Shown: positions 1 through 64,000 of the stretch, one piece after another
Layout: the number at the start of each line of letters is the position of its first letter
Position numbering within the stretch: the stretch's first letter is position 1
Assembly (NCBI GenBank): GCA_963844965.1
Contig: CAWJQC010000007.1
Location: forward strand, 96,001-160,000
Source: an uncultured bacterium
Lineage (GTDB): Bacteria; Patescibacteriota; Minisyncoccia; UBA6257; 2-01-FULL-56-20
Length of the DNA stretch: 64,000 bases
Direction: 5' to 3'
The notes under the pieces: generated by a model
What the model saw: the letters and a program-made list of their open reading frames with translations, nothing else
Told to the model about the DNA's origin: nothing
Databases searched by the model: none
Program-made: the position numbers and the translations under genes

Positions 1-1539
1 TCAGCTTCTTCGCTTGGAGCGGGTTTCGGAAGCGATTCCGCGCCTTCCGACGCCACGGCAAAGACGTCTTCAGGTAAGTCGGCGAAAAATTCTTCGGCTC
101 CAGCCACGTCTCTTTGCGGTTTTGCCTCGGCTGGTAGTCCGGCTCGTAAGGTTATCTTTAATGAAATTGCTTGGATGGGTTCCGCGCCGCAAGCCGGTGA
201 AACCGCGGCTCACGCCGCGAACAGAGAGTGGATTGAACTCAAGAATATTTCCCGCGACGACATTGATCTGACCGGCTGGCAGATTTCGGACAGTTCGGGA
301 AAATTTAAAGTTATTTTCGGCGCCGGAGATAAAATCGGCACTGGCGGTTCGGTCACGTTCAACGCTGGCGGATTTTACCTGCTTGAACGCGCGAGCGATA
401 ATTCCGTGCCTGGGATCAAAGCGAACGAAATTTATTCGGGCGTTCTTACGAATTCCGGAATGAGTTTGCGCCTCTTCGGTGCGGATTGCACGCTCTCCGA
501 TGAAATTGTAAACGCTTCCTCCGGTTGGGCTGCCGGGGATAATCCAACCAAAGCGACGATGGAGCGGAATGCCCACGATTTTGGCTGGCACACGAGTGTC
601 TCTCCCGGCGGAACGCCCAAAGCGGAGAATTCTGTTCCAGCGGTTGTCGCAAGCGCAACTACAACCGCAAGTACCTCCACGATTACTGCAGCGACAACAA
701 CGGCGGTGACGGTGACGACGACAACCGTTTCGGCGGCCACAACCACTCCGATTTCCTCAATCGTGTCCTATACGGTCGGCGTTTCGTCCCAGGGCGACGG
801 CTCCGGTATGGTTATTTCCAGTCCGGTTGGAATTTATTGCGGCACGGATTGCGTGGAATCGTATATCTCGGGGACATTACTCACTCTCGCCGCCATGCCG
901 GACAGCAATTCGGAATTTGCCGGCTGGTCCGGCCCCTGCAGCGGCACTGGCGTTTGTGTGTTTGCCGTGAACGGCACGACGGCGGTTGTTGGTATGTTCA
1001 AGTCGCTCGCGCCGTCTTCGCCAACGGCCTCGCAAAGTTCAGGCGATGATCAAAGTGGGGAGAATCCTACTTCAACTCCTGCCGTACCAGCTTCTGGCGG
1101 CATCGTTGTCAGCGAAATTTTTTATGATGCCGTGGGCAGCGACGCGGGAAAAGAATTCGTTGAACTTTACAACGGGGGCACTGCCGCCGTTGACCTTCCC
1201 GGCTGGTCGCTCAAGAACGGCACGAGCTCGCTTGTTTCAATAGGTTCAAAGACCGAGGACAAGACCAGCGTGAACGGCGGCGGATATTTCCTGATCGGCT
1301 TCAGCAGCTACAACTCAACGCCGCCGGCGGACGCCGTGCGCTCGGCTTCTTTGCCGAACACGACCACCACACTTACTTTTTACAATAAGGACGGTGGCAT
1401 TGTTGATTCCGTTACTTATCCTGCTTCTTGCTCAGGCTGCCTTTTGTCGGCCGGCCAAAGCTATGAACGCGATCCTCTTTCGGGTGACCAGTTTGTCGTA
1501 GAGCCTAATCCCAATCCGCAAAATTCCGGGAATTTATGA
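1..1539 (+). CDS. Lamin-tail-domain (LTD) repeat protein, 5' end lies outside window
   Basis: Frame 1 is open from nt 1 to the stop at 1539, and the listed ATG at 175 is internal. Two LTD-like modules are present (VIFNEIAWMGS...DLTGWQISD...FYLLE and IVVSEIFYDAVGSDAGKEFVELYNGGTAAVDLPGWSL), separated by a T/A/V-rich low-complexity linker. Confidence 0.6.
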   Translation, partial: SASSLGAGFGSDSAPSDATAKTSSGKSAKNSSAPATSLCGFASAGSPARKVIFNEIAWMGSAPQAGETAAHAANREWIELKNISRDDIDLTGWQISDSSGKFKVIFGAGDKIGTGGSVTFNAGGFYLLERASDNSVPGIKANEIYSGVLTNSGMSLRLFGADCTLSDEIVNASSGWAAGDNPTKATMERNAHDFGWHTSVSPGGTPKAENSVPAVVASATTTASTSTITAATTTAVTVTTTTVSAATTTPISSIVSYTVGVSSQGDGSGMVISSPVGIYCGTDCVESYISGTLLTLAAMPDSNSEFAGWSGPCSGTGVCVFAVNGTTAVVGMFKSLAPSSPTASQSSGDDQSGENPTSTPAVPASGGIVVSEIFYDAVGSDAGKEFVELYNGGTAAVDLPGWSLKNGTSSLVSIGSKTEDKTSVNGGGYFLIGFSSYNSTPPADAVRSASLPNTTTTLTFYNKDGGIVDSVTYPASCSGCLLSAGQSYERDPLSGDQFVVEPNPNPQNSGNL

Positions 1540-1695
1540 CCTCGCGAAATCTCGCGAGAGGGAGATCAAACCAGCCGCCACTCATCCCACGCGTACTTTT
1601 GGTATGTGTGGTTAATCGACTAACAGAAAATTTTGTGATAGATTAAAAGGTGTAGTTTTCGCGGTTCACAGAGTTTTGCCATTCCTCGCGTCACC

Positions 1696-2436
1696 TTGAG
1701 CCCGCCGCCAATAATTTATAAGATGAACACGCAAAATTTGGACAAGTCCGGGATATGCTTCATCATTCTGCACGGTTTCGCTTCAGATCCCGATCCGCTC
1801 AAGCCTATAAAAAGTTATCTTGAGAAGATCGGATGCGCGGCGATAGCGACAAATTTTTGGGGCGACGGCGTCGTATCCGATTTTTCCAAGTTGAGAATTG
1901 AGCCGTGCATTGAGAATCTTGATTCTTTGGTCAAAAAAGTCAGGAGCAAATGCCGACTTGTGGTTGGTGTCGGTATAAGCCTCGGCGGTTCAATATTGAT
2001 TGAATACGCCAAAAATCATTCAGAATTGGATTATATCGTGAGCGTTGGGACGCCGTTCAGATTAAAGAACAGAAAATTAATATCTATCGGCCTTTTTTTG
2101 CTTCCCATCATCAATCCTGTGTGGAATTTAATAGATAAAATAAAAATATTGAGGTTGCCTCCAATCGGTGCCTCAAAAACAGTTGTGAATTTTTTGGAGA
2201 GGCAATGTTTGGAAAATTTGGACAAAGTAAAGACACCCCTTCTCTTCCTCCATAGCTGCAAGGATCCCATAGCCGATTACAGAGCGGTAGGCGAGTACGC
2301 GGAAAAAATTTTGAACGCGCCCAAAAAGATAATTTTATTTGAGAACGGGAGCCACGAGATAAATTACGATTCGGAAACCATATGCGAGAATATAATGAAA
2401 TTCGTCGGGCTGACGCGAAACGTCAACCGGAAATGA
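1696..2436 (+). CDS. alpha/beta hydrolase (esterase/lipase-like)
   Basis: Nucleophile elbow GISLGG, candidate acid KDPIAD and His in GSHEI. ILHGFASD matches the fold's N-terminal strand. The true start may be the ATG at 1723 (MNTQNL). Confidence 0.6.
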   Translation: MSPPPIIYKMNTQNLDKSGICFIILHGFASDPDPLKPIKSYLEKIGCAAIATNFWGDGVVSDFSKLRIEPCIENLDSLVKKVRSKCRLVVGVGISLGGSILIEYAKNHSELDYIVSVGTPFRLKNRKLISIGLFLLPIINPVWNLIDKIKILRLPPIGASKTVVNFLERQCLENLDKVKTPLLFLHSCKDPIADYRAVGEYAEKILNAPKKIILFENGSHEINYDSETICENIMKFVGLTRNVNRK

Positions 2437-2508
2437 CGCATTTCAGATTCTGGTTGCGGCTGGTCGTTTCGCATTTTTGTATCATGGGCGCGAGAGGTTA
2501 TAATAATA

Positions 2509-3234
2509 GTGATGCTTGAGATAAAAAATCTCGTAAAAAAGTTCGGTCCGGTGGGGGCGGTGAACAAAGTGACGCTTAACGTGAAAGCCGGAGAAATTTA
2601 TGCACTGATTGGGCCGAACGGTTCCGGAAAGACCACGCTTATAAAAACCGTCGCCGGACTTCTGCGGCCGACGGCGGGCGAGGTGCGCGTCGGCGGGGCG
2701 GATGTGAAAAAGGATCCCGCCGCGACAAAACAGCTGATAGGCTATGTTCCGGACGAACCGTCCGTCTGGCCGGCGATGACCGGGGAGGAGTTTTTGCATT
2801 TCACGGGCGCGCTTTTCGGAGTCGCGGAGAACGAACGCGCGAAAAAAATAAGCGGGTTGCTCAAAATTTTCGGCTTGGAAGGAATAGAAAAGGGGTATTT
2901 TGAGGATTATTCCCGCGGCAACAAGCAGAAGTTCACAATTATCGCGGCACTGCTCCATAAACCGAAACTGCTTCTGGTTGACGAACCGATCGTAGGCCTT
3001 GACCCGACATCCGCCGAGGTCGCGAAAAACGAATTCAAGAAATTCGCCGCCGGAGGCGGCGCCGTGCTTCTCGCGACTCACACGCTTCCCGTGGCGCAGG
3101 AGATCGCGGACACTATCGGCGTCTTGAGGGAAGGAAAACTTCTTGCTTCGGCGCCCTTCCCGAAACTCGTTTCGCGGGCCAGGCTCGGGCGTAGCGCCTC
3201 GCTTGAGGATGTGTACCTCGTGCTCACAAAATAA
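2509..3234 (+). CDS. ABC transporter ATP-binding protein
   Basis: Walker A GPNGSGKTT, Q-loop, signature/Walker B region (LLLVDEP), His switch. ATG at 2512. Confidence 0.85.
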   Translation: MMLEIKNLVKKFGPVGAVNKVTLNVKAGEIYALIGPNGSGKTTLIKTVAGLLRPTAGEVRVGGADVKKDPAATKQLIGYVPDEPSVWPAMTGEEFLHFTGALFGVAENERAKKISGLLKIFGLEGIEKGYFEDYSRGNKQKFTIIAALLHKPKLLLVDEPIVGLDPTSAEVAKNEFKKFAAGGGAVLLATHTLPVAQEIADTIGVLREGKLLASAPFPKLVSRARLGRSASLEDVYLVLTK

Positions 3235-4919
3235 TGTTCGCTTATTTACTTCGTTTCCGGTTTTTACAGGCCCGCCGTTATTTCAAAAACAGGCGCCTCG
3301 CCAAGGCCATAACGGCCTTGATCTTCCTCGCAGTCATATTCCTTGTGGCGGTCGGCATCTACGTTTTTTTCCGCTGGGAGTTCCGGCTCACGTCCGCGGA
3401 CCAGTATCTGAAATCCGCCCTGCCTCTCTATCTCTTTGAGTGGCTTTTCTTCGTTGTTTTCGCTCTCGTCGCGGCGAGTGCCTTCGTTACCGGCCTCTTC
3501 ACGCTTTTCCGCGGTGAGAACGACGGCTGGCTCATCGCCTCGCCGAAATTCAAAACTGTTTTCTGGAGCGCTTACGCGAGAATTTTTCTTTCCTCCGTCT
3601 GGCCGCTTTTGATCGTTGCCCTGCCTGCCTTCCTCGGTTTCCGCGCCTCATACAATATCGGACTCGCGGGAATTGCGCTCGGACTTTTGGCAATGGTGTT
3701 TTTGGTCGGATTCGCCGTTTCGCTCGCGGTTTTTATCGTGATGCTTTGCGCGTATATCTTGTCCGTTCCGTCAAAGAAAAATTTTTTGACCATTGGGCGG
3801 GTCGCGCTTCTCGTCGCGCTTATTTTCGTGGCATTCGTTTTCTTCGCCTGGCAGAGGATCGGAACGGCGGATATTTTGAAACTGTTCGCGCCGGTCAGTC
3901 CGTCGTGGAATTTCTCCCGTACAGATGTTATTCTCGGGCAGTTCAGGATTTTCCCGTCGCATCTTGTTGCGCTCACCCTTTTCGCTTTGCAAAATAATCT
4001 GGTGGGTGAGGCGTTTCTCGCGGTTATCCAGCTCGGTGTTATGTTTATTTTGGGATTTCTTCTCGTATGGATTTCGTCCCTGACATATCTGGAGTTGTGG
4101 CAAATTTTGCGCGAGGGGCATCTTCAGGCGAAAACTGCGGTGCGCGGAGTGAGAACGGGGCCGGTTCGCTTCCCGCGGTATTTGAAGAGTCCGCTCGGCG
4201 CGTTCTTTGAAAAGGAAGCGCTCGTCAACTTCCGCGAACTTCGGAACGTCCTTTGGTTCGGTTTTCTCTTTTTCCTCTGGCTCGTGCAGGTGGCGGCCGG
4301 GTTTTTCATCCGCCGCAACATGGTTCATTACGGGACAAGCCAGCTCGCGTCCGTGGCTTTGCTTGAAGCGCTGGAAATAGTCGTCGCGGTTTATTTCGCG
4401 AGCGCCTTCGTTCTGCGCTTCGCTTTTCCTTCGTTCAGCACGGAGCGCAAGACCGCCTGGATCTTCGGCAGCGCGCCTTTGAAGCTTGAAAAAGTTTTTT
4501 TGGCAAAACTTTTGTTTTACGGAGCGGTTTTCATGGCGATGGGGTTAGCCGTGGGCGCCGCGAATTCCTTCATCATCGGCGTTCCTCTCGCGGATGCGGT
4601 GCTATTCCTCTTTTTTGTCGCGCTCGCTATCGCTTTTGTCACCACATTCGGGCTTTGCATGGGAACAGTTTACCCGAATTTTGACACCGACGACCCGGAA
4701 GTTCTGAGCACGTCGCTTGCCGGCCTCGGATTCATTTTCGGCTCGCTCATATACGGCGGCGCGGGCTCGCTTGCGTTCTATGTGTTCCTCGCGGGCGGCG
4801 GCCCGCTTGGCCTCGTCGCTTTCGGAATTTTATCCGTCCTCGGCATCGCGGTGCTTTTGGATTGGGCGTTCCGCTCGCTCCGCACATTTGAATTCGTGAA
4901 AGAAATTTCGGCAGGTTGA
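3234..4919 (+). CDS. ABC-type transporter permease (multi-pass membrane protein)
   Basis: 561 aa with many hydrophobic segments. Start overlaps the stop of the upstream ABC ATPase (TAATG), implying translational coupling. Confidence 0.6.
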   Translation: MFAYLLRFRFLQARRYFKNRRLAKAITALIFLAVIFLVAVGIYVFFRWEFRLTSADQYLKSALPLYLFEWLFFVVFALVAASAFVTGLFTLFRGENDGWLIASPKFKTVFWSAYARIFLSSVWPLLIVALPAFLGFRASYNIGLAGIALGLLAMVFLVGFAVSLAVFIVMLCAYILSVPSKKNFLTIGRVALLVALIFVAFVFFAWQRIGTADILKLFAPVSPSWNFSRTDVILGQFRIFPSHLVALTLFALQNNLVGEAFLAVIQLGVMFILGFLLVWISSLTYLELWQILREGHLQAKTAVRGVRTGPVRFPRYLKSPLGAFFEKEALVNFRELRNVLWFGFLFFLWLVQVAAGFFIRRNMVHYGTSQLASVALLEALEIVVAVYFASAFVLRFAFPSFSTERKTAWIFGSAPLKLEKVFLAKLLFYGAVFMAMGLAVGAANSFIIGVPLADAVLFLFFVALAIAFVTTFGLCMGTVYPNFDTDDPEVLSTSLAGLGFIFGSLIYGGAGSLAFYVFLAGGGPLGLVAFGILSVLGIAVLLDWAFRSLRTFEFVKEISAG

Positions 4920-5001
4920 TTTTGAGCCGGAAAGGGCAATAATGCAGTGGAGATTTGCGGTTGAGGAAATTTAAAAAGTATGATAAAATAAGAACAACGG
5001 G

Positions 5002-6027
5002 ATGGATAAAAAACAGATTATACAATATATAGAAGGCGCGCGGCACTCGCGCATTATAACCTACCTTACGAGCGACAGGCAGGGGCCGTTTAACGCGCGG
5101 ATAGCGATGGACATTGTGCCGCTTGTGAGCAAACAGCTTCGGAATATAGGGAAAACGCAGAATATAGACCTTTACCTTTATAGTGTGGGCGGGGATACGA
5201 TGGCGCCGTGGCGGCTGGTGTCTATGATCCGCGAATATTGCGACAAATTTTCCGTGCTGGTGCCATATAAAGCGCACAGTGCGGCAACGATGGTTGCGCT
5301 TGGAGCGGATGAAATTGTGATGAGCGACCTTTCGGAGCTTTCGCCGATTGATCCCTCCACCGCGAACGTTTTCAATCCGATTGACCCGGCGAATCCGCAA
5401 AATCGCATTCCGATTTCGGTTGAGGATGTGATGGCATATTTTGAACTGGCAAAAAATAAATTCGGCATAAAAAGCGACGAAGATTTAGCCCGCATATTTA
5501 TGAAATTCGTTGAAGCCAATCCGCAAATTCATCCGCTCGCGCTTGGAAACGTAAACCGCATCCATAACCTTATTCGTATCCTTGCGAAGCGGTTGATCAA
5601 AAGCCACAAAACGCCGCTCAAAGAAGAAGAGGTGGAAAAAATCGTTGATTACTTCACCGAAAAATTATATTCTCACCAGTATTTCATCGGTAGAAAAGAA
5701 GCGAAAGACGATTTGGGGCTTAAAACCGTCGTTGACGCCGACGCCAATCTTTCCAAAGCGATGTCCGACCTCCTGGAGGAATACAACAAAGATTTGGATT
5801 TTGGGAAAATCTGGAATCCCGAAGGCGAATTGGGCGCGAACGCCGTGCAGACCCGAAAGGATTATAAAATTGCCTACATTGAGAGCCGCCAGCTTTCAAA
5901 TTATTATGATATCTCCGTTGAGTACAGAAAACAGCAGGTAAATATGGTCCAACAAACGCCGCAAGGACCAATTCAGGTTCCGCAGGAACAAGTCGGGTTC
6001 AAAATCATCGGGCAAGGGTGGAAATAG
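5002..6027 (+). CDS. ClpP/crotonase-fold serine protease-like protein (S49/SDH-family-like)
   Basis: Motif block YLYSVGGDTMAPWRLVSMIREY...VPYKAHSAATMVALGADEIVMSDLSELSPIDP resembles the ClpP-fold SDH/SppA proteinase family. Assigned by eye only. Confidence 0.45.
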   Translation: MDKKQIIQYIEGARHSRIITYLTSDRQGPFNARIAMDIVPLVSKQLRNIGKTQNIDLYLYSVGGDTMAPWRLVSMIREYCDKFSVLVPYKAHSAATMVALGADEIVMSDLSELSPIDPSTANVFNPIDPANPQNRIPISVEDVMAYFELAKNKFGIKSDEDLARIFMKFVEANPQIHPLALGNVNRIHNLIRILAKRLIKSHKTPLKEEEVEKIVDYFTEKLYSHQYFIGRKEAKDDLGLKTVVDADANLSKAMSDLLEEYNKDLDFGKIWNPEGELGANAVQTRKDYKIAYIESRQLSNYYDISVEYRKQQVNMVQQTPQGPIQVPQEQVGFKIIGQGWK

Positions 6028-6029
6028 CC

Positions 6030-6710
6030 ATGAATTTTTCTGATTACAAGAATTCTATTTTACTGCCCGATCAATCTGCTTGGCAACAGGCGGAGTATTG
6101 GATTACTGAATCGAATATCAATGTTTTCAGCTTTCTTTCCTCTCAAAACGTTTCCATCAAAACTACGAGTTCTTCTGCTAGAGAGCTTTCATTCCAGTCG
6201 TACGTTCAGAATTTGTTTGTCAACGACCTTTCGAATACAGCGTCAGAATTAAATAGTAAGGAATCCTTTGTTTTGTCTTCCATTAATGGCTCTTTGACTT
6301 TTGAAAAATTAAGCCCCTTGGGATTTCCGGCACAAGTTATTCCAGATAAAGAGTTGGGTTCTTTAATAAAATCAAACCAATTTCCACTTTGGGATTCCTC
6401 GCCCTTCTTTTTGAGAATGAAAAGGAATAGGCGCAGTCAAGCTGATATCGAGCATTTTTATCTTGGGAGATATTTACAGAAGAATAAGCAGCCATTTTTC
6501 GTTTTTACAAATGACGACGACCAGATCCGGCAGGCTCAGCTTGAAGGATTTAAATTTATGCGGCCGCCAGACCTTCTGGTGTGGATGGTTAAAGATACGT
6601 TTGTCACGCGACAAAAAGCCGTGTGGGCTTACGAGAAAGCAAAAAAACATAATGCGCGATGGGCGAAAGCAGGCCTAAGATTCAGAGATATTCTGAACAA
6701 GTGTAGGTAA
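6030..6710 (+). CDS. hypothetical protein, probably co-transcribed with the upstream protease-like gene
   Basis: ATG at 6030 lies 2 nt after the upstream stop. 227 aa, no recognisable motif. Confidence 0.4.
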   Translation: MNFSDYKNSILLPDQSAWQQAEYWITESNINVFSFLSSQNVSIKTTSSSARELSFQSYVQNLFVNDLSNTASELNSKESFVLSSINGSLTFEKLSPLGFPAQVIPDKELGSLIKSNQFPLWDSSPFFLRMKRNRRSQADIEHFYLGRYLQKNKQPFFVFTNDDDQIRQAQLEGFKFMRPPDLLVWMVKDTFVTRQKAVWAYEKAKKHNARWAKAGLRFRDILNKCR

Positions 6711-7756
6711 CTTAGCGCAATGCCCTCTCTTAACTGGATTGGGAAAGAAAAAATCGTAAATCACGACAAAGTTAAATGACCGAGTTGAAAAATCGGACTT
6801 TATATTTCGGCGACAATCTGGAAATCCTACGCGAGAAAATTCCCGACGAGAGTTTTGATTTGATTTACCTTGACCCGCCGTTCAATTCCAACCGTGCCTA
6901 CAATGTAATTTATAAGGAAGGGTTGCAGGACAGCCCGGCACAAATTAAGGCCTTTGAGGATTCTTGGCATTGGACGCCGGAGGCGCAGGCAACTTTTGAG
7001 GAACTTGTCGGCATGCGGCAATCAAGGACGAAAATCAACGCTGACATTGTCAATTTGATGCAGGCGATGGAAAAACTCGTGGGACACAATGATATGCTTG
7101 CGTACCTTACAATGATGACAGTTCGGCTCATTGAACTGCGGCGCGTTTTGAAGTCAACCGGCAGTATTTATCTGCATTGCGACCCGACCGCAAGCCATTA
7201 TTTGAAAATCGTGATGGACACGATTTTCGGAAAACAGAATTTCCAAAACGAAATTATTTGGTGTTATGAAATCGGAGCTAGAAGTAAAACACACTGGGGG
7301 AGTAAACACGATGTAATTCTCTTTTATACAAAATCAGGAAACTTTATCTTTAACACAAGGGCCGTTGCTGTGCCACGGAAAGAAGGGACACACATGAAAA
7401 CCGCAGTAGACGAAGAAGGAAGAGAATATCAAGAAAAGAAGGATGCAAAAAGTGGTAAGGTCTATAGATATTATCTTGATGAAGGCGCCATCCCTCCCGA
7501 TTGGTGGGTGGGAATTCAGCAATTAAATCGTGAAGCACAAGAAAGATTGCATTATCCCACCCAAAAACCCGAAGCGCTTCTGGAAAGAATTATTAAGGCA
7601 TCGTCTAACGGACCTCCGCCAAGTCCTTCGCTGATTGCGACAGAGACAGAGGAGGTGGAGGAGAATAGAGGCGATTGGGTTCTTGACCCGTTTTGCGGTT
7701 GCGGCACGACGGTTGCCGTCGCCGAGCGGCTGAAAAGAAACTGGGTCGGCATTGAC

Positions 7757-8326
7757 CCGCTCCGCCGCAAGCCCCGGCCTTTAGGCCGAGGATAAGGCGA
7801 CCCCGTAGCCCCGAGCGAAGCGAGGGGCGGAGGGCTTATTTGCCTGTTCCCACTGGTTTCTGCCGGTGCGATAATGAAGATAATGCCCTCTGGATTCTGG
7901 CCAAGCAACCACAGCTATACGCGATGTTTGTACCACGTTGTTTTCTGCCCAAAGTACCGCCGCTCGATACTGCGAGGGGACATGGTCGGGCGACTCAAGA
8001 CATTGTTCTTTCAAGCCGCCAAGATGAATAAATGGTTCATCCATGAAGCGCAGATAATGCCCGACCATGTCCATCTATTGCTTCAAATTCCTGCTACCCT
8101 GACGGTTGCCAAAGCGGTGTTTTATCTCAAAGGCGGTACGTCCAGGGCTGTCAGAAAAGAATTTCCCGAGCTGGAAGAATTCCTCTGGGGAGACAGCTTG
8201 TGGCAGGATGGTTACTTTGCCGAAACCGTTGGCCGTCAAAACGAAAAAGCGATGAGAGAATATATCAGAAACCAGTGGGAACAGGAGCCGAACACAAGCC
8301 GCGGGCTTTAGCCCGCGGTGATTGAC
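7757..8326 (+). mobile_element. minimal IS200/IS605-family insertion sequence (tnpA only)
   Basis: 570 bp carrying a Y1-transposase gene. Subterminal hairpins with TTTA loops at both ends (cggccTTTAggccg at about 7774-7790 and ccgcgggcTTTAgcccgcgg at about 8297-8318). ATTGAC is present at both junctions. Removing the element restores the MTase-Mrr reading frame. Confidence 0.75.
7874..8311 (+). CDS. tnpA: IS200/IS605-family transposase TnpA (HUH Y1 transposase)
   Basis: 145 aa. HUH motif HVHLLL, catalytic Tyr in DGYFAETVG, N-terminal YHVVFCPKYRR block typical of IS200 TnpA. Confidence 0.85.
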   Translation: MKIMPSGFWPSNHSYTRCLYHVVFCPKYRRSILRGDMVGRLKTLFFQAAKMNKWFIHEAQIMPDHVHLLLQIPATLTVAKAVFYLKGGTSRAVRKEFPELEEFLWGDSLWQDGYFAETVGRQNEKAMREYIRNQWEQEPNTSRGL

Positions 8327-8941
8327 ATTACGATGCTTGCCATCAATTTAATAAAACACCGGCTGATAGACGGCTTGGGAGTGGGACGGAACGAAATATG
8401 CACCGACGGTATTCCAAAGGACTTGAGCGGAGCGGAGGAACTGGCCAAAAAGGACAGATTTGCCTTTGAGTATTGGGTTTTGGATTTGGTGAACGCCGTT
8501 CCGGCGCAAAGCAAGACGAAAGAAAATATGCGCGGCGCGGACAAGGGGATTGACGGCATAATTACCATCGTAAAGTCGGTCAAGGACAATAAAAAAGAGC
8601 TTGGGAAAATTTTGGTTCAGGTGAAAAGCGGCGGCGTCCATCGCGACGACGTAGCCACGCTTAAGAGCGACGTTGAACGGGAAAAGGCCGTCGGCGGCGT
8701 TTTCATCACGCTGGAAAAGCCGACTCAGCCGATGAGAACGGAGGCGGTTGAGGCGGGAACGTTCAGGGTTGACTACTCCCAGGAAAATTTGCCGAAAATT
8801 CAGATTATAACGGTTGAGGACTTGTTGAGCGGCAAGAAACTGGACCTGCCTCCGGCCGTGGCGCTTCAGGAAACCTACTATAAGGAAGCAAAACCTGCGA
8901 AACCCGAAAACAGGGCAAAAAAATTGGGAATATAGAATTTT

Positions 8942-9595
8942 ATGAATTTGGATGAATTTAAACTGCAGAATTTGGGCATTGACAAAGAAAAATTCGGAAA
9001 AATTCTCAGCTTTGTAGACTTCGGCAACGTTAATTATTGGTATGAGAAAGACCGGCGCGACTGGGAGGACAACACCATTAAGCCGAATCAAAGATTAATA
9101 ATTGATATCGCAAAACTCGCTCAATTTTTGAATCTTTTCTCTGATCAAAAGCGCTTTTACTACGGATGGCACAAGCGCATGAAGAGATCTTGGCATATTT
9201 TGGTATTGGCGGAGAGAAATGGATTTGTTAAAATTACCAAACCAATACAATTCATAAAGCATTATCTTGAAGAGTTAGAGTTGGCGAGCGCAAACGGGAG
9301 GCTTGTTAAAGAAGACTTGATGGGCAGGTATATTGAAATTCCAAAAAGCAATTTTGATGTAGAGATAAGCGTTGATTCAATTCGTTTGCTGGACAAATAC
9401 AATACATTTTGCTTGCTTTCCGGCGATAGCGATTTTACTTATTTAAACCGATTTTTAAAAAGAAGGGGGAAGAAAATTATTGTTATTGCTGCAGGTCAAA
9501 TACTTCATTCCCTAAAAGAAACCGCGGACTTATATATAAACGCGCAGACAATTAAGGGAAGCATTGCCGCCGTAAAAGAAACCTCGCCCGGTTAA
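8942..9595 (+). CDS. NYN/LabA-like domain protein (putative ribonuclease)
   Basis: LLSGDSDFTYL plus KKIIVIAAG block characteristic of the NYN/PIN-like fold. Starts 6 nt after the Mrr-fragment stop. Confidence 0.6.
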   Translation: MNLDEFKLQNLGIDKEKFGKILSFVDFGNVNYWYEKDRRDWEDNTIKPNQRLIIDIAKLAQFLNLFSDQKRFYYGWHKRMKRSWHILVLAERNGFVKITKPIQFIKHYLEELELASANGRLVKEDLMGRYIEIPKSNFDVEISVDSIRLLDKYNTFCLLSGDSDFTYLNRFLKRRGKKIIVIAAGQILHSLKETADLYINAQTIKGSIAAVKETSPG

Positions 9596-9724
9596 GGGCG
9601 AGGTTTGGATATCGGATCCGTCTCCGACGGACAGGGTAGCTTGAGGCTACAAAGTAAGCATAGCATGGGCAATTATTAAAAGTCAATGAACTGTGGATAA
9701 TTAAAGGAGTAATCAAAATACAAC

Positions 9725-10507
9725 ATGTCCCAATATTACAAGCCGAAACGCGGCAGGAATTTATACAATCCGGCGAATCCGGAGCCGTTCGTCGTCAGCC
9801 GTTCCGGCATTGACCTATATATAGAGTGCCCGCGGTGTTTTTATCTGGACAGGCGTCTTGGCACCGCTAGGCCGCCGGGTTTTCCTTTCAGTTTGAACAC
9901 GGCGGTTGATGCTTTGCTCAAAAAAGAATTTGACATCCACCGCGCCGCGAACACGCAGCATCCCTTGATGAAAAAATATGGCATTGACGCCGTGCCCTAT
10001 GCGCACGAAAAGCTGGAAGAGTGGCGCGATTCCCGCCTTCGGGGCATAAAATTTTTCCACGAGCCGACGAATCTCACGATAAAAGGCGGCATTGACGACG
10101 TCTGGGTAAATCCGAAAGGAGAATTGCATATCGTGGATTACAAAGCTACCTCAAAAACATCGGAAGTTAACATTGACGCCGAGTGGCAGAGCGGATACAA
10201 GCGGCAGATGGAAGTTTACCAGTGGCTTTTCCGCAAGAACGGCTTTGATGTTTCCGACATCGGCTATTTCGTTTACTGCAACGGCGACACGGACAAAAAA
10301 GCGTTTGACGCCAAGCTGGAATTTAACGTCAAGGTGATTCCCTACAAAGGAAACGACGGCTGGGTGGAGGAAACGATTCGCGAGGTAAAAAGCTGCCTTG
10401 ATTTTGATGAACTTCCCGCGGCGAACGACAGCTGCGACTGGTGTGCCTACTTCGGCGCGAGAGAACGGCTGGAGAAAGGAAACAGCGACTTTATTGAGAG
10501 CGCGTGA
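9725..10507 (+). CDS. Cas4-like PD-(D/E)xK nuclease with Cys cluster (solo, no CRISPR nearby)
   Basis: RecB-nuclease motifs GGIDDV ... LHIVDYKA ... Y..Q, with Cys pairs CPRC (N-terminal) and CDWC (C-terminal) consistent with a Cas4/AddB-type 4Fe-4S site. Confidence 0.6.
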   Translation: MSQYYKPKRGRNLYNPANPEPFVVSRSGIDLYIECPRCFYLDRRLGTARPPGFPFSLNTAVDALLKKEFDIHRAANTQHPLMKKYGIDAVPYAHEKLEEWRDSRLRGIKFFHEPTNLTIKGGIDDVWVNPKGELHIVDYKATSKTSEVNIDAEWQSGYKRQMEVYQWLFRKNGFDVSDIGYFVYCNGDTDKKAFDAKLEFNVKVIPYKGNDGWVEETIREVKSCLDFDELPAANDSCDWCAYFGARERLEKGNSDFIESA

Positions 10508-10558
10508 TTTGGAGGCGTTCTTCATCAAATATTTCGGTGTCTCCATTAGCTTTTTAAT

Positions 10559-11248
10559 ATGCTTAGGAGTTTTCTGGGCAAACGTTTGCTTGTTCTTGTG
10601 GCGCATCCCGACGACGAGAGTTTCGCGGCCGCCGGAACTATCCACAAGAATCGCGAGGCGGGCGGAAAGAACGCCATCATTTGCGTTACCCGCGGCGAGA
10701 GGGGAAAGTCCCATCTCGCAAGGCCGCATACGTCGCGCGAGCTTAAAGCCATCCGTTCAAAGGAGCTTGAAGCCGCGGCGCGGTTTTTGAAGGTGATGGA
10801 ACTGCGCATTCTTGATTTTCCCGATGGAAGAGTCACGGAGAATAAAAATAAAATTTACGAAAGATGCCTGCCACTTGCGCGGTGTTTGAAGCCCGACGTG
10901 ATTTTGAGCTTCGGTCCGGACGGAATTTCCGGGCATCTTGACCACATCGCCGTCGGTTCCGTGGCGAAAAAAATAGCAAGAGACCTGAAAGTTCCTTTCA
11001 TAGCTTTCGCTGCTTCGCCGCATCTCGTCAAGAATTTCCGAAGTCTTGAACAACGTAGGAAATTCGGCGTGTATTCAAAGAGCGTCCGTCACGCGGCGCA
11101 CGATCTGAAGATAGCCGTCAATTCTAAAATAAAATCAAAGACGCTGCGGTTCCATAGATCGCAGATAGGCGATGTTGGGCAGTTCCGCTCCGAAAACAGG
11201 GTGATTGCCAAAAATTTTTTGCGATACGAATATTTTCGCGTGTTGTGA
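10559..11248 (+). CDS. PIG-L/LmbE family deacetylase
   Basis: N-terminal LVLVAHPDDESF motif (AHPDDE zinc-binding signature). Confidence 0.7.
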   Translation: MLRSFLGKRLLVLVAHPDDESFAAAGTIHKNREAGGKNAIICVTRGERGKSHLARPHTSRELKAIRSKELEAAARFLKVMELRILDFPDGRVTENKNKIYERCLPLARCLKPDVILSFGPDGISGHLDHIAVGSVAKKIARDLKVPFIAFAASPHLVKNFRSLEQRRKFGVYSKSVRHAAHDLKIAVNSKIKSKTLRFHRSQIGDVGQFRSENRVIAKNFLRYEYFRVL

Positions 11249-11333
11249 GCAGCGGGCGCGGCTTGCGCGAGCGTTTCAGCGCCGGGGAAAATCCGGAGAA
11301 AAAATCGCGATGTCGGGAGATTTGCTGCGGAGG

Positions 11334-11930
11334 TTATCGGGAATATTTTTTTGTTATCCTGCGGTAAATTCTTACTAGTACAAAAATTACGACTCCGACG
11401 GCAACGATGCCGGCGATGGTGCTTTGGATACCGGAAAAATCGCCCCAATAGCTTCCTGCGGCGTATCCAAGGGACAGCGCAACGAAAGGTTCAATAAAGT
11501 TACCTAAGAAATCATATGTGATGAAGGTTTTGAACGGCACCTTCACGAGGCCGGCGAGAATCGCCGCAATTGGGCTTAGCGATCCCGCAAAGCGGGTCGC
11601 GAATACCGTCGCCGCGGCATCAGCAACCAGTTCTTCTTTGAGCCGGGTAAAAAAGACAATTTTTTCCAGCCGCAGGACGCGGACAATCCACCTGCTGTAT
11701 TTTCTTGTAACCGCGTAGTCGGTTAAGTCGCCGAGCGTGTTGGCGGTAACGGCAACGGTGAGCGCCAGCCAATAACTGAAATACCCCTGGCTTGAAAACG
11801 CTCCTATGGCGAGGAGCATGGCATTGCCGGGAAGCGGCAGAATCACCGCGGCGGAATAGACGATGATGAAGATCGCCTCATATCTATATAGTAGTACGTA
11901 GGATAGAAGAGAACCGAGCAGGGGAATCAT
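11334..11930 (-). CDS. DedA/TVP38 family membrane protein
   Basis: 198 aa, multi-TM, with DedA-like conserved G...GD..DY core. Confidence 0.6.
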   Translation of the reverse strand: MIPLLGSLLSYVLLYRYEAIFIIVYSAAVILPLPGNAMLLAIGAFSSQGYFSYWLALTVAVTANTLGDLTDYAVTRKYSRWIVRVLRLEKIVFFTRLKEELVADAAATVFATRFAGSLSPIAAILAGLVKVPFKTFITYDFLGNFIEPFVALSLGYAAGSYWGDFSGIQSTIAGIVAVGVVIFVLVRIYRRITKKYSR

Positions 11931-12391
11931 TTTGTTGCGCTGGGTACCGTGCTTGTTGAGTAGGTGCGCACCGCGTTTTGGACGACGGCTAAGAACACGG
12001 TTGCCGTGATGTGCTGGTTACTCGCGCAGCGGTTAAGAGAAACGCGCGGATAATGCGGGTCCGATATCCCCAGTTTTGTTTTGAGATAATACGGCTGCAG
12101 GTTGAAAATTCTGTTTATGTAGTCAAATGTCATCCAGCCCTGGATGATGCCGGAGTTTTCTGGTGAAAGCGGGCCGCGCCCGCGAAGAGTGTTCAAAAAG
12201 GAGGTGTGGTCGCGCATAATTTGCGACCTGCGCAAGGTCCGGTATTCCCTGTAGAGCGCGAAACACAAAACGACCAGTATGATGCCGAGAACCGCGATGA
12301 CGTACTTCAGGTACGAACCGGTGTGGTTTGGTTTTGATATTGTCATACCGTTAATTATAATCCTTTTAGTTTTAGAAAACCCGATATTCAC
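11927..12391 (-). CDS. hypothetical membrane-anchored protein
   Basis: 4-nt overlap with the downstream DedA gene start. Single TM segment. No motif. Confidence 0.35.
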   Translation of the reverse strand: MNIGFSKTKRIIINGMTISKPNHTGSYLKYVIAVLGIILVVLCFALYREYRTLRRSQIMRDHTSFLNTLRGRGPLSPENSGIIQGWMTFDYINRIFNLQPYYLKTKLGISDPHYPRVSLNRCASNQHITATVFLAVVQNAVRTYSTSTVPSATK

Positions 12392-12421
12392 GAATCTTTA
12401 CTTTGCGGCTAAAATAAAGAG

Positions 12422-13042
12422 ATGAGAGGCGCTTATTTTTTTATTGTATTAGCGGGAATCGCGGCACTGTCTGCTCCCGTGGCGCGGGTCGCGGCGGATG
12501 TGAATGCGGCTTCGTCAACGGGGAATATTCGCCCGACCATTCCTGCCGGTGTGGACGTGAACCGCGTGCCGGTTACGGAGCGCGGCTGGGAAGTCGGGAG
12601 GACAGACGATATAGAAATTGTCGGATTGAAAGCTCCAGCCGTTGTGCCGGCTGTCGCGACGACAAGCGACCCTTTGCTCGTTCAAACCGTGAGCGACATG
12701 AGAACGTTCGGGCGGGACGTAGCGGAGCGTGACGCGAATATCAGATTGATTATGGTCAGTCCCGAGACGACGGAGGTGGATTATGCCGTCCAGGGAAAGT
12801 TTCTTTGGATCGTGCCAATGAAAGTAAACGTAGATGTGTCGGTTGATAAGGAAGACGACGTGAAAGTAGAACTGCCGTGGTACGGAGCTTTCGTGAAAAT
12901 GGCGGCGAGATTTGACGTTTGGGACATTGAACAGACGCTTGATGAGCGCGCCGTCTCGGCGCCGGAGGATGAGTTCAGCCGTCAGGCGTGGACCCTGCAG
13001 GAATTGGCCGCGATCATGAAGGAATATACCGCGCGTAATTAG
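12422..13042 (+). CDS. hypothetical secreted protein
   Basis: N-terminal signal-peptide-like segment MRGAYFFIVLAGIAALSAPVARVAA. Confidence 0.45.
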   Translation: MRGAYFFIVLAGIAALSAPVARVAADVNAASSTGNIRPTIPAGVDVNRVPVTERGWEVGRTDDIEIVGLKAPAVVPAVATTSDPLLVQTVSDMRTFGRDVAERDANIRLIMVSPETTEVDYAVQGKFLWIVPMKVNVDVSVDKEDDVKVELPWYGAFVKMAARFDVWDIEQTLDERAVSAPEDEFSRQAWTLQELAAIMKEYTARN

Positions 13043-13358
13043 ATTCGTTTTTTCTTAATCGGTTTGTTGGGAAGTGTTCGGTCACGGCGCGTGAGCTTGA
13101 CCACGCCCGCAGTTCGCGCTAAACTGCGGCTGGCGTTAATTTTTGAGAAAACACGGGAGGCGCGGAGTGGAAATACAGATTGTTGGTATTGGGTGTGCGT
13201 TGCTTAGCGGGATATGGGTTGCCCATCTGGATATGGGCATTTTGTTGCTTGCCATCATGCTCTTTGTGGTGATCATCGCGGCGAGACATTTACTGCCCAA
13301 AATGTCCCAGGCTTCACATGAACCGCTGGCGAAAGATGGCAAAAGATAGAGAATCGCG

Positions 13359-13631
13359 GTGAGGAGGGCGAGGAGAAGGAAGTATCCCGGGGTTATCGCC
13401 GAAATCAAGAAAGTGAAATCGGCCAGAGACCTTATGGATATTGTCGGCAGGTATAATTGCTTGGTCGGGAAAGAGAACAATGTTTTCCTAGTGAAAGCAC
13501 AGTTGTTTGAAAACCATCTCTCTGAGTGTGACTGGGCCAATATCTATTGCATCGCGGAAGAAGGGAGCGAGCTTGAAAAAGTCGCCAGAGAAAAAGCCGG
13601 CGATGCGTTGGATTTTCCTGAACCGATTTGA
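13359..13631 (+). CDS. hypothetical protein (weak call)
   Basis: GTG-start ORF of 90 aa downstream of a GAGGAGG-like stretch. No motif. Confidence 0.2.
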   Translation: MRRARRRKYPGVIAEIKKVKSARDLMDIVGRYNCLVGKENNVFLVKAQLFENHLSECDWANIYCIAEEGSELEKVAREKAGDALDFPEPI

Positions 13632-13697
13632 GTTTTTACGGCCGCGCGGTCAAGAACCGGCGGCCTGTTTTATTTTTAGTTGTGTTAAAATTACCTT

Positions 13698-14597
13698 ATG
13701 AAGTTGCCAAAGAAAGAAATTCCTACGCTCGCGGGAGTCGCCGCGGTGATTTTGCTTTTGGTTTTCGGGGGATATTATTTCTGGAAACTGAACGAAGAGA
13801 AGAAAATTCTTGAGGCGCGGAATACCACGCTCACGCAGTCCTTGAAGACCACCGAGGAAGCGCTTACGCGCCTCGAGGGGAATTTGTCGCAGTCCCAGAA
13901 AGACAACTCCGATCTCTCGGAGTCGCTCACGGCGGAAAAAACTAGGAACGATTCGTTCGCGTCGCAGATCAGCGACCTTTCGGGAACGGTCGGCACGCTT
14001 CAGAAGCTGGCCGCGACCGACCCGGAGCTTTTGATGAAATATTCCAAAGTTTATTTTTTGAGCGAAAATTACGTGCCCGCCCAACTTTCACCTATCGGTT
14101 CGGATTATCTTTACGACGAGAAAAAACCCCAGCTCATACTTTCCGGCGTTCTGCCGTACATCACGGCGATGCTCGCGTCGGCCAAGCGTGACGGAGTTGA
14201 ACTGCGCGTTCTTTCCGCCTACCGGTCTTTCTATGAGCAATTTTCGCTTAAGTACGAATACAAAATGGTCTACGGTTCGGGCGCCAACCAATTTTCTGCC
14301 GACCAGGGATATTCTGAGCACCAGCTGGGGACGGCTTGCGACTTCACGACGCCCGCGGTCGGTGGAAACCTTTCAGAATTCGCGAGTTCAACCGCTTATG
14401 CTTGGCTTACGGCGAACGCTTACGAATTCGGTTTCACGCTTTCCTATCCGGAAAACAATTCCTATTACCAGTTTGAACCGTGGCACTGGCGTTTCGTCGG
14501 TGTGGCTTTGGCGACCCATCTCCACGAAACGAACGAATATTTTTACGAGATGGCCCAGCGCGACATAGACCAATATCTCGTTTCATTTTTTGATTAG
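13698..14597 (+). CDS. VanY-like D-alanyl-D-alanine carboxypeptidase (peptidase M15B) with N-terminal TM and coiled-coil
   Basis: SAYRSFYEQ, SEHQLGTACDF and EPWHWRFVG zinc-ligand motifs of the VanY/M15 family. Confidence 0.8.
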   Translation: MKLPKKEIPTLAGVAAVILLLVFGGYYFWKLNEEKKILEARNTTLTQSLKTTEEALTRLEGNLSQSQKDNSDLSESLTAEKTRNDSFASQISDLSGTVGTLQKLAATDPELLMKYSKVYFLSENYVPAQLSPIGSDYLYDEKKPQLILSGVLPYITAMLASAKRDGVELRVLSAYRSFYEQFSLKYEYKMVYGSGANQFSADQGYSEHQLGTACDFTTPAVGGNLSEFASSTAYAWLTANAYEFGFTLSYPENNSYYQFEPWHWRFVGVALATHLHETNEYFYEMAQRDIDQYLVSFFD

Positions 14598-15060
14598 GCG
14601 CGGTTCGTCTGTCCGCCGGAAAGAAGCAGCCGCGCAGATTTTATAAGGCGAAACCGGCTTATGCACAGGGGTGTGCACAACGCGCCACTTTACGGGCAGA
14701 CCGCGGCACTACAATTAAGGTGAGCCTCGGGATGAGGAGAACGAAGTCGTAAGGCAGAGTTGTTCAGCAGAAATGTTGATATGTGTCCCGGGGCTCACGA
14801 AAGACCGCGCCCGCGCGGCTTTTTGTTTTGGCTGGTATGAGTTCATTTGCGCGCAAGTTTTATCCACACAAGATTTGCCGAATTGATGTTTATTTAGTTT
14901 AGTTGAGGACGTCAGTAGCCTGTCTGGTTGGACAGGACGGCAAGAGACCTATCCCTCACAAGGCGAGTTGATTGAGTGTAGGTATTATGGTAAGATGTCC
15001 TTAATGGGTCGATGGATTGAATTAATTAAACATAATTATTAATTATCTATAAAATTTAAA

Positions 15061-16230
15061 ATGGTTTCCAAGAAATTGTTTTGTTTCGGCATTATTGTTT
15101 CTCTTGTTTCTTTCGCGGGAGCGATGTCCTTTGTTTTTGCTCGCCAGCCGATAGACGGTTTTGAAGCTCATCATCCTATCCATGTGAGAGGAGAAGATTC
15201 TCATGGGAATATAACGGCTATCGCCGCCGCTCTTAGGCCCGATCAGACAACCAGCCTTACGCCGACAGCGATAAAGAGCGCATATAAATTGCCGGCAACC
15301 GGCGGCAGCGGAACGACGATTGCCATCGTGGACGCATACAACGATCCGAACATAGAAAACGACCTCAATGTCTTCAGTAAACAGTTTGGCTTGCCTTCGG
15401 TTACCAGTGCGAACTTCAGCGAGGTTTTAATGTCCCCGAGAGTTCAGAACGACAGCGGCTGGGGGCTTGAGGAATCACTCGATACCCAGTGGGCTCATGC
15501 TGTTGCGCCAAGCGCAAAAATTCTTCTAGTGATTGCGAAATCGGCGAGCGGCAATGACCTTCTTGCGGCAGTTGATTACGCGCGATCTCAGCGTGGCGTT
15601 GTGGCGGTCTCTATGAGCTGGGGTGGCAGCGAATTTTCAGGCGAGTCAAGCTATGATTCGTATTTTACGAGCAAGAACGGCAATAGCATTACCTTCTTTG
15701 CCGCCTCGGGAGATGGCGGACACGGTGTTGAATGGCCTGCGGTTTCTTCAAATGTCGTTGGCGTAGGCGGGACAACACTTACGCTCGCGGCGAACGGCGC
15801 AGTATCTTCTGAAACGGCCTGGAGCGGGAGTGGTGGAGGATTGAGCGGCTACGAGTCTGAGCCGGGCTACCAGACAACGTATAATATTCCAAATGATGCA
15901 AAAAAGTATCGGGCGGTACCGGATGTGTCGTATGATGCCGATCCCAATTCCGGTGTTTCGGTATATGACAGTTACGCTTATCAGGGATATAAGGGTTGGT
16001 TTGTCGTTGGCGGCACAAGCGTCGGAGCACCTCAATGGGCGGCAATCAAAGCGCTCGGCGGCACAGCCTCAAACCAGAAATTCTATCCGGACGCTTCGGG
16101 TGTCTCCTATGCATCCTACTTCCGCGACATCATGAGCGGCGGAAATGGTTCGTGTGCTCTTTATTGTACGGCCTCAGGTGGCTACGATTACGTTACTGGA
16201 CTCGGAAGTCCGCTTACGACAAAGTTCTAG
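15061..16230 (+). CDS. secreted subtilase-fold serine peptidase (S8/S53, sedolisin-like)
   Basis: Signal peptide. TIAIVDAYNDPNIENDLNVFSKQFGLP block. Ser motif GGTSVGAPQWAAI. Confidence 0.75.
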   Translation: MVSKKLFCFGIIVSLVSFAGAMSFVFARQPIDGFEAHHPIHVRGEDSHGNITAIAAALRPDQTTSLTPTAIKSAYKLPATGGSGTTIAIVDAYNDPNIENDLNVFSKQFGLPSVTSANFSEVLMSPRVQNDSGWGLEESLDTQWAHAVAPSAKILLVIAKSASGNDLLAAVDYARSQRGVVAVSMSWGGSEFSGESSYDSYFTSKNGNSITFFAASGDGGHGVEWPAVSSNVVGVGGTTLTLAANGAVSSETAWSGSGGGLSGYESEPGYQTTYNIPNDAKKYRAVPDVSYDADPNSGVSVYDSYAYQGYKGWFVVGGTSVGAPQWAAIKALGGTASNQKFYPDASGVSYASYFRDIMSGGNGSCALYCTASGGYDYVTGLGSPLTTKF

Positions 16231-16268
16231 TTCCCCTTCGGAAACGGAAAAGACAATCCAATTAAAAA

Positions 16269-16290
16269 CCGGGCGTATGCCCGGTTTTTA
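16269..16290 (+). terminator. intrinsic terminator after peptidase gene
   Basis: ccgggc-GTAT-gcccgg stem-loop followed by TTTTT. Confidence 0.6.
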
Positions 16291-16363
16291 ATTTGTCCGT
16301 GCGTTACCGGGCACCGGCTGTTTCTGTTATACTTAAACCAGATCTTGCGAAGGAGGTGGAATT

Positions 16364-16498
16364 ATGTTCGGTCAGATCTTTGCTATAGTATTTATCGTGG
16401 CCGAAGCCGCTGCAGTAACTTTTATTTTTGCCGGCGCCAGGCCGAAAAAGCCGAAAGAGTCCAGAGAGGAGAAGCAGGAGAAAAAGAAAGATAAGTAG
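16364..16498 (+). CDS. small hydrophobic/basic protein (44 aa)
   Basis: Strong SD AGGAGGTG 5 nt upstream of the ATG. MFGQIFAIVFIVAEAAAVTFIFAG TM segment then a K/E-rich tail. Bracketed by terminators. Too short for the ORF track. Confidence 0.4.
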   Translation: MFGQIFAIVFIVAEAAAVTFIFAGARPKKPKESREEKQEKKKDK

Positions 16499-16532
16499 GC
16501 CGCCCATCGCGCTTCACCGGGCGGCTTTTTTT
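16499..16532 (+). terminator. intrinsic terminator
   Basis: gccgccc ... gggcggc stem followed by TTTTTTT. Confidence 0.5.
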
Positions 16533-16673
16533 GATTACGTTGCGACACATCGCGCTTGCCTTGCGGAACCGCTCCATCATTCGGGCGAATGGTGGAATAG
16601 TTGATGAAATCGCTTAAATGTAGGATGATGCAGGGACCGCGGAAATTCCCGGCAAACGGCAAATTTTAAGCAG

Positions 16674-17420
16674 ATGAAAATAAGGAACATCGGCGCGGGG
16701 AAGGCAACAGTCCTCGTGGGCGTTCTCAAGCGCAAGCGGGATTTGGACATATTTCTCAAAGAACATTGGTATAGGATCCCGCTTCTTAAAGTGCCCAAGC
16801 GGAAGTTTCGTTATTTGGCGCTGTACGAACCGGCGCGCTTTGGACGGCGAAGCAAGTGCATCAGATATTACGCCCGCGTCGCGCGGTGCCTTGTGGAGAA
16901 GCGGCGCGAACTGCTGCCGGACGAAAGGGAGCATCCGAACGCCGAAGAGAGGTATCTGAGGATTCGCGTCGGCAGGGTCACGCGGTTGCCGCGGCCAATT
17001 CGGAACGTGCCGCCGCGCCGCCTGTCTTTCGGTTTCGCCGACCTTGACCGGCTGCTTGCCGTGAAGACCATTTTACAGCTTTACCACGTCGCTCCGACCG
17101 AGGAGATCGTCGGCGCGGCGCTCAAGCGTTCTCACATCCGCGCCATTCCCCAGTGCCATGTTTCGTGCGCCGGGAAACATTACTGTTTGGATTTCGCGGT
17201 CCATTGCGAACGCGGCTCAATTGCCGTTGAGTGCGACAATAAGAAAGCGCATGCCGGCGCCCGCCAGCAAGCGTACGATAGCGCCAAAGACACTTTTCTT
17301 TTTAATCATGGCTGGACGGTCATCCGGCTGAAGGAGGAAGCGATACTCTCCGATGTCCAATCCTGTGTTTTGCGGATACGGCGCGCCATAAAAAACTTCG
17401 GTGGAATGGCCTGTCGGTAG
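16674..17420 (+). CDS. DUF559 (Vsr-like PD-(D/E)xK endonuclease) domain protein with N-terminal extension
   Basis: C-terminal block YCLDFAVHCERGSIAVECDNKKAH ... FLFNHGWTVIRL typical of DUF559/Vsr-like domains. Confidence 0.55.
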   Translation: MKIRNIGAGKATVLVGVLKRKRDLDIFLKEHWYRIPLLKVPKRKFRYLALYEPARFGRRSKCIRYYARVARCLVEKRRELLPDEREHPNAEERYLRIRVGRVTRLPRPIRNVPPRRLSFGFADLDRLLAVKTILQLYHVAPTEEIVGAALKRSHIRAIPQCHVSCAGKHYCLDFAVHCERGSIAVECDNKKAHAGARQQAYDSAKDTFLFNHGWTVIRLKEEAILSDVQSCVLRIRRAIKNFGGMACR

Positions 17421-17578
17421 TTGCCAGAAATTCGCGCCGCCATAAAAATTTCCGCGGGTGTTTGCCTGCTGGTAGGGCGGTTATGTTTTCGGATTTTTTC
17501 CGATTTCGTTTCCGCCGAGGGCGGATTAGCTTCCGATAGAAACCTACGGCGAGCCGTCGGGTAATTCAAGCGTCCTCA

Positions 17579-18367
17579 CCGCCCGCCGGTTAACAATTGT
17601 TAACCGGCGGGCGGGAAGAGCAGGGTGTAATGAGGCGCGTAGCTCACCTGGCTGCTAATGGCGCGGCGCGATTTTCTCGCGCTAATTTCCGGGATGCGAA
17701 CCATTTCAGGATTTTCGGCAGATCGTTTTTGCTGATAACAAAAGCCCTCCCGATGCGGGTTGCCGGAATTCTCTTTTTGTCTATATTTTTGAAAACCGCG
17801 ACGCGGCTGATGCCCAAAACTTTCGCAAGTTCCGCCGTGGATATGAATTCCTTGTTGATCTCGTCCGCCATTCTCCGCATTTTCATTTTTCCACCTTAGC
17901 ACAATATCCGCGGGTTAACAATTGTTAACTTTGTCGGAATGGTAATCGGCCATAGTTAAAATCATAGTCAAAATGGTGGCTCATCTAGTGATTTGCCTCT
18001 GGTTGGGGGCTCTGAGTATCAACCAGTACCGGTTAACAATTGTTAACTTTGTCAGAATAGTGATTTGACATAGTTAGAACAATTAGAATGGTGACCTGCC
18101 ATAGTCGCATAGTCACGTGGCTCGTCCTTGGTGGTGGACTTTGGGCATCAATCGGCGCGGGTTAACAATTGTTAACTTTGTCAGAATGGTAATCTGTAGC
18201 CGGCGGGATCTCTGGCGGAGTCCTCCGCCAGGGGCGTGGTATCCCGGACATCAACTGGCGCCGGTTAACAATTGTTAACCGAGCAACAGAAAACAAAACC
18301 GAGAAAAAATCCCCCCAGTCATTTTTTCATCGTTTTTCCGTCCGCAGGTTAACAATTGTTAACCTGC
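17579..18367. repeat. array of six copies of the perfect palindrome GTTAACAATTGTTAAC, within degenerate tandem units of about 120 bp
   Basis: Core copies at 17589, 17913, 18031, 18161, 18264 and 18348. First copy extends to a 36-bp perfect palindrome (17579-17614), fifth to 20 bp, sixth to 24 bp. Units 2-4 share TTTGTCrGAATrGTrAT after the core and CATCAAyCrG before the next one. Confidence 0.85.
17644..17886 (-). CDS. excisionase/MerR-type helix-turn-helix DNA-binding protein
   Basis: 80 aa. ISTAELAKVLGISRVAVFKNIDKKRIPATRIGRAFVISKNDL matches the Xis/AlpA-family HTH_17 pattern. Confidence 0.6.
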   Translation of the reverse strand: MKMRRMADEINKEFISTAELAKVLGISRVAVFKNIDKKRIPATRIGRAFVISKNDLPKILKWFASRKLARENRAAPLAAR

Positions 18368-18484
18368 ACTGTGCGCTGCCTGTTGACTATTACTGACTAT
18401 TAAAAAATGCGGGTAGATAAAGCGAGCACGGTATGGAGTTGGGGCCGCTTGACGATGCGCGGTCGCGGTGTTAATTTCATAAAT

Positions 18485-27330: not shown

Positions 27331-27729
27331 TTATAAACTTCTCCGAACGAGGATTTTCTCCACCTGTTTCCTTAGCTCGGGATCATGTCCCTTGAGCCCG
27401 CGGGAGGCATCCATCAATTTGGTCGCCTCATCGTGGGGAAGGCCAATATCTTTGGCCGCAAGAGCCCATTGTTCAGGAGGATGATATTTTCCCTTGATGG
27501 CGTAGCACACCGCCGTAATCGGGCACAATTCACCTTCCAGGCTTTGAGCGTGTATGTGTCCATTCTCACCAATTTTCCAGTTGTAGCAATCGTGACACGC
27601 CGCGGCAAATCGCAGAACTTCTTTAGCGTTTATCATTCGTTGCTGTTCCACCCCCCCTCCTTTTGAAGCGTCATAGAATTGAACTTCGGTGAACTGTAAG
27701 CGATAATAGCATTCTACTTCTGAAGACAC
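27331..27729 (-). CDS. hypothetical Cys/His-rich protein
   Basis: ORF followed by a strong terminator. Start uncertain (alternative M at 27636). Confidence 0.35.
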   Translation of the reverse strand: MSSEVECYYRLQFTEVQFYDASKGGGVEQQRMINAKEVLRFAAACHDCYNWKIGENGHIHAQSLEGELCPITAVCYAIKGKYHPPEQWALAAKDIGLPHDEATKLMDASRGLKGHDPELRKQVEKILVRRSL

Positions 27730-28225
27730 AAGGAAGCCGCGCCGAATTCTCTCCGTGTTGCCCGGAAATTATTGAACGCCCGCGGCATTTGACTTTTTAT
27801 GGGCTGGGAGTATTATTGTATGTGGTTCTACATTCCGGCGGAACCGATGTTCCGTCGCTGTCCCTGATAATCATTACGCCCGGTTGGCTGAAAGAGGCGG
27901 TTCGTCGCTCATTCTCCGCTCGAAACGCGGAGGAGCCGATGAAAATCGGATGCGTGAAGAGTACTGCCATCTAAGCGGTAAAACGTTGTGGCAGGAAAGT
28001 AGCGCTTTGACGAGGGCTGTCAACCCCACCGATTCGGCTTTTGAGGACGCGTTGCTTCTTTCTGGGAAGAAAGGAGGGCTAAAGACTCCCGAAAATGTTG
28101 CGATTGCGTTTTTCTTCGGTTTTTTTCGCGGTCCGGATGCGCGGCGACTATGTTCTGTCGCCGCGCATTCCCCCCTACCTAAATTCGTTACGTCGTAGTG
28201 GGTTTAGGCAGAGGAATAGGAAAAT

Positions 28226-28702
28226 ATGTCCGAGGTAGTCGTGGTTCTGCATAATATAAGAAGCTTGCACAACGTCGGTTCTATTTTCCGTACGGCGGAT
28301 GCCGCCGGCGTCTCCAAGATTTATTTGTGCGGTATAACGCCGGCGCTAATTGACCGGTTCGGAAAAATCCGCCCGCAGTTCGCGAAGGTTTCGCTGGGCG
28401 CGGAGAAATACGTGGAATGGGAAAAGGTTAATGCGACAAGCGCCTGTTTGAGAAAATTGAAAAAAGATAACTATAAAGTTTTTGCCGTTGAGCAATCAAA
28501 AAAATCAATTCCGTATTACAAATTGAAAATTGAAAATTTAAAATTGAAAATTGCTTTAGTGCTTGGCAACGAGGTCAATGGCCTGCCGCCGTCGGTTTTG
28601 AAACTTGCCGATAAAATTCTGGAGATTCCCATGGGGGGCGGGAAAGAATCGCTTAATGTGAGCGTGGCCGCCGGCGTTGTGCTTTTTGGGATTCAATACT
28701 AA
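28226..28702 (+). CDS. SpoU/TrmH-family RNA 2'-O-methyltransferase
   Basis: NVGSIFRTADAAGV and LVLGNEVNGL SPOUT motifs. Contains an internal in-frame repeat (KLKIENLKLKI). Confidence 0.75.
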   Translation: MSEVVVVLHNIRSLHNVGSIFRTADAAGVSKIYLCGITPALIDRFGKIRPQFAKVSLGAEKYVEWEKVNATSACLRKLKKDNYKVFAVEQSKKSIPYYKLKIENLKLKIALVLGNEVNGLPPSVLKLADKILEIPMGGGKESLNVSVAAGVVLFGIQY

Positions 28703-28920
28703 AATTTCCGTCATACCCAGTAGGAAAATTTCGAATTGGCATCCCATATATTGCCCACCCATGAACATTCCCACTATCAACATAATAGGAACGAATCAAC
28801 GGCTTAGTCGAAAAAGCCGAAGAACTATTATAATGTGAAATTCTCCGGCAGAAGAGCAAAGCTCTCTACCGGACTTTAATCCCGTAGACAGCTTCGCTGT
28901 TCTACGGGGCTCTACTAGGT

Positions 28921-30156
28921 ATGGACAACGATAAAAAAATTTTCGGCGTCACGCGCAACGTATTTTTTCTGGGGCTCGTAAGTTTTTTCAACGACTTTTC
29001 CGCAGAGATGGTGCAGTCGGTGATGCCGGTTTTCATCACCAGCGTTCTGGGCGCGCCGGCTTTTTTTGTCGGCCTCATTGAAGGAGTGGCGGACGCCTTA
29101 TCAAGCGTGCTTAAGGTTTTTTCCGGCTGGTTTTCCGACAAAATAGGCCGGCGCAAGTTGCCGACCGTCCTGGGCTATGTGCTCTCGGTCGCCACGCGGC
29201 CGTTCCTAGCGCTGGTTTCCGGTTTTTGGCAGGTGTTTGAGCTTCGCGTCGTTGACCGCATCGGCAAGGGATTCCGCGACTCGCCGCGCGACGCCCTGAT
29301 TTCCGAATCCGTGGACAAAGCGGAGCTCGGAAAATCTTTCGGTTTTCACCGCTCGCTTGATACGCTCGGCGCGACGTTCGGTCCGCTTCTCGCGCTCGTG
29401 CTCCTGCCCCTGCTTCACGACAACTACCGCCATCTTTTTCTGATCGCCTTCGTGATAGGCGTAGGCGCGATTTTCAGTTTTATTTTCGTGAAAGAAAAGT
29501 CCCGACCCAGAGTCGGGACTCCGACCGAAGCGTCGGAGAAAGGAAAACCTCCGGCGGCGGAAGCGGTTAAGGCAAGGCCGAAGCTTAATTTTCAGCTCCT
29601 GCGAAATAACAAGAAATTTGCCCTCGCGGTTTTTTCTTTGTTTGTTTTCGGTCTCGGTACCCTGCCTATACTTTTGGTATTGCTGAAGGCAAAAGAGGCC
29701 GGCTTTCCCGGCGATATGGTACCGCTCATGTATTTTATATACAGTTTGACCTTTGTCCTGACCGCGGTTCCCTTGGGGCGGCTATCGGACAGAGTAGGTG
29801 AGCGCTATGTCATCGCCGGCGGGTTCTTGGCGGCGGCGCTCGCTTATTTCGGATTGGCAATGACCGCGAATCGGCTCGCTGTCATCGCGCTGTTCGTAGT
29901 CCTCGGGCTTTATTCCGCGGCAACTGACGGAATTGAGCGCGCGCTCGCGGCGAAGAATTTGGCGCCGGAAATTTTGGCGACGGGCCAGGGATTTTTGAAT
30001 ATGGCCATCGGTTTTTCATCTTTGTTCGCGGGAATTGTGGGTGGTCTTCTTTGGACGAACATCGGCTCTTCGGCGGCGCTCGTTTACGCCGGTGCATTCT
30101 CGGTGGTTGGCCTCATTTTCTTTCTCGTGATGACCCGCTCCAAGAGATATTCATAA
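28921..30156 (+). CDS. MFS transporter
   Basis: 12-TM-like hydrophobicity. GWFSDKIGRRK motif in loop 2-3. Confidence 0.75.
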   Translation: MDNDKKIFGVTRNVFFLGLVSFFNDFSAEMVQSVMPVFITSVLGAPAFFVGLIEGVADALSSVLKVFSGWFSDKIGRRKLPTVLGYVLSVATRPFLALVSGFWQVFELRVVDRIGKGFRDSPRDALISESVDKAELGKSFGFHRSLDTLGATFGPLLALVLLPLLHDNYRHLFLIAFVIGVGAIFSFIFVKEKSRPRVGTPTEASEKGKPPAAEAVKARPKLNFQLLRNNKKFALAVFSLFVFGLGTLPILLVLLKAKEAGFPGDMVPLMYFIYSLTFVLTAVPLGRLSDRVGERYVIAGGFLAAALAYFGLAMTANRLAVIALFVVLGLYSAATDGIERALAAKNLAPEILATGQGFLNMAIGFSSLFAGIVGGLLWTNIGSSAALVYAGAFSVVGLIFFLVMTRSKRYS

Positions 30157-30211
30157 TGCGGAATTTTTCCGGTTTTTATTTTTCCCCGGCGCCGTATATA
30201 CTTAATACAAC

Positions 30212-30724
30212 TTGGTTGGGCAAATGACCAAAAACGTGTTTATAATCGCTGTTTTATTTGTGGTTTTGGCCGCGGTCGTTTTTGGTTACTACTTTTTGGG
30301 AATGCAAAACCCCGCGCTTCGCAAGGCTCAGGTTACGATTGGCACAAAAACTTTCCAGGTTGAAGTTGCCTCCACGACGCTTGAGCGTGCGCGCGGACTT
30401 TCGGGGCGCGACAGTTTGGCCGAGGACAGCGGAATGTTCTTCATTTTTGATGCGCCGTCCGATTACGGTTTCTGGATGAAGGATATGAAATTTCCTATAG
30501 ACATAATTTGGATAAAAGGTTCACCCTCCCAAATTTTGCCGGGCAAAACCTGGGAGGGCAAGGTGGCCGGCTTCGCGGAAAACGCCGCACCGGAACCTAG
30601 CAAGTCGGTTTGGGATTTGAAGATATATTATCCGCCGGAACCGGTTGACCGTGTGCTGGAAGTGAACGCCGGCGATGTCGCGAAATACGGCATAAAAGTC
30701 GGCGATAAAGTGTCGGCTCAGTAA
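30212..30724 (+). CDS. DUF192 domain protein
   Basis: RARGLSGR ... GMFFIFD ... MKDMKFPIDIIWI pattern of DUF192. Confidence 0.55.
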   Translation: MVGQMTKNVFIIAVLFVVLAAVVFGYYFLGMQNPALRKAQVTIGTKTFQVEVASTTLERARGLSGRDSLAEDSGMFFIFDAPSDYGFWMKDMKFPIDIIWIKGSPSQILPGKTWEGKVAGFAENAAPEPSKSVWDLKIYYPPEPVDRVLEVNAGDVAKYGIKVGDKVSAQ

Positions 30725-30815
30725 TTGAGAACTGTCGGTTGCCGTTGGTATTGCGACCGGGCGTTTATTGGTATAGAATGGCTTCGGAAGAAATTTTGAA
30801 AAGGAGATGACTAAT

Positions 30816-31541
30816 ATGGGAGAACTTGGCTGCTGTGTTGACCTTACTTGCCTTAAATCGTGGGCGACGCTGGGTGATTATGAAAAGCTGTGCCTGGATG
30901 CGATCGCTAACCGGGAAATTGTCCGCGCGGTTTGCATACCGCCCGTCTTGGAGATAATTTCTTATTGCAAGGGTTTCTCGCCGTCGATGGTGCCGATATG
31001 CGCGGTTGTGGACTTCCCGGAGGGATGGAGCGGTTTGGCTAAGATCTCCGAGGCACAAATTATGAAAGAAACGGGCGTCAACGAGGTTGATACGGTATTG
31101 AATGCCAGATTGATCATGTCCGCGGTGAAACACCCGGAGATGAAAGAGACATTCTACGATTTATTGGTTGCAGAGCTGAAGTCCGTTACGAGCAAATTTC
31201 CCGGACGGACCAAGGTTATCCTTGAAACCGGCCACGAGTTTTGGACCAAAGAGCTGATTCAGGAAGCGGTTCGGCTTGTCGGGAGGGCCGGAGTGTTCTG
31301 CGTCAAAACCAGCACCGGAGTTATTGATAATATCCCTCGCGCCGGAATACCGCTAGAGGTGAAAGTTCAGCACGTTGCCTGGATGTGGGAAGCTATCACA
31401 AGAGACAATTTGGGTCTTGCGATAAAGGTTGCCGGCGGCATAAAGACCATGAAAGACGCACGACTTTTTATGGATCTTGGCATTCCGCCGGAGAAACTTA
31501 TCTTCGGCGCCTCGGAAAAGTTCTGGGAGAAAGAAGAATAG
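30816..31541 (+). CDS. DeoC/LacD-family aldolase (deoxyribose-phosphate aldolase-like)
   Basis: Schiff-base Lys context CVKTSTGV plus KVAGGIKT. ATG at 30816 has better SD spacing than 30807. Confidence 0.55.
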   Translation: MGELGCCVDLTCLKSWATLGDYEKLCLDAIANREIVRAVCIPPVLEIISYCKGFSPSMVPICAVVDFPEGWSGLAKISEAQIMKETGVNEVDTVLNARLIMSAVKHPEMKETFYDLLVAELKSVTSKFPGRTKVILETGHEFWTKELIQEAVRLVGRAGVFCVKTSTGVIDNIPRAGIPLEVKVQHVAWMWEAITRDNLGLAIKVAGGIKTMKDARLFMDLGIPPEKLIFGASEKFWEKEE

Positions 31542-31570
31542 TTCATTATTGCAATAAGTTGTTATTGCAG

Positions 31571-31601
31571 CCGCCCCGGTTTGGACTTGGGCGGTTTTTT
31601 A
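31571..31601 (+). terminator. intrinsic terminator
   Basis: ccgccc ... gggcgg stem then TTTTTTATTT. Confidence 0.45.
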
Positions 31602-31656
31602 TTTGGATTGCATTAATTTTTTAAAAGATGTAATATAAGCATAGCGCAATGTTTTT

Positions 31657-32052
31657 ATGAGGAGGCGGGAATGTTGTTTGCGGAACGAGAAGACGAAGAA
31701 TGTCACAAAAATTTATAAAGAAACGGAAAAGGAAGCGATTGCCTGGGGGCCGGTGAAATTTACCAAGGAAGAAGGCGACAGCTGGCGCATAAGTTTTAAG
31801 GCGCAATGGCAGGGGATGGAGCTGGTTCTCGAAAAACGGCATTCTATCGAATATGGTGGAAATGTTTCGAGAGATATTTGTTCTTTGACCGTCAGCAAGA
31901 ATGGCAAGAAGGAATTTTCGGCAGGTTATTCCACGGACGAAGATTACGTAGAGACGCTTGGCGCGACCGGCGTTCCGACTCTTGGATTACTCACGAGGCA
32001 TTTAATCGACAAGTTCAGAAACCAACTTAAACTTCATTGGAGTGTTATGTAG
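31657..32052 (+). CDS. hypothetical protein
   Basis: ORF with GAGGAGG upstream and terminator downstream. Start ambiguous. Confidence 0.35.
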   Translation: MRRRECCLRNEKTKNVTKIYKETEKEAIAWGPVKFTKEEGDSWRISFKAQWQGMELVLEKRHSIEYGGNVSRDICSLTVSKNGKKEFSAGYSTDEDYVETLGATGVPTLGLLTRHLIDKFRNQLKLHWSVM

Positions 32053-32075
32053 GTGGCTTGCGCCACCTTTTTTGT
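32052..32075 (+). terminator. intrinsic terminator
   Basis: ggtggc-TTGC-gccacc followed by TTTTTTG. Confidence 0.6.
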
Positions 32076-32211
32076 TATAATAAAAGCATGAATCCCGTTA
32101 GAAGCCGCGATTGCTTTATAGACCAACCACAGCTCACCCTAACAATGAACGGTCGTTTTATTAAAATTAAATTTTACAGATCGCAATTGATCGCGATCTG
32201 CTTCTAACGGG

Positions 32212-33237
32212 ATGAAAAAAGCACGCATAGCGATTAATGGTTTCGGGCGCATCGGCAGGTTGTTTTTCCGCTCCGCTTTCGGCGCGCCGGATTTTGAAAT
32301 TGTCGCCGTAAATGACCTGGGCGATTTGGAAAATTTTGTTTACTTGCTGAAATACGACACGGTTTACGGCCGCTACGCGAAGAATGTCGGCGCGAAAAAC
32401 GGCAACTTGGTTGTTGACGGCAGCGAGATAAAATTTTTACAGATTAAAGACCCGGCGCAGCTTCCATGGAAGGACCTGAAAGTGGATATCGCGGTTGAGT
32501 CCACGGGGCTTTTTGAGTCATACGAAAAAGCGAAAGCGCATTTGGATGCCGGCGCGAAGAGAGTGGTGCTTACGGCTCCGGCGAAAGACGATGACGGCGC
32601 GCTCGGCAGGACGGTTCTTATGGGCGCGAACGATGACGACTTGAAAACATGCGCCATAACCTCAAATGGTTCCTGCACGACGAATTCCGTTTCTCCCGTG
32701 ATTGAGATTCTCTCGGAAAATCCGGGAATTCTCAAGGCGACGCTCTCTACCATACACGCTTATACGGCGACGCAGAATCTGGTGGACGGTCCGGTTCGCG
32801 GCGGGAAAGATTACCGGCGGGGCAGAGCCGCGGCGCAGAATATCACGCCGTCAACGACCGGCGCGGCAATTGCCGTAACGCGCGTAACACCCTCGCTTAA
32901 GGGAAAATTTGACGGGGTCGCTTTACGCGTGCCGACAGCCACCGGCTCCGTTTCCGACATCACGTTCCTTGCCAAGCGCAAGACGTCGGCCGAGGAGATA
33001 AACGATATTTTGTGCAAAGCCGCCGCTTCGCCGCGCTGGCAGGGGATTCTTAAAGTGAGCGAGGACCAGCTTGTTTCCTCGGATATCGTTGGCGAACCGT
33101 ACGGCGCGATTGTGGATCTGGGTTTCACGAAAGTAATTGACGGCGATTTGGTGAAAGTTCTATCTTGGTATGACAATGAAGCCGGATATGTCGCCACACT
33201 AATAAAACATGTACAAGAAGTTGCTAAACTTATTTAG
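32212..33237 (+). CDS. gap: glyceraldehyde-3-phosphate dehydrogenase
   Basis: INGFGRIGR NAD-binding motif. Active-site SNGSCTTNS. WYDNEAGY C-terminus. Confidence 0.92.
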   Translation: MKKARIAINGFGRIGRLFFRSAFGAPDFEIVAVNDLGDLENFVYLLKYDTVYGRYAKNVGAKNGNLVVDGSEIKFLQIKDPAQLPWKDLKVDIAVESTGLFESYEKAKAHLDAGAKRVVLTAPAKDDDGALGRTVLMGANDDDLKTCAITSNGSCTTNSVSPVIEILSENPGILKATLSTIHAYTATQNLVDGPVRGGKDYRRGRAAAQNITPSTTGAAIAVTRVTPSLKGKFDGVALRVPTATGSVSDITFLAKRKTSAEEINDILCKAAASPRWQGILKVSEDQLVSSDIVGEPYGAIVDLGFTKVIDGDLVKVLSWYDNEAGYVATLIKHVQEVAKLI

Positions 33238-33416
33238 TGGCGACATAGCTGGCCGAAGGAGGGGTCGGGAGGAAAATACGAGGTTCCTCCCGTGTAGGAA
33301 ATTACTCAAAACCGAGGGTTGTGAGGGAGCGATTTGCTGTATAGCGAATCGCGACGTGGGCTACGTTTCCACGCTGGTAAAACACGTAAAAAAAGTAGCG
33401 GAATTAATCTAAAGAC

Positions 33417-34019
33417 ATGTTCAAAGAATTTAAGGGCCGCGAGCTGCAACCTCGGGATATAATGATACGCGAACTGTTGCGGAATTTTGCCGGTTTGAAG
33501 CCTTTTGACAAACTGGAAATTTCTTCCAGCATTGCAGAACTAAAAACTAAAAAAGAGTTCACAGATTTAATTGAGGCCGGATCTACGGAACTTGCCCGCG
33601 ATCTGCTTTTTAACATCGCCAATTCTATGATTAAAAAACGGCTTGAATTGAGAAAAAGTGAACTGGGAAAAATAAAAGAGAAAGGCCCGGCGCCTGCGCC
33701 CGATAGAACGAGATTTCGTGATGACGAACTGGTTGAGAAGCTTATGGGAGTGCTTGAAGAAAAATTTGATGTTTCGGAGAAAGAAAGGTCTGTGCAAATA
33801 CAAAAACTGAGGACTTGGCAGCCGAAAAGCACCGAGGGAATGAGTCATGGCAAGCGTGGGCGCGACACCCCGCATACTGTTCTGCGCAAAAATATGCGCG
33901 GAGGAAAAAAAATATCGGAATTGCCGGTCAATCCAAGTGTTTTACACGCCATTGATGATGCCGAAGATGCCGAAATACAGAAGCGGATTGCCGGCGGCGA
34001 ACAAGAATCGGAAACTTAA
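33417..34019 (+). CDS. hypothetical protein
   Basis: 200 aa, charged/coiled, no motif. Confidence 0.4.
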   Translation: MFKEFKGRELQPRDIMIRELLRNFAGLKPFDKLEISSSIAELKTKKEFTDLIEAGSTELARDLLFNIANSMIKKRLELRKSELGKIKEKGPAPAPDRTRFRDDELVEKLMGVLEEKFDVSEKERSVQIQKLRTWQPKSTEGMSHGKRGRDTPHTVLRKNMRGGKKISELPVNPSVLHAIDDAEDAEIQKRIAGGEQESET

Positions 34020-34020
34020 C

Positions 34021-34701
34021 ATGAGCGAGCGGAACGTCAGTTTAATACTTTTTATAATATCTTTGATTGCGATTTTCACCGCTTTCGCGTTTTACGCCGC
34101 TTTTTACTTCACGACTTCGTTTTTGATTCACGACAGCGTGAATAAAACCTTGCTTTGGAGCGGGCTTTTTGACAGGCAAATTCGGGTTCAGGCGGAGAAA
34201 AAAGTGAACAGCTCCCCCGCCGTTCCTTCGGGTCAGATTGATACCTCAAATTGGAAAACCTACCGCAACGAGAAATACGGATTTGAGGTAAAATACCCGG
34301 CAGAATTAGAGATACGCAGTCCTTCGGAGAGCCCTCTTCCCGGTGAGCTCATGATCCACATTATAGCCGATGACTATAAAAACACCGAAGAGGGACCGGC
34401 TGCGTTTTATGAAGGCAAGGATGAAATTATATGGAAAAGCCGATTGTCTCACGAAACTTCTTATAAAGTTGGCGATCAGTGCCTAGAGGGAGATTGGGGT
34501 TTCGGGACTTACAACAGGGAAGAAATAAATTGCACAGTTTTTAATCTGCATCCGTATGCGATTAAAGAGGAGGTACCCAACATTGTGGAGCTCAGTTTGC
34601 CCACACAAAATTTCGACCTAACAATAGAAATTTATTATAGAAAATACTCTGACGAAGTTTTGCAGCAAATCCTCTCCACGTTCAAGTTTATTCAAACATA
34701 A
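34021..34701 (+). CDS. membrane-anchored protein, paralog of 37582-38304
   Basis: Start MSERNVSLILFII at 34021, 1 nt after the upstream stop. Shares DTSNWKTYRNEKYGFEVKYP and terminal TFKFIQ with the paralog. Confidence 0.5.
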   Translation: MSERNVSLILFIISLIAIFTAFAFYAAFYFTTSFLIHDSVNKTLLWSGLFDRQIRVQAEKKVNSSPAVPSGQIDTSNWKTYRNEKYGFEVKYPAELEIRSPSESPLPGELMIHIIADDYKNTEEGPAAFYEGKDEIIWKSRLSHETSYKVGDQCLEGDWGFGTYNREEINCTVFNLHPYAIKEEVPNIVELSLPTQNFDLTIEIYYRKYSDEVLQQILSTFKFIQT

Positions 34702-34793
34702 TGCGAATCTGCGAATGTGTGCGAATGCCGTGAATGATTGGGATTTAAAATTTATTTAGAAATTAGAAATTAGTAATTAGAAATTTTTGTATT

Positions 34794-35243
34794 ATGCTCA
34801 TCTATATCGGCGCGGACCACCGCGGGTTCAATTTAAAAGAGCGGATAAAAGGTTTTCTGCGCGAACGCGGCTATGAATCTTTTGACGTCGGCAACGCGAA
34901 GTACGACGCGAACGACGATTACCCGGATTACGCCGAGAAAGTCGCGAAGGGAGTGGCGGCCGAACCGGGACGAGATAAGGGAATTCTGATCTGCGGTTCC
35001 GGAGTCGGGATGGATATCGTGGCGAACAAGTTCAAAGACGTGCGCTCCGTTTTGGCTCTTAGCACCGACCATGTTTTTGACGCCCGTCACGACGACAACG
35101 TGAACGTTTTGAGCCTGGCGGCTGATTTTATTACCGAGGAGGACGCCTTCAAGATTGTGGGGATCTTTTTGGAGACACCGTTCGCCGGAGATGCCAAGTA
35201 TAAAAGGCGGCTTGAAAAAATTTCCCAAATAGAGAACCGCTGA
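34794..35243 (+). CDS. rpiB: ribose-5-phosphate isomerase B
   Basis: MLIYIGADHRGF ... ILICGSGVGMDIVANK pattern of the RpiB/LacAB family. Confidence 0.85.
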   Translation: MLIYIGADHRGFNLKERIKGFLRERGYESFDVGNAKYDANDDYPDYAEKVAKGVAAEPGRDKGILICGSGVGMDIVANKFKDVRSVLALSTDHVFDARHDDNVNVLSLAADFITEEDAFKIVGIFLETPFAGDAKYKRRLEKISQIENR

Positions 35244-35296
35244 CGGGAGATTGGAACATAAAAAAGGCCACCGCTGCGCGATGGCTGTTTTCGTAT

Positions 35297-35866
35297 TTAT
35301 TCAACGTGGACTGGCTGGCTGGCGGGAAAAACGTCACAGTGCTTTTCCTTCCAGGCAATCCATTTTTCTGAGGTTGTGGCGAATACTTTTTCGTGCATGT
35401 CCATTATTTCGACAAGCGAAAGTGGACGGTAGTTTTCGCCGCAGGGGTCCGGCACGTAGGTGGGACCATCTCCGCCCCACGACTTTCTCCTATAGAACCA
35501 ACCTTGTTCGTTCGTCGAATCCGGACCCTTGAAGAGTATCGTTGTGTCGTGCCACGATTCTTGCGCCAGCGGCATTTGTCCGAGTATTTCGGCGTGTTTC
35601 TCGTTATACGTTTTCTTGATTAGGTATGCCGTAAAACTTCTGATTTGTTCCAGTTCCAAATCCGTGGGCATGACCGAGTTAGCGTATAGCGACGCTATCC
35701 AGCCCGTGTTTGGGTGAGATGAACCAACCGGGATTTTGAATTCTGTTTGAATGCGTTCTATTTCGGATTCCGTCAAGTATTGCTTCATTTTCCCTCCGTT
35801 GATGGATGATTGGCAGAGCTGAGACAAGTTTACGCCGAATTCGGTTTTCGTGTCAATAAATGCCAT
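35297..35866 (-). CDS. hypothetical protein
   Basis: 189 aa, convergent with rpiB across a hairpin. No motif. Confidence 0.4.
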   Translation of the reverse strand: MAFIDTKTEFGVNLSQLCQSSINGGKMKQYLTESEIERIQTEFKIPVGSSHPNTGWIASLYANSVMPTDLELEQIRSFTAYLIKKTYNEKHAEILGQMPLAQESWHDTTILFKGPDSTNEQGWFYRRKSWGGDGPTYVPDPCGENYRPLSLVEIMDMHEKVFATTSEKWIAWKEKHCDVFPASQPVHVE

Positions 35867-35894
35867 GAGGTCGTTGTGCTACAATGAAACCATA

Positions 35895-36542
35895 ATGGAG
35901 GTTATCCCCGTAATAAATTGCCACGACAAAGATTTTGAGTGTGTGCTCGCGAAGGTCGCAATCGTGGAAAAGTTTCTGAAGAAAGGCGACTGGTTACACC
36001 TGGACGTTTCCGACGGACGCTTCACATTCAACAGGTCATGGAGAAATCCTACCCAGTGGGCGAACTTGCGTTCGGGATTTAACCTGGAAGCTCACCTGAT
36101 GGTTGAGGAGCCGGAGAGATATATTGAGGATTGGATCGCCGCCGGCGCGAAGCGGTTGATTATGCACGCGGAGACAATAAGCGAGCAAAGTGCGAAGCAT
36201 ATGGCGCAAAGAGCCAAACATCGCGGCGTGGAAGCGATGCTCTCAAGCGCGCCGCACACGACGTTCTCGGAACTTTGGCCATTTTTGAAATTATTCGGGG
36301 AATTTCAGGTTTTGGCCGTTGATCCGGGTCCGTCCGGCCAGAAATTTTTGCCGGTTGTCCTTGAAAAGATCAGGTTTTTGAGGAATTTCGCGCCGAGTGC
36401 TAAAATTGAAGTTGACGGAGGCATGACGCCGGAGACCGCCCGCGATGTAAGAGCGGCCGGAGCGGATATTGTCGCCTCCGCGACATATATTTTCGGAAGC
36501 AAGGACCCGAAGAGGGCGTACAAAGAACTTAGGAAAGTTTAA
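35895..36542 (+). CDS. rpe: ribulose-phosphate 3-epimerase-like protein
   Basis: LDVSDGRFTFN matches DVMDGHFVPN. HLMVEEP matches HLMVxNP. Start at 35895 avoids overlap with the minus-strand gene. Confidence 0.65.
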   Translation: MEVIPVINCHDKDFECVLAKVAIVEKFLKKGDWLHLDVSDGRFTFNRSWRNPTQWANLRSGFNLEAHLMVEEPERYIEDWIAAGAKRLIMHAETISEQSAKHMAQRAKHRGVEAMLSSAPHTTFSELWPFLKLFGEFQVLAVDPGPSGQKFLPVVLEKIRFLRNFAPSAKIEVDGGMTPETARDVRAAGADIVASATYIFGSKDPKRAYKELRKV

Positions 36543-36665
36543 AATGTAAAAATCAAAATGAAAAATGACAATGCAAAATGTCAAAATTGATTTTTTTTTA
36601 AAACCTTTACCATTTTTAATTTTTAATTGTCATTTTAAACTTTGATTTTTTAACTTTACATTTTT

Positions 36666-37526
36666 ATGTTGGATCTTCACGAGAAAAAAATAAGGCATTT
36701 GGAATTTATCGCGAACAAGTTACGCGAGGACGTGATTGGGATGGTTTCGGGGGCAGGTTCGGGACATATCGCTGGACCTCTCGGGATGGCCGACATCTTC
36801 GCCGCTCTTTATTTCCATATTTTGAGTCACAATCCCAAAAACCCCGGATGGGAGGGGCGCGACCGGCTGGTTTTGTCCAACGGCCATATCTGCCCTGTTC
36901 AATACGCGGCTCTTGCCCGTGCCGGTTATTTTCCGCTGGAGGAATTGAACACTTTGCGCCAGATCAATTCGCGGCTTCAGGGCCATCCGCATAGGAAAGC
37001 CTTGCCTGGGATTGAGACGACCTCCGGTCCTCTCGGAAGCGGAATTTCACAGGCAATCGGAATGGCGTTCGCGGCCCGGCTGGACGGCAAAAAATACCGC
37101 GTTTATTGTTTAACTTCCGATGCCGAACACGAGGAAGGCAACACTTGGGAAGCGTTGATGTTCGCCGGGAAGAACCGATTGAGCAATCTGACCGTTGTCG
37201 TTGACCGCAACAACATTCAGATAGACGGTTTTACGGAGAACGTGATGCCGCTTGAACCCTTGCGCGCCAAGTATGAAACGTTTAACTGGGAAGTTCTGGA
37301 GATCGACGGCCACGACTTCCGCCAAATTATTTCCGCCGTGGCCGAAGCGCAAGCGATTTACGAAAAGCCGACTGTGATAATAGCCCACACGATTCCCGGC
37401 AGGGGTGTTGGTTTCATGGAGTATGACTATCTCTGGCACAGCAAGCCGTTCAAGCCGGGGGAAGCGGAGAAGGCTTTGCGTGAATTGAGAACGTTGGGCG
37501 GAAAAATAGGAGGCGAACACGAATAG
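36666..37526 (+). CDS. transketolase, N-terminal (thiamine-diphosphate-binding) subunit
   Basis: GHIAGPLGMADIF and GPLGSGIS motifs. 286 aa matches the split-transketolase N subunit. Confidence 0.85.
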   Translation: MLDLHEKKIRHLEFIANKLREDVIGMVSGAGSGHIAGPLGMADIFAALYFHILSHNPKNPGWEGRDRLVLSNGHICPVQYAALARAGYFPLEELNTLRQINSRLQGHPHRKALPGIETTSGPLGSGISQAIGMAFAARLDGKKYRVYCLTSDAEHEEGNTWEALMFAGKNRLSNLTVVVDRNNIQIDGFTENVMPLEPLRAKYETFNWEVLEIDGHDFRQIISAVAEAQAIYEKPTVIIAHTIPGRGVGFMEYDYLWHSKPFKPGEAEKALRELRTLGGKIGGEHE

Positions 37527-37581
37527 TTAGAAAGTAGTAGGTAGTAAGTAGAAAGTAGAACAGAAACAAAGTAGAAATACA

Positions 37582-38304
37582 ATGGAAACAAGAGAAATAT
37601 TCATGAGCAGGAAAGGTTTCGCGCCAATTTTCGTAATTCTTATCGTTGTCGTTGCTATTGCCGCGGCTGTGATCGCTGGGATTGTTGTAAAAAATACAAC
37701 AAAGAATAGGCAAGCGGTTGAGCAAGCGGCGGCGCCAGCGGAGCAATCGGCGACGGTTTCGAGTACGCCAGCCGCGGCGAGTTCAACAATCGAAGTCGTA
37801 GGTTCCTCGACTGGTTCGACAAGCTCACAGCAAGCAAGTTCGGGACAAGCGTCGGTTGATACCTCTACTTGGCAAACCTACCGCAACGAGGAGTATGGGT
37901 TTGAGGTGAAGTATCCGTCAAACTATGTTGCCGAAGAAATTTCGGATGTAGTTCACGAATTCGATCTGCTCGTCTATCCCCATGGCAATTACGGCGAAGG
38001 TGAGGAAATTCCCGGACTTAACGTATTTATTGATAGTCAGCCGCTCAAACTCATAAAGAACGTCGGAAAGACCTATTCGGATATCGAAGATTTTGTAAAG
38101 AACGAGCCAAGTTGGTTCAAAACGCCTGCGCAGTTGGTAGATTTCAACGGTATCAAGGCCGCGCAATCATTGACCGGTCAGAATAACAGATATGTTCAAT
38201 ACAATTTTATTAACGGCCAGCTGTTCTTTTCGGTGTATGTCGACCAGTTTGTTGATACTGCCGAAATCGAGAACATTGCGCGTACTTTCGAATTCATAAA
38301 ATAA
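37582..38304 (+). CDS. membrane-anchored protein, paralog of 34021-34701, inserted between the tkt subunit genes
   Basis: TM, S/T-rich linker, DTSTWQTYRNEEYGFEVKYPSNY, terminal TFEFIK. Confidence 0.5.
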   Translation: METREIFMSRKGFAPIFVILIVVVAIAAAVIAGIVVKNTTKNRQAVEQAAAPAEQSATVSSTPAAASSTIEVVGSSTGSTSSQQASSGQASVDTSTWQTYRNEEYGFEVKYPSNYVAEEISDVVHEFDLLVYPHGNYGEGEEIPGLNVFIDSQPLKLIKNVGKTYSDIEDFVKNEPSWFKTPAQLVDFNGIKAAQSLTGQNNRYVQYNFINGQLFFSVYVDQFVDTAEIENIARTFEFIK

Positions 38305-38308
38305 AACC

Positions 38309-39325
38309 GTGATTAACCTAGAGGCAAAATTATCCGAAAAAGTTTTTAAGGTAGAGGTGGAGCAAAAGCCGATTCGTGACGGCTACGGCGAGGGTCTGCT
38401 TTTGGCCGGCGAAGCGAACCGGAATGTTGTTGCATTGACCGCCGACCTCACTGAGTCCACGCGCGCGAACGCATTCGCTGAAAAATTCCCCGAAAGATTT
38501 TTTGAGTGCGGCGTTGCCGAACAGAATATGGCGGCGATCGCGGCGGGACTGGGTATTTCCGGAAAAATTCCGTTCATTTCCTCCTTCGCCACATTTTCTC
38601 CGGGGCGTAATTGGGAACAGATTCGGACAACTATCGCTTATAACGATTCCAACGTGAAGATCGCTGGGCATCATACCGGCGTGTCAACCGGTCCCGACGG
38701 CGCGACGCATCAGGCAACGGAGGATATCGCGATGATGAGGACATTGCCCAACATGAAAGTGATTGTGCCGTGCGATGCGATTGAAGCGCGAAAGGCGACG
38801 CTCGCCGCCGCGCATATTTGGGGACCGGTTTACTTGCGTTTCGCGCGCGAAAGAACTCCCATAATGACAACCGAAGCGACTCCGTTCGTGCCTGGCAAAG
38901 CTGAAATTTTTTGGGGAGACCCCTCGGCAAGCTCGGGGCGACGGCTGAAGCCGTCGGTTTTAATCGTCGGTTGCGGCAGTTTGTTGTACAACGCGCTTAT
39001 TGCTGCGCGCGATTTGGAAAGAATAAAAATCGGCACGATAGTTTTGAATTGCCACACGATAAAACCGCTGGATGAGAATAAAATCGCGGAGCTCGCGAAA
39101 AAAATCGGCGCGGTAGTTACCGTTGAGGAGCATCAGATCGCAGGCGGCCTTGGTGGTGCGGTTGCCGAGCTCTTGGCTAAACACGCACCGGTGCCGATGG
39201 AGTTTGTAGGAGTGCGCGACACCTTCGGCGAATCCGGCCCACCCGCGGCGCTTGTAGAAAAGTACGGAATGGGAGTTGATAGTATAAAGGTGGCGATTAG
39301 AAAAGTTTTAAGACGGAAGAAGTAA
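38309..39325 (+). CDS. transketolase, C-terminal (pyrimidine-binding) subunit
   Basis: FFECGVAEQNMAAIAAGL motif and C-terminal transketolase domain. Confidence 0.85.
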   Translation: MINLEAKLSEKVFKVEVEQKPIRDGYGEGLLLAGEANRNVVALTADLTESTRANAFAEKFPERFFECGVAEQNMAAIAAGLGISGKIPFISSFATFSPGRNWEQIRTTIAYNDSNVKIAGHHTGVSTGPDGATHQATEDIAMMRTLPNMKVIVPCDAIEARKATLAAAHIWGPVYLRFARERTPIMTTEATPFVPGKAEIFWGDPSASSGRRLKPSVLIVGCGSLLYNALIAARDLERIKIGTIVLNCHTIKPLDENKIAELAKKIGAVVTVEEHQIAGGLGGAVAELLAKHAPVPMEFVGVRDTFGESGPPAALVEKYGMGVDSIKVAIRKVLRRKK

Positions 39326-39374
39326 TCTGTCTCCGAAAGTTGGGCGAGTAAAAAAACAAATCCCCAGCCGCGTT

Positions 39375-40763
39375 ATGGATAATAATCCTATGCCAGTTCC
39401 GCCGGAATTAAGCTTGCCGCCTCGTCCGCGTTCTTCGCGAGTAAAATGGATTTTAGTCATCCTCATCGTGATTGTAGCGGTCGGCGCCGGTTTTTACTTC
39501 GGGTCAGCGAGGCGCGCTCAGGAACTTTATTCCGGCGGCACCGAGCCCGTCGGATCAATTCAGAAACTCCAAAGTAATTTTTCTTACAAGCCCTGCGTCC
39601 AAGCCAGTTCTTCGGATGCCATCGGCGCCCTCGTGAATGCCAACAATTGCTTTGCTTTCAACGCGTACGAGGATATTAAAGAATCATCCAATGGAAATAT
39701 TTTTTTCTCACCCTACAGTATCTCTGAAGCGGCCGGAATGGTGTATGAAGGAGCACGAGGCGAGACTGCGTTGCAGATACAGAACGTATTTGAGTTTCCC
39801 GATAACGCCGACGCCAGAAAATCGGCACTACTCGCAATATACAACGATTTGAATTCTACAAGCAGCGAGTATGCGTTAAATGTCGCGAATGCGGTGTGGG
39901 TAGAGCGCGATTTTCCGATTCTGGATGATTACTTGAGCACCGTCCGGCAATACTACGGCGGCGAAGCAACGAATCTTGATTTTGCCGGCAATCCCGGGCA
40001 AGCGACGGACGCAGTAAATAAGTGGGTCTCGGACAAAACCAGCGGCAAGATTCCGACGCTTTTTGACGGTCCTCTGAGCCAGCAGGCCAAACTTGTTCTT
40101 ACGGACGCCATTTATTTCAAAGGTTCCTGGGCTCACGCCTTTGAGGCCGGTCAAACGAAACCAGCGACGTTTCGCCCGATGGGAGGAGCGAGCGTTCAAG
40201 TCCCAACAATGCAGTCGGTCGGATCGGATAACGAGTACGCTTACGCCGAAACGGACGACCTCCAATTATTGGAGCTGCCCTATAAAGGGAACAAGTTGGA
40301 TATGGTGATTATTTTGCCGAAGAGCGACGATCCTTCGCACGTTGAAAGTTTGCTCTCGCCGCAAAATCTCACCGACTGGGAAAGGCAGGCTTTTAGCCGG
40401 AAGGTTGACATGTATATTCCGAAATTCACATTTAGCGAAGGATACGATCTTGGTCAGCTGCTTCAGGGGATGGGCATGACACTGGCCTTCGATTCGCATC
40501 CGGGGATAGCCGATTTTTCCGGAATTGACGGCAAAAAAGACCTTTACATTGACGTCGCAGTTCACAAAGCGTTCGTTGCCGTGGACGAAAAAGGAACGGA
40601 GGCTGCCGCGGCGACAGGCTTCGGTTTCGCTCCGACGATGGCTGTTTTCGTGCCGCCTCCGCGAGTAATTTTCCGCGCCGACCACCCGTTTATCTTTTTA
40701 ATTCAGGATGTTGAAAACGGCGACATTCTTTTCTTGGGCAAAGTCGTGGATCCTAAAAGTTAA
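39375..40763 (+). CDS. serpin (serine protease inhibitor) with N-terminal membrane anchor
   Basis: FSPYSISEAAGMVYEGARGET, NAVWVERDF, NAIYFKGSW and hinge/signature FRADHPFIFLIQD. Confidence 0.8.
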   Translation: MDNNPMPVPPELSLPPRPRSSRVKWILVILIVIVAVGAGFYFGSARRAQELYSGGTEPVGSIQKLQSNFSYKPCVQASSSDAIGALVNANNCFAFNAYEDIKESSNGNIFFSPYSISEAAGMVYEGARGETALQIQNVFEFPDNADARKSALLAIYNDLNSTSSEYALNVANAVWVERDFPILDDYLSTVRQYYGGEATNLDFAGNPGQATDAVNKWVSDKTSGKIPTLFDGPLSQQAKLVLTDAIYFKGSWAHAFEAGQTKPATFRPMGGASVQVPTMQSVGSDNEYAYAETDDLQLLELPYKGNKLDMVIILPKSDDPSHVESLLSPQNLTDWERQAFSRKVDMYIPKFTFSEGYDLGQLLQGMGMTLAFDSHPGIADFSGIDGKKDLYIDVAVHKAFVAVDEKGTEAAAATGFGFAPTMAVFVPPPRVIFRADHPFIFLIQDVENGDILFLGKVVDPKS

Positions 40764-40901
40764 GCTCTGCGCGCGGAAAATTTTTTAAAAGCGCCGATTT
40801 TCTGCTATACTTTAATTATGTTTGACGTTGTTGCTCGGTTCTGTGAGCTAGGATAATAGAGCTAAAATTACTAAAGGCGTGACTAAAACACATAAATAAG
40901 C

Positions 40902-41897
40902 ATGAGAAAAAAATATGACTTGGTGACCGTGGGGGATTGCGTTGTTGACGCTTTTATCCAGCTTCGTGAAGCATCGGTGCATTGCGACAAAAATCATGAG
41001 CAATGCGAGCTTTGCATGGCTTTCGGGGATAAAATTCCCTACGATTCGCTCGTAGTGATGCCTGCAGTCGGCAATTCATCAAACGTGGCGGTGGGTACCC
41101 GGCGTTTGGGCCTGCGAACCGCCATCCTTGCCGCCATCGGCGACGATTACTACGGTAAGCAAATACTGGACGTATATCGGCGGGAGAAGGTAAGCCCTGA
41201 GTTCGTGAAGATCAACAAGGGAATACCAACGAATTATCATTTTGTGCTGACGTTCAAGGCCGAACGGACGATCTTGATAAAACACGAGAATTACGATTAT
41301 TACAGCCCCAATCTCCTGGGAAGTACCGATTGGATCTACTTTTCTTCAATGGGCGAACATACCTTGCCGTTCCATAGGAAGCTCGCCGATTATTTGGCGC
41401 GCCATCCCCGCGTGCGTATGGGTTTCAATCCTGGAACTTATCAGCTGCGTTTCGGAAAGGACAAACTCCGAGATATTTATAGAAGAAGCCACGTGCTTTT
41501 TGTGAATCGGGAGGAAGCCGGACATATCCTTGGTATCGGCGATTTAGATATCAAAAAACTTCTTTACGGTCTCCACGGATTGGGTCCGAAAATTGTCGTG
41601 ATTACCGACGGTCCCTCCGGAGCCTACGCGTCCGACGGGCGCGAGCGGTTGTTCATTCCGAAACACTCCGATCCCAAGCCGCCGGTTTCGCGTACCGGAG
41701 CGGGCGATGCCTTTTCGTCTGGTTTTATGGCGGCTCTTATTTACGGCCTTCCGCTTGAAGACGCTTTAAGATGGGGTCCGGTTGAATCTATGCGCGTCGT
41801 CCAGTTTTTTGGAGCTCAGACCGGTCTCCTTACCAAAAACGAGATTCTGACATTACTGAACAAGGCTCCAAGATCCTTCAAGCCAAAAAAGATTTGA
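40902..41897 (+). CDS. PfkB-family carbohydrate kinase
   Basis: C-terminal PfkB signature TGAGDAFSSGF plus N-terminal GG-motif region. Confidence 0.75.
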   Translation: MRKKYDLVTVGDCVVDAFIQLREASVHCDKNHEQCELCMAFGDKIPYDSLVVMPAVGNSSNVAVGTRRLGLRTAILAAIGDDYYGKQILDVYRREKVSPEFVKINKGIPTNYHFVLTFKAERTILIKHENYDYYSPNLLGSTDWIYFSSMGEHTLPFHRKLADYLARHPRVRMGFNPGTYQLRFGKDKLRDIYRRSHVLFVNREEAGHILGIGDLDIKKLLYGLHGLGPKIVVITDGPSGAYASDGRERLFIPKHSDPKPPVSRTGAGDAFSSGFMAALIYGLPLEDALRWGPVESMRVVQFFGAQTGLLTKNEILTLLNKAPRSFKPKKI

Positions 41898-41900
41898 TTC

Positions 41901-42812
41901 ATGAAAGCATTAAAGGACTTTCTCAAAGAAACCGATGCGGGAGGATTTGCCATTGGGCATTTCAATTTTTCCGACCTTGCGGGTCTTAAGGCGATCTTTG
42001 AGGCGGCGGAGGAGTTAAATGTTCCGGTTATGGTCGGGGTTTCGGAGGGCGAGCGGGAATTCGTTGGGGTCTGGCAAGCGGCCGCGCTCGTGAAAAGTTT
42101 GCGCGAAGAATACGATTACCCGATTTTTTTGAATGCCGACCACACGCATTCTTTGGAAAAGGTCCGGGAAGCCGCCGAAGCCGGTTTTGACGAGATTTTG
42201 TTTGACCCCACACCTAACTTCGTTGGGAGAGGGGCAAGCGGCTCCGAGTCCGTGTTGGAGGAAAGTATTAGATTGACGAAAGAAGCGGTGCGGCTCGTAA
42301 AATCCATAAATAAAAAGATTTTGGTTGAGGGGGAGATTGGCTACATCGGTAGTTCATCGGAGGTGATGAAGGAGCGGCCGGAGGGGATAGAGCTTACGAT
42401 GCCGGAAGAAGCGCAGATGTTCGTGAAAGAAACCGGTGTTGATGTTCTGGCGCCGGCGGTCGGCAATATGCACGGGCTCTTAGCGCGGACGGGCGCGGAC
42501 GGTACGCGGACTTACGCGGAAAAGCGGTTGGATATCGCTCGCGTTAAGGCGATAAAGGATGCAGTGAAAATTCCGCTTACTTTGCATGGCGGTTCCGGCA
42601 CGGCTGACGAAGATTTTGTCGCGGCTATTAAAGCCGGAATCAATATAATCCACATAAATACGGAAATCCGCCTTGCTTGGCGCCGCGGCGTGGAAGAGGG
42701 ACTGAAAAACAATCCCGACGAAATCGCGCCCTATAAAATTCTGCCGCCGGCGGTAGAAGGAATTAAAAAAATCGTAAAAGAGAGATTGGAATTATTTAGG
42801 AGAGAAACTTAG
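41901..42812 (+). CDS. fba: class II fructose/tagatose-bisphosphate aldolase family protein
   Basis: GFAIGHFNF ... LHGGSG blocks of the class II aldolase family. Confidence 0.7.
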   Translation: MKALKDFLKETDAGGFAIGHFNFSDLAGLKAIFEAAEELNVPVMVGVSEGEREFVGVWQAAALVKSLREEYDYPIFLNADHTHSLEKVREAAEAGFDEILFDPTPNFVGRGASGSESVLEESIRLTKEAVRLVKSINKKILVEGEIGYIGSSSEVMKERPEGIELTMPEEAQMFVKETGVDVLAPAVGNMHGLLARTGADGTRTYAEKRLDIARVKAIKDAVKIPLTLHGGSGTADEDFVAAIKAGINIIHINTEIRLAWRRGVEEGLKNNPDEIAPYKILPPAVEGIKKIVKERLELFRRET

Positions 42813-43076
42813 TTGTTGCGGCGCAGTGAGAGCAGTTTGGCTCAAAAAATATAGCCGCAGCACTGTGCGCTTCAAGTAACTTTTTCAGCCGCCGCGGCCT
42901 TATATTGTAGGTAGAGAGTTGCGGTCGGCTTATTTTTTTGTTATCCTATAGCCATGGATCTATCCGTTCAAAAACGCGAAAAATTAACGGCGGAGCCACT
43001 ATCCTGAGGGTAAAGCCCGAAGGATCTCGTTGAGATTCTTCGCTTCGCTCAGAATGACACGCCACATTGTTTTAAT

Positions 43077-43778
43077 ATGGAACTCGTTGTTCAAAAAAGA
43101 GAAAAATTTGGCAAAGCGGTAAGGTCTCTGCGTGAACAGGGCCTGATTCCGGCCGAGCTGTATGGCCGCGGGATTAAAAATTTGCATTTGGCGGTTCCCG
43201 CGAAGGATTTTCTTAAGACATGGAAGCAGGCCGGCGCGAACACCGTAGTTAATGTGCTTGTGGAGAACAGAAAACACCCCGTGCTCATATACGACGTTAA
43301 GAAAGATTACCTGACCGGCGAAGTTGAACATGTTGATTTCTACGCCGTGCGCATGGACGAGAAAATCAAGGCCAAAATTCCGCTTGAATTTGTGGGCGAG
43401 GCGCCGGCGGTCAAGGAAAAAAGCGGCATTTTAAATAAAGCTATGGCCGAAATTGAGGTTGAAGCGTTGCCGGCAAATTTGCCGCACAGCTTTGAAGTGG
43501 ATATCTCGTCGCTGGATGATATCAATAAGAGCATCTACGTTAAGGACATTAAGGTGCCGAAGGATGTAAGCGTTATTGTTGATCCGGAGACGGTTATCGC
43601 AACCGTTACGCCGCCGGCCAAGGAGGAAGAAAAAGTTGAAGCGCCGGTTGATATGAGTGCGGTTAAAGTTGAAGGCGAGGAAAAGAAGGCGGAACGGGCG
43701 GCGGAAAAGGTTAAGGGAGAAGAGGGTGGCGAACCACTTGTGAAGCCCGTGAAGGAAGAGCCCCCGAAAAAAGCATAG
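43077..43778 (+). CDS. rplY: 50S ribosomal protein L25 (Ctc form with C-terminal extension)
   Basis: MELVVQKREKFGKAVRSLREQGLIPAELYG N-terminus typical of bL25. Acidic/lysine-rich tail. Confidence 0.8.
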   Translation: MELVVQKREKFGKAVRSLREQGLIPAELYGRGIKNLHLAVPAKDFLKTWKQAGANTVVNVLVENRKHPVLIYDVKKDYLTGEVEHVDFYAVRMDEKIKAKIPLEFVGEAPAVKEKSGILNKAMAEIEVEALPANLPHSFEVDISSLDDINKSIYVKDIKVPKDVSVIVDPETVIATVTPPAKEEEKVEAPVDMSAVKVEGEEKKAERAAEKVKGEEGGEPLVKPVKEEPPKKA

Positions 43779-43898
43779 AGTAATGGCCAGATCTAAGGGT
43801 CCGAAGCCAAAAGTTTTAGGTGACATAAGCCTGCCTGCCGCAGCACTCGGCGGGCAGGTTCTTCTAAAATCCCTGGGCGGCGCGATAACTTTACGGCC

Positions 43899-45275
43899 TT
43901 GCCCGAGAGGTTGAATTTGAGCTACGAGAAAGTTCTGCGCCTGCCGCTCACCAATTTTTTCAAGTTGCTGCTCTGCCTTCTCGCGGCGGCCTTTTTGGTT
44001 TTGGGAACCGTCACCGCGCCGACGATTTTTATGCTTGCATCCGGCCAGTCCAGCGCGACAAGCACCGCTGAACGGCAGCAGCTTGAAACGCAGCTCGCGG
44101 GACTGGAGGATCAGATAAATCAGTACGAAGACCAGATAACCGGCTATCAAAAACAGGGGAATTCTCTTAAGGGCGAGATAGATATTCTGAACGATAAGGT
44201 GGCGAAGCTGAACCTACAGATTCAAGCCATCAATCTGACCCTGGCGGACATTAACAAGAACATAGACGAAACCAAATCGCAGATTGACATTACGGAATCC
44301 AGCATTGAGGCGAAGAAACTTTCGCTCGCCCAGCTGCTTCGGGAGCTTTACGAAGGCGAGAGCCAATCCCTTGTGGAGATTTTTCTGCAAAATCCTCACT
44401 TGTCAGATTTCTTCGCCGACGCGCAAAACGTGACATTGCTGCAGGATAATTTGCGCGTCAGCGTTGAGCAGATTACCGATTTGAAAAACCAGCTTCAGGA
44501 CAAACAAAACCAGTTCTTTTTGGCGAAGGCCGACGCTGAAACCACCCAGGCGTATCAAGCGAGTCAAAAAGCCGAAATCGCGGACACCAAGGAACAGAAA
44601 AACGAACTTCTCACCGAGACAAAGGGACAGGAATCCAAATATCAGACGCTCCTCCAGCAAACCAAGGAAACAGCCGCGCAGATCAGAAGCAGGATTTTTC
44701 AATTGTTGGGAGGCGGTGAACTGAGTTTTGAGGATGCCTACCAGTATGCGAAGCTCGCCGGCGGGGCGACGGGAATTGACCCGTCTTTGATTCTGGCCGT
44801 TCTTGACCGTGAGTCGGCTCTGGGGCAGAACGTCGGTAAATGCAACTATAAGACGGCGATGAGTCCTGCGAATCAGACGTTATTCCTGCAAATTATGAGC
44901 GAGCTTGCCATTAGTCCCGACACGGTCACCGTTTCTTGCCCGAACAGCGACGGGGTGTACGGCGGCGCGATGGGTCCGGCGCAGTTCGTGCCTTCAACGT
45001 GGAATTTTTATAAGGATGCCGTATCCAAAATTACCGGCAATTCACCGGCGTCGCCATGGAACAACGCCGACGCCTTCGCCGCCACGGCGCTTTATCTGAA
45101 GGATGGGATGACCGGCTGTAAGGCGATTTACAGCGTGAACGACAGCATCAACCGCTGCACGGCCGCGAAATATTACGCCGGCTCGCGCTGGCGGAGCTAT
45201 CTTTGGACATACGGGGAGGCTGTCGTTGACCGCGCGAAGAGCTTTGCGGAGGACATAGCGACGATAACGAGCTGA
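43899..45275 (+). CDS. membrane-anchored coiled-coil protein with C-terminal lytic transglycosylase (MltB-like) domain
   Basis: Long Q/L-rich coiled-coil then GGAMGPAQFVPSTW (MltB-family GAMGPMQFMPST motif). Confidence 0.55.
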   Translation: MPERLNLSYEKVLRLPLTNFFKLLLCLLAAAFLVLGTVTAPTIFMLASGQSSATSTAERQQLETQLAGLEDQINQYEDQITGYQKQGNSLKGEIDILNDKVAKLNLQIQAINLTLADINKNIDETKSQIDITESSIEAKKLSLAQLLRELYEGESQSLVEIFLQNPHLSDFFADAQNVTLLQDNLRVSVEQITDLKNQLQDKQNQFFLAKADAETTQAYQASQKAEIADTKEQKNELLTETKGQESKYQTLLQQTKETAAQIRSRIFQLLGGGELSFEDAYQYAKLAGGATGIDPSLILAVLDRESALGQNVGKCNYKTAMSPANQTLFLQIMSELAISPDTVTVSCPNSDGVYGGAMGPAQFVPSTWNFYKDAVSKITGNSPASPWNNADAFAATALYLKDGMTGCKAIYSVNDSINRCTAAKYYAGSRWRSYLWTYGEAVVDRAKSFAEDIATITS

Positions 45276-45356
45276 TTTTTGCGTAACCAATCACTCGCAC
45301 AATCGTTTAAGTTAATATGTTCTGGTTGGTCGCGGTGTGACGAATTAAGTTGAGCA

Positions 45357-46637
45357 GTGATAATGGTATTCAAAAAAATAACTTTAGCCAACGGTTTGAG
45401 AATCATCCTCGCGCCGCAGCCTCAGAGTTTGGCGGCGACGGTTTTGATATTGGTCGCGGCCGGTTCTGAGTACGAAACAAATAAGATAAACGGCATATCG
45501 CATTTTCTGGAGCACATGATGTTCAAAGGAACCATCAATCGTCCGAAGCCTGGCATGATTGCCGAGGAGCTGGCGGCACTGGGCGCCCAAACCAACGCCT
45601 TTACTTCGCAAGAATACACTGGCTATTGGGGTAAGGCGGAAAATCACAAGCTGCCAAAAATTTTGGATATCGTATCCGATTTATATTTAAATCCGTTATT
45701 TAATCAAGAGGAGATAGAAAAAGAACGCGGAGTGATTATAGAGGAAATAAATAGATACGAAGATACGCCGCCACGGCGCGTGCAAGAATTTTTTACTTCG
45801 CTTTTATATGGTGACCAGCCGGCAGGGTGGGACATTGCTGGAAAAAAAGAGACCATAAGAAAGATCACGAAGAACGATTTTTTGAGGTATCGCGGAATCC
45901 ATTATATAGCACCTAAAACAGTGGTAGCAATTGCGGGAAAGTTTAACGAAAAAGAAGTTGAAGAACAAATTAGGAAGCGTTTTGGCGACTTAAGGCGCTA
46001 CGCCGTAGTCCGCAAAAGAAGAACTTCGGACAAACAAAGCAGAGCGGCGACGTTCGTTAAATTTAAAAATTCCGACCAAAGCCATCTCGTGCTTGGTGTG
46101 AGGGCTTTCGACCTATTTGACAAGAGAAGATATGCCATAGAGGTATTGGCGCACGTTCTTGGAAACTACTCAAGTATGAGTTCGCGGCTTTTCAAAAGAG
46201 TGAGAGAAGAAATGGGCGCGGCCTATTATATTGATGCTGGGGCGGACCTCTATCTTGATCACGGCTACCTTGCTGTTTCTGCAGGCGTGGATCATAAGAA
46301 GGTCAAACTGGTTATAGATGTTATTTTGGAGGAAATGAGACGCCTGAAGAAGGAATTGGTAGGCGAAAGTGAGCTTCAGAGGTCAAAAGACCATATCGTT
46401 GGGAATATGATATTAGGGCTGGAAACATCAGATGAGCTTGCCGGATTTTGCGGTCAGCAGGAAATATTAACCCGGCGTGTTTTGCCCGTTGAGCGATTAA
46501 TTGCTAAAATTCAAGGCGTGAGGGCTGGGGAGGTAAGAGCCGTCGCGAATCATATTTTTAGGGCCGATAAACTTAATCTTGCCATCATCGGGCCCTACAA
46601 AAAATCACAGATGTTTAAAAAAATCTTGAAATTATAA
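45357..46637 (+). CDS. M16-family zinc peptidase (insulinase-like)
   Basis: Inverted zincin motif HFLEHMMFKGT (HxxEH). Confidence 0.8.
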   Translation: MIMVFKKITLANGLRIILAPQPQSLAATVLILVAAGSEYETNKINGISHFLEHMMFKGTINRPKPGMIAEELAALGAQTNAFTSQEYTGYWGKAENHKLPKILDIVSDLYLNPLFNQEEIEKERGVIIEEINRYEDTPPRRVQEFFTSLLYGDQPAGWDIAGKKETIRKITKNDFLRYRGIHYIAPKTVVAIAGKFNEKEVEEQIRKRFGDLRRYAVVRKRRTSDKQSRAATFVKFKNSDQSHLVLGVRAFDLFDKRRYAIEVLAHVLGNYSSMSSRLFKRVREEMGAAYYIDAGADLYLDHGYLAVSAGVDHKKVKLVIDVILEEMRRLKKELVGESELQRSKDHIVGNMILGLETSDELAGFCGQQEILTRRVLPVERLIAKIQGVRAGEVRAVANHIFRADKLNLAIIGPYKKSQMFKKILKL

Positions 46638-46737
46638 TTCCTTACGAAAGTACGAAAACATACGAAATTACGAAAAAGGTGAGCCATGCCATTTCGTACA
46701 TTCGTACAATTTCGTATTTTCGTAAGACAAATTTCGT

Positions 46738-47767
46738 ATGCCGGAAACAAGGACATCTGAAATTTCGTGGGTTACTCTGTGGCGGATTTTGTTTTTCGCC
46801 TTGCTTGTCGCGGTTCTCTACCTGGGGAGGCAGATTCTTTTGGGGTTATTTCTTGCCATAATTATTTCGTCGGGCATAGAGGTGGTGGTGAATTTTTTTG
46901 AGAGGGTGGGCATACCGAGAACGCTAGGTGTGATTTTGCTTTTTCTTGCCGGCTTGGTGCTCATAATTATTGTCATTTATACGGTTATTCCCCTGATAGT
47001 GGTTGATTTGAATTCCATTTTTTTCGGTTTTGATAAGTCAACGGCCGGCGTCATTTGGACATCACTCGTAGAGTCTGAGAACTTCGCAGTCGGTAAACAC
47101 GCTTCTGAGCGGTCTTTCGCAGCAATTTTTTTCCGGGAGCGCTTCTCCTTTGGATGTTTTTTCAAAGACTCTCGGAAGTTTCGGGCTTGTCATGGCGGTG
47201 ATCGTAAGTTCGTTTTATTTGAGCATAAGCCGCGACGGAGTGGAGAGGTTTATAAAAGCCGTGCTGCCCGCCGATTACGAGAAGTCGGCTTTGAGCATCT
47301 ATGAGCGCTCAAGGAAGAGAATTGGCTTTTGGTTCCGAACGCAGATTTTTTTGAGTCTGCTAATCGGGCTTTCGGTTTGGGGAGTGCTCGTTCTTCTTGG
47401 CGTGAGGCACGCTTTTCTCCTCGGCATAGCGGCGGCTATTTTTGAAATTGTCCCCTATGTGGGCCCAATTCTTTCCGGCGCGCTCGCGGTTCTTATGGCG
47501 CTTTCCACGTCCGTATCCCTCGCGCTTTATACTTTGATAGCATTTCTAATTATCCAGCAACTTGAATCACACGTATTGGTGCCGCTTTTGATGAGGCGCG
47601 CCGTTGGTTTGCATCCGGTGATAGTCATCATCGCTCTCTTAATCGGCATAGAGGTCGGCGGAGTTTTGGGTGCCTTGATCTCCGTTCCGGCAGCCGCGGT
47701 TTTTGAAGAGGCGCTTGACGAATGGTCGCAGAAGAAACGGCCGAAAGAACCGGAACCCGTTATTTAA
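46738..47767 (+). pseudogene. AI-2E (PerM/UPF0118) family transporter with an apparent +1 frameshift near 47070-47100
   Basis: Two overlapping ORFs (46738-47304, 47150-47767) in different frames together span an AI-2E-like membrane protein. Frame 2 opens right after a stop at 47069-47071. Confidence 0.5.
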
Positions 47768-47875
47768 TGCAATCCGAAAAATCCGAATTTCATCCGAATG
47801 ACCCAAATAGAATAAACAAAAACCATTTGGAGCATTCGGATGTATTCGCAGATTCGGATTGCTGTAGCGAAGCGT

Positions 47876-48439
47876 ATGAAAAAGTTTTACATTACGACGA
47901 CGCTTCCTTATGTGAACGCGCCGCCCCATATCGGTTTCGCTCTGGAGATTATCCAGGCGGATGTCATCGCCCGCTCCCGAAAGCTCGCGGGCGATGATGT
48001 GTTCTTTAATACGGGGACGGACGAGCACGGCTTGAAAGTATATCGCAGAGCGGTGGAAGAAAAAAAAGACCCGCAGGTTTACGTAAATGAATGTGCGGAG
48101 AAGTACGAAGATTTAAAACGTACGCTTGGCGCTGATTACACGAATTTTATCCGCACGACCGATCCCCATCACGTGAATGCCACGCGGGAATTTTGGAGAA
48201 AGTGCGACGAAAACGGTTATATCGAAAAAAAGCTCTATAAGATCAAGTACTGTGTTGGCTGCGAACTGGAAAAAACCGACTCCGAGCTTGAGAACGGCCG
48301 TTGCATAATTCACCCGAATCTTGAGATTGAAATAATAGAGGAAGAAAATTATTTTTTTCAATTCTCCCGGTATCCAGAAGTCCCTCCTCGTGCTTTACGA
48401 AAAATATCCGGATTTTGTTTTGCCAAGCGCAGCGTTTAA
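47876..48439 (+). CDS. metG: methionyl-tRNA synthetase, N-terminal fragment (frameshifted)
   Basis: PYVNAPPHIGFALE HIGH region. ORF-track start 47840, but the MKKFYITTTLPY start at 47876 is typical. Confidence 0.8.
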   Translation: MKKFYITTTLPYVNAPPHIGFALEIIQADVIARSRKLAGDDVFFNTGTDEHGLKVYRRAVEEKKDPQVYVNECAEKYEDLKRTLGADYTNFIRTTDPHHVNATREFWRKCDENGYIEKKLYKIKYCVGCELEKTDSELENGRCIIHPNLEIEIIEEENYFFQFSRYPEVPPRALRKISGFCFAKRSV

Positions 48440-48454
48440 ATGAGATAAAAAAAT

Positions 48455-49276
48455 TTGTTGAGGGCGGCTTGCAGGATTTCAGCGTTTCGCGCCTCAAAAA
48501 AAAGATGCCGTGGGGCATTTCCGTCCCCGGGGGACGAAGAGCATGTGATGTATGTTTGGTTTGACGCTTTGGTGAATTATGTATCGGCTTTGGGCTGGCC
48601 GGAGAACAAAAAGAAGTTCGCCGATTTTTGGGGGACAGAAGCGGCGCCGAATGCCGTGCAGATCGCGGGAAAAGACAATCTTCGCCAACAGTCGGCAATG
48701 TGGCAAGCGATGCTTATGGCGGCCGGATTGCCCACTTCGCGGCAGATTCTCATACACGGTTTTATTACTAGCGGCGGCAGTAAGATGAGCAAAAGCTTGG
48801 GCAACGTGGCGGACCCGTTCTTTTTGGTCCAAAAATACGGCACGGACGCATTGCGCTACTGGCTACTGCGTGAGATTCCCGCCTTTGAAGACGGAGATTT
48901 TGAGGAAGAAAAATTGCGCGAGCGGTACAATGGCGACCTAGCGAACGGATTGGGAAATTTTGCCGCGCGCGTTTTAACGCTCGGCGCCGGCCTCGGTAAA
49001 GTTTCGGAAGGTTTAAAACCCGATGCCGAGATATCGGGATATATAGAAAAAACAAAAAAGGTGGTTTCGGAAAAAACGGAAGGATTCAAATTCCACGAGG
49101 CGCTTGCCGCGATTTGGGATTTGACCGGCTTCGGCGATTCGTATGTGAATAAGACCGCGCCGTGGGGGATAAAGGATGCGGCGGAAAAAACACAGACAGT
49201 TTTCAATTTGGTAGTGATTTTGGATAATGTGGCGGCGATGCTTCGGCCATTTTTGCCGGGAACGCGCGCAAGATAA
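48455..49276 (+). CDS. metG: methionyl-tRNA synthetase, C-terminal fragment (frameshifted)
   Basis: HVMYVWFDALVNY and KMSKS motif GGSKMSKSLGNV. First about 25 codons of this ORF are out-of-frame read-through. Confidence 0.8.
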   Translation: MLRAACRISAFRASKKRCRGAFPSPGDEEHVMYVWFDALVNYVSALGWPENKKKFADFWGTEAAPNAVQIAGKDNLRQQSAMWQAMLMAAGLPTSRQILIHGFITSGGSKMSKSLGNVADPFFLVQKYGTDALRYWLLREIPAFEDGDFEEEKLRERYNGDLANGLGNFAARVLTLGAGLGKVSEGLKPDAEISGYIEKTKKVVSEKTEGFKFHEALAAIWDLTGFGDSYVNKTAPWGIKDAAEKTQTVFNLVVILDNVAAMLRPFLPGTRAR

Positions 49277-49338
49277 CTGAGTGCATAAATTGGGACGGCG
49301 AACTGAAAATAAAAAAGGGCGGGATTTATTCCCGCGCC

Positions 49339-50052
49339 TTAAATAGAAGTCAGAATGGTCTGTATGGCCGTTTGTACTTGAAGCATGGAACATATTGCTT
49401 TCTCGCCATGTTTTGGAAAATCTGGCGCGGCTTCCATAACCCGCTGATGCGAGTGATAGCCGCCGCTGAAGCCGATGGTGTTCAGTACTTGTCCGTGAGT
49501 GCTGTTGTACCATCTGGCAGCCAGTTTTTTGGCGGCAATCAGGCCATCGCGGGTGTCATCTACATATACGGCATTTTTCCAATCAATGAGGCCGTCGATA
49601 AAAGCGAATACATCCCAGAATGCCTCGGTTTTATCAAAAGAGCTGCCGCAGGCGAAAAGTAAAACATGAGGTGGCGTCAAACCCAGCACCTTTAATTTTT
49701 CCCAGAGAATGCCGTGGTCTTCGGCACTTAGGATGCCGACCGCAGCACCCAACAATTTGCAGGAGTTGATGAGTTCTGCGGCTCCATCGCGCAGCTTTGC
49801 TTCATTGTGGTGCTCGTCAAGGTATGATTTGCGGATTGTGTTTAGGCGTTCGGGCGTGGCGGTTTCCGGTATGCCGTGCCGGCGATAGAAATCCATGAAA
49901 TCAGCTCCGATTTCCGAACGGTATTCGTCAATGGTCGGAGCCGGTAAGCCGAAGGAGTTGAAGATTCGCGTCACGCTGCCATAATTTAATAATAGGTCGT
50001 CCCAAAGCGTTCCATTCCAGTCCAGGACAATGACGGTTTGTTCCTGTCGCAT
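49339..50052 (-). CDS. HAD-superfamily hydrolase
   Basis: Motif I VIVLDWNGTL (DxDGT-like) and YVDDTRDG near the C-terminus. Start MRQEQ at 50052. Confidence 0.6.
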   Translation of the reverse strand: MRQEQTVIVLDWNGTLWDDLLLNYGSVTRIFNSFGLPAPTIDEYRSEIGADFMDFYRRHGIPETATPERLNTIRKSYLDEHHNEAKLRDGAAELINSCKLLGAAVGILSAEDHGILWEKLKVLGLTPPHVLLFACGSSFDKTEAFWDVFAFIDGLIDWKNAVYVDDTRDGLIAAKKLAARWYNSTHGQVLNTIGFSGGYHSHQRVMEAAPDFPKHGEKAICSMLQVQTAIQTILTSI

Positions 50053-50100
50053 GCAGCTCCTTTTTAACAATTAAACTGGATTTATGATAAATTAATTCAT

Positions 50101-50529
50101 ATGGACCGTCAATCGGAAAAATCAATTTTTTTTGACGCGCACACGCATGTTCAATTTCAGGCGTTCGCTGGCGATTATAAGGAAGCCGTCGGGCGCGCTT
50201 TGAGTTCGGGCGTCGGCATGGTGAATGTCGGCACACAGAAGGACACCTCGCGGCGGGCCGTGGAAATCGCGCACGAATACGAGAACGAAAAAATTTTCGC
50301 AGCGGTCGGTTTGCATCCGATTCATACCGGTAAATCGTTTCACGACGAGGATGAACTTGGCCTACCGCGGACAGACGCAGATGATACGCAGACAGACGCG
50401 GAAAATTTTCAGCGTAAGTCCGCGTTAAATCCGCATGGGTCGGCGTCTGCTGGCTTCTGGAGCAGGGCGGAGGAATTCGATCATGAGTACTATAAAAAAC
50501 TCGCGCTGGACCAAAAGTTGTGGCGGTAG
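50101..50529 (+). CDS. tatD: TatD-family deoxyribonuclease, N-terminal fragment (frameshifted)
   Basis: FFDAHTHVQF His-ligand motif. Confidence 0.7.
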   Translation: MDRQSEKSIFFDAHTHVQFQAFAGDYKEAVGRALSSGVGMVNVGTQKDTSRRAVEIAHEYENEKIFAAVGLHPIHTGKSFHDEDELGLPRTDADDTQTDAENFQRKSALNPHGSASAGFWSRAEEFDHEYYKKLALDQKLWR

Positions 50530-50614
50530 GGGAATGCGGATTGGACTATTACCGTGCGACAAGCGACATGGGACAAGCGACATGGAATGAAATGAAGGCG
50601 CTAAACAGAGGCAG

Positions 50615-51073
50615 GTGCTTGGGGCACAGATACAACTTGCGCGGGAAATAAAAAAGCCCTTAATGCTCCACTGCCGAGACGGAAAAAAGTCCGGCACGGG
50701 GCCGGCATTTGATGATTTGGTTAATATTTTAGAGAGTCATGCGGCAGGTGTTCCCTTTGTGAGCCACTCTTTCGTCCGCAATCTCGGGTTGGCGAAAAAA
50801 TTACTTGATTTGGGTTCGTATTTTTCTTTTAACGGCATTATTACATTCACGCACGATTACGATGAAGTTGTGCGTTTTCTGCCGGTGGACAGGATATTGT
50901 CCGAGACAGATGCGCCGTATCTCGCGCCTGTGCCCCATAGGGGCAAACGCAACGAACCGGCGTATGTGGTAGAGGTTGTTAAGAAGATGGCGGAAATAAG
51001 AGGCCTTTCGATTGAAAAGATGGCAGAGCAGATTCGGGAAAATACGGGAAAAATTTTCGGTTTGAGATTTTGA
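50615..51073 (+). CDS. tatD: TatD-family deoxyribonuclease, C-terminal fragment (frameshifted)
   Basis: PLMLHCRD, SETDAPYL and RNEPAYV motifs. Third frame 50520-50612 encodes VAVGECGLDYYR. Confidence 0.7.
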   Translation: MLGAQIQLAREIKKPLMLHCRDGKKSGTGPAFDDLVNILESHAAGVPFVSHSFVRNLGLAKKLLDLGSYFSFNGIITFTHDYDEVVRFLPVDRILSETDAPYLAPVPHRGKRNEPAYVVEVVKKMAEIRGLSIEKMAEQIRENTGKIFGLRF

Positions 51074-51150
51074 GAGGCACATAAACAAAAAAGTTTACAC
51101 CGGTGGGGCAGTTGTTAACCGCGTTTTTTTGAGTTACAATTTTTTTAACG

Positions 51151-54100
51151 ATGAAGAAGTATAACTTCGGAGAAATAGAGAAAAAGTGGCAGGAGGCGTG
51201 GGAGAAAGAAGAGCTTTACCGTGCCGACGACAAGAGCAAGAGAGAAAAAAAATATGTTCTGATTGAATTTCCGTATCCGTCTGGCGAGGGGCTACACATG
51301 GGGCACCTCCGGCCTTATGTTGCTGGAGACGTTTATAGCCGCCATTTGCGGATGTGCGGATATGAAGTTATGTATCCTATCGGCTGGGACGCGTTCGGAC
51401 TGCCCGCGGAGAACTATGCCATCAAGAACGGAATTCAACCGTCAATCTCAACGGCGCGGAACGTGAAAAATGCGAAGCAGCAGCTCAAAAGCTGGGGGAT
51501 GGGTTTTGACTGGTCGCGCGAGATAAATACGACCGACCCGAATTACTATAAATGGACACAGTGGATATTCCTGCAGCTTTGGAAAGCCGGCCTGGCTTAT
51601 GAAGCCACCGGTCTTATAAATTGGTGCCCGAAGGACAAAACCGGTTTGGCGAATGAGGAGGTAATTAACGGTTGCTGCGAGCGTTGCGGGGCGCTCGTGG
51701 AAAAAAAGGAAATGCGGCAGTGGTACCTCAAAATTACCGCCTACGCCGAAAAACTCTTGGAAGGTTTGAAGACGCTTGATTGGCCGGAAAAAATAAAAGT
51801 TCAGCAGGAAAACTGGATCGGCCGTTCGGAAGGAGCGGAAATAGATTTTGAAGTCGCTGGGCAAAAACCGAAGAAGGTAATATTGATGCATGGGAAAGAT
51901 GCAAATCCTGACGAAAAGTGGTATCCGTGGCTTGCGGAAGAAGTTCAAGAGCGCTGTACTAAATTTATTGCGCCTCGTCTGCCGGAATCCGACAATCCCG
52001 AACTTGAAGCATGGCTTCGTGAAATAGAAAAAGCGAATCCCGATGAAGATACTATTCTTATTGGACATTCTCGCGGTGGGGTGGCGATTTTGAGGTGGCT
52101 GGAAAATCTTAGGTCGGGGAAAGTCGTTAAAAAGGTAATAATAGTAGCTTCGGACAGGGGAGATGCCAAAAAGGAATCGCGGGGTTTTTTTGGCAAACCC
52201 TACGATTTCAAAAAAATACGGTCTCATTGCGACAGTTTTGTTGTTCTACATTCAAGGGACGATGAATGGGTGCCATTTGAAGCGGGTGAATATATTGCCA
52301 AAAATCTGAACGCCAACTTTTTGATTTTTGACGGCAGGGGACACTTCGGAAAAAAATTGCCAAAACAGGAAATTTCCGAACTCGTTGGTGAAATTTTTCC
52401 GAGTATCAAGGTTTTCACCACCCGCCCCGACACGCTTTTCGGTGCGACGTATATGGTTTTGTCGCCGGAACACGAACTTATATTAAAAATTAAAAATCAA
52501 ATATTAAATTGGGGGGAAGTTGAAAAATATATAAAAGTTGCTCAGGGCAAATCAGAGGAAGAACGTATTGCCGAAGGAAAGGAAAAAACCGGCGTGGAGC
52601 TCAAAGGAATCAAGGCGATTAATCCGGCGACGAAGGAAGAAGTTCCCATTTGGGTGGCGGATTATGTGCTTGCGGGATATGGCACGGGCGCGATCATGGC
52701 TGTGCCGGCGCACGACGAACGGGATTTTGAATTTGCGAAGAGGTATAAATTACCGATCAGGGAAGTTATAGCCCCGCTATTTATCGAGAAAGGAGGTCTA
52801 GATGCTTGGAGAGAGACCGGTGTTACAAAAAAACGCAACACAGTCAGTTGTATCATCAAACATTGGTCCGAGGATAAGTACCTTTGTCTGCGCTGGGTGC
52901 ACGATAACTGGCGCGGATTTGTAATCGGTGGCGTGGAAGGTGGCGAAGACATCATAGAAGCTGCCTGTAGGGAAATACGAGAAGAAACCGGATTCAAGAA
53001 TGTAAAATTTATAAAAGTACTTGGAAACGAGATTCACTATAAATTTTTTGCCTCCCATAAAAACGAAAACAGATGGAATGTTGGTCACGGGATTTATTTC
53101 GAACTCTTGAATGGCGAAAGTGATGAAATTTCTGAACAAGAAAAGAAATTGCATAGCGTTGTGTGGATTGATAAGGATAAAGTGGCCGATTTTATCGCCA
53201 ACGACCCCAGCGATTCTTTGTTGTGGGAGCGCCTTAATGGCGTATCGCGGCCGTTTATTGAGGAAGGAGTTCTGGTTGGTTCTGATAAATTCACCGGTAT
53301 GAATTCCGAAAAAGCCAAATGGGAAATTACGAAACTCGTCGGTGGGAAGAAACAAATTCAATATCGCCTGCGCGACTGGGTTTTTTCGCGCCAGCGCTAT
53401 TGGGGCGAGCCGATTCCGCTCGTCCACTGCGCGAAGTGCGGGATTGTTCCCGTGCCGGAAGAGGAATTGCCGCTGAAACTCCCGGAAGTGGAGAAATACG
53501 AACCTACCGGCACCGGCGAATCGCCGCTTGCTGCCGTGGATTCCTGGGTGAATACAAAGTGTCCTGAGTGCGGCGGGAGAGCGAAACGTGAAACTAACAC
53601 CATGCCGCAGTGGGCCGGAAGTTCGTGGTATTACCTCGCATACATAATGCGAGGAATTTCCCCGCCCGCGCCGACGCTTCGGCGGGCAGGCAATTTCCCC
53701 GCCAAAGGCGAGGCTAGCCAAGAGCTACAATTTCCAATTTCCAAATATCAAGAAGCTTTTAGGCATTGGCTGCCGGTTGACGTTTATTTCGGCGGCATGG
53801 AGCATACGACGCTTCATCTTCTTTATTCGCGGTTTTGGCACCAATTTCTCTACGATAAAAAATTCGTGCCGACGCCGGAACCTTATCTGCGTCGCGTGCC
53901 GCACGGGATAATTCTCGGTCCCGACGGCGAGAAGATGTCTAAAAGCCGCGGCAATATCGTGAGTCCCGACGAAATCGTGAAAAATTTTGGAGCGGATTGC
54001 CTCCGCATGTACGAACTATTCCTTGGTCCGCACGAGGCGACGGTTAGCTGGAAAAGCGAGGGCATTTTGGGGATTTCGCGGTTTCTGGAGCGCGTTTGGA

Positions 54101-54195
54101 AATTCTATGGAGTAATCGCGAATAATGCGAACCATGGACAAAATAATGCGAATGTTACAAGAAATTTACAACGGACGATCAAAAAAGATCACTGA
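51151..54195 (+). CDS. leuS: leucyl-tRNA synthetase carrying inserted serine-hydrolase and Nudix domains (main part, before +1 frameshift)
   Basis: HMGHLRPY (HIGH), NWIGRSEGAEIDF, TTRPDTLFGATY, AHDERDFEFA, YRLRDWVFSRQRYWGEPIP, KMSKSRGN. Insert 1 at about 51859-52401 (GHSRGG, D, H triad). Insert 2 at about 52783-53257 (Nudix box GGVEGGEDIIEAACREIREETGF). Confidence 0.9.
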   Translation: MKKYNFGEIEKKWQEAWEKEELYRADDKSKREKKYVLIEFPYPSGEGLHMGHLRPYVAGDVYSRHLRMCGYEVMYPIGWDAFGLPAENYAIKNGIQPSISTARNVKNAKQQLKSWGMGFDWSREINTTDPNYYKWTQWIFLQLWKAGLAYEATGLINWCPKDKTGLANEEVINGCCERCGALVEKKEMRQWYLKITAYAEKLLEGLKTLDWPEKIKVQQENWIGRSEGAEIDFEVAGQKPKKVILMHGKDANPDEKWYPWLAEEVQERCTKFIAPRLPESDNPELEAWLREIEKANPDEDTILIGHSRGGVAILRWLENLRSGKVVKKVIIVASDRGDAKKESRGFFGKPYDFKKIRSHCDSFVVLHSRDDEWVPFEAGEYIAKNLNANFLIFDGRGHFGKKLPKQEISELVGEIFPSIKVFTTRPDTLFGATYMVLSPEHELILKIKNQILNWGEVEKYIKVAQGKSEEERIAEGKEKTGVELKGIKAINPATKEEVPIWVADYVLAGYGTGAIMAVPAHDERDFEFAKRYKLPIREVIAPLFIEKGGLDAWRETGVTKKRNTVSCIIKHWSEDKYLCLRWVHDNWRGFVIGGVEGGEDIIEAACREIREETGFKNVKFIKVLGNEIHYKFFASHKNENRWNVGHGIYFELLNGESDEISEQEKKLHSVVWIDKDKVADFIANDPSDSLLWERLNGVSRPFIEEGVLVGSDKFTGMNSEKAKWEITKLVGGKKQIQYRLRDWVFSRQRYWGEPIPLVHCAKCGIVPVPEEELPLKLPEVEKYEPTGTGESPLAAVDSWVNTKCPECGGRAKRETNTMPQWAGSSWYYLAYIMRGISPPAPTLRRAGNFPAKGEASQELQFPISKYQEAFRHWLPVDVYFGGMEHTTLHLLYSRFWHQFLYDKKFVPTPEPYLRRVPHGIILGPDGEKMSKSRGNIVSPDEIVKNFGADCLRMYELFLGPHEATVSWKSEGILGISRFLERVWKFYGVIANNANHGQNNANVTRNLQRTIKKDH

Positions 54196-54610
54196 AGATA
54201 TTGAAACATTCCACTACAATACTGCCATTAGCGCACTTATGATACTCTTGAACGACCTTGAAAAGACCGGCGCGGGAAAAGAAGTCGGAGAAATATTTTT
54301 GAAACTTCTCGCTCCGTTCGCTCCGCACATAACGGAGGAATTGTGGGGTGGGGCGTTTGGCAAAAAAACTTCCATCCATCGCGAGGCGTGGCCACAATAC
54401 GACGCAAATTTGATAAAAGAGGAAACATTCACGCTCGTGATCCAGGTGAATGGCAAAGTGCGTGACAGCGTGGAGGCGGCCGCGGGCGTAAGCGAATCGG
54501 AAGCGAAAGAGCTGGCTTTGGGCAGGGAAAAAATTAAAAATATTCTCGGCTCGGCAAAACCCAAACGCGTGATCTACGTTCCGAGCAAGTTAATTAATAT
54601 TGTGCTTTAA
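54125..54610 (+). CDS. leuS: leucyl-tRNA synthetase, C-terminal anticodon-binding fragment (after +1 frameshift in A6 run 54181-54186)
   Basis: ITEDIETFHYNTAISALMILLN and VIQVNGKVRD are LeuRS C-terminal blocks. Removing one A from the A-run joins ...RTIKK to ITEDIE. Confidence 0.8.
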   Translation: MRTMDKIMRMLQEIYNGRSKKITEDIETFHYNTAISALMILLNDLEKTGAGKEVGEIFLKLLAPFAPHITEELWGGAFGKKTSIHREAWPQYDANLIKEETFTLVIQVNGKVRDSVEAAAGVSESEAKELALGREKIKNILGSAKPKRVIYVPSKLINIVL

Positions 54611-54617
54611 TTAAAGA

Positions 54618-55595
54618 ATGAAGGGAGGAGCGAGGGCAATAATGATATTGATCTTTATAGTGGTGATCGGCGTCGGGATATTTTTAGCTCACTCCGGTTT
54701 TGTCTCTGGTCTTAAGTCCTTCACTTCGGGATTGACCCGCTTGTTCCCACCTTCCTCGTCATCGTCTTCCTCGCAAGGGGGGGTGTCGTCAACGCAACCG
54801 GCATCTTCGCAATCTGCGCCTCCGTCCGTGCCGTGGTATGAACAATCATCCACTCCGCCCGCCAATTCTTCTGCCGCGGTGCCGTGGTATGAACAGACAG
54901 GGACGTCCTCGATTAATCCTTCGGATATTCCAACCGGTTACACGATCGATCAACTCTCGCCGTATTTTCACAGGGTGCGGCTTCGTTACGTCTCGGCCGG
55001 CTCGTTTTATTCGGTTGGGCAGATTTCTTTATACGCGAATCTGAACGGCAGCGATACGGTTGACGTGACGGGATGGATGCTCAGGGCGAACACTGGCGGC
55101 GAAGTTGTGCCGCAGGCGGTGAATTTATACGACCCGTCGGGGCTTGCCGCGCCGGATGATATTGTTTTGAAGAGCGGGGACTACGTGAATATCTACACCT
55201 CGGCAAGCGCCATCGGCGAAAATTTGCGGCTCAACAAATGCACGGGCTATTTGGAGGACACAAATCATTTCAATCCGTCTCTGCCACAAGATTGTCCATC
55301 CATCAGCCAATCCGACATTTCCGGTTTCAGCGGCCAGTGTCAGAATTATATTACGTCTTTGTACAGTTGCGCGCTGCCGGCTCCCAATCCGCCGGTGCCT
55401 CAAAACGATTACGGATGCATCAATTATTTAACCACGATAAACTTTAAAGGGTGTTACGAGAGGCACAGTGGCGACTCCGATTTTCTGAGCCACGAATGGC
55501 GTGTCTGGACCAGCTACACATTTTTGGACCAATATCACGACAAGCTCCAGCTTTTGGACAAAAACGGACTGCTCGTGGATTTGTACCAGTACTAG
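54618..55595 (+). CDS. membrane-anchored LTD-like domain protein with Cys-rich C-terminus
   Basis: TM, S-rich linker, LTD-like VDVTGWMLRANTGGEVVPQAVNLYD...VLKSGDYVNIYTS. Confidence 0.5.
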   Translation: MKGGARAIMILIFIVVIGVGIFLAHSGFVSGLKSFTSGLTRLFPPSSSSSSSQGGVSSTQPASSQSAPPSVPWYEQSSTPPANSSAAVPWYEQTGTSSINPSDIPTGYTIDQLSPYFHRVRLRYVSAGSFYSVGQISLYANLNGSDTVDVTGWMLRANTGGEVVPQAVNLYDPSGLAAPDDIVLKSGDYVNIYTSASAIGENLRLNKCTGYLEDTNHFNPSLPQDCPSISQSDISGFSGQCQNYITSLYSCALPAPNPPVPQNDYGCINYLTTINFKGCYERHSGDSDFLSHEWRVWTSYTFLDQYHDKLQLLDKNGLLVDLYQY

Positions 55596-55640
55596 AAATT
55601 AGAAAATAGGAAACAGGGGAATAAACATAAAAAATCAAAG

Positions 55641-55665
55641 CCGCCTCTTCGGAGGCGGTCTTTTG
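55641..55665. terminator. bidirectional intrinsic terminator between convergent genes
   Basis: ccgcctc-TTCG-gaggcgg with an A-run upstream and TCTTTTG downstream. Confidence 0.6.
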
Positions 55666-55671
55666 AATGGC

Positions 55672-56274
55672 TTAACTTCTGTCATCCGCGTCCATTCTGA
55701 GTCTCGGAGTGTTGCCTTTCTCTGCATGCTCTTCCGCCTGGTATGCCAATTTCTCAATATACATTCTGAAGATTTGCAGACCGGGTTGAAGTACGACGGG
55801 AGACGTTCCTAGATTGGTTAGTTCAACCATCAGTTGGGAGGGTTTGGTAATGCCGTGACCGGGATGGATAAATCCATGTGAAGCGTGGTTCAGAAAGATT
55901 CTACCAAGTTCGGTGGTGTTTTCCAGTTTGGCCAAGAGCCACTTATTGATGCCAAGCGATTCTCTGGTTTGGGCAATAATGCTTTGACCCGAACCTAGAA
56001 CATATCTCCCAAGTCCCATATATGGCTCGAAGGCCGTTTCAATCGACTCTTTGCTTGCGGGATCGATGGGCGTCGTATTTTCACGCGGGATGCGGAAGCG
56101 ATTACCAAGGTGAAGATAATAGCAGATGTTTCCAAGTGATTTTTCGTCGAACGGAACGATAATCAGGGCACCCAGTTCCATAAGTTTTGGGAAAAAGTAG
56201 CCCGGCAGTCGGCCCGATTTAATGTCATCAATCGTGCGTATCTCGTTCAATAGATCTTCCGCCGGTCCGTTCAT
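55672..56274 (-). CDS. dcd: dCTP deaminase-like (dUTPase superfamily)
   Basis: ASHGFIHPGHGITKPSQLMVELTNLGTSPVVLQPGLQI matches the Dcd active-site block. Start MNGPAEDLL at 56274. Confidence 0.6.
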   Translation of the reverse strand: MNGPAEDLLNEIRTIDDIKSGRLPGYFFPKLMELGALIIVPFDEKSLGNICYYLHLGNRFRIPRENTTPIDPASKESIETAFEPYMGLGRYVLGSGQSIIAQTRESLGINKWLLAKLENTTELGRIFLNHASHGFIHPGHGITKPSQLMVELTNLGTSPVVLQPGLQIFRMYIEKLAYQAEEHAEKGNTPRLRMDADDRS

Positions 56275-56436
56275 TGTCGCCCTCCTTATTAATACGCTGC
56301 GATTAGTATATAACACAGTTAATCGCTCCACAAGTCCGCTGTTGCTTATTTTTTGCGTTGCAGTATAATGCGGCTATCCGGTTGAGCTTCGCTCGCCGGA
56401 AATTAAAAGCTCCTTGAGAGCTCGGAGGTACGGGAT

Positions 56437-64000: not shown

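Follow-up and report, generated by a model that had tools for sequence, protein, structure and literature searches.

The region examined here lies in a 64-kb stretch of DNA (the window), apparently from a Patescibacteria (CPR) genome, and contains, from left to right, genes coding for a ClpP-fold serine-protease-like protein, a PIN-like nuclease, a fused DNA methyltransferase (MTase) and Mrr-type nuclease interrupted by an insertion sequence (IS), an NYN-domain nuclease, a Cas4-like nuclease, and an LmbE deacetylase. Profile searches confirmed all of the listed open reading frames (ORFs) on the forward strand with the domain content stated for them in a first-pass annotation. That annotation considered the composition typical of defense islands, and suggested that the NYN and Cas4-like genes may form a system with the adjacent restriction-modification (RM) gene. 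We find that the genes at 5002–11248 are probably a mosaic and not one system, and it is likely that the segment at 1696–9595 is an accessory stretch beside a core nuclease gene.

The solitary Cas4-like gene (9725–10507, + strand; GC content, 0.512) codes for a RecB-family PD-(D/E)xK nuclease (PF12705, 50.5 bits; cutoff, 22), and the RecB-type nuclease motifs GGIDD, IVDYK, and QMEVYQW are conserved among 120 homologues. In Cas4 proteins, the cysteines of the Fe-S cluster have the order C...CxxCx5C (1+3). The protein here has four invariant cysteines (C35, C38, C237, and C240) in a CxxC...CxxC (2+2) arrangement, which rules out the Cas4-type pattern, and it scores below both cutoffs for the CRISPR-associated Cas4 family (PF01930, 17.5 bits versus 22.7; TIGR00372, 23.5 versus 65). 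Its earlier description as a Cas4-like nuclease with a four-Cys cluster is accurate in these terms, with the correction that it falls outside the Cas4 family cutoffs and has the cysteines in the 2+2 pattern. There are more than 8,000 homologues, with 61–89% identity overall, and at least 596 species genomes have a match (61–73% identity). Their neighbors are heterogeneous and mostly housekeeping genes; we found no conserved neighbor, and no cas family is among the top shared neighbor families in 75 loci. An RM gene is directly adjacent in none of the 75, and lies within six genes in eight. In a contig of the closest relative (L151), which carries an 89% identical protein, the order is LTD, the Cas4-like gene, and a homologue of the gene at 12422–13042, and because the Cas4-like gene lies directly between homologues of the same flanking genes (175–1539 and 12422–13042), we assign it to the backbone. 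It is a vertically inherited, strongly conserved stand-alone gene outside the accessory modules, and its status as a conserved backbone gene refutes, on the criterion set by the first-pass annotation, its inclusion in a defense-like stretch. The nuclease would most likely act in DNA repair or end processing.

Solo-Cas4 genes are overrepresented in CPR genomes and are mostly vertically inherited (Hudaiberdiev 2017, PMC5704561). The gene here matches the CPR solo-Cas4-like (PF12705) type in family score, in being a stand-alone gene, and in its wide, conserved distribution; as with the solo-Cas4 genes of CPR and DPANN (PMC5704561), it codes for a PD-(D/E)xK nuclease that stands alone, carries a Cys cluster, and has no CRISPR-cas nearby, and it shares with them overrepresentation in small-genome CPR, strong conservation, and mostly vertical inheritance. 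It differs from the solo-Cas4 proteins of that study in falling below the Cas4 cutoffs, in its 2+2 cysteines rather than the 1+3 pattern of Cas4 and AddB, and in lacking a directly adjacent RM gene in the 75 loci. A search of the 64-kb window for CRISPR arrays gave none, in agreement with the first-pass annotation, and its companion statement that other cas genes are missing holds for the ten large ORFs sampled in the window, none of which is a cas gene.

Downstream of the Cas4-like gene is the LmbE/PIG-L family deacetylase gene (10559–11248, + strand; PF02585, E = 3e-31), which falls beyond position 10507, the end given for the stretch to which it had been assigned. The score of its product against the BshB2 model is below the cutoff. 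Although the gene itself is present, the link to defense implied by its earlier assignment is not borne out: LmbE is next to the Cas4-like gene in none of 80 species-genome loci, is absent at the corresponding position in L151, and was matched near a Cas4-like gene only in a fragment of the same organism (L001) that is not among the 80. It is a bystander, unrelated to the other genes and with no link to defense.

The segment 1696–9595 is missing at the equivalent position in L151. With one relative contig for comparison, the segment may equally have been lost from that relative or inserted in the window. The NYN, PIN, MTase, and protease genes have GC contents of 0.378 to 0.47, compared with 0.494 for the whole window; the two lowest values in the region are those of NYN (0.378, the lowest) and PIN, and a hydrolase gene at 1696–2436 has a GC content of 0.425. 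The ABC transporter genes within the extra segment have a backbone-like GC content. Together with the IS element lying inside 5002–9595 and the occurrence of homologues near RM genes, the absence from L151 and the GC-poor genes support an accessory, defense-island-type character for 5002–9595; the earlier view of a defense-island composition is upheld to this extent, and does not extend to the backbone Cas4-like gene or to LmbE. We infer defense roles for the modules from their context. A PADLOC-DB v2 scan, the kind of profile search that the first-pass annotation had proposed, called no complete defense system; only MTase models match strongly, with isolated matches for NYN (weak, 1.5e-5) and Cas4 (5.8e-8) and none for the protease or its PIN partner. 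The segment 5002–9595 would hold three independent modules: the protease and PIN pair, the broken RM gene, and NYN.

The RM gene consists of an N-terminal beta-class N6/N4 DNA MTase part (6776–7756, + strand; PF01555, E = 1e-43; PADLOC MTase_II, E = 2e-52) and a C-terminal Mrr-type PD-(D/E)xK domain (Mrr_cat/NA-iREase1; 8321–8935, + strand; PF04471, E = 3e-10; PF22722, E = 8e-12), separated by an IS200/IS605-family insertion (7757–8320, + strand). The insertion carries a tnpA gene (7874–8311; PF01797, E = 9e-39) coding for a Y1 (HUH) transposase (NF033573, 130.8 bits; cutoff, 55), and is flanked by ATTGAC at 7751–7756 and 8321–8326, giving a length of about 570 bp with one ATTGAC copy included. 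A strong hairpin is predicted at its right end (z = −4.45), the left end has just a short CGGCC-TTTA-GGCCG hairpin (overall z = −0.02), and we found no second copy in the window. Removal of 570 bp (7757–8326) reopens the frame across the junction of ...NWVGID and ITML..., and alignments of the restored 529-aa product with intact MTase-Mrr proteins of about 500 aa cover 99% of it at 55–74% identity, confirming at the sequence level the earlier call of an IS-disrupted, single-chain MTase-Mrr gene, broken exactly between its two domains. The Mrr fragment is 84% identical to the corresponding part of a homologue (P0241, in L141). The MTase motifs DPPF and FCGCGTT are invariant in 114 intact homologues, and conservation of the Mrr motifs D-G-x-DG and QxK across the family is 98% or higher; the window copy keeps both catalytic motif sets, but its ORF is split. 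Intact homologues are solitary among housekeeping genes, and the family is widespread in CPR, with the window copy presumably inactivated by the insertion. Like the type IIC/IIG-like enzymes MmeI and Eco57I, these predicted enzymes combine a PD-(D/E)xK nuclease with an N6-adenine-type MTase in one chain, and both catalytic motif sets are conserved in the family. Unlike MmeI and Eco57I, domain order and class are reversed, with a beta-class N6_N4 MTase first and Mrr_cat at the C terminus; moreover, the gene in the window is disrupted.

At the left end of the segment, the 341-aa SDH-type ClpP-fold protease-like protein (5002–6027, + strand) matches PF01972 (53 bits; cutoff, 31; E = 3e-14) over residues 2–123 only, corresponding to profile positions 36–162 of 286, and also matches phrog_11747 (E = 4.7e-37); equivalog identity with NF047768 was rejected (60 bits; cutoff, 250). 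The partner that had been listed as coupled and unknown is a 226-aa PIN-like nuclease (6030–6710, + strand, with a longer ORF from 6018), whose gene probably starts at the ATG at 6030, 2 nt past the protease stop codon. It belongs to a very rare family (31 clusters) lacking a Pfam model and has no Pfam, NCBIfam, PHROG, PADLOC, or PDB sequence match; nonetheless, it has a PIN fold with a conserved acidic tetrad, in which D139 and D162 are invariant and D14 and E52 at least 90% conserved among 20 family members. The pairing is also conserved. An SDH gene is adjacent to the PIN gene in all seven informative contexts (the window, L146, L147, L148, L150, L153, and L154) and is the gene upstream of PIN in the window, L146, L148, L153, and L154; in L150, the two are separated by a gene for a predicted membrane protein of 234 aa. 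The protease homologues beside the PIN partner are 61–81% identical (L146, L148, L150, L153, and L154). SDH protease homologues also recur within or beside RM loci and beside AbiEii and DpnI, and one locus (L114) has AbiEii, SDH, DpnI, and two NYN genes together; PIN family members occur near a serine recombinase, toxin-antitoxin (TA) genes, and RhuM-Fic. The protease and PIN genes are probably translationally coupled and could form a protease-gated toxin, acting as an abortive-infection or addiction module. A VapBC type II TA identity was rejected, as the gene upstream of PIN is not a small antitoxin gene: where VapBC would have a small VapB-type antitoxin, none was found and a 341-aa ClpP-fold protease is encoded instead, and the PIN protein, at 226 aa, exceeds the length of those in VapBC, has a beta element inserted at about residues 60–105, and escapes detection by any Pfam PIN model.

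The NYN gene (8942–9595, + strand) codes for a 217-aa NYN/LabA-like nuclease (PF01936, 55.7 bits against a cutoff of 24.2) with no other domain found, with the motifs FVDFGNV, NFDVE, and SGDSDF conserved among 120 homologues and a weak match to structure 2qip. As first annotated, it starts 6 nt after the Mrr stop codon, and no terminator lies between. NYN homologues are directly beside four kinds of RM genes (type I, type IIG-like, Eco57I-like, and TaqI): the order hsdS-NYN-hsdR, with a 4-nt overlap, is present in eight loci (L115–L120, L125, and L126), an HSDR_N+N6_Mtase gene is directly upstream of NYN in L130, an N6_Mtase/Eco57I-like gene is directly downstream in L131, and a TaqI endonuclease gene is directly downstream in L106–108. 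Of 32 NYN sequence groups, 6 have an RM gene at the adjacent position, compared with none of 75 control loci (Fisher p = 5e-4, or p = 0.006 with the type I cases taken as one event), the control being one other gene family and the NYN loci not phylogenetically independent. The earlier idea of an NYN gene paired with an RM neighbor is thus supported as a recurrent pattern, although 26 of the 32 groups are not beside RM genes and the closest homologues (at least 70% identity) have no adjacent RM gene. We propose that NYN is an RM-associated second-line nuclease, as its repeated slot beside RM genes suggests. An apparently intact NYN beside an IS-broken RM gene is at odds with this if the RM enzyme restrained an NYN toxin, as harm would then be expected.

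The suggested partnership of NYN with RM genes survives in this form, but its extension to a single multigene defense system of NYN, Cas4-like nuclease, and MTase-Mrr, with or without the protease pair, is largely refuted and seems very improbable. The three are all nucleic acid enzymes on the same strand with tight spacing (the NYN gene follows Mrr after 6 nt and is itself followed by the Cas4-like gene after 129 nt), and some DPANN archaea have solo-Cas4 alongside RM genes (Hudaiberdiev 2017, PMC5704561). However, within 10-kb flanks in 80 Cas4-like species genomes and 59 NYN metagenome loci, the co-occurrence check found, near the Cas4-like gene, NYN in a single one of the 80 and an MTase match in 4 (at only about 29% identity), and near NYN an MTase or Mrr domain in none of the 59 and a Cas4-like orthologue in 1, 6 kb away on the opposite strand. 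Intact MTase-Mrr genes stand alone, L151 keeps the Cas4-like gene between the same flanking genes and has none of the others, and GC contents differ sharply (0.378 for NYN, 0.512 for the Cas4-like gene). A quite different account is that only the dead RM gene is defense-related, with NYN a housekeeping RNA-processing nuclease, the SDH-PIN pair likewise a housekeeping one for protein or RNA turnover, and RM proximity resulting from gene shuffling in small CPR genomes. Some NYN neighbors are indeed housekeeping genes (RarA, G6PD-6PGD, and the CCA-adding enzyme), NYN is fairly conserved (61–76% identity among the matches listed), PADLOC calls no system, and RM genes are common in CPR, as the eight Cas4-like loci with one nearby illustrate. 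Yet NYN is patchy, with 642 homologues compared with the Cas4-like thousands, single-linkage groups of NYN proteins at ≥90% identity span different contexts, direct adjacency to four RM types is enriched over the control, and the low GC content of NYN and PIN, the rarity of the PIN family, and its recombinase, TA, and RhuM-Fic neighbors also count against this account, which we regard as unlikely.

We also considered that NYN may be a guard similar to PrrC: a latent RNase that the neighboring RM enzyme restrains until an anti-restriction protein from a phage puts that enzyme out of action, with the partnership here broken by the IS. The prrC gene lies between hsdS and hsdR in the type Ic EcoprrI locus (hsdM-hsdS-prrC-hsdR), and the PrrC anticodon nuclease combines an ABC ATPase with HEPN. 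NYN genes are similarly embedded in RM operons, and the NYN slot between hsdS and hsdR would correspond to that of PrrC; the homologues there are co-oriented, overlap hsdS by 4 nt, and, like PrrC, code for a predicted RNase with no antitoxin of its own. NYN also directly adjoins single-chain RM enzymes in the window and L130, and its catalytic motifs are conserved. Nonetheless, NYN has no homology to PrrC, with a NYN/PIN-like fold in place of ABC ATPase and HEPN, most NYN homologues have no RM neighbor, adjacency may reflect shared defense islands only, and the intact NYN gene beside a disrupted RM gene speaks against strict dependence. PrrC is described as silenced by the RM enzyme (PMC2610378); here the neighbor is a single-chain MTase-Mrr and not a type I enzyme as in EcoprrI, and the silencing and triggering of NYN would be hypothetical. 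A guard role is doubtful, and an RM-associated second-line nuclease is the reading that we prefer. A survey of PIN-like nucleases (Matelska et al. 2017, PMC5499597) describes members with transcriptional coupling to subunits of type I RM systems, and found none with type II systems. As in those cases (PMC5499597), NYN is a PIN-like superfamily nuclease inside type I RM operons with no antitoxin, in an arrangement that is not conserved between close relatives; unlike them, it is also directly beside single-chain type II-like enzymes (the window and L130), an Eco57I-like MTase (L131), and a TaqI endonuclease (L106–108).

Tightly spaced forward-strand ORFs fill positions 5002-11248, and ORF calling combined with profile searches confirmed both the genes listed by the first-pass annotation and their domains. 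An SDH-type ClpP-fold serine-protease-like gene (SDH, 5002-6027; PF01972 matching just the N-terminal 123 residues, and phrog_11747 at E = 4.7e-37) is followed by a partner with no family match in profile searches (6018/6030-6710), an N6_N4 DNA methyltransferase (ORF 6776-7795; PF01555, E = 1e-43), an IS200/IS605 Y1 transposase (7874-8311; PF01797, E = 9e-39), an Mrr_cat/NA-iREase1 fragment (8318-8935; E = 3e-10 and 8e-12), an NYN domain protein (8942-9595; PF01936, 55.7 bits), a Cas4-like PD-(D/E)xK nuclease (9725-10507; PF12705, with Cas4 models scoring under cutoff), and an LmbE/PIG-L deacetylase (10559-11248; PF02585, E = 3e-31). As also annotated, the 64-kb window contains no CRISPR array, and there are no cas genes among the ten further large ORFs examined. 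The closest homologues of the region's proteins bear Patescibacteria/CPR names, among them Paceibacterota, Parcubacteria, Wolfebacteria and Liptonbacteria, which makes a CPR bacterium the very probable source. A promoter and terminator scan of 4800-11400 was indistinguishable from shuffled sequence, so that operon boundaries are drawn from spacing only.

The stretch is a backbone Cas4-like gene adjoining an accessory segment, rather than one system. The defence-island-like composition initially proposed for the whole run holds for 5002-9595, which comprises three independent modules (the SDH gene with its PIN-like partner, an MTase-Mrr gene broken by an IS, and the NYN nuclease) with relatives that recur in defence-type contexts; it does not extend to 9725-11248, where the Cas4-like gene belongs to the backbone and LmbE is an unrelated gene.

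The Cas4-like protein has more than 8000 homologues (66-89% identity among the matches listed) and is present in at least 596 species-representative genomes from many CPR lineages, at 61-73% identity. Its context was examined in 80 loci (handles beginning with L denote homologous loci or contigs compared with the window) fetched with 10-kb flanks, and these contained NYN in only 1 locus, which argues against the suggested NYN and Cas4-like partnership, and a distant MTase in 4; the only locus with an LmbE match was L001, a fragment from the same organism. Clustering of all flanking ORFs yielded no conserved neighbour, the best being a generic ABC ATPase in 8 loci, and the adjoining genes are heterogeneous and largely housekeeping. 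Co-occurrence, ORF clustering and the mixed adjacent genes therefore leave the Cas4-like gene without a fixed partner. An AddAB-like helicase partner was considered and set aside, as UvrD-type proteins account for only 2 of 141 adjacent genes. L151, the closest available relative (89% identical in protein and 85% in DNA), has an LTD-domain protein, the Cas4-like gene, and a homologue of window gene 12422-13042 in that order; compared with this locus, the window has an additional ~8.1 kb upstream of the Cas4-like gene (1696-9595) and an additional ~1.9 kb downstream of it (10559-12391, where LmbE lies). The Cas4-like protein has conserved nuclease motifs and four invariant cysteines, whose CxxC...CxxC pattern departs from the Cas4 arrangement; PDB sequence searches gave no useful match for the protein. 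Solo Cas4-like genes of CPR bacteria have been described as over-represented, vertically inherited, and under ordinary purifying selection, with function unknown (PMC5704561), and the window gene fits this picture. Its breadth, lack of a fixed partner, position in L151, and agreement with the published solo genes together indicate that, judged from sequence, it is a core gene conserved in relatives rather than a defence partner, which removes the 'solo Cas4' as a false lead. We note that in eight loci RM genes lie within six genes of the Cas4-like gene (L009, L019, L024, L033, L053, L060, L074, and L075), upstream in 8/8 but not always on its strand, which may reflect chance or a slight preference for that side.

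The reported disruption of the MTase-Mrr gene (6776-8935) by an IS200-type element is borne out by its reconstruction. The left fragment ends '...NWVGID' at 7756, the right fragment restarts 'IDITML...' at 8321, and ATTGAC borders the insert on either side; removal of 570 bp keeps the reading frame and gives a 529-aa protein that aligns over 99% of its length with hundreds of intact proteins of ~500 aa (55-74% identity) with PF01555 plus PF04471/PF22722 architecture. The right end of the IS has a strong hairpin (z = -4.45), and its left end is unconvincing. In an alignment of 114 intact homologues the MTase motifs (DPPF, FCGCGTT), the junction, and the Mrr motifs (D-G-x-DG, QxK) are at least 98% conserved, and because of this the family looks like an active single-chain restriction-modification enzyme, the copy in the window having recently been disrupted by the element. 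The name of PF22722, which refers to an inactive endonuclease, raises the alternative of an inactive reader domain, and the same conservation of D ... QxK (at least 98%) speaks against it. The intact homologues are solitary among housekeeping genes, with one located between GreA and an aminoacyl-tRNA synthetase and another among glycosyltransferases, and neither of these two loci has an NYN or Cas4-like neighbour. A stretch of ~19 aa in the window MTase (7607-7663; GPPPSPSLIATETEEVEEN) is missing from most of the 114 intact homologues.

NYN homologues are far fewer than those of the Cas4-like protein (642; 61-76% identity among the matches listed), and gene contexts differ even among NYN proteins linked at ≥90% identity by single linkage. 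The window NYN gene starts 6 nt past the RM gene with no terminator in between, and is the most GC-poor gene of the region (0.378 vs 0.494 for the window). The partnership with an RM gene that had been proposed from this position is upheld in general form only: RM genes are found beside NYN in other loci, and the window's own MTase or Mrr is found in 0 of 59 metagenome NYN loci. Eight loci (L115-L120, L125, and L126) carry NYN inside a type I operon, flanked by hsdS and hsdR on the same strand and sharing a 4-nt overlap with hsdS. Other contexts include an HSDR_N plus N6_Mtase/Eco57I single-chain enzyme followed directly by NYN (L130); NYN with an N6_Mtase/Eco57I-like gene directly after it and a PD-(D/E)xK protein next (L131); a TaqI endonuclease with its MTase directly after NYN (L106-108); and AbiEii, SDH (75% identical), DpnI and two NYN genes together (L114). 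When NYN proteins were collapsed at 90% identity, 6 of 32 groups had an immediate RM neighbour versus 0 of 75 in a control consisting of the Cas4-like loci, which represent one gene family (Fisher's exact p = 5e-4, or 0.006 with the type I cases counted as one event). An RM neighbour is missing in most NYN groups and in the closest homologues of the window protein. These gene contexts support an NYN-RM association.

The slot between hsdS and hsdR is that of prrC in EcoprrI, and NYN homologues occupy it with a fold unrelated to that of PrrC; a PDB sequence search with NYN gave a weak match to 2qip only. A published account (PMC2610378) describes PrrC as silenced by its RM enzyme. One survey describes PIN-like nucleases linked to type I RM loci and found none associated with type II (PMC5499597), whereas the NYN family lies beside type II enzymes too. 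In the same eight type I operons the hsdM-hsdS gap holds variable cargo (three small genes, a protein of 1167 aa or, in L115 and L117, an SDH-like protease), and a DUF45/M48-like gene follows hsdR. With SDH or SDH-like genes near NYN in L114, L115 and L117, there are only two distinct cases of a possible SDH-NYN link, and we do not claim one. In one NYN lineage (L087, 5310-8240, and L088), a protein of 976-995 aa that joins a UvrD helicase to a PD-(D/E)xK/Cas4-like nuclease is encoded directly upstream of NYN, with RarA directly downstream.

The SDH partner is a PIN-like nuclease, and its pairing with SDH is conserved. Because homologue alignments begin at residue 5, its true start is probably the ATG at 6030, which is 2 nt past the protease stop and preceded by a GGTGG motif. 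Exhaustive searching with HMMER brought up just 31 representative clusters, and context was examined for seven homologues that share 30-50% identity with the PIN-like protein of the window. In L146, L148, L153 and L154 the gene directly upstream encodes an SDH protease with 61-81% identity to the window's; in L150 it is upstream with one predicted membrane protein between, and in L147 it is directly downstream. L149, where the gene is at a contig edge, is uninformative, and the pairing thus holds in 7/7 informative cases with the window counted. The protease, whose candidate catalytic serine is S93 (within AHSAATM), also occurs without a PIN partner (L114). Neighbourhoods of the pair include a DUF4258/DUF2283 pair, RhuM-Fic, and a serine recombinase. 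We propose that the two genes form a module whose protease would control a putative PIN toxin. PADLOC has a model for neither protein, literature searches linking the SDH protease with defence or with PIN proteins turned up nothing relevant, PDB sequence searches with either protein gave nothing useful, and the viral contigs scanned contained no relatives of the protease; the PIN alignment is too divergent for pattern scans of those contigs. A BFVD viral fold search gave weak matches only (best E = 5.5e-3), and the several 'prohead protease' proteins among them (436-763 aa) are not taken as evidence of protease-PIN fusions.

It is possible, if rather improbable, that the segment represents two uncharacterised defence modules. 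In one, a PIN toxin would be gated by the SDH/ClpP-fold protease with which it always occurs; in the other, NYN nucleases would serve restriction enzymes of several types (type I, type IIG-like, TaqI, and MTase-Mrr) as back-up effectors, a role PrrC-like by analogy, with a different fold and with type II enzymes included. Patescibacteria have tiny genomes in which CRISPR is mostly absent, and little has been learned about how they defend themselves. Solo Cas4-like genes of CPR bacteria, RM genes inactivated by IS elements, and PIN-like nucleases in type I RM loci are already known. New, as testable leads rather than findings, are a putative NYN RNase family repeatedly adjoining RM enzymes, of four kinds and including type II, and a PIN family outside current defence databases, lacking an existing model and obligatorily paired with an SDH/ClpP-fold protease. 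If true, the former would bring a new nuclease fold under the PrrC-type logic of a 'guard of the restriction system', and the latter would enlarge the known repertoire by a PIN toxin under protease regulation.

Several accessory genes of the window travel together elsewhere, since a 56%-identical homologue of the DUF559/MTES_1575 endonuclease-like gene (16674-17420) is present in L092 (810-1556), two genes upstream of NYN. Downstream of the window copy, and upstream of an ORF with no Pfam match (18407-18967), one intergenic region (17571-18363) contains six copies of a 16-17-nt palindrome, (G)GTTAACAATTGTTAAC, irregularly spaced at 325, 118, 129, 103 and 84 nt, which looks like a putative operator or binding-site array. 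A RhuM plus Fic/DOC gene (19142-20107) lies between 30-nt direct repeats (19101-19130 and 20340-20369) that are 97% identical, and in L146 the third gene downstream of the SDH-PIN pair is likewise RhuM-Fic. A reverse-strand gene (21037-22617) in the window's most GC-poor part (0.42) encodes a 526-aa protein in which a LexA DNA-binding domain is fused with an S24 self-cleaving peptidase and an N6_N4 DNA methyltransferase, an architecture that recurs in L134 (6023-7513, reverse strand, 496 aa) two genes from NYN. Further along are an ORF of 1063 aa that lacks Pfam matches at E = 1e-5 (22799-25990), a full-length serpin in this CPR genome (39375-40763; PF00079, E = 1e-106), and a 1014-aa leucyl-tRNA synthetase (51151-54195) with internal Ser_hydrolase (244-400) and NUDIX (582-678) matches.

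Follow-up and report, generated by a model that had tools for sequence, protein, structure and literature searches.

At 707 bp, IS200 has been called the smallest autonomous insertion sequence (IS) known (PMC4513863), and in classical IS200 a local stem-loop in the 5′UTR hides the Shine-Dalgarno sequence (PMC4513863). In IS608, recognition of the cleavage site follows a pairing code in which position 1 of the guide pairs with C-3, position 2 with C-4, and position 4 with C-1, with A-2 left unpaired (PMC3201880). [quoted passage not shown]

Here we analyze a 64-kb stretch of DNA (64,000 nucleotides; hereafter the window) from a bacterium of the candidate phyla radiation, with a Patescibacteria-type genome, in which a tnpA-only element of 570 bp interrupts a gene for a methyltransferase fused to an Mrr_cat domain. 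We hold with high confidence that positions 7757–8326 are an intact and recently mobile IS200-group IS, guided to TTGAC, that lies within this methyltransferase/Mrr_cat gene and carries a putatively leaderless tnpA and a conserved helix. The insertion itself is an ordinary event and a matter of routine annotation, i.e. a mobile element that knocks out a restriction-modification-type gene. What is new is the compact clade to which the element belongs (roughly 540–590 bp; found in Patescibacteria, Nitrospirota, Deltaproteobacteria, and other phyla), with a stop codon in the loop of the right hairpin and a conserved helix that the textbook IS200 does not have.

Like IS200 of Salmonella and E. coli (also IS1541 and IS200S), the element combines a Y1 HUH tnpA with subterminal hairpins and has neither terminal inverted repeats nor tnpB; both also have a structured left end, with two hairpins upstream of tnpA. 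However, it is about 20% shorter than IS200 (570 against 707 bp), the TnpA proteins are only about 31–36% identical, and its coding sequence runs into the right hairpin. In classical IS200, expression control combines the local stem-loop with an antisense RNA, art200. Transposase control in the present element appears to be different: it has no Shine-Dalgarno sequence or local stem-loop of the classical kind (e.g. the local AAACCCCTTTTGATTT...AAATCAAAAGGGGGT stem carried by IS200C and IS1541B), and in their place a −10 box lies directly against the ATG and a long-range helix reaches to the 3′ end.

With IS608 (Helicobacter pylori) and ISDra2, the element shares the fold and motifs of TnpA (PDB 2a6m/2vjv and 2xm3; E about 1e-21), a guide on the 5′ side of each hairpin foot, an unpaired third-from-last A, and insertion 3′ of the site without duplication. 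By contrast, its site is a pentanucleotide, TTGAC, where theirs are tetranucleotides (TTAC/TCAA), it uses one and the same guide and site at both ends, its spacings are shorter (15 and 8 nt vs 19 and 10 nt), and it has no tnpB and no omega-RNA.

The interrupted gene and its transposase

The locus consists of the following parts.

6776..7756, + strand: 5′ part of the interrupted fusion gene for a beta-class N6/N4 DNA methyltransferase and Mrr_cat; codons 1–327, with the PF01555 match
7757..8326, + strand (the top strand is the + strand): tnpA-only IS200-group insertion sequence of 570 bp, delimited by identical copies and by the host ORF restored on its removal
7874..8311, + strand: tnpA, 145 aa counted from ATG 7874, 142 aa from ATG 7883 should that be the leaderless start
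8327..8935, + strand: 3′ part of the host gene, from the last portion of the methyltransferase domain through a linker to the nuclease-fold domain (Mrr_cat/NA-iREase1); codons 328–529 and stop

The methyltransferase ORF that starts at 6776 reads ...NWVGID up to 7756 and then continues for 12 foreign codons to a TAA at 7793–7795 within the IS, in agreement with the break at 7756 reported in a first-pass annotation of this DNA. Its translation matches PF01555 (E 1.6e-43; positions 2–210 of 221 of the Pfam profile), and motif IV (DPPF, residues 33–36) lies N-terminal of motif I (DPFCGCGTT, residues 304–312), which is the order of the beta class. The downstream frame opens at 8327 with ITMLAINLIKHRL and leads, as that annotation had also read it, into an Mrr_cat-like domain (Pfam Mrr_cat, E 3e-10; NA-iREase1, E 8e-12), with PF04471 (Mrr_cat) scoring 40.6 bits against a cut-off of 21. 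Residues D399, D403, Q425, and K427, which make up the D...QxK core, are invariant in 11 aligned sequences, and by these matches the 3′ half has the Mrr_cat restriction-endonuclease fold and is a predicted nuclease.

Deletion of 7757–8326 leaves a single ORF of 529 aa, without gain or loss of host bases. The seamless frame proposed earlier, NWVGID-ITMLAINL, is thus recovered, and the restored GIDITMLAINL is the family consensus; the reconstructed protein aligns end to end with intact homologs of 487–605 aa (98–100% of its length, best identity 73–77%). The insertion point falls at codons I326–D327, inside the Pfam methyltransferase domain, such that the last 11 of the 221 profile positions lie downstream. 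It is plausible that the insertion silences the nuclease and leaves a truncated methyltransferase. The right end of the IS also supplies an in-frame GTG at 8318, 6 nt past the tnpA stop, from which some expression of the Mrr half would be possible. The knock-out could be reversible, because the IS200/IS605 family excises precisely, and precise excision would restore the host gene.

The order of a methyltransferase followed by Mrr had been described as unusual, a claim that does not hold. Among at least 8000 matching proteins (E<=1e-10), 119 of the best 120 list PF01555, PF04471, and PF22722 together, the remaining one lists PF01555 and PF04471, and most of these best 120 come from Patescibacteria. 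Set beside such PF01555 + PF04471/PF22722 fusions, which are abundant in Patescibacteria, the reconstructed host protein qualifies as full length and has all invariant motifs. It differs from the intact fusions in being interrupted by the IS and in 19 extra in-frame residues, specific to its lineage, immediately ahead of motif I; searched as a repeat or miniature element, this 57-nt insert occurs nowhere else in the window or the fetched loci. A homologous gene in L110 was considered as an empty site of the element and rejected, because it is not syntenic and carries TTGAT at the site.

Within the 570 bp, tnpA is the only ORF with a family match, and tnpB and iscB are absent, which places the element in the IS200 group. 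TnpA carries the HUH motif at H65/H67 (HVH) and a catalytic Y130 with Q134 (Y130-IRN-Q134), all of them invariant or nearly so across 26 homologs. It matches Pfam Y1_Tnp (PF01797; E 9e-39) and NCBIfam transpos_IS200 (NF033573; 130.8 bits, cut-off 55), and aligns to the TnpA of ISHp608 (PDB 2a6m; E 3.8e-21) in register, HVH with HIH and Y130 (REYIRNQ) with Y127 (KQYIENQ). The initial call of a tnpA-only IS200/IS605 element of 570 bp at 7757–8326, with an HUH motif (HVHLLL) and a catalytic tyrosine, therefore stands. Taken together, the element has a Y1 HUH TnpA with YxxxQ, subterminal palindromes in the same orientation, insertion on the 3′ side without duplication, and guides, as expected of the IS200/IS605 family.

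Borders, copies, and target site

Two short segments define the borders.

7752..7756, + strand: left cleavage and target pentanucleotide TTGAC, in the flank and outside the IS; shared by the window and by copies L001 and L002
8322..8326, + strand: right cleavage pentanucleotide TTGAC, the final five bases of the IS; a pentanucleotide is kept in relatives

We found two further copies of the element (L001 and L002) at unrelated sites in public assemblies, on short Logan contigs. Both are 100% identical to the window element, L001 over 7757–8320 and L002 over 7757–8326. The junctions at 7757 and 8326 accordingly delimit a unit that is repeated elsewhere, as the first-pass annotation had anticipated: both copies start at 7757, and L002 ends in ...GGTGATTGAC, TTGAC included. 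All three copies have TTGAC directly before CCGCTCC..., with unrelated flanks farther upstream, which is not attributable to chance given that TTGAC occurs in the window at only about 0.0012 per position per strand. In relatives, the pentanucleotide is found 2–7 nt past the right hairpin and is followed by differing flanks; for example, five copies in one genome (L010–L014) all end in TTCAC. L001 is without the terminal TTGAC. On the right it is flanked by the end of a different, rve-type transposase gene, which makes either a nested insertion or an assembly join likely at this border.

In the window, ATTGAC is present at 7751–7756 and again at 8321–8326, as noted previously, and the repeat on both sides could in principle be a target-site duplication of 6 bp, left by an element from another family that moves by cut-and-paste. 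However, only the window shows this arrangement: in L002 the left side reads TTTGAC and the right side ATTGAC, L001 has no repeat, and the flanks of the three copies share no consistent duplication. Moreover, one ATTGAC suffices for the reconstructed ORF, which needs a single TTGAC site, in relatives every element keeps a single pentanucleotide that agrees with its guide, and the window element has no terminal inverted repeats. We consider a target-site duplication refuted on these grounds and give it next to no credence.

The preferred reading is that of a guided insertion, in which the IS would have travelled as a circle of single-stranded DNA ("peel and paste") and inserted itself on the 3′ side of TTGAC. 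The sequence features are consistent with strand-specific, single-stranded transposition and precise excision. [quoted passage not shown] A DNA search of PLSDB plasmids in distant mode gave no match, nor did a search of metagenome contigs for the exact left-end pattern, and neither the empty site in the same species (GGCATTGAC followed by ATTACG) nor the circle junction (...GGTGATTGAC joined to CCGCTCCGCC...) was recovered. The best match to TnpA in a set of species-representative genomes has 66% identity.

End hairpins and the guide code

The ends of the element are built from the following features.

7768..7771, + strand: left guide tetranucleotide CAAG, adjoining the foot of the left hairpin on its 5′ side; covaries with the cleavage pentanucleotide
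7772..7791, + strand: left subterminal imperfect palindrome CCCCGGCC-TTTA-GGCCGAGG, with one C.A mismatch
7801..7835, + strand: second left-end stem-loop, with outer CCC/GGG and inner GCCCC/GGGGC stems around GCGAAGC
8295..8298, + strand: right guide tetranucleotide CAAG; covaries in relatives
8299..8318, + strand: right subterminal palindrome CCGCGGGC-TTTA-GCCCGCGG, with a perfect stem

Hairpins with TTTA loops had been recognized at both ends, and we locate them at 7772–7791 and 8299–8318. They are direct repeats of each other (83%), without terminal inverted repeats, and their motif has 2 matches in the 64-kb window compared with 0.06 expected. Their stem sequences covary among relatives. 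The tnpA stop codon (TAG, 8309–8311) is located within the loop of the right hairpin. The second left-end stem-loop is present in the predicted folds and is flanked by a conserved motif, GCCC(C)G(G/T)AG ... CGGAGG, that recurs in relatives of both clades, where the inner stems covary.

Guides and sites change together among relatives, which bears out the sequence-guided recognition of target and right end suggested for this locus. Specifically, we observe six combinations: CAAG/TTGAC, GAAG/TTCAC, GAAA/TTCAT, AAAG/TTTAC, TAAG/TTAAC, and AAAA/TTTAT. This covariation supports the IS608 code, with CAAG predicted to specify TTGAC at both ends. In the corresponding mechanism, the Y1 HUH TnpA should recognize both subterminal hairpins and the CAAG guides would set the TTGAC cleavage sites. 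The IS608 code of guide and cleavage site, with a fifth base and over many natural variants, provides a table for target prediction and reprogramming.

A gene for a Y1 transposase flanked by GC-rich hairpins could also be a domesticated REP-associated tyrosine transposase (RAYT) between REP hairpins, i.e. not a mobile IS, and TnpA does have a weak match to the NCBIfam model REP_Tyr_transpos. At 38.6 bits, though, this match is far under the cut-off of 80, and the transpos_IS200 model passes its own. There are only two occurrences of the hairpin motif in the 64 kb, identical copies occupy three unrelated sites, and the unit splits an ORF seamlessly. By model score, hairpin count, copies, and ORF, a RAYT identity is refuted, and we regard it as practically untenable.

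Promoter and start of tnpA

One promoter-like site precedes the transposase gene.

7867..7875, + strand: extended −10-like box TGcGATAAT; with TTCCCA (7847–7852), the sole promoter-like site on the + strand

Of 50 related lineages, 22 have a −10-like hexamer whose end lies exactly 6 nt ahead of the ATG, compared with 1.1 expected; in the window element itself, the box ends 7 nt, not 6, upstream of the second ATG (7883). Because the box ends about 6 nt before the ATG, the tnpA mRNA is probably leaderless and would be transcribed from an extended −10 promoter abutting the start codon. No Shine-Dalgarno sequence precedes either tnpA ATG, and the predicted folds contain no local hairpin over the start.

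Two other arrangements were dropped. An antisense promoter formed by the inverted copy of helix arm 1 (see below) has its nearest −10-like hexamer only 11–14 nt away. A promoter in single-stranded DNA (Frpo-like) was set aside because the active top strand has the sense of tnpA and cannot serve as the template for its mRNA.

A conserved long-range helix

Two distant segments of the element are perfect 20-nt complements.

7843..7862, + strand: helix arm 1, CCTGTTCCCACTGGTTTCTG, overlapping the −35 and the spacer of the putative tnpA promoter
8266..8285, + strand: helix arm 2, CAGAAACCAGTGGGAACAGG, in codons RNQWEQE just past the catalytic YxxxQ

The resulting 20-bp helix would join the left region near the promoter to the 3′ end of tnpA, beside the right-end module. 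It covaries across about 30 lineages: 90.5% of cells in the helix alignment pair, compared with 74.9% in shuffles and 40–50% with slid partners, and 14 of the 20 helix pairs show changes on both sides, a count matched by none of 500 shuffles. The longest exact complementary run between 5′ and 3′ regions averages 12.2 nt within the same element and 6.6 nt between different elements (50 lineages). The helix is also contained in both minimum-free-energy and centroid folds (z −4.7 for DNA and −5.75 for RNA). In IS200C, IS1541B, and IS200S, we find no long-range helix and only background complementarity of 5–8 nt.

We compared the strands by exact runs, by alignment, and by wobble counts; RNAduplex energies with long flanks are noisy, owing to cross-pairing of the left and right hairpins. 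At helix positions that are not Watson-Crick, the top strand shows G.T 12–13 times and A.C 0–3 times, an excess that indicates selection on one strand. The helix thus most likely acts on the top strand or in sense RNA, and its role would be either to unite the ends in single-stranded DNA (ssDNA) or to fold back read-through transcripts.

In the first case, the helix would close the coding region into a loop of about 400 nt, join the left- and right-end modules, and favor synapsis and excision by the TnpA dimer. We regard this as a serious possibility, if one somewhat short of probable. Both arms lie just inside the end-recognition modules in both clades, and arm 2 stops 11–13 nt before the right hairpin whether it falls in the coding sequence or past the stop. 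A helix of this kind would supply a duplex beside the single-stranded ends, and IS608 TnpA cleaves ends faster when a duplex adjoins them (PMC5027513). The bias for G.T over A.C on the top strand and the presence of the helix in the DNA fold agree with this role, but sense RNA predicts an equal strand bias, and classical IS200 and IS608 work without such a helix. If it does work in ssDNA, the helix would be a new cis-acting component for single-strand transposition. We know of no description of a cis-acting ssDNA structure that unites transposon ends in peel-and-paste transposition.

In IS10 and IS50, protection against outside transcription relies on a 5′ arm that the element's own transcripts lack, because they start downstream of it; the arm can pair only in transcripts from outside. 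The helix may work likewise, a reading we consider possible but rather doubtful. Because arm 1 lies ahead of the native leaderless start or spans it, only read-through transcripts would then contain this arm, and pairing would either hide the start region (in the short clade) or form a duplex of 12–24 bp that blocks or destroys the message. Given the position of the −10-like hexamer (22 of 50 lineages), the native mRNA of the window's clade would not include arm 1, and in the clade with TnpA of 130–135 aa this arm spans −16 to +6; the sense-strand G.U bias and the RNA fold (z −5.75) fit as well. Classical IS200 uses a local stem-loop over its Shine-Dalgarno sequence instead (PMC4513863). On the other hand, a partner 400 nt downstream is a slow means of hiding a start site, and in the window's clade the helix stops 11–20 nt before the ATG and leaves the start uncovered. 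In this putative role, the element would also differ from IS10 and IS50: there the pairing partner is nearby and consists of the start region itself, whereas here it lies about 400 nt off at the 3′ end. Were the helix to act in RNA, it would give the element a new way of guarding against transcription from outside, linked to a transposase mRNA without a leader.

A helix that brings the IS ends together, in an element co-oriented with its host gene, might also suggest removal at the RNA level, as in an IStron, with the host gene still functional. This we consider very improbable: there is no Rfam group I or II intron in 7400–8700 at E<=1 (only a chance miRNA match), the 570 bp are filled by tnpA, which leaves no room for a ribozyme, and L001 is antisense to its flanking genes.

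Returning to a helix that acts in ssDNA or as a transcript fold-back, the element could represent an undescribed, ultra-compact IS200 subgroup in which a leaderless tnpA promoter and a covarying, strand-specific helix replace local translational control. We advance this tentatively, as an attractive proposal to which we give a little less than even weight. In its most interesting version, the helix may be the cis-acting ssDNA structure that unites the ends for the TnpA dimer. Searches of the literature turned up no leaderless or long-range feature in IS200, although a negative result of this kind does not prove that none has been described.

The coding region contains one further pairing.

7978–7991 with 8059–8072, + strand: internal perfect 14-nt inverted repeat, second arm over the HUH codons; in the predicted folds

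This repeat is absent from relatives more distant than L003. In L003, the closest relative, it is kept over 12 nt and includes a compensatory change from A:T to G:C.

An IS200-group element interrupts a methyltransferase/Mrr_cat gene

The first-pass annotation was right about the insertion, which is an ordinary event in itself. The features concerned are the following.

Features of the interrupted gene, the element, and their surroundings (window positions unless stated)
6776-7756, + strand: 5' host ORF, ending in NWVGID; Pfam N6_N4_Mtase, E 1.6e-43
7751-7756 and 8321-8326, + strand: ATTGAC at both junctions
7772-7791 and 8299-8318, + strand: GC-rich hairpins with TTTA loop, direct repeats of each other
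7801-7835, + strand: second left-end stem-loop, enclosing GCGAAGC; flanks GCCC(C)G(G/T)AG ... CGGAGG conserved
7843-7862 with 8266-8285, + strand: arms 1 and 2 of a long-range helix, perfect complement
7874-8311, + strand: tnpA ORF, 145 aa; Y1_Tnp, E 9e-39
7978-7991 with 8059-8072, + strand: perfect 14-nt inverted repeat in tnpA, second arm over the HUH codons
From 8327, + strand: 3' host frame (ITMLAINL...), matching Mrr_cat and NA-iREase1
5002-6710 and 8942-10507: neighboring genes of the host gene
909-1184 of public contig L001 (ERR11596056): region abutting the element, with an rve-type transposase gene

As first described, the methyltransferase ORF ends abruptly at 7756, where the Pfam match gives way to 12 codons of unrelated sequence and a stop (7793-7795), and an Mrr_cat-like domain lies downstream. 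Removing the element does restore a seamless frame, i.e. 6776-7756 joined to 8327-8935 is a single 529-aa ORF, and in an alignment with ten homologues its junction (GID/ITMLAINL) has no gap and equals the family consensus. A search with the reconstructed protein found at least 8000 proteins at E<=1e-10. Among the 120 best of these, 119 are proteins of 487-605 aa that combine PF01555, PF04471, and PF22722, and the remaining one combines PF01555 and PF04471; the named proteins come from Patescibacteria. The fusion architecture is therefore common, and the domain order is not unusual, contrary to what had been thought. The gene's nearest homologue, at locus L110 (72% nucleotide identity), lies in a non-syntenic setting and has TTGAT at the site.

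A 57-nt in-frame insert (about 7606-7662, residues GPPPSPSLIATETEEVEENR) is also present just upstream of methyltransferase motif I. It is missing in all ten aligned homologues and in the homologue's DNA, has a weak inverted repeat inside it, and occurs nowhere else in the window or the fetched loci.

Two short public contigs, L001 and L002, encode an identical TnpA, and each carries the element at 100% identity between unrelated flanks, confirming a repeated unit. TTGAC directly precedes the element start in all three copies (window, L001, and L002), which cannot be chance given 154 TTGAC in the window (both strands; 120.6 are expected, and none of 100 shuffles gives as many). The right end of L002 (...GGTGATTGAC) is the same as in the window, while that of L001 ends in ...GGTGAT without the terminal TTGAC, followed by the 3' end of an oppositely oriented rve-type (DDE) transposase gene; this tip was probably removed by a nested insertion or lost to an assembly join at repeats. 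Relatives from genome and metagenome collections have a pentanucleotide 2-7 nt past the right hairpin and then differing flanks, including five copies in one genome that all end in TTCAC. The element therefore ends with TTGAC at 8322-8326, and the inserted unit is 7757-8326. The ATTGAC reported at both junctions is indeed there.

Transposase, guides, and strand preference

TnpA aligns with ISHp608 TnpA with the HUH motif and catalytic tyrosine in register, in agreement with the proposed HUH Y1 transposase, and passes the NCBIfam IS200 model. A RAYT identity was rejected, as TnpA fails the NCBIfam RAYT model. The hairpin motif has two matches in 64 kb (0.06 expected), and these are the TTTA-loop hairpins originally noted at both ends. 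Each has the guide CAAG immediately 5', and in relatives guide and pentanucleotide covary (CAAG/TTGAC, GAAG/TTCAC, GAAA/TTCAT, AAAG/TTTAC, and AAAA/TTTAT); the related locus L092 has TAAG/TTAAC at its left end and GAAG/TTCAC at its right end. In IS608, guide bases 1, 2, and 4 pair with C-3, C-4, and C-1, respectively, and A-2 is unpaired (PMC3201880). The element follows the same scheme with one extra T:A pair, and sequence-guided recognition of target and right end is thus upheld. Together, these results show that 7757 and 8326 are the borders of an IS200-group insertion with family-typical transposase, hairpins, guides, and target.

The + strand, which is the element's top strand, is rich in G around the element and throughout most of the window (GC skew is positive between position 1 and about 60 kb; this strand holds nearly all long ORFs). 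The top strand therefore lies on the lagging-strand template, as the IS200/IS605 family prefers (PMC5027513). Movement would proceed by peel-and-paste on that template, and excision restoring the host gene precisely is possible.

A compact element with a putative leaderless message

Within the IS200 group, this element is a new variant, and its sequence shows compaction. By approximate, pattern-based delimitation, it and related elements are roughly 540-590 bp long; IS200, at 707 bp, has been termed the smallest autonomous IS known (PMC4513863). The tnpA coding sequence extends past the right guide into the adjoining hairpin, where its TAG stop lies in the loop, and some relatives stop earlier, at QWEQE*.

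Among 50 related lineages, 22 have a -10-like hexamer ending exactly 6 nt before the ATG (1.1 expected) and 31 have one ending 4-9 nt before it, 20 of these 31 with TG at -15/-14. Judged from sequence, this spacing is that of leaderless mRNAs. The sole promoter-like site in the window element, TTCCCA-17-TGcGATAAT, stops 7 nt short of the second ATG (7883), and the tnpA message would likewise be leaderless. Public gene calls for the transposase (P0121, 7982-8311, 109 aa, MVGRLKT...) start at an internal Met, probably due to the absence of a Shine-Dalgarno before the true start, an absence that fits such a message.

A covarying long-range helix

At both arm positions, relatives have other sequences, which pair with each other over 11-24 nt as well; shuffles average 6.5 nt, with a usual maximum of 10-12. 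For the longest exact complementary stretch between 5' and 3' regions in 50 lineages, the mean is 12.2 nt within an element vs 6.6 nt between different elements. In a MAFFT alignment that was not fitted to the structure, 90.5% of cells are paired, compared with 74.9% when shuffled and 40-50% with slid partners, and 14 of 20 helix pairs have changes on both sides, a level that none of 500 shuffles attains. The 130-135 aa clade has its 3' arm just past the stop, and there the 5' arm spans -16 to +6. The whole element folds unusually well, with the helix in predicted DNA and RNA folds. We conclude from these comparisons that the helix is real and covarying; literature searches found no description of such a conserved helix in IS200. 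It is absent from IS200C, IS1541B, and IS200S, which have the local stem hiding the Shine-Dalgarno known from classical IS200 (PMC4513863).

Top-strand mismatches in the helix are G.T 12-13 times and A.C 0-3 times, and this excess argues for selection on the top strand or sense RNA. The helix might juxtapose both ends in single-stranded DNA, a role we favor only tentatively: each arm lies immediately interior to an end module, and IS608 cleavage is faster with duplex DNA adjoining the ends (PMC5027513). Fold-back control of read-through RNA, an equally tentative role, is in our view only slightly less likely, given the position of arm 1 outside the predicted native leaderless transcript.

Both clades have the second left-end stem-loop, and its inner stems covary; it has no Rfam match and is identical in the related locus L094, although TnpA there is only 57% identical. 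L095, a defective locus related to L093, has lost its left hairpin and this stem-loop by deletion between short direct repeats (CTAGG ... TAGGG), some 70 nt upstream of tnpA; it retains tnpA, arm 1, and the TTGAC border. The tnpA inverted repeat is predicted in DNA and RNA folds alike. L003, the closest relative, keeps 12 nt of it and shows a compensatory change from A:T to G:C; more distant relatives lack it.

Effect on the host gene and its neighborhood

The cut falls within the methyltransferase domain, leaving the final 11 of its 221 Pfam profile positions downstream, and it is doubtful that the truncated enzyme is active. The Mrr half no longer has a start of its own; the right end provides an in-frame GTG at 8318, 6 nt past the tnpA stop (TAG, 8309-8311). 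Translational coupling from this GTG may allow low expression, and termination-reinitiation there could produce a separate nuclease-domain fragment of 205 aa. The neighboring genes encode an NYN-domain protein, a Cas4-like PD-(D/E)XK nuclease, an SDH-type ClpP-like protease, and a 230-aa ORF without assignment, a setting that resembles a defense island.

Follow-up and report, generated by a model that had tools for sequence, protein, structure and literature searches.

Within the 64-kb stretch of DNA analysed here (hereafter the window), a small gene for an HTH_17 protein is bracketed by six identical copies of a 16-bp palindrome, GTTAACAATTGTTAAC, all of which fall within 790 bp (Table 1). 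A first-pass annotation of this sequence had described such an array, and the present scan bears it out. The exact 16-mer occurs nowhere else in the window, no further site was found in the whole 64 kb at up to three mismatches, and a shuffled-sequence control gave 0.27 matches on average, with none of 100 shuffles reaching six. Four of the six copy starts proposed earlier were correct, while copies 2 and 3 had been placed one nucleotide too low, at 17913 and 18031. The spacings of 118, 103 and 84 bp stand and the other two required correction (325 bp rather than 324, and 129 bp rather than 130), giving start-to-start distances of 325, 118, 129, 103 and 84 bp. Each copy is made up of two GTTAAC hexamers spaced one helical turn apart. 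Searching for GTTAAC-N4-GTTAAC with two mismatches allowed returned the same six sites alone, and the array accounts for 12 of the window's 15 GTTAAC hexamers. GTTAAC is also the HpaI site, and a type II methyltransferase and a putative nuclease are encoded 2.3 kb from the array.

Table 1. Coordinates of the features at the array locus (position 1 is the first nucleotide of the window).
Feature	Position	Strand	Description
Accessory insertion	17431..18447	strandless	~1.0 kb, boundaries about +/-20 bp; holds the HTH gene and all six operators
Palindrome around copy 1	17579..17614	strandless	Perfect, 36 bp; 18-nt arms 100% complementary
Operator copy 1	17589-17604		Inside the 36-bp palindrome
HTH gene	17644..17886	(-)	80 aa, winged-helix HTH_17 (excisionase/MerR-type)
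Shine-Dalgarno of HTH gene	17891-17897		AAGGTGG
Predicted HTH promoter	17901..17928	(-)	TTAACA-N16-TATTGT, from promoter scan; -35 and spacer within operator copy 2
Operator copy 2	17914..17929		Gene-proximal; ends 27 nt 5' of the HTH start codon
Unit U2	17930..18031		End blocks TTTGTCGGAATGGTAATC (left, beside copy 2) and ATCAACCAGTACCG (right, beside copy 3), from alignment with U3, U4 and the L159 unit
Operator copy 3	18032..18047		Exact 16-mer match
Unit U3	18048..18160		Homologous to U2, U4 and the L159 unit; internal CATAGT/GAATGGTGA sub-repeats
Operator copy 4	18161..18176		Exact 16-mer match
Unit U4	18177..18263		Homologous to U2 and U3; hairpin CTGGCGGAG..CTCCGCCAG with 9-bp stem
Operator copy 5	18264..18279		Exact 16-mer match
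Unit U5	18280..18347		Different unit type; rich in A/T runs; terminator-like hairpins on both strands
Operator copy 6	18348..18363		Most distal; inside a 24-bp palindrome (18344-18367); orthologous site in L159
Native promoter	18449-18477	(+)	TTGACG-N17-TAATTT; kept in L167, L169 and L159; outside the module
ORF160 gene	within 18449..18967	(+)	ATG at 18485; 160-aa membrane-anchored Paceibacterota protein; outside the module

Architecture of the array and its surroundings

The term 'degenerate tandem array' is a fair one, since U2 to U4 are homologous but diverged. Outside the palindromes U2 to U4 are only 55-66% identical, a divergence too great for TRF to detect the array, and over the inter-operator units as a whole identity is 55-72%. 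Of the two flanks said to be shared, TTTGTCrGAATrGTrAT is indeed present at copies 2-4, while CATCAAyCrG holds only approximately, with the variants tATCAACCAG and CATCAACTGG at one copy each. Degenerate versions of the promoter -10 region (GrTTGATG versus GATATTGTG) are also present in the distal units. U5 is weakly similar to positions 792-889 of the related locus L001 and contains a terminator scan match at 18320-18297(-); it may insulate the gene next to it. The palindrome around copy 1, perfect as annotated, lies 30-39 nt past the HTH stop codon and has a predicted RNA fold of -44.7 kcal/mol (z = -7.5) with no U-tract, and is probably a distal operator and a transcript-end hairpin in one.

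Several other identities for the repeats and units were considered and set aside. A CRISPR array, already dismissed in the first-pass annotation, would require repeats of 23-50 bp, unrelated spacers of even length, and a leader or cas genes; the repeat here is 16 bp, the intervals measure 68-113 bp (308 bp across the HTH gene), three of them are mutually homologous, and no cas-family match was found among the ORFs scanned. When positions 17300-18700 were compared with Rfam at E <= 1, the only matches were two sub-threshold ones to miRNA models, both caused by the palindromes, and folds of the units on both strands reached z-scores of only -0.4 to -2.7 where long palindrome-derived helices were not dominant. 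U2 and U3 contain small ORFs that run across the palindromes, but neither their frame nor their sequence is conserved in the L159 unit.

The assignment of the bracketed gene to the excisionase-type HTH proteins was upheld, as its product passes the cutoffs of both Pfam HTH_17 (PF12728; 31.5 bits, cutoff 27) and TIGR01764 'excise' (36.3 bits, cutoff 28.8). The AF2 model (pLDDT 78.6) predicts a beta-alpha-alpha-beta-beta core (E14-16, H17-24, H28-36, E43-45, E48-52) followed by a C-terminal helix. Its best PDB folds by Foldseek were RacA, RdfS, Xis and BldC, with a probability of 1.0 and E-values of only about 0.03-0.15; Pukovnik Xis was among the top matches, and the DNA-binding domain of pSK1 Par also matched. 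The best PDB sequence match was Pukovnik Xis, at a marginal E = 0.003. Between the window and L159, the HTH gene shows a dN/dS of 0.02 at a dS of 0.30. The gene is thus under strong purifying selection and must be functional.

On either side of the array lie a DUF559/MTES_1575 nuclease-like gene and a RhuM+Fic/Doc gene, as had been claimed. In syntenic relatives (L167/L168 and L169/L170) the ORF160 orthologue follows the DUF559 gene after 27-100 bp with no module between them, and in L171 the orthologue is preceded by another gene. Neither the HTH gene nor the 16-mer was found in these three syntenic sets, and GTTAAC occurs among them in L171 only, in two copies. The array and its gene are therefore an accessory insertion of about 1 kb, the boundaries of which, read from junction alignments to about +/-20 bp, fall ~150 and ~85 bp beyond the outermost palindromes; the same alignments revealed no target duplication. 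The setting is chromosomal, given that the window holds housekeeping genes such as LeuRS and that a 100%-identical ORF160 protein is encoded on a contig of 331,718 bp; ORF160 has 256 homologues at E <= 0.001. The earlier proposal of a mobile-element maintenance region survives in part: the insertion and its toxin-antitoxin (TA)-derived protein family fit, but no integrase, recombinase or transposase was found among the ORFs scanned from 8.9 to 30 kb, and no Rep, DnaA or Par gene among the neighbouring ORFs scanned.

A functional link to the RhuM/Doc gene is not supported. This gene (19142-20107), the only one in the neighbourhood with a Doc domain, lies 1.25 kb from the HTH gene on the opposite strand and belongs to a separate insertion beyond the native ORF160 gene. 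The scan for GTTAAC-N4-GTTAAC with two mismatches found no operator near it. Its Doc domain is 38% identical to the canonical Doc toxins described below.

The operator family and its short-type members

To place the motif among other genomes, 120 unrelated public genome loci were retrieved by the 16-mer alone. At 21 of these, each in a different genome, an HTH_17 homologue starts 8-101 nt downstream of the 16-mer, which indicates that the 16-mer is the operator of this protein family and lends support to the earlier suggestion that the palindromes are binding sites of the HTH protein. Nearly all GTTAAC hexamers at the 21 loci are located within 120 bp upstream of the HTH gene, at 2-6 per promoter. 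In these canonical promoters, 1-3 palindromic operators extend across the core promoter; a TTGACt -35 hexamer precedes the palindrome by 5 nt, and the palindrome fills the spacer and -10 region. Nealsonbacteria MHLW01000021 provides an example of a canonical HTH_17/Doc promoter. The downstream partner at 19 of the 21 is an intact Doc toxin of ~141 aa with the motif HPFQNGNKR, and the one representative scanned scored above the TIGR01550 cutoff. Loci retrieved by protein alone point the same way, with a one-mismatch copy of the 16-mer and flanking hexamers at L002 and L006, and hexamer sets retained at L160, L162 and L166. The recognition helix, ISRVAVF, is invariant throughout the HTH_17 antitoxin family. 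On this sequence evidence, GTTAAC-N4-GTTAAC is the conserved operator of an HTH_17-antitoxin/Doc family, for which a concrete operator can now be proposed.

The family ranges over Patescibacteria, Omnitrophota, Nitrospirae, Elusimicrobiota and Gammaproteobacteria and is apparently uncharacterised so far: our literature search returned no paper on an HTH_17/excisionase-type antitoxin paired with Doc or on its operator, and the 16-mer itself was not found in the literature searched. Searches of plasmid DNA and phage proteins gave no match. Viral contigs contained 26 single matches to the 16-mer, none with an HTH homologue, and a protein pattern search of them detected no HTH relatives. Scanning metagenomes for pairs of copies separated by 60-90 bp retrieved only unrelated (GTTAACAATT)n satellites with a 10-bp period and no HTH gene, one of which lies upstream of gyrB.

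The window departs from this canonical arrangement at the end of the protein and beyond it. Alignment shows that the C-terminal tail of its homologues, KEYGETLKLLG, is missing, and the window protein, P0001 and P0002 all end without the tail pattern K..I..AVKKTVKEYGETLKLLGKE. No toxin gene follows the HTH stop codon in the same direction; that stretch holds just the hairpin and, convergent with the HTH gene, the DUF559 gene. By these alignments, the window protein is a derived, short 'solo' form of the antitoxin family. Three short-type loci, representing two lineages, were found including the window. Two protein searches for such relatives yielded P0001 and P0002 only, while P0177 and P0181 are further short forms in the wider homologue set, which also contains tandem HTH_17 proteins of 3-4 domains (P0143-P0163).

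Both short-type relatives have arrays of their own, adding to the case for the palindromes as binding sites. The HTH protein of L001 is 73% identical to that of the window and the HTH protein of L159 is 99% identical. Copy number differs among the homologous loci, a comparison recommended in the first-pass annotation, with 10 operators in L001, three in L159 and six in the window. An operator lies at the identical distance of 27 nt before the start codon in all three loci, and its promoter counterparts read TTAACA-N16-TATTGT in L159 and TTAACA-N18-TAATGT in L001. The post-stop operator likewise sits in an extended GC-rich palindrome in L001 (551-578) and L159 (~503-538), the arms of which differ in sequence between L001 and the window/L159 lineage. 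Within L001, a 66-bp site-bearing unit is repeated 2.3 times at 92% identity, and by its sequence is a recent tandem duplication carrying the operator. Taken together, these loci indicate that tandem duplication is how the arrays expand. Across the HTH gene the operators are spaced 325, 315 and 304 bp apart, or 30.95, 30.0 and 28.95 helical turns, a phasing that would be consistent with looping and is drawn from three loci, two of them related.

A model of autorepression and its alternatives

The 80-aa HTH_17 protein most likely binds the six palindromes that surround its gene, and we infer from the sequence that the system is probably one of autorepression through a clustered, perhaps looping, operator array derived from the HTH_17-antitoxin/Doc family. 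The array would then be a variant of ordinary self-repression, unusual in form, and a strongly autoregulated switch is the best fit of the three candidates offered in the first-pass annotation. According to this model, the protein descends from the antitoxin of a widespread module with the same operator in its promoter; its C-terminal tail, presumed by analogy with Phd/Doc to be the toxin-binding part, and the toxin gene have been lost, leaving a repressor-plus-sites module of about 1 kb between two native genes. As copy 2 takes in the -35 hexamer and the spacer of the predicted HTH promoter, which matches 9 of 12 consensus positions, protein bound there would repress the HTH gene. The four further upstream operators would have arisen by tandem duplication of the operator/promoter unit, and the one downstream operator lies within the terminator-like hairpin. 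The extra sites would increase occupancy in the vicinity and probably make room for cooperative binding or for loops that enclose the gene, the outcome being tight, buffered self-control together with a reservoir of bound protein. The conserved flanking blocks, rATyACCATTyTGACAAA and CCGGCGCCrGTTGATG, are left unexplained by this model.

It is also conceivable, if unlikely, that the extra copies are neutral, with function confined to the proximal operator and perhaps the terminator hairpin, and with the remainder generated by slippage or unequal crossing-over and kept identical by gene conversion. The upstream operator count has changed from two to five or the reverse between L159 and the window at a dS of just 0.30, the L001 duplication is recent, and the distal units retain degenerate -10 copies, all of which would suit copies accumulating without function. 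The distal sites also serve no promoter or gene of their own. They are 84-129 bp apart as opposed to 27-29 bp in canonical promoters, TTGACt is found at the family position on neither strand, and 9 of 12 consensus positions are matched only at copy 3, on the + strand; as the promoter scan found no convincing promoter overlapping them, a regulatory need is not evident. Against neutrality, all 96 of 96 operator positions in the six window copies are intact while the neighbouring DNA is 28-45% diverged, conserved blocks persist beside each distal copy, and the window and L001, the HTH genes of which are saturated at synonymous sites, both keep multi-copy arrays that bracket the gene. Gene conversion, rather than selection for binding, could nonetheless account for part of the identity among the copies. 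Two further functional readings start from the same array. It is a rather unlikely prospect that the tail-less antitoxin and its array confer anti-addiction immunity by operator mimicry, silencing in trans any incoming HTH_17/Doc module with the same, highly conserved operator; a protein without the tail could not be titrated by toxin, the array would store it at high local copy, and silencing of an invading module would be permanent. In a related reading, the array and protein might form a heritable chromatin-like insulator beside a defence island.

The fold of the protein invites other comparisons, and we consider it very unlikely that it acts as a recombination directionality factor (RDF, or excisionase), with the palindromes as its architectural sites where a small integrated element is attached. 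The match to an 'excisionase family' model, the presence of RdfS and Pukovnik Xis among the top folds, the insertion of the module relative to its syntenic relatives, and the 33-nt inverted repeat (88%) formed by the outermost palindromes with their inner flanks would all fit this role. However, no recombination enzyme is encoded among the ORFs scanned nearby, the module boundaries fall well beyond the outermost palindromes and lack a target duplication, no tRNA lies at the site, and the nearest homologues are promoter-bound antitoxins rather than RDFs. A centromere-like or DNA-anchoring locus, bound by a MerR-type winged-helix protein in the manner of pSK1 Par or RacA, is more improbable still. 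The DNA-binding domains of both proteins were among the fold matches, and a gene with repeated sites upstream resembles single-protein par loci such as pSK1 par, where repeated sites lie upstream of the Par protein's own gene. The partition site offered earlier is nevertheless opposed by the chromosomal context, the TA-derived family and the absence of the module from close relatives; no ParA/ParM gene or other NTPase partner was found in the flanks, and the 80-aa protein has a single C-terminal helix in place of a long coiled-coil. An iteron replication origin, also proposed earlier, is barely credible: the resemblance to intergenic repeated sites is one of appearance only, neither a rep nor a dnaA gene adjoins the array, the sequence shows no evident AT-rich unwinding element, cumulative GC skew climbs evenly across the site with no inflection at 17-19 kb, and the sites are palindromic operators common to TA promoters.

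The locus shows a derived state in which the DNA-binding half of an antitoxin is retained alone under strong selection, together with an expanded site array that varies in copy number. If the extra sites matter, the locus would offer a compact natural case of control by auxiliary operators, looping or titration in CPR bacteria, in which almost no regulation has been characterised, and it might also illustrate how addiction modules give rise to regulators that stand alone. If they do not, it would be a clear-cut example of operators being amplified through tandem duplication.

Comparison with known systems

The closest parallel is the Phd/Doc type II TA paradigm of autoregulation, where palindromic operators within the antitoxin's promoter are bound by the antitoxin itself. 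The window HTH protein is homologous to proteins encoded directly upstream of Doc toxins, and one operator is retained on its own predicted promoter. Unlike in Phd/Doc, its fold is HTH_17 (excisionase/MerR-type) rather than Phd/YefM or AbrB, the toxin partner and tail are absent, and six operators extend over 790 bp, one of them past the gene. The MerR-like winged-helix proteins of the pSK1 par and RacA/ram systems are similarly associated with arrays of cognate sites, as is predicted for the window, yet the present module sits on a chromosome, is absent from relatives, and involves neither a coiled-coil domain nor a plasmid.

BldC, lambda-type Xis, RdfS and mycobacteriophage D29 Gp36 are of similar size to the window protein, share its predicted fold, and likewise combine one small protein with multiple closely related sites, although in the window such binding is a prediction. 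RdfS multimerises on a repeat array and autoregulates (PMC11963761), and Gp36 multimerises on repeats and represses from them (PMC12266134). These proteins bind packed direct repeats or regions of low specificity, whereas the window presents perfect 16-bp palindromes 84-325 bp apart, with no recombinase or developmental regulon linked to them; because the GTTAAC hexamer is itself palindromic, a direct-repeat orientation, of the kind on which BldC/Xis-like regulators form cooperative head-to-tail multimers, is not readable from the sequence. In layout, the array recalls the DNA-looping lac (O1/O2/O3), gal (OE/OI) and deo systems. The window has more auxiliary sites (5) than these, and looping is suggested here by three loci only, but in both cases a primary promoter operator is accompanied by auxiliary operators upstream and downstream of it or within the transcribed region, and the gene-spanning distances of 304, 315 and 325 bp at the three loci differ by whole helical turns.

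The palindrome array and its neighbourhood

The 16-mer GTTAACAATTGTTAAC, made up of two GTTAAC hexamers 10 bp apart, occurs in six exact copies in the window, starting at 17589, 17914, 18032, 18161, 18264 and 18348. The first-pass annotation had described six identical palindromes bracketing a gene for an HTH protein, and both number and layout hold; four of its start positions were correct, while those of copies 2 and 3 were one base low, so the spacings become 325, 118, 129, 103 and 84 bp. No seventh match was found across the 64 kb with up to three mismatches allowed, and a relaxed search of the window for GTTAAC-N4-GTTAAC, permitting two mismatches, returned the same six sites only. By chance, shuffles give 0.27 matches, with 0 of 100 reaching six. 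The window has 15 GTTAAC hexamers, 12 of them in the array.

Features of the array and the adjoining insertions (window coordinates)
Feature	Position	Strand	Remarks
Perfect 36-bp palindrome	17579-17614		Encloses copy 1
24-bp palindrome			Encloses copy 6
80-aa HTH_17/excisionase-type ORF	17644-17886	-	Above Pfam and NCBIfam cutoffs
Insertion 1: HTH gene and six operators	about 17431-18447		Absent from relatives
Native promoter TTGACG-N17-TAATTT	18449-18477		Kept in relatives and L159 (syntenic contig); outside array
Insertion 2 (~3.8 kb): RhuM-Doc, putative PD-ExK nuclease, LexA-S24-methyltransferase fusion	about 18970-22750		Absent from syntenic relatives
RhuM-Doc gene	19142-20107	+	Full-length match to PADLOC defence candidate PDC-S23, E = 1.7e-101
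Unclassified ORF with PD..ExK-like motif (putative nuclease)	20241-21062	+	
LexA DNA-binding + S24 peptidase + N6/N4 methyltransferase fusion	21037-22617	-	3' end overlaps PD..ExK-like ORF

To the right of the array, a 160-aa gene (ATG at 18485) encodes a conserved Paceibacterota protein, with a 100%-identical copy on a 331,718-bp NCBI contig. Three sets of relatives (78%, 71% and 60% identity) carry its orthologue immediately after an upstream neighbour, which in the two closest sets is the DUF559 gene, and immediately before the orthologue of the window's 1063-aa gene. The HTH gene and the 16-mer are absent from all three sets, and no GTTAAC was found at the syntenic locus of the two closest; the window thus carries two insertions flanking the native 160-aa gene. 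Insertion 2 resembles a defence islet whose R-M controller is fused to LexA. A second copy of the terminal ~42 nt of the DUF559 gene (17380-17420) follows immediately downstream (17433-17476; roughly 70-80% identity by eye), at the left boundary of the HTH insertion, and may be a trace that the insertion left behind.

Elsewhere in the window, a single perfect DnaA-box TTATCCACA (~22658-22666) is intergenic, before the 1063-aa gene; GC skew gives no sign of an origin. A 1014-aa leucyl-tRNA synthetase (51151-54195, +) contains Pfam Ser_hydrolase (aa 244-400) and NUDIX (aa 582-678) as unusual inserted domains. A full-length serpin (39375-40763, +; Pfam E = 1e-106) and a lamin-tail-domain protein (175-1539, +) lie on what is apparently a Paceibacterota (CPR) chromosome.

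The 16-mer in HTH_17-antitoxin/Doc loci

Scanning the bare 16-mer across 185,579 species-representative genomes (596 Gb) gave at least 120 loci, nearly all single-copy and from very diverse taxa, which roughly equals the chance expectation (~140 by our own estimate). Nevertheless, 21 of the 120 loci listed encode, by tblastn, a homologue of the window HTH with its start 8-101 nt downstream of the 16-mer; these belong to Patescibacteria, Omnitrophota, Nitrospirae, Elusimicrobiota and one gammaproteobacterium. In these loci (sequence of up to 8 kb) nearly every GTTAAC lies within 120 bp upstream of the HTH gene, with 2-6 hexamers per promoter. A TTGACt hexamer stands 5 nt ahead of the palindrome, which consequently occupies the promoter spacer, and its last four bases open a TAACnT -10 element. 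Downstream of the HTH gene, 19 of the 21 loci carry an intact ~141-aa Doc-type toxin with an HPFQNGNKR motif; the one representative scanned scored above the TIGR01550 cutoff. Homologues for which only protein similarity was used in retrieval, so that the motif played no part in their choice, likewise carry it: two show a one-mismatch copy flanked by hexamers, the others sets of hexamers.

With the 16-mer upstream of the homologues and the Doc gene downstream, this phylogenetic footprint identifies the 16-mer as the predicted, conserved operator of an HTH_17-antitoxin/Doc-toxin family. This comparative genomics lends strong support to the central guess of the first-pass annotation, namely that the HTH protein binds the 16-mers. 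A literature search returned no account of this operator or of an HTH_17-antitoxin/Doc pairing.

In some family promoters there are two or three full GTTAAC-N4-GTTAAC sites, spaced by 27-29 bp and differing in N4. One canonical promoter from Omnitrophota (L065, 4175-4218) has two perfect 16-mers at 28-bp spacing, and one from Elusimicrobiota (L074, 589-662) has three sites at 29-bp spacing with differing N4s. An Omnitrophota MAG (JBFZAG010000073.1; L044, 2564-3643) encodes a fusion of the family HTH_17 domain with a cysteine-synthase-like domain of ~300 aa, and the exact 16-mer precedes the start by 18 nt. Among 1.84 billion representatives, the relatives of the window HTH that score best (P0143-P0163) are 160-250 aa long with 3-4 tandem HTH_17 domains, and longer proteins lower in the list have up to 8. 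They retain the recognition helix GISRVAVFKRI of the window HTH, and arrays of GTTAAC-like sites should be their predicted target. Metagenome contigs also contain (GTTAACAATT)n satellites with a 10-bp period and up to ~15 hexamers in phase (L128, 2160-2360, directly upstream of gyrB; contig ends of L129-L132); no HTH_17 gene was found near them.

The short solo form and its changing array

The recognition helix GISRVAVF is invariant between the canonical proteins and the three short forms, namely the window HTH and its homologues in L159 (a 674-bp ENA contig syntenic with the window) and L001 (a JGI contig; 73% identity). Canonical proteins (83-93 aa) end in K..I..AVKKTVKEYGETLKLLGKE, whereas the short forms end before this tail, and no Doc gene follows the window HTH. 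In Phd/Doc, the antitoxin C-terminus neutralises Doc; by analogy, the tail that the short forms lack probably binds the toxin. The window gene is not decaying, given a dN/dS of 0.02 against L159 (dS 0.30, dN 0.006).

All three short-type loci, unlike the canonical ones, have one operator ending 27 nt before the start codon (proximal; copy 2 in the window), one lying 38-57 nt past the stop codon within a longer GC-rich palindrome (downstream; copy 1), and further operators. The arms of the downstream palindrome vary by lineage (CCGCCCGCCG vs TGCGTCG), yet each remains self-complementary, which points to a hairpin being selected for. The hairpin of the window folds at -44.7 kcal/mol and has no U-tract.

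L001 has ten palindrome copies around the gene (six exact, four with one mismatch), and only the gene and palindromes align with the window. The first-pass annotation had proposed comparing copy number across homologous loci, and it does vary, with two upstream operators in L159 against five in the window. In L001, a palindrome-bearing 66-bp unit is repeated 2.3 times at 92% identity. The units between window operators (U2-U4) and the L159 unit are homologous, with 55-72% identity outside the perfectly conserved 16-mers, and the sequence past each distal operator resembles a degenerate -10 region of the HTH promoter. Judged from these sequences, the arrays expand and contract by tandem duplication of an operator/promoter unit, while the operators stay intact. 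That the extra copies reflect neutral amplification is the main rival, which we consider unlikely.

In L001 (181-241), GGACATTTCTACTTTGC occurs twice as a direct repeat, at a 25-bp distance, just upstream of the proximal operator; the pair parallels the doubled rATyACCATTyTGAC blocks of the window and L159 and may be a second candidate binding motif.

Proposed autorepression and rival readings

On the HTH strand, a promoter scan found TTAACA-N16-TATTGT, whose -35 hexamer and spacer fall within the proximal operator; L159 and L001 share this arrangement. Binding of the HTH protein there should occlude RNA polymerase, as in classical autorepression. The AF2 model of the protein (pLDDT 78.6) shows a winged helix plus an additional helix at the C-terminus. 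Structurally it is best matched by RacA, RdfS, Pukovnik Xis, BldC and pSK1 Par; several small proteins among these multimerise on site arrays (PMC11963761, PMC12266134). Operator-to-operator distances across the gene are 325, 315 and 304 bp (30.95, 30.0 and 28.95 turns of 10.5 bp), compatible with a phase-preserving loop, although suggestive only because there are just three loci, two of them related. Auxiliary operators up- and downstream could support cooperative or looped binding and a reservoir of bound protein.

Other roles were weighed for the same sites. A CRISPR, already dismissed in the first-pass annotation, is excluded by repeat length, by 'spacers' homologous to each other and by the absence of cas genes among the ORFs scanned. 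A recombination directionality factor acting at att sites is improbable, as no recombinase is encoded by the ORFs scanned from 8.9 to 30 kb and the element ends are not at the sites. The partition site or centromere suggested earlier is slightly less credible still, lacking a partner protein and plasmid context, and an iteron origin, also suggested earlier, is very improbable, with no Rep gene and no GC-skew signal. A self-contained repressor with its operator cluster is the best account, although the model does not extend to the high number of sites or to the conserved blocks beside the distal operators.

For an HTH_17-antitoxin/Doc family that is widely distributed yet uncharacterised, these results define a predicted operator; they also make operator amplification tractable in a case from CPR bacteria. 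The predicted operator control is of the known toxin-antitoxin type; what appears to be new is a putative solo, tail-less repressor with an amplified operator array bracketing its gene.

Follow-up and report, generated by a model that had tools for sequence, protein, structure and literature searches.

The leuS gene at positions 51151–54610 of the window, which is the whole 64,000-nucleotide stretch of Patescibacteriota DNA analysed here, encodes a leucyl-tRNA synthetase (LeuRS) with two foreign domains in its CP1 editing domain: a serine hydrolase of the RBBP9/YdeN type (insert B) and a Nudix domain (insert C). The identity and boundaries of these domains, their intact motifs, their confident folds and their leuS-linked neighbourhoods were established by the analysis. 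The best explanation, to be held tentatively, is that leuS is genuine, that two predicted-competent enzymes in the CP1 loops would provide a tethered clean-up of synthetase by-products, and that a frame break near the end of the gene is an assembly indel. No published description of a LeuRS with these inserts was found in the literature searched.

Organisation of leuS and its editing domain

The first reading frame of leuS (51151–54195, + strand; 1014 aa, TGA at 54193–54195) comprises the core, CP1 with both inserts and the KMSKS signature. This ORF of the ORF list is identified as LeuRS by Pfam (PF13603, E=2.3e-57; PF00133, E=4.5e-44; also PF09334). Its product is identical to a public protein (P0001), and in Foldseek it is matched by T. 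thermophilus LeuRS 1h3n (E=2.2e-59, 32% identity). Both catalytic signatures can be read directly: HMGH, the HIGH signature (aa 49–52; 51295–51306, + strand), in which H49, G51 and H52 are the same in all of 45 LeuRS, and KMSKS (aa 928–932; 53932–53946, + strand), in which K928–K931 are invariant in the same 45. The genes around leuS are nucleotide or nuclease related (TatD, HAD_2 and a dCTP-deaminase-like gene).

All motifs quoted by the first-pass annotation lie at the expected places in this frame on direct reading, with NWIGRSEGAEIDFEV at aa 221–235, TTRPDT at 423–428, AHDERDFEFA at 520–529 and YRLRDWVFSRQRYWG at 738–752. Alignment against insert-free relatives and an E. coli LeuRS sequence sets the insert boundaries at about aa 237–417 and 549–700. 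Between them lies the CP1 editing core (52402–52794, + strand; PF13603, E=2.3e-57), with TTRPDT at 52417–52434 and AHDERDFEFA at 52708–52737. Residues T423, R425, D427, T428, H521, D522, R524 and D525 do not vary among 45 LeuRS, whether or not these carry inserts. The CP1 editing site is thus intact and the inserts are additions, not replacements, which speaks against the idea of an esterase compensating for editing. In the AlphaFold2 (AF2) model of the full-length protein the inserts fold confidently (pTM 0.75). Their GC3 is 0.40 and 0.45 versus 0.56–0.59 in the core.

A third short in-frame insert of 34 aa, RGISPPAPTLRRAGNFPAKGEASQELQFPISKYQ (53650–53751, + strand), is GC-rich and repeat- or hairpin-like and contains no domain. 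Its DNA (GC 0.60) holds the hairpin GCCGACGCTTCGGC and the repeated AATTTCCCCGCC, and in the alignment it is missing from P0011, P0008, P0002 and E. coli; residues 838–856 have a pLDDT below 50 in the full-length AF2 model.

With bacterial LeuRS of known structure (T. thermophilus 1h3n/2bte, E. coli 4aq7/4arc, N. gonorrhoeae 7nu4) the enzyme shares the HIGH and KMSKS signatures, a zinc-module-like CxxC...CxxC motif with CP1 inserted after the module, the threonine-rich TTRPDT and HDxRD editing motifs, and the anticodon-binding and C-terminal domains. Unlike them, it carries foreign, predicted catalytic domains of about 180 aa and about 150 aa in CP1 as well as the disordered 34-aa insert, and its alignment shows no leucine-specific domain ahead of KMSKS. 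The LeuRS chains among the 50 Foldseek matches listed are all of 876 residues or fewer, so none of them can hold comparable inserts.

Insert B, a serine hydrolase

Insert B (aa 237–417; 51859–52401, + strand) is a complete alpha/beta serine hydrolase in a hairpin loop right before TTRPDT, for which the alignment shows a short loop in P0011, P0008 and E. coli. Pfam, alignment and motifs agree with the first-pass annotation that a serine hydrolase and a Nudix domain, both intact, occupy these places, and both profiles score above their gathering cut-offs. For insert B, Ser_hydrolase PF06821 reaches 59.9 bits against a cut-off of 22 (E=3.8e-16, aa 244–400). Among PDB entries it matches human RBBP9 (E=1.2e-19) and YdeN (E=2.4e-14), and in the full-length AF2 model its blocks have pLDDT values of 85–96.

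Like RBBP9 and YdeN (PF06821; PDB 2qs9, 9fcr, 1uxo), insert B is a minimal alpha/beta hydrolase of about 180 aa whose HG, GHSxG, DD and GHF motifs match theirs position by position in the alignment (E=1e-19); unlike those free-standing proteins, it sits in a loop of another enzyme. The motifs are VILMHGKD (243–250), GHSRGG (305–310), SRDDEWVP (368–375) and GRGHF (395–399). The nucleophile elbow GHSRGG (52063–52080, + strand) supplies Ser307, which forms a triad with Asp371 (in 52252–52275) and His398 (in 52333–52347). By position count in the alignment these residues correspond to Ser75, Asp138 and His165 in GHSSG, TDD and GHF of RBBP9, in which Ser75 is the catalytic serine (PMC8866121). Among 69 aligned site-B inserts the Ser is kept in 64, the Asp in 61 and the His in 62; four of the 69 are Nudix rather than hydrolase domains, which probably explains most of the exceptions.

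RBBP9 is a serine aminopeptidase that strips hydrophobic aminoacyl groups with a free amine; Leu and Ile adducts have been trapped, and aromatic residues are preferred (PMC8866121). Its alpha-amine anchors are Ser76, Tyr99 and Glu108 (PMC8866121). On reading of the alignment, insert B has no identical residue opposite any of these three anchors, which counts against a clean-up role. RBBP9 is also said, in work by Shenoy from 2020, to activate the valine-ester prodrug valacyclovir.

Free-standing Patescibacteria hydrolases of about 180 aa cover insert B end to end at 50–61% identity. Their genes lie in unrelated contexts, with no consistent link to leuS in those examined, and this too counts against the clean-up reading. 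The Ser_hydrolase domain has also been fused independently to a Nudix domain in proteins of about 315 aa. Most LeuRS-embedded hydrolases of relatives belong to another, YdeN-like subtype that is about 30% identical to insert B.

Insert C, a Nudix domain

Insert C (aa 549–700; 52795–53250, + strand) is a complete Nudix domain in the CP1 loop after the HDxRD motif. Direct reading gives a perfect Nudix box, GGVEGGEDIIEAACREIREETGF (aa 593–615; 52927–52995, + strand), whose residues are kept in 55–63 of 63 cases across relatives. NUDIX PF00293 scores 41.6 bits against a cut-off of 21.1 (E=1.6e-10, aa 582–678), and the AF2 model of the insert (pLDDT 94.8, pTM 0.87) is matched to Nudix structures with a Foldseek probability of 1.0.

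Among the structural neighbours of this model are 3i7u, an Ap4A hydrolase from Aquifex (TM 0.74/0.84), and RppH of E. coli, the latter also in complex with Ap4A. Nudix Ap4A hydrolases and RppH (3i7u, aq_158; lupin 1f3y; E. coli 4s2x/7sp3) are the nearest characterised neighbours of insert C in both sequence and fold, sharing the complete Nudix box and a single-domain alpha/beta/alpha fold (TM 0.70–0.84). Unlike them, insert C has its own conserved N-terminal extension and a subfamily motif, HKNENR (53056–53073, + strand), in which the K, N and R of HKxxNR are invariant or nearly so. Three observations count against the clean-up reading: all characterised Nudix enzymes that match insert C do so weakly, at 15–20% identity; it falls far short of the cut-off of every NCBIfam equivalog (RppH, 29.9 bits versus 118); and its top PDB profile match is the decapping effector AvrM14, not an Ap4A hydrolase.

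The subfamily is small, with 456 clusters among 1.84 billion representatives, and occurs mostly inside or beside aminoacyl-tRNA synthetase genes. LeuRS or LeuRS fragments make up 109 of its 150 top clusters, and one ProRS has a Nudix domain of this type as an insert. Free-standing Nudix proteins of 160–190 aa reach 47% identity to insert C; in three of four contexts examined, a free-standing gene of the subfamily either directly precedes leuS or belongs to a TatD-Nudix-...-Nudix-leuS string. One free-standing copy adjoins Fpg, which would suit a MutT-like role and counts against the clean-up reading.

Distribution and origin of the inserts

The decorated LeuRS recurs across hundreds of independent genomes and is widespread in Patescibacteria. 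Among the best 120 Patescibacteria relatives, 26 have both domain types, 44 the hydrolase only, 35 the Nudix domain only and 15 neither, so that 105 carry at least one. In the 80 species-representative genomes retrieved, which come from many projects, the inserts are in frame, and both types are present in 24. These counts do not support the first-pass view that a doubly decorated LeuRS is unusual. The catalytic residues are kept in the relatives' inserts.

Gain and loss of the inserts is patchy. On the core tree of 120 taxa, presence or absence changes at least 23 times at site B and at least 17 times at site C, and the divergence of the inserts is hardly correlated with that of the core (rho 0.33 and -0.06). 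The two closest relatives, at about 80% core identity, are without either insert, and one of them shares the TatD-leuS synteny; that they function without the inserts was counted against the clean-up reading. Because both inserts have free-standing homologues, which for insert B span it fully, insert GC3 differs and the closest relatives are without inserts, whole-gene capture is the best explanation of their origin, and insert B would derive from a free-standing Patescibacteria gene.

Alternative explanations and the frame break

It is possible, if somewhat doubtful, that the inserts are ordinary autonomous enzymes, serving house-cleaning or scavenging in a reduced genome, lodged in permissive CP1 loops and unconnected to leucylation or editing. 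The Nudix domain would then sanitise the nucleotide pool and the hydrolase would be a general esterase or aminopeptidase, with fusion to an essential, constitutive protein securing expression. Relatives carry unrelated domains at the same or nearby sites (HAD, methyltransferase PF13489, Ham1, DUF559/REase and a second hydrolase subtype), with 1–3 Nudix copies at insert sites, and in P0008 short repeat-derived peptides occupy exactly these loops. Such variety speaks for loops that are merely tolerant of insertions, and against clean-up. The frequent changes at both sites, the weak tracking of core divergence, the closest relatives without inserts, the Nudix gene beside Fpg and the unrelated contexts of the free-standing hydrolases point the same way, as does one genome with a SNase-MazG-Ser_hydrolase-HAD-(Ser_hydrolase-NUDIX)-Ser_hydrolase cluster distant from leuS. 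Against this stand the near restriction of the Nudix subfamily to synthetases, the usual position of its free-standing members directly upstream of leuS, the recurrence of the two families in LeuRS at a much higher frequency than any other family, and the location of both inserts on the mobile editing domain, not at the termini, where neutral fusions normally gather.

Patescibacteria are auxotrophic for amino acids, and the inserts might instead supply substrates, with the RBBP9-like aminopeptidase freeing Leu from scavenged peptides for the synthetic site and the Nudix domain recycling nucleotides to AMP/ATP. The action of RBBP9 on hydrophobic N-terminal residues, with trapped Leu and Ile adducts, would fit (PMC8866121), as would the nucleotide- and nuclease-related neighbours. 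The reading is nonetheless improbable: RBBP9 favours aromatic residues, not Leu (PMC8866121), free-standing hydrolases are common without a leuS link, most embedded hydrolases are of the YdeN-like subtype, and no sign of channelling was seen.

More improbable still is a decaying leuS copy in which the frame break would be genuine and the inserts would be tolerated for want of selection. Both inserts lie within the first ORF, as the first-pass annotation had it, but the uninterrupted frame it described does not extend over 51151–54610. The assembled gene is split at 54181–54195, and the nearby MetRS, TatD and AI-2E transporter genes are split as well. The break itself (54181–54187, + strand) is a run of six A (54181–54186) followed by G, with one nucleotide in excess for the C-terminal frame. 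The anticodon-binding and C-terminal domains continue in the +1 frame (54188–54610, + strand), where ORF 54125–54610 matches PF08264 Anticodon_1 (E=1.3e-22) and aligns end to end with relatives. Deletion of one A from the run yields a continuous 1152-aa protein, whose junction TIKKITEDIE resembles TIKKVTEDIE and TIKKIGEDIE of relatives; L001 has AAG AAA GTC at this point. As the frames of the three neighbours, too, break near homopolymers, with intact copies in a relative, the break is most likely an assembly indel and not biology. Single-base shifts near homopolymers aside, the coding sequence of all four genes is full-length and highly conserved, with no internal stops. Homopolymer errors are by far the better explanation for adjacent breaks in two essential synthetases, and in many genomes the genes that bear these inserts are intact and keep the catalytic residues.

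It is scarcely credible, despite their whole-gene size, deviating GC3 and a DUF559 endonuclease-type domain at site B of P0263, that the inserts represent chimeras of the assembly, inteins, or introns carrying in-frame ORFs that are removed before maturation. The architecture is in frame at either end in more than 100 independent sequences that come from different projects, the catalytic residues are conserved as expected of translated functional domains, and the inserts fold confidently within the full-length model. On direct reading the junctions (FEVAGQKPKK... and ...EIFPSIKVFTTR) show neither a Cys/Ser/Thr opening the insert nor a His-Asn plus Cys/Ser/Thr closing it. Like inteins and whole-ORF insertions, the inserts are protein-sized, lie in a conserved essential gene and are patchy among close relatives; unlike inteins, they lack splicing junction residues and consist of metabolic hydrolases whose active sites are conserved and which evidently stay in the mature protein.

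A possible clean-up role

AlaX, DTD and ThrRS N2 are among the editing and clean-up factors associated with synthetases. Neither these nor CP1 and INS/YbaK are known to be alpha/beta hydrolases or Nudix domains. The inserts share a concept with CP1, with the INS domain of ProRS and with YbaK, the autonomous homologue of that domain, namely that a hydrolytic module in cis or trans clears wrong synthetase products (PMC3973320); here the canonical CP1 site is kept alongside. An editing role for the inserts may be hypothesised.

In the favoured clean-up reading, two complete, independently folding enzymes have entered two loops at the surface of CP1, the mobile editing domain, and the core LeuRS keeps its synthetic and editing sites. 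Synthetases make Ap4A from aminoacyl-adenylate and ATP, and Nudix enzymes cut it asymmetrically (PMC13627108). The functions that the first-pass annotation suggested, aminoacyl-ester hydrolysis and hydrolysis of Ap4A or adenylates, gain indirect support from the activity of RBBP9 on valacyclovir, from the Aquifex Ap4A hydrolase and RppH as neighbours of the Nudix model, and from the occurrence of the Nudix subfamily in leuS operons and within one ProRS. The Nudix domain may cleave nucleoside-diphosphate-linked by-products of the adenylate site, the likeliest target being Ap4A/Ap4N, converted to ATP and AMP, or else a similar nucleotide with a cap or pyrophosphate linkage. The RBBP9-like domain, in turn, would hydrolyse free-amine alpha-aminoacyl groups from ester (or amide) linkage, and may thereby remove stray or mis-acylated aminoacyl esters beside the CP1 site visited by the tRNA 3' end.

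LeuRS core and position of the inserts

The leuS gene of the window encodes a leucyl-tRNA synthetase (LeuRS) whose CP1 editing domain holds two intact foreign hydrolase domains: insert B, a serine hydrolase of the RBBP9/YdeN type, and insert C, a Nudix domain. Their presence, proposed in the first-pass annotation, is established by the agreement of Pfam, alignment with RBBP9 and YdeN, the Nudix box and AF2/Foldseek, and all the motifs quoted in that annotation are found in the first leuS ORF (51151–54195, + strand, 1014 aa). This ORF matches Pfam PF00133, PF13603, PF06821 and PF00293, with E = 4.5e-44 for the class I core PF00133 and E = 2.3e-57 for the LeuRS editing domain PF13603, which is matched in two pieces. 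The same 1014-aa sequence is already publicly available (P0001).

The class Ia signatures HMGH (aa 49–52) and KMSKS (aa 928–932) are present, as are the CP1 motifs TTRPDT (423–428) and HDERD (521–525), which are unchanged across the alignment of relatives. The E. coli counterparts of the CP1 motifs are T247/T248/T252 of the threonine-rich region and the conserved Asp D342/D345. In 45 aligned LeuRS, with or without inserts, T423, R425, D427, T428, H521, D522, R524 and D525 are invariant, and so are the synthetic-site signatures. The inserts are therefore additions to an intact LeuRS, not substitutes for an editing site that has been lost.

An AF2 model of the 1014-aa ORF has a pLDDT of 83.5 and a pTM of 0.75, with both inserts confidently folded (pLDDT blocks of 85–97). 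Its best Foldseek matches are all LeuRS, including the bacterial structure 1h3n (E = 2.2e-59); no LeuRS chain in the 50 matches listed exceeds 876 residues, so that none could hold comparable inserts.

Insert boundaries were set by aligning the protein with relatives that have no inserts and with the LeuRS of E. coli. Insert B (approximately aa 237–417) occupies the tip of a hairpin between ...EIDFEV and IKVFTTRPDT, while insert C (approximately aa 549–700) occupies a CP1 loop between HDERDFEFAKRYKLPIREVIAP and ...EGVLVGSDKF. Both loops are only a few residues long in the relative P0011 and in E. coli; in P0008, another relative, they hold short repeat peptides of about 20–25 residues.

The serine hydrolase and Nudix domains

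Insert B matches the Ser_hydrolase family PF06821 (aa 244–400, profile positions 2–155 of 172) with E = 3.8e-16 and 59.9 bits (cut-off 22). Full-length alignments of the insert were obtained with human RBBP9 (E = 1.2e-19) and B. subtilis YdeN (E = 2.4e-14), and an NCBIfam search returned no family for it. Ser307, Asp371 and His398 fall in register with the GHSSG, TDD and GHF motifs of RBBP9, that is, with Ser75, the named catalytic serine (PMC8866121), and with Asp138 and His165 by our own position count in the alignment. The triad is kept in most site-B inserts of relatives (Ser in 64, Asp in 61 and His in 62 of 69 aligned); four of the 69 are Nudix domains and not hydrolases, which is probably the source of most exceptions.

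The Nudix box of insert C, GGVEGGEDIIEAACREIREETGF (aa 593–615), fits GX5EX7REUXEEXGU at every position by direct reading, and its R, E, EE and G are conserved in 55–63 of 63 site-C inserts of relatives. The domain matches NUDIX PF00293 at aa 582–678 (E = 1.6e-10, 41.6 bits against a threshold of 21.1). Its AF2 model has a pLDDT of 94.8 and a pTM of 0.87, and Foldseek returns 498 PDB matches at E ≤ 0.001, of which the 50 listed are all Nudix structures with a probability of 1.0. The best of those listed, at 15–20% identity, are 2azw, the Aquifex Ap4A hydrolase 3i7u, E. coli RppH (including its Ap4A complex), MutT1, NudB and NudI; the best PDB profile match is the decapping effector AvrM14. No curated NCBIfam equivalog cut-off is reached, RppH NF001936 being the best match with 29.9 bits against 118, and the scores for NudE, NudB and NudI all lie far under theirs. 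By sequence and predicted fold, the nearest characterised neighbours appear to include Ap4A hydrolases and RppH. ApnA hydrolases have an aromatic residue about 17 aa past the Nudix box; direct reading finds Y/F at +15 to +18 in insert C.

The frame break in leuS

The first-pass annotation had placed the whole gene, 51151–54610, in a single frame. This does not hold: the first ORF stops at a TGA (54193–54195), and the anticodon-binding and C-terminal part lies in the +1 frame, past an A6 run at 54181–54186 (PF08264, E = 1.3e-22). Removal of one A from this run gives a continuous protein of 1152 aa with the junction TIKKITEDIE, as in relatives, and a syntenic relative reads AAG AAA GTC at this position. 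Four consecutive genes (46738–51073 and 54181–54195) are split between frames near homopolymer runs, namely those for an AI-2E transporter (break at about 47126–47160), MetRS (about 48400–48453) and TatD (about 50494–50625, in three frames), and leuS. Since these genes are intact in the locus L001 of a relative syntenic with the window around leuS, the leuS break is read from the sequence as probably an assembly indel. A pseudogene or a recoding event is unlikely; A AAA AAG was also considered as a site of programmed +1 frameshifting, which was set aside as the main explanation because the three other genes are also broken near homopolymers, whereas those of the relative are intact. The pattern suggests an assembly prone to homopolymer errors, so ORF calls elsewhere on the contig call for caution.

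Distribution of the architecture

In a protein search, 8000 relatives were scored, with LeuRS of Patescibacteria/CPR at the head, and the 120 best were mapped on a profile of insert-free enzymes. Of these, 74 have an occupied site B, the loop holding insert B, and 67 an occupied site C, that of insert C; the further sites A (before LDWPE...NWIG), D and E are rarer. The cleaned counts are 15 with neither domain, 35 with the Nudix only, 44 with the hydrolase only and 26 with both. A genome scan with a single LeuRS protein as query gave at least 577 matches, among which 80 species-representative genomes divide into none with neither domain, 51 with the Nudix only, five with the hydrolase only and 24 with both; the best of these matches is 56% identical to the window LeuRS. 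Both samples are skewed towards insert-bearing sequences because the query itself has inserts. With both domain types in 26 of 120 and 24 of 80, the description of a doubly decorated synthetase as unusual is not supported. The trait is common and not singular. At the extremes, relatives carry up to three Nudix copies, or two hydrolases in tandem.

The recurrence of the inserts in related LeuRS, with their catalytic residues conserved, means that the architecture is neither a chimera nor unique to the genome of the window. Intron and chimera readings were accordingly rejected, as was an intein: the junctions are without an N-terminal Cys/Ser/Thr and a C-terminal His-Asn followed by Cys/Ser/Thr, and the only folds that Pfam recognises in the inserts are those of the hydrolase and the Nudix domain.

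Other cargo is also found in LeuRS of relatives. This includes a DUF559/REase-like endonuclease fold at site B (P0263), a HAD domain after the zinc module (P0018) and another in P0081, Ham1/ITPase (P0063) and a methyltransferase, PF13489 (P0054 and P0085). Four loci with a Patescibacteria-type LeuRS (L025, L026, L038 and L078) have titles naming a Woesearchaeota archaeon, Gammaproteobacteria or Ruminococcus sp., which probably reflects mis-binning or mislabelling of MAGs.

The sequences are public and are sometimes automatically annotated as fusions; the JGI name of P0065 is ‘leucyl-tRNA synthetase/8-oxo-dGTP pyrophosphatase MutT (NUDIX family)/predicted alpha/beta hydro...’. A consequence for annotation is that several such LeuRS are named as something other than LeuRS, NCBI-derived names including ‘alpha/beta fold hydrolase’ and ‘class I tRNA ligase family protein’. 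No account of these inserts was found in full-text literature searches covering few subscription journals, so an earlier description is possible.

Gain, loss and origin of the inserts

Both domains are absent from the relatives with the most similar cores, P0008 (80% identity) and P0011 (79%), and P0011 shares the MetRS-...-TatD-leuS synteny of the window. The closest insert-bearing relative, P0002, has a core identity of 73%, with inserts just 31–32% identical to those of the window. The window hydrolase belongs to a rarer RBBP9-like subtype and is 62% identical to that of P0003, though the core of P0003 is only 58% identical; both hydrolase subtypes occur in tandem in P0028 and P0033. On a crude neighbour-joining core tree of the 120 sequences, presence and absence require at least 23 changes at site B and at least 17 at site C, and in a similarly crude analysis the divergence of insert and core is barely correlated (rho 0.33 and -0.06). 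The inserts have a GC3 of 0.40 and 0.45 against 0.56–0.59 for the core; GC3 alone separates the two, GC and GC skew along leuS giving no sharp boundary.

Free-standing Patescibacteria hydrolases of about 180 aa, with 50–61% identity, cover insert B from the first strand through to the last helix, and free-standing Nudix proteins of 160–190 aa belong to the subfamily of insert C, with up to 47% identity. No free-standing paralogue of insert B or insert C turned up in the window when its six frames were searched locally with HMMs. On the simplest reading, whole genes have repeatedly been inserted, lost and replaced at fixed permissive loops.

Smaller insertions are also seen. A third leuS insert (53650–53751) adds 34 aa in frame, RGISPPAPTLRRAGNFPAKGEASQELQFPISKYQ; its GC-rich DNA contains a hairpin, GCCGACGCTTCGGC, and a repeated AATTTCCCCGCC, and the peptide is absent from relatives and predicted to be disordered (pLDDT < 50). 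Within TatD, a short repeat element lies in frame at 50370–50450 (peptide DADDTQTDAENFQRKSALNPHGSASA); another copy is found about 8 kb off on the minus strand at 42484–42523, giving two matches where 0.07 are expected. Peptides of this same type (‘xADKNQRKSAx’) are found in loops B and C of the P0008 LeuRS and, in P0002, at two other positions. To judge from sequence, these look like a family of small mobile repeats which insert in frame into protein surface loops.

Possible roles of the domains

Of the two domains, the Nudix has the better-supported link with the synthetase. It belongs to a tiny subfamily, with 456 clusters at E ≤ 1e-3 among 1.84 billion representatives, and LeuRS or LeuRS fragments make up 109 of the top 150 clusters. 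The same domain, with a Nudix box one residue shorter and KE in place of RE, lies between the anticodon-binding and C-terminal domains of an archaeal-type ProRS (P0316). Three of the four contexts examined for free-standing members are linked to leuS: P0256 and P0309 are encoded directly upstream of it, the gene downstream of P0309 being a confirmed insert-free LeuRS, and P0284 belongs to a TatD-Nudix-...-HD-...-Nudix-leuS string. The fourth lies beside Fpg. Synthetases make Ap4A from aminoacyl-adenylate and ATP, and Nudix enzymes cut Ap4A asymmetrically (PMC13627108).

For the hydrolase, a link with the synthetase may be drawn from chemical analogy with RBBP9. RBBP9 is reported to be a valacyclovir-activating enzyme (Shenoy 2020). 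The 3' end of tRNA, which visits CP1, carries an aminoacyl ester whose amine is free. RBBP9 acyl-enzymes have been trapped with Leu, Ile, Phe, Tyr and Trp, and a free alpha-amine is needed, which is recognised via Glu108, Ser76 and Tyr99 (PMC8866121). By our own position count in a HMMER alignment, insert B has Lys, Arg and Val at these positions, with a Glu one residue later.

The likeliest mechanism, which we put forward tentatively, is predicted to be a tethered clean-up of synthetase by-products. A close rival, also quite possible, is that the inserts are autonomous house-cleaning enzymes which hitch-hike in permissive loops. The association of the Nudix subfamily with LeuRS and ProRS has to be set against the pattern of insertion, loss and replacement at such loops, which counts against a specific synthetase link; moreover, close relatives work without inserts, and the hydrolase genes, when free-standing, lie in unrelated contexts. 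The genes around two free-standing hydrolases point to no function consistently. Fusions of the hydrolase with a Nudix of another subtype are also seen, in free-standing proteins of about 315 aa, one of them in a cluster SNase-MazG-Ser_hydrolase-HAD-(Ser_hydrolase-NUDIX)-...-Ser_hydrolase.

Tethered clean-up could be extended to a broader and more doubtful proposal, in which CP1 of Patescibacteria LeuRS would be a modular docking platform recruiting a guild of hydrolases in cis, a predicted new layer of synthetase quality control. The members of this guild would be a Nudix family specific to synthetases, two aminoacyl hydrolases of the RBBP9/YdeN type and, occasionally, other domains such as HAD and Ham1; they would remove Ap4N and stray or wrong aminoacyl esters, by-products of aminoacylation, where these arise. 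The modules would be gained, lost and swapped through whole-gene insertion at fixed loops, and the same Nudix family is found in a ProRS too and as the leading gene in leuS operons.

Other features of the window

leuS is flanked by genes for a HAD_2 hydrolase (49339–50070, - strand, 1.3e-10) and a dCTP-deaminase-like protein (55672–56331, - strand, 5.5e-18). The HAD_2 gene is free-standing; HAD domains are LeuRS inserts in the two relatives already named. Immediately 3' of leuS, a 325-aa ORF (54618–55595) has a Ser/Pro-rich N-terminus; neither this nor a 1063-aa ORF (22799–25990) has a Pfam match at E ≤ 0.001. Six copies of a perfect 16-bp palindrome, GTTAACAATTGTTAAC, lie 84–325 nt apart at 17571–18380, upstream of an ORF at 18407–18967 and within a region (17421–18406) without a listed ORF of at least 120 aa. 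The array could represent putative protein-binding sites, operator or origin-like.

Significance

Aminoacyl-tRNA synthetases are among the most conserved enzymes, and their accessory domains have repeatedly led to new biology, including editing, Ap4A signalling and antibiotic resistance. Here, two complete extra active sites lie in the proofreading domain of an essential synthetase, in hundreds of species of a major uncultured radiation. We know of no other synthetase with accessory domains of these types. If the inserts act on by-products, they would be, to our knowledge, the first Nudix or alpha/beta-hydrolase modules to serve a synthetase; the RBBP9/YdeN family, which is poorly understood, would then have a physiological role, and the finding would bear on how translation is kept clean in minimal-genome symbionts. 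If they have nothing to do with aminoacylation, LeuRS would still be a clear case from nature of an essential enzyme whose fixed permissive loops have taken up whole genes repeatedly, of use both to protein engineering and to the study of gene fusion in reduced genomes.
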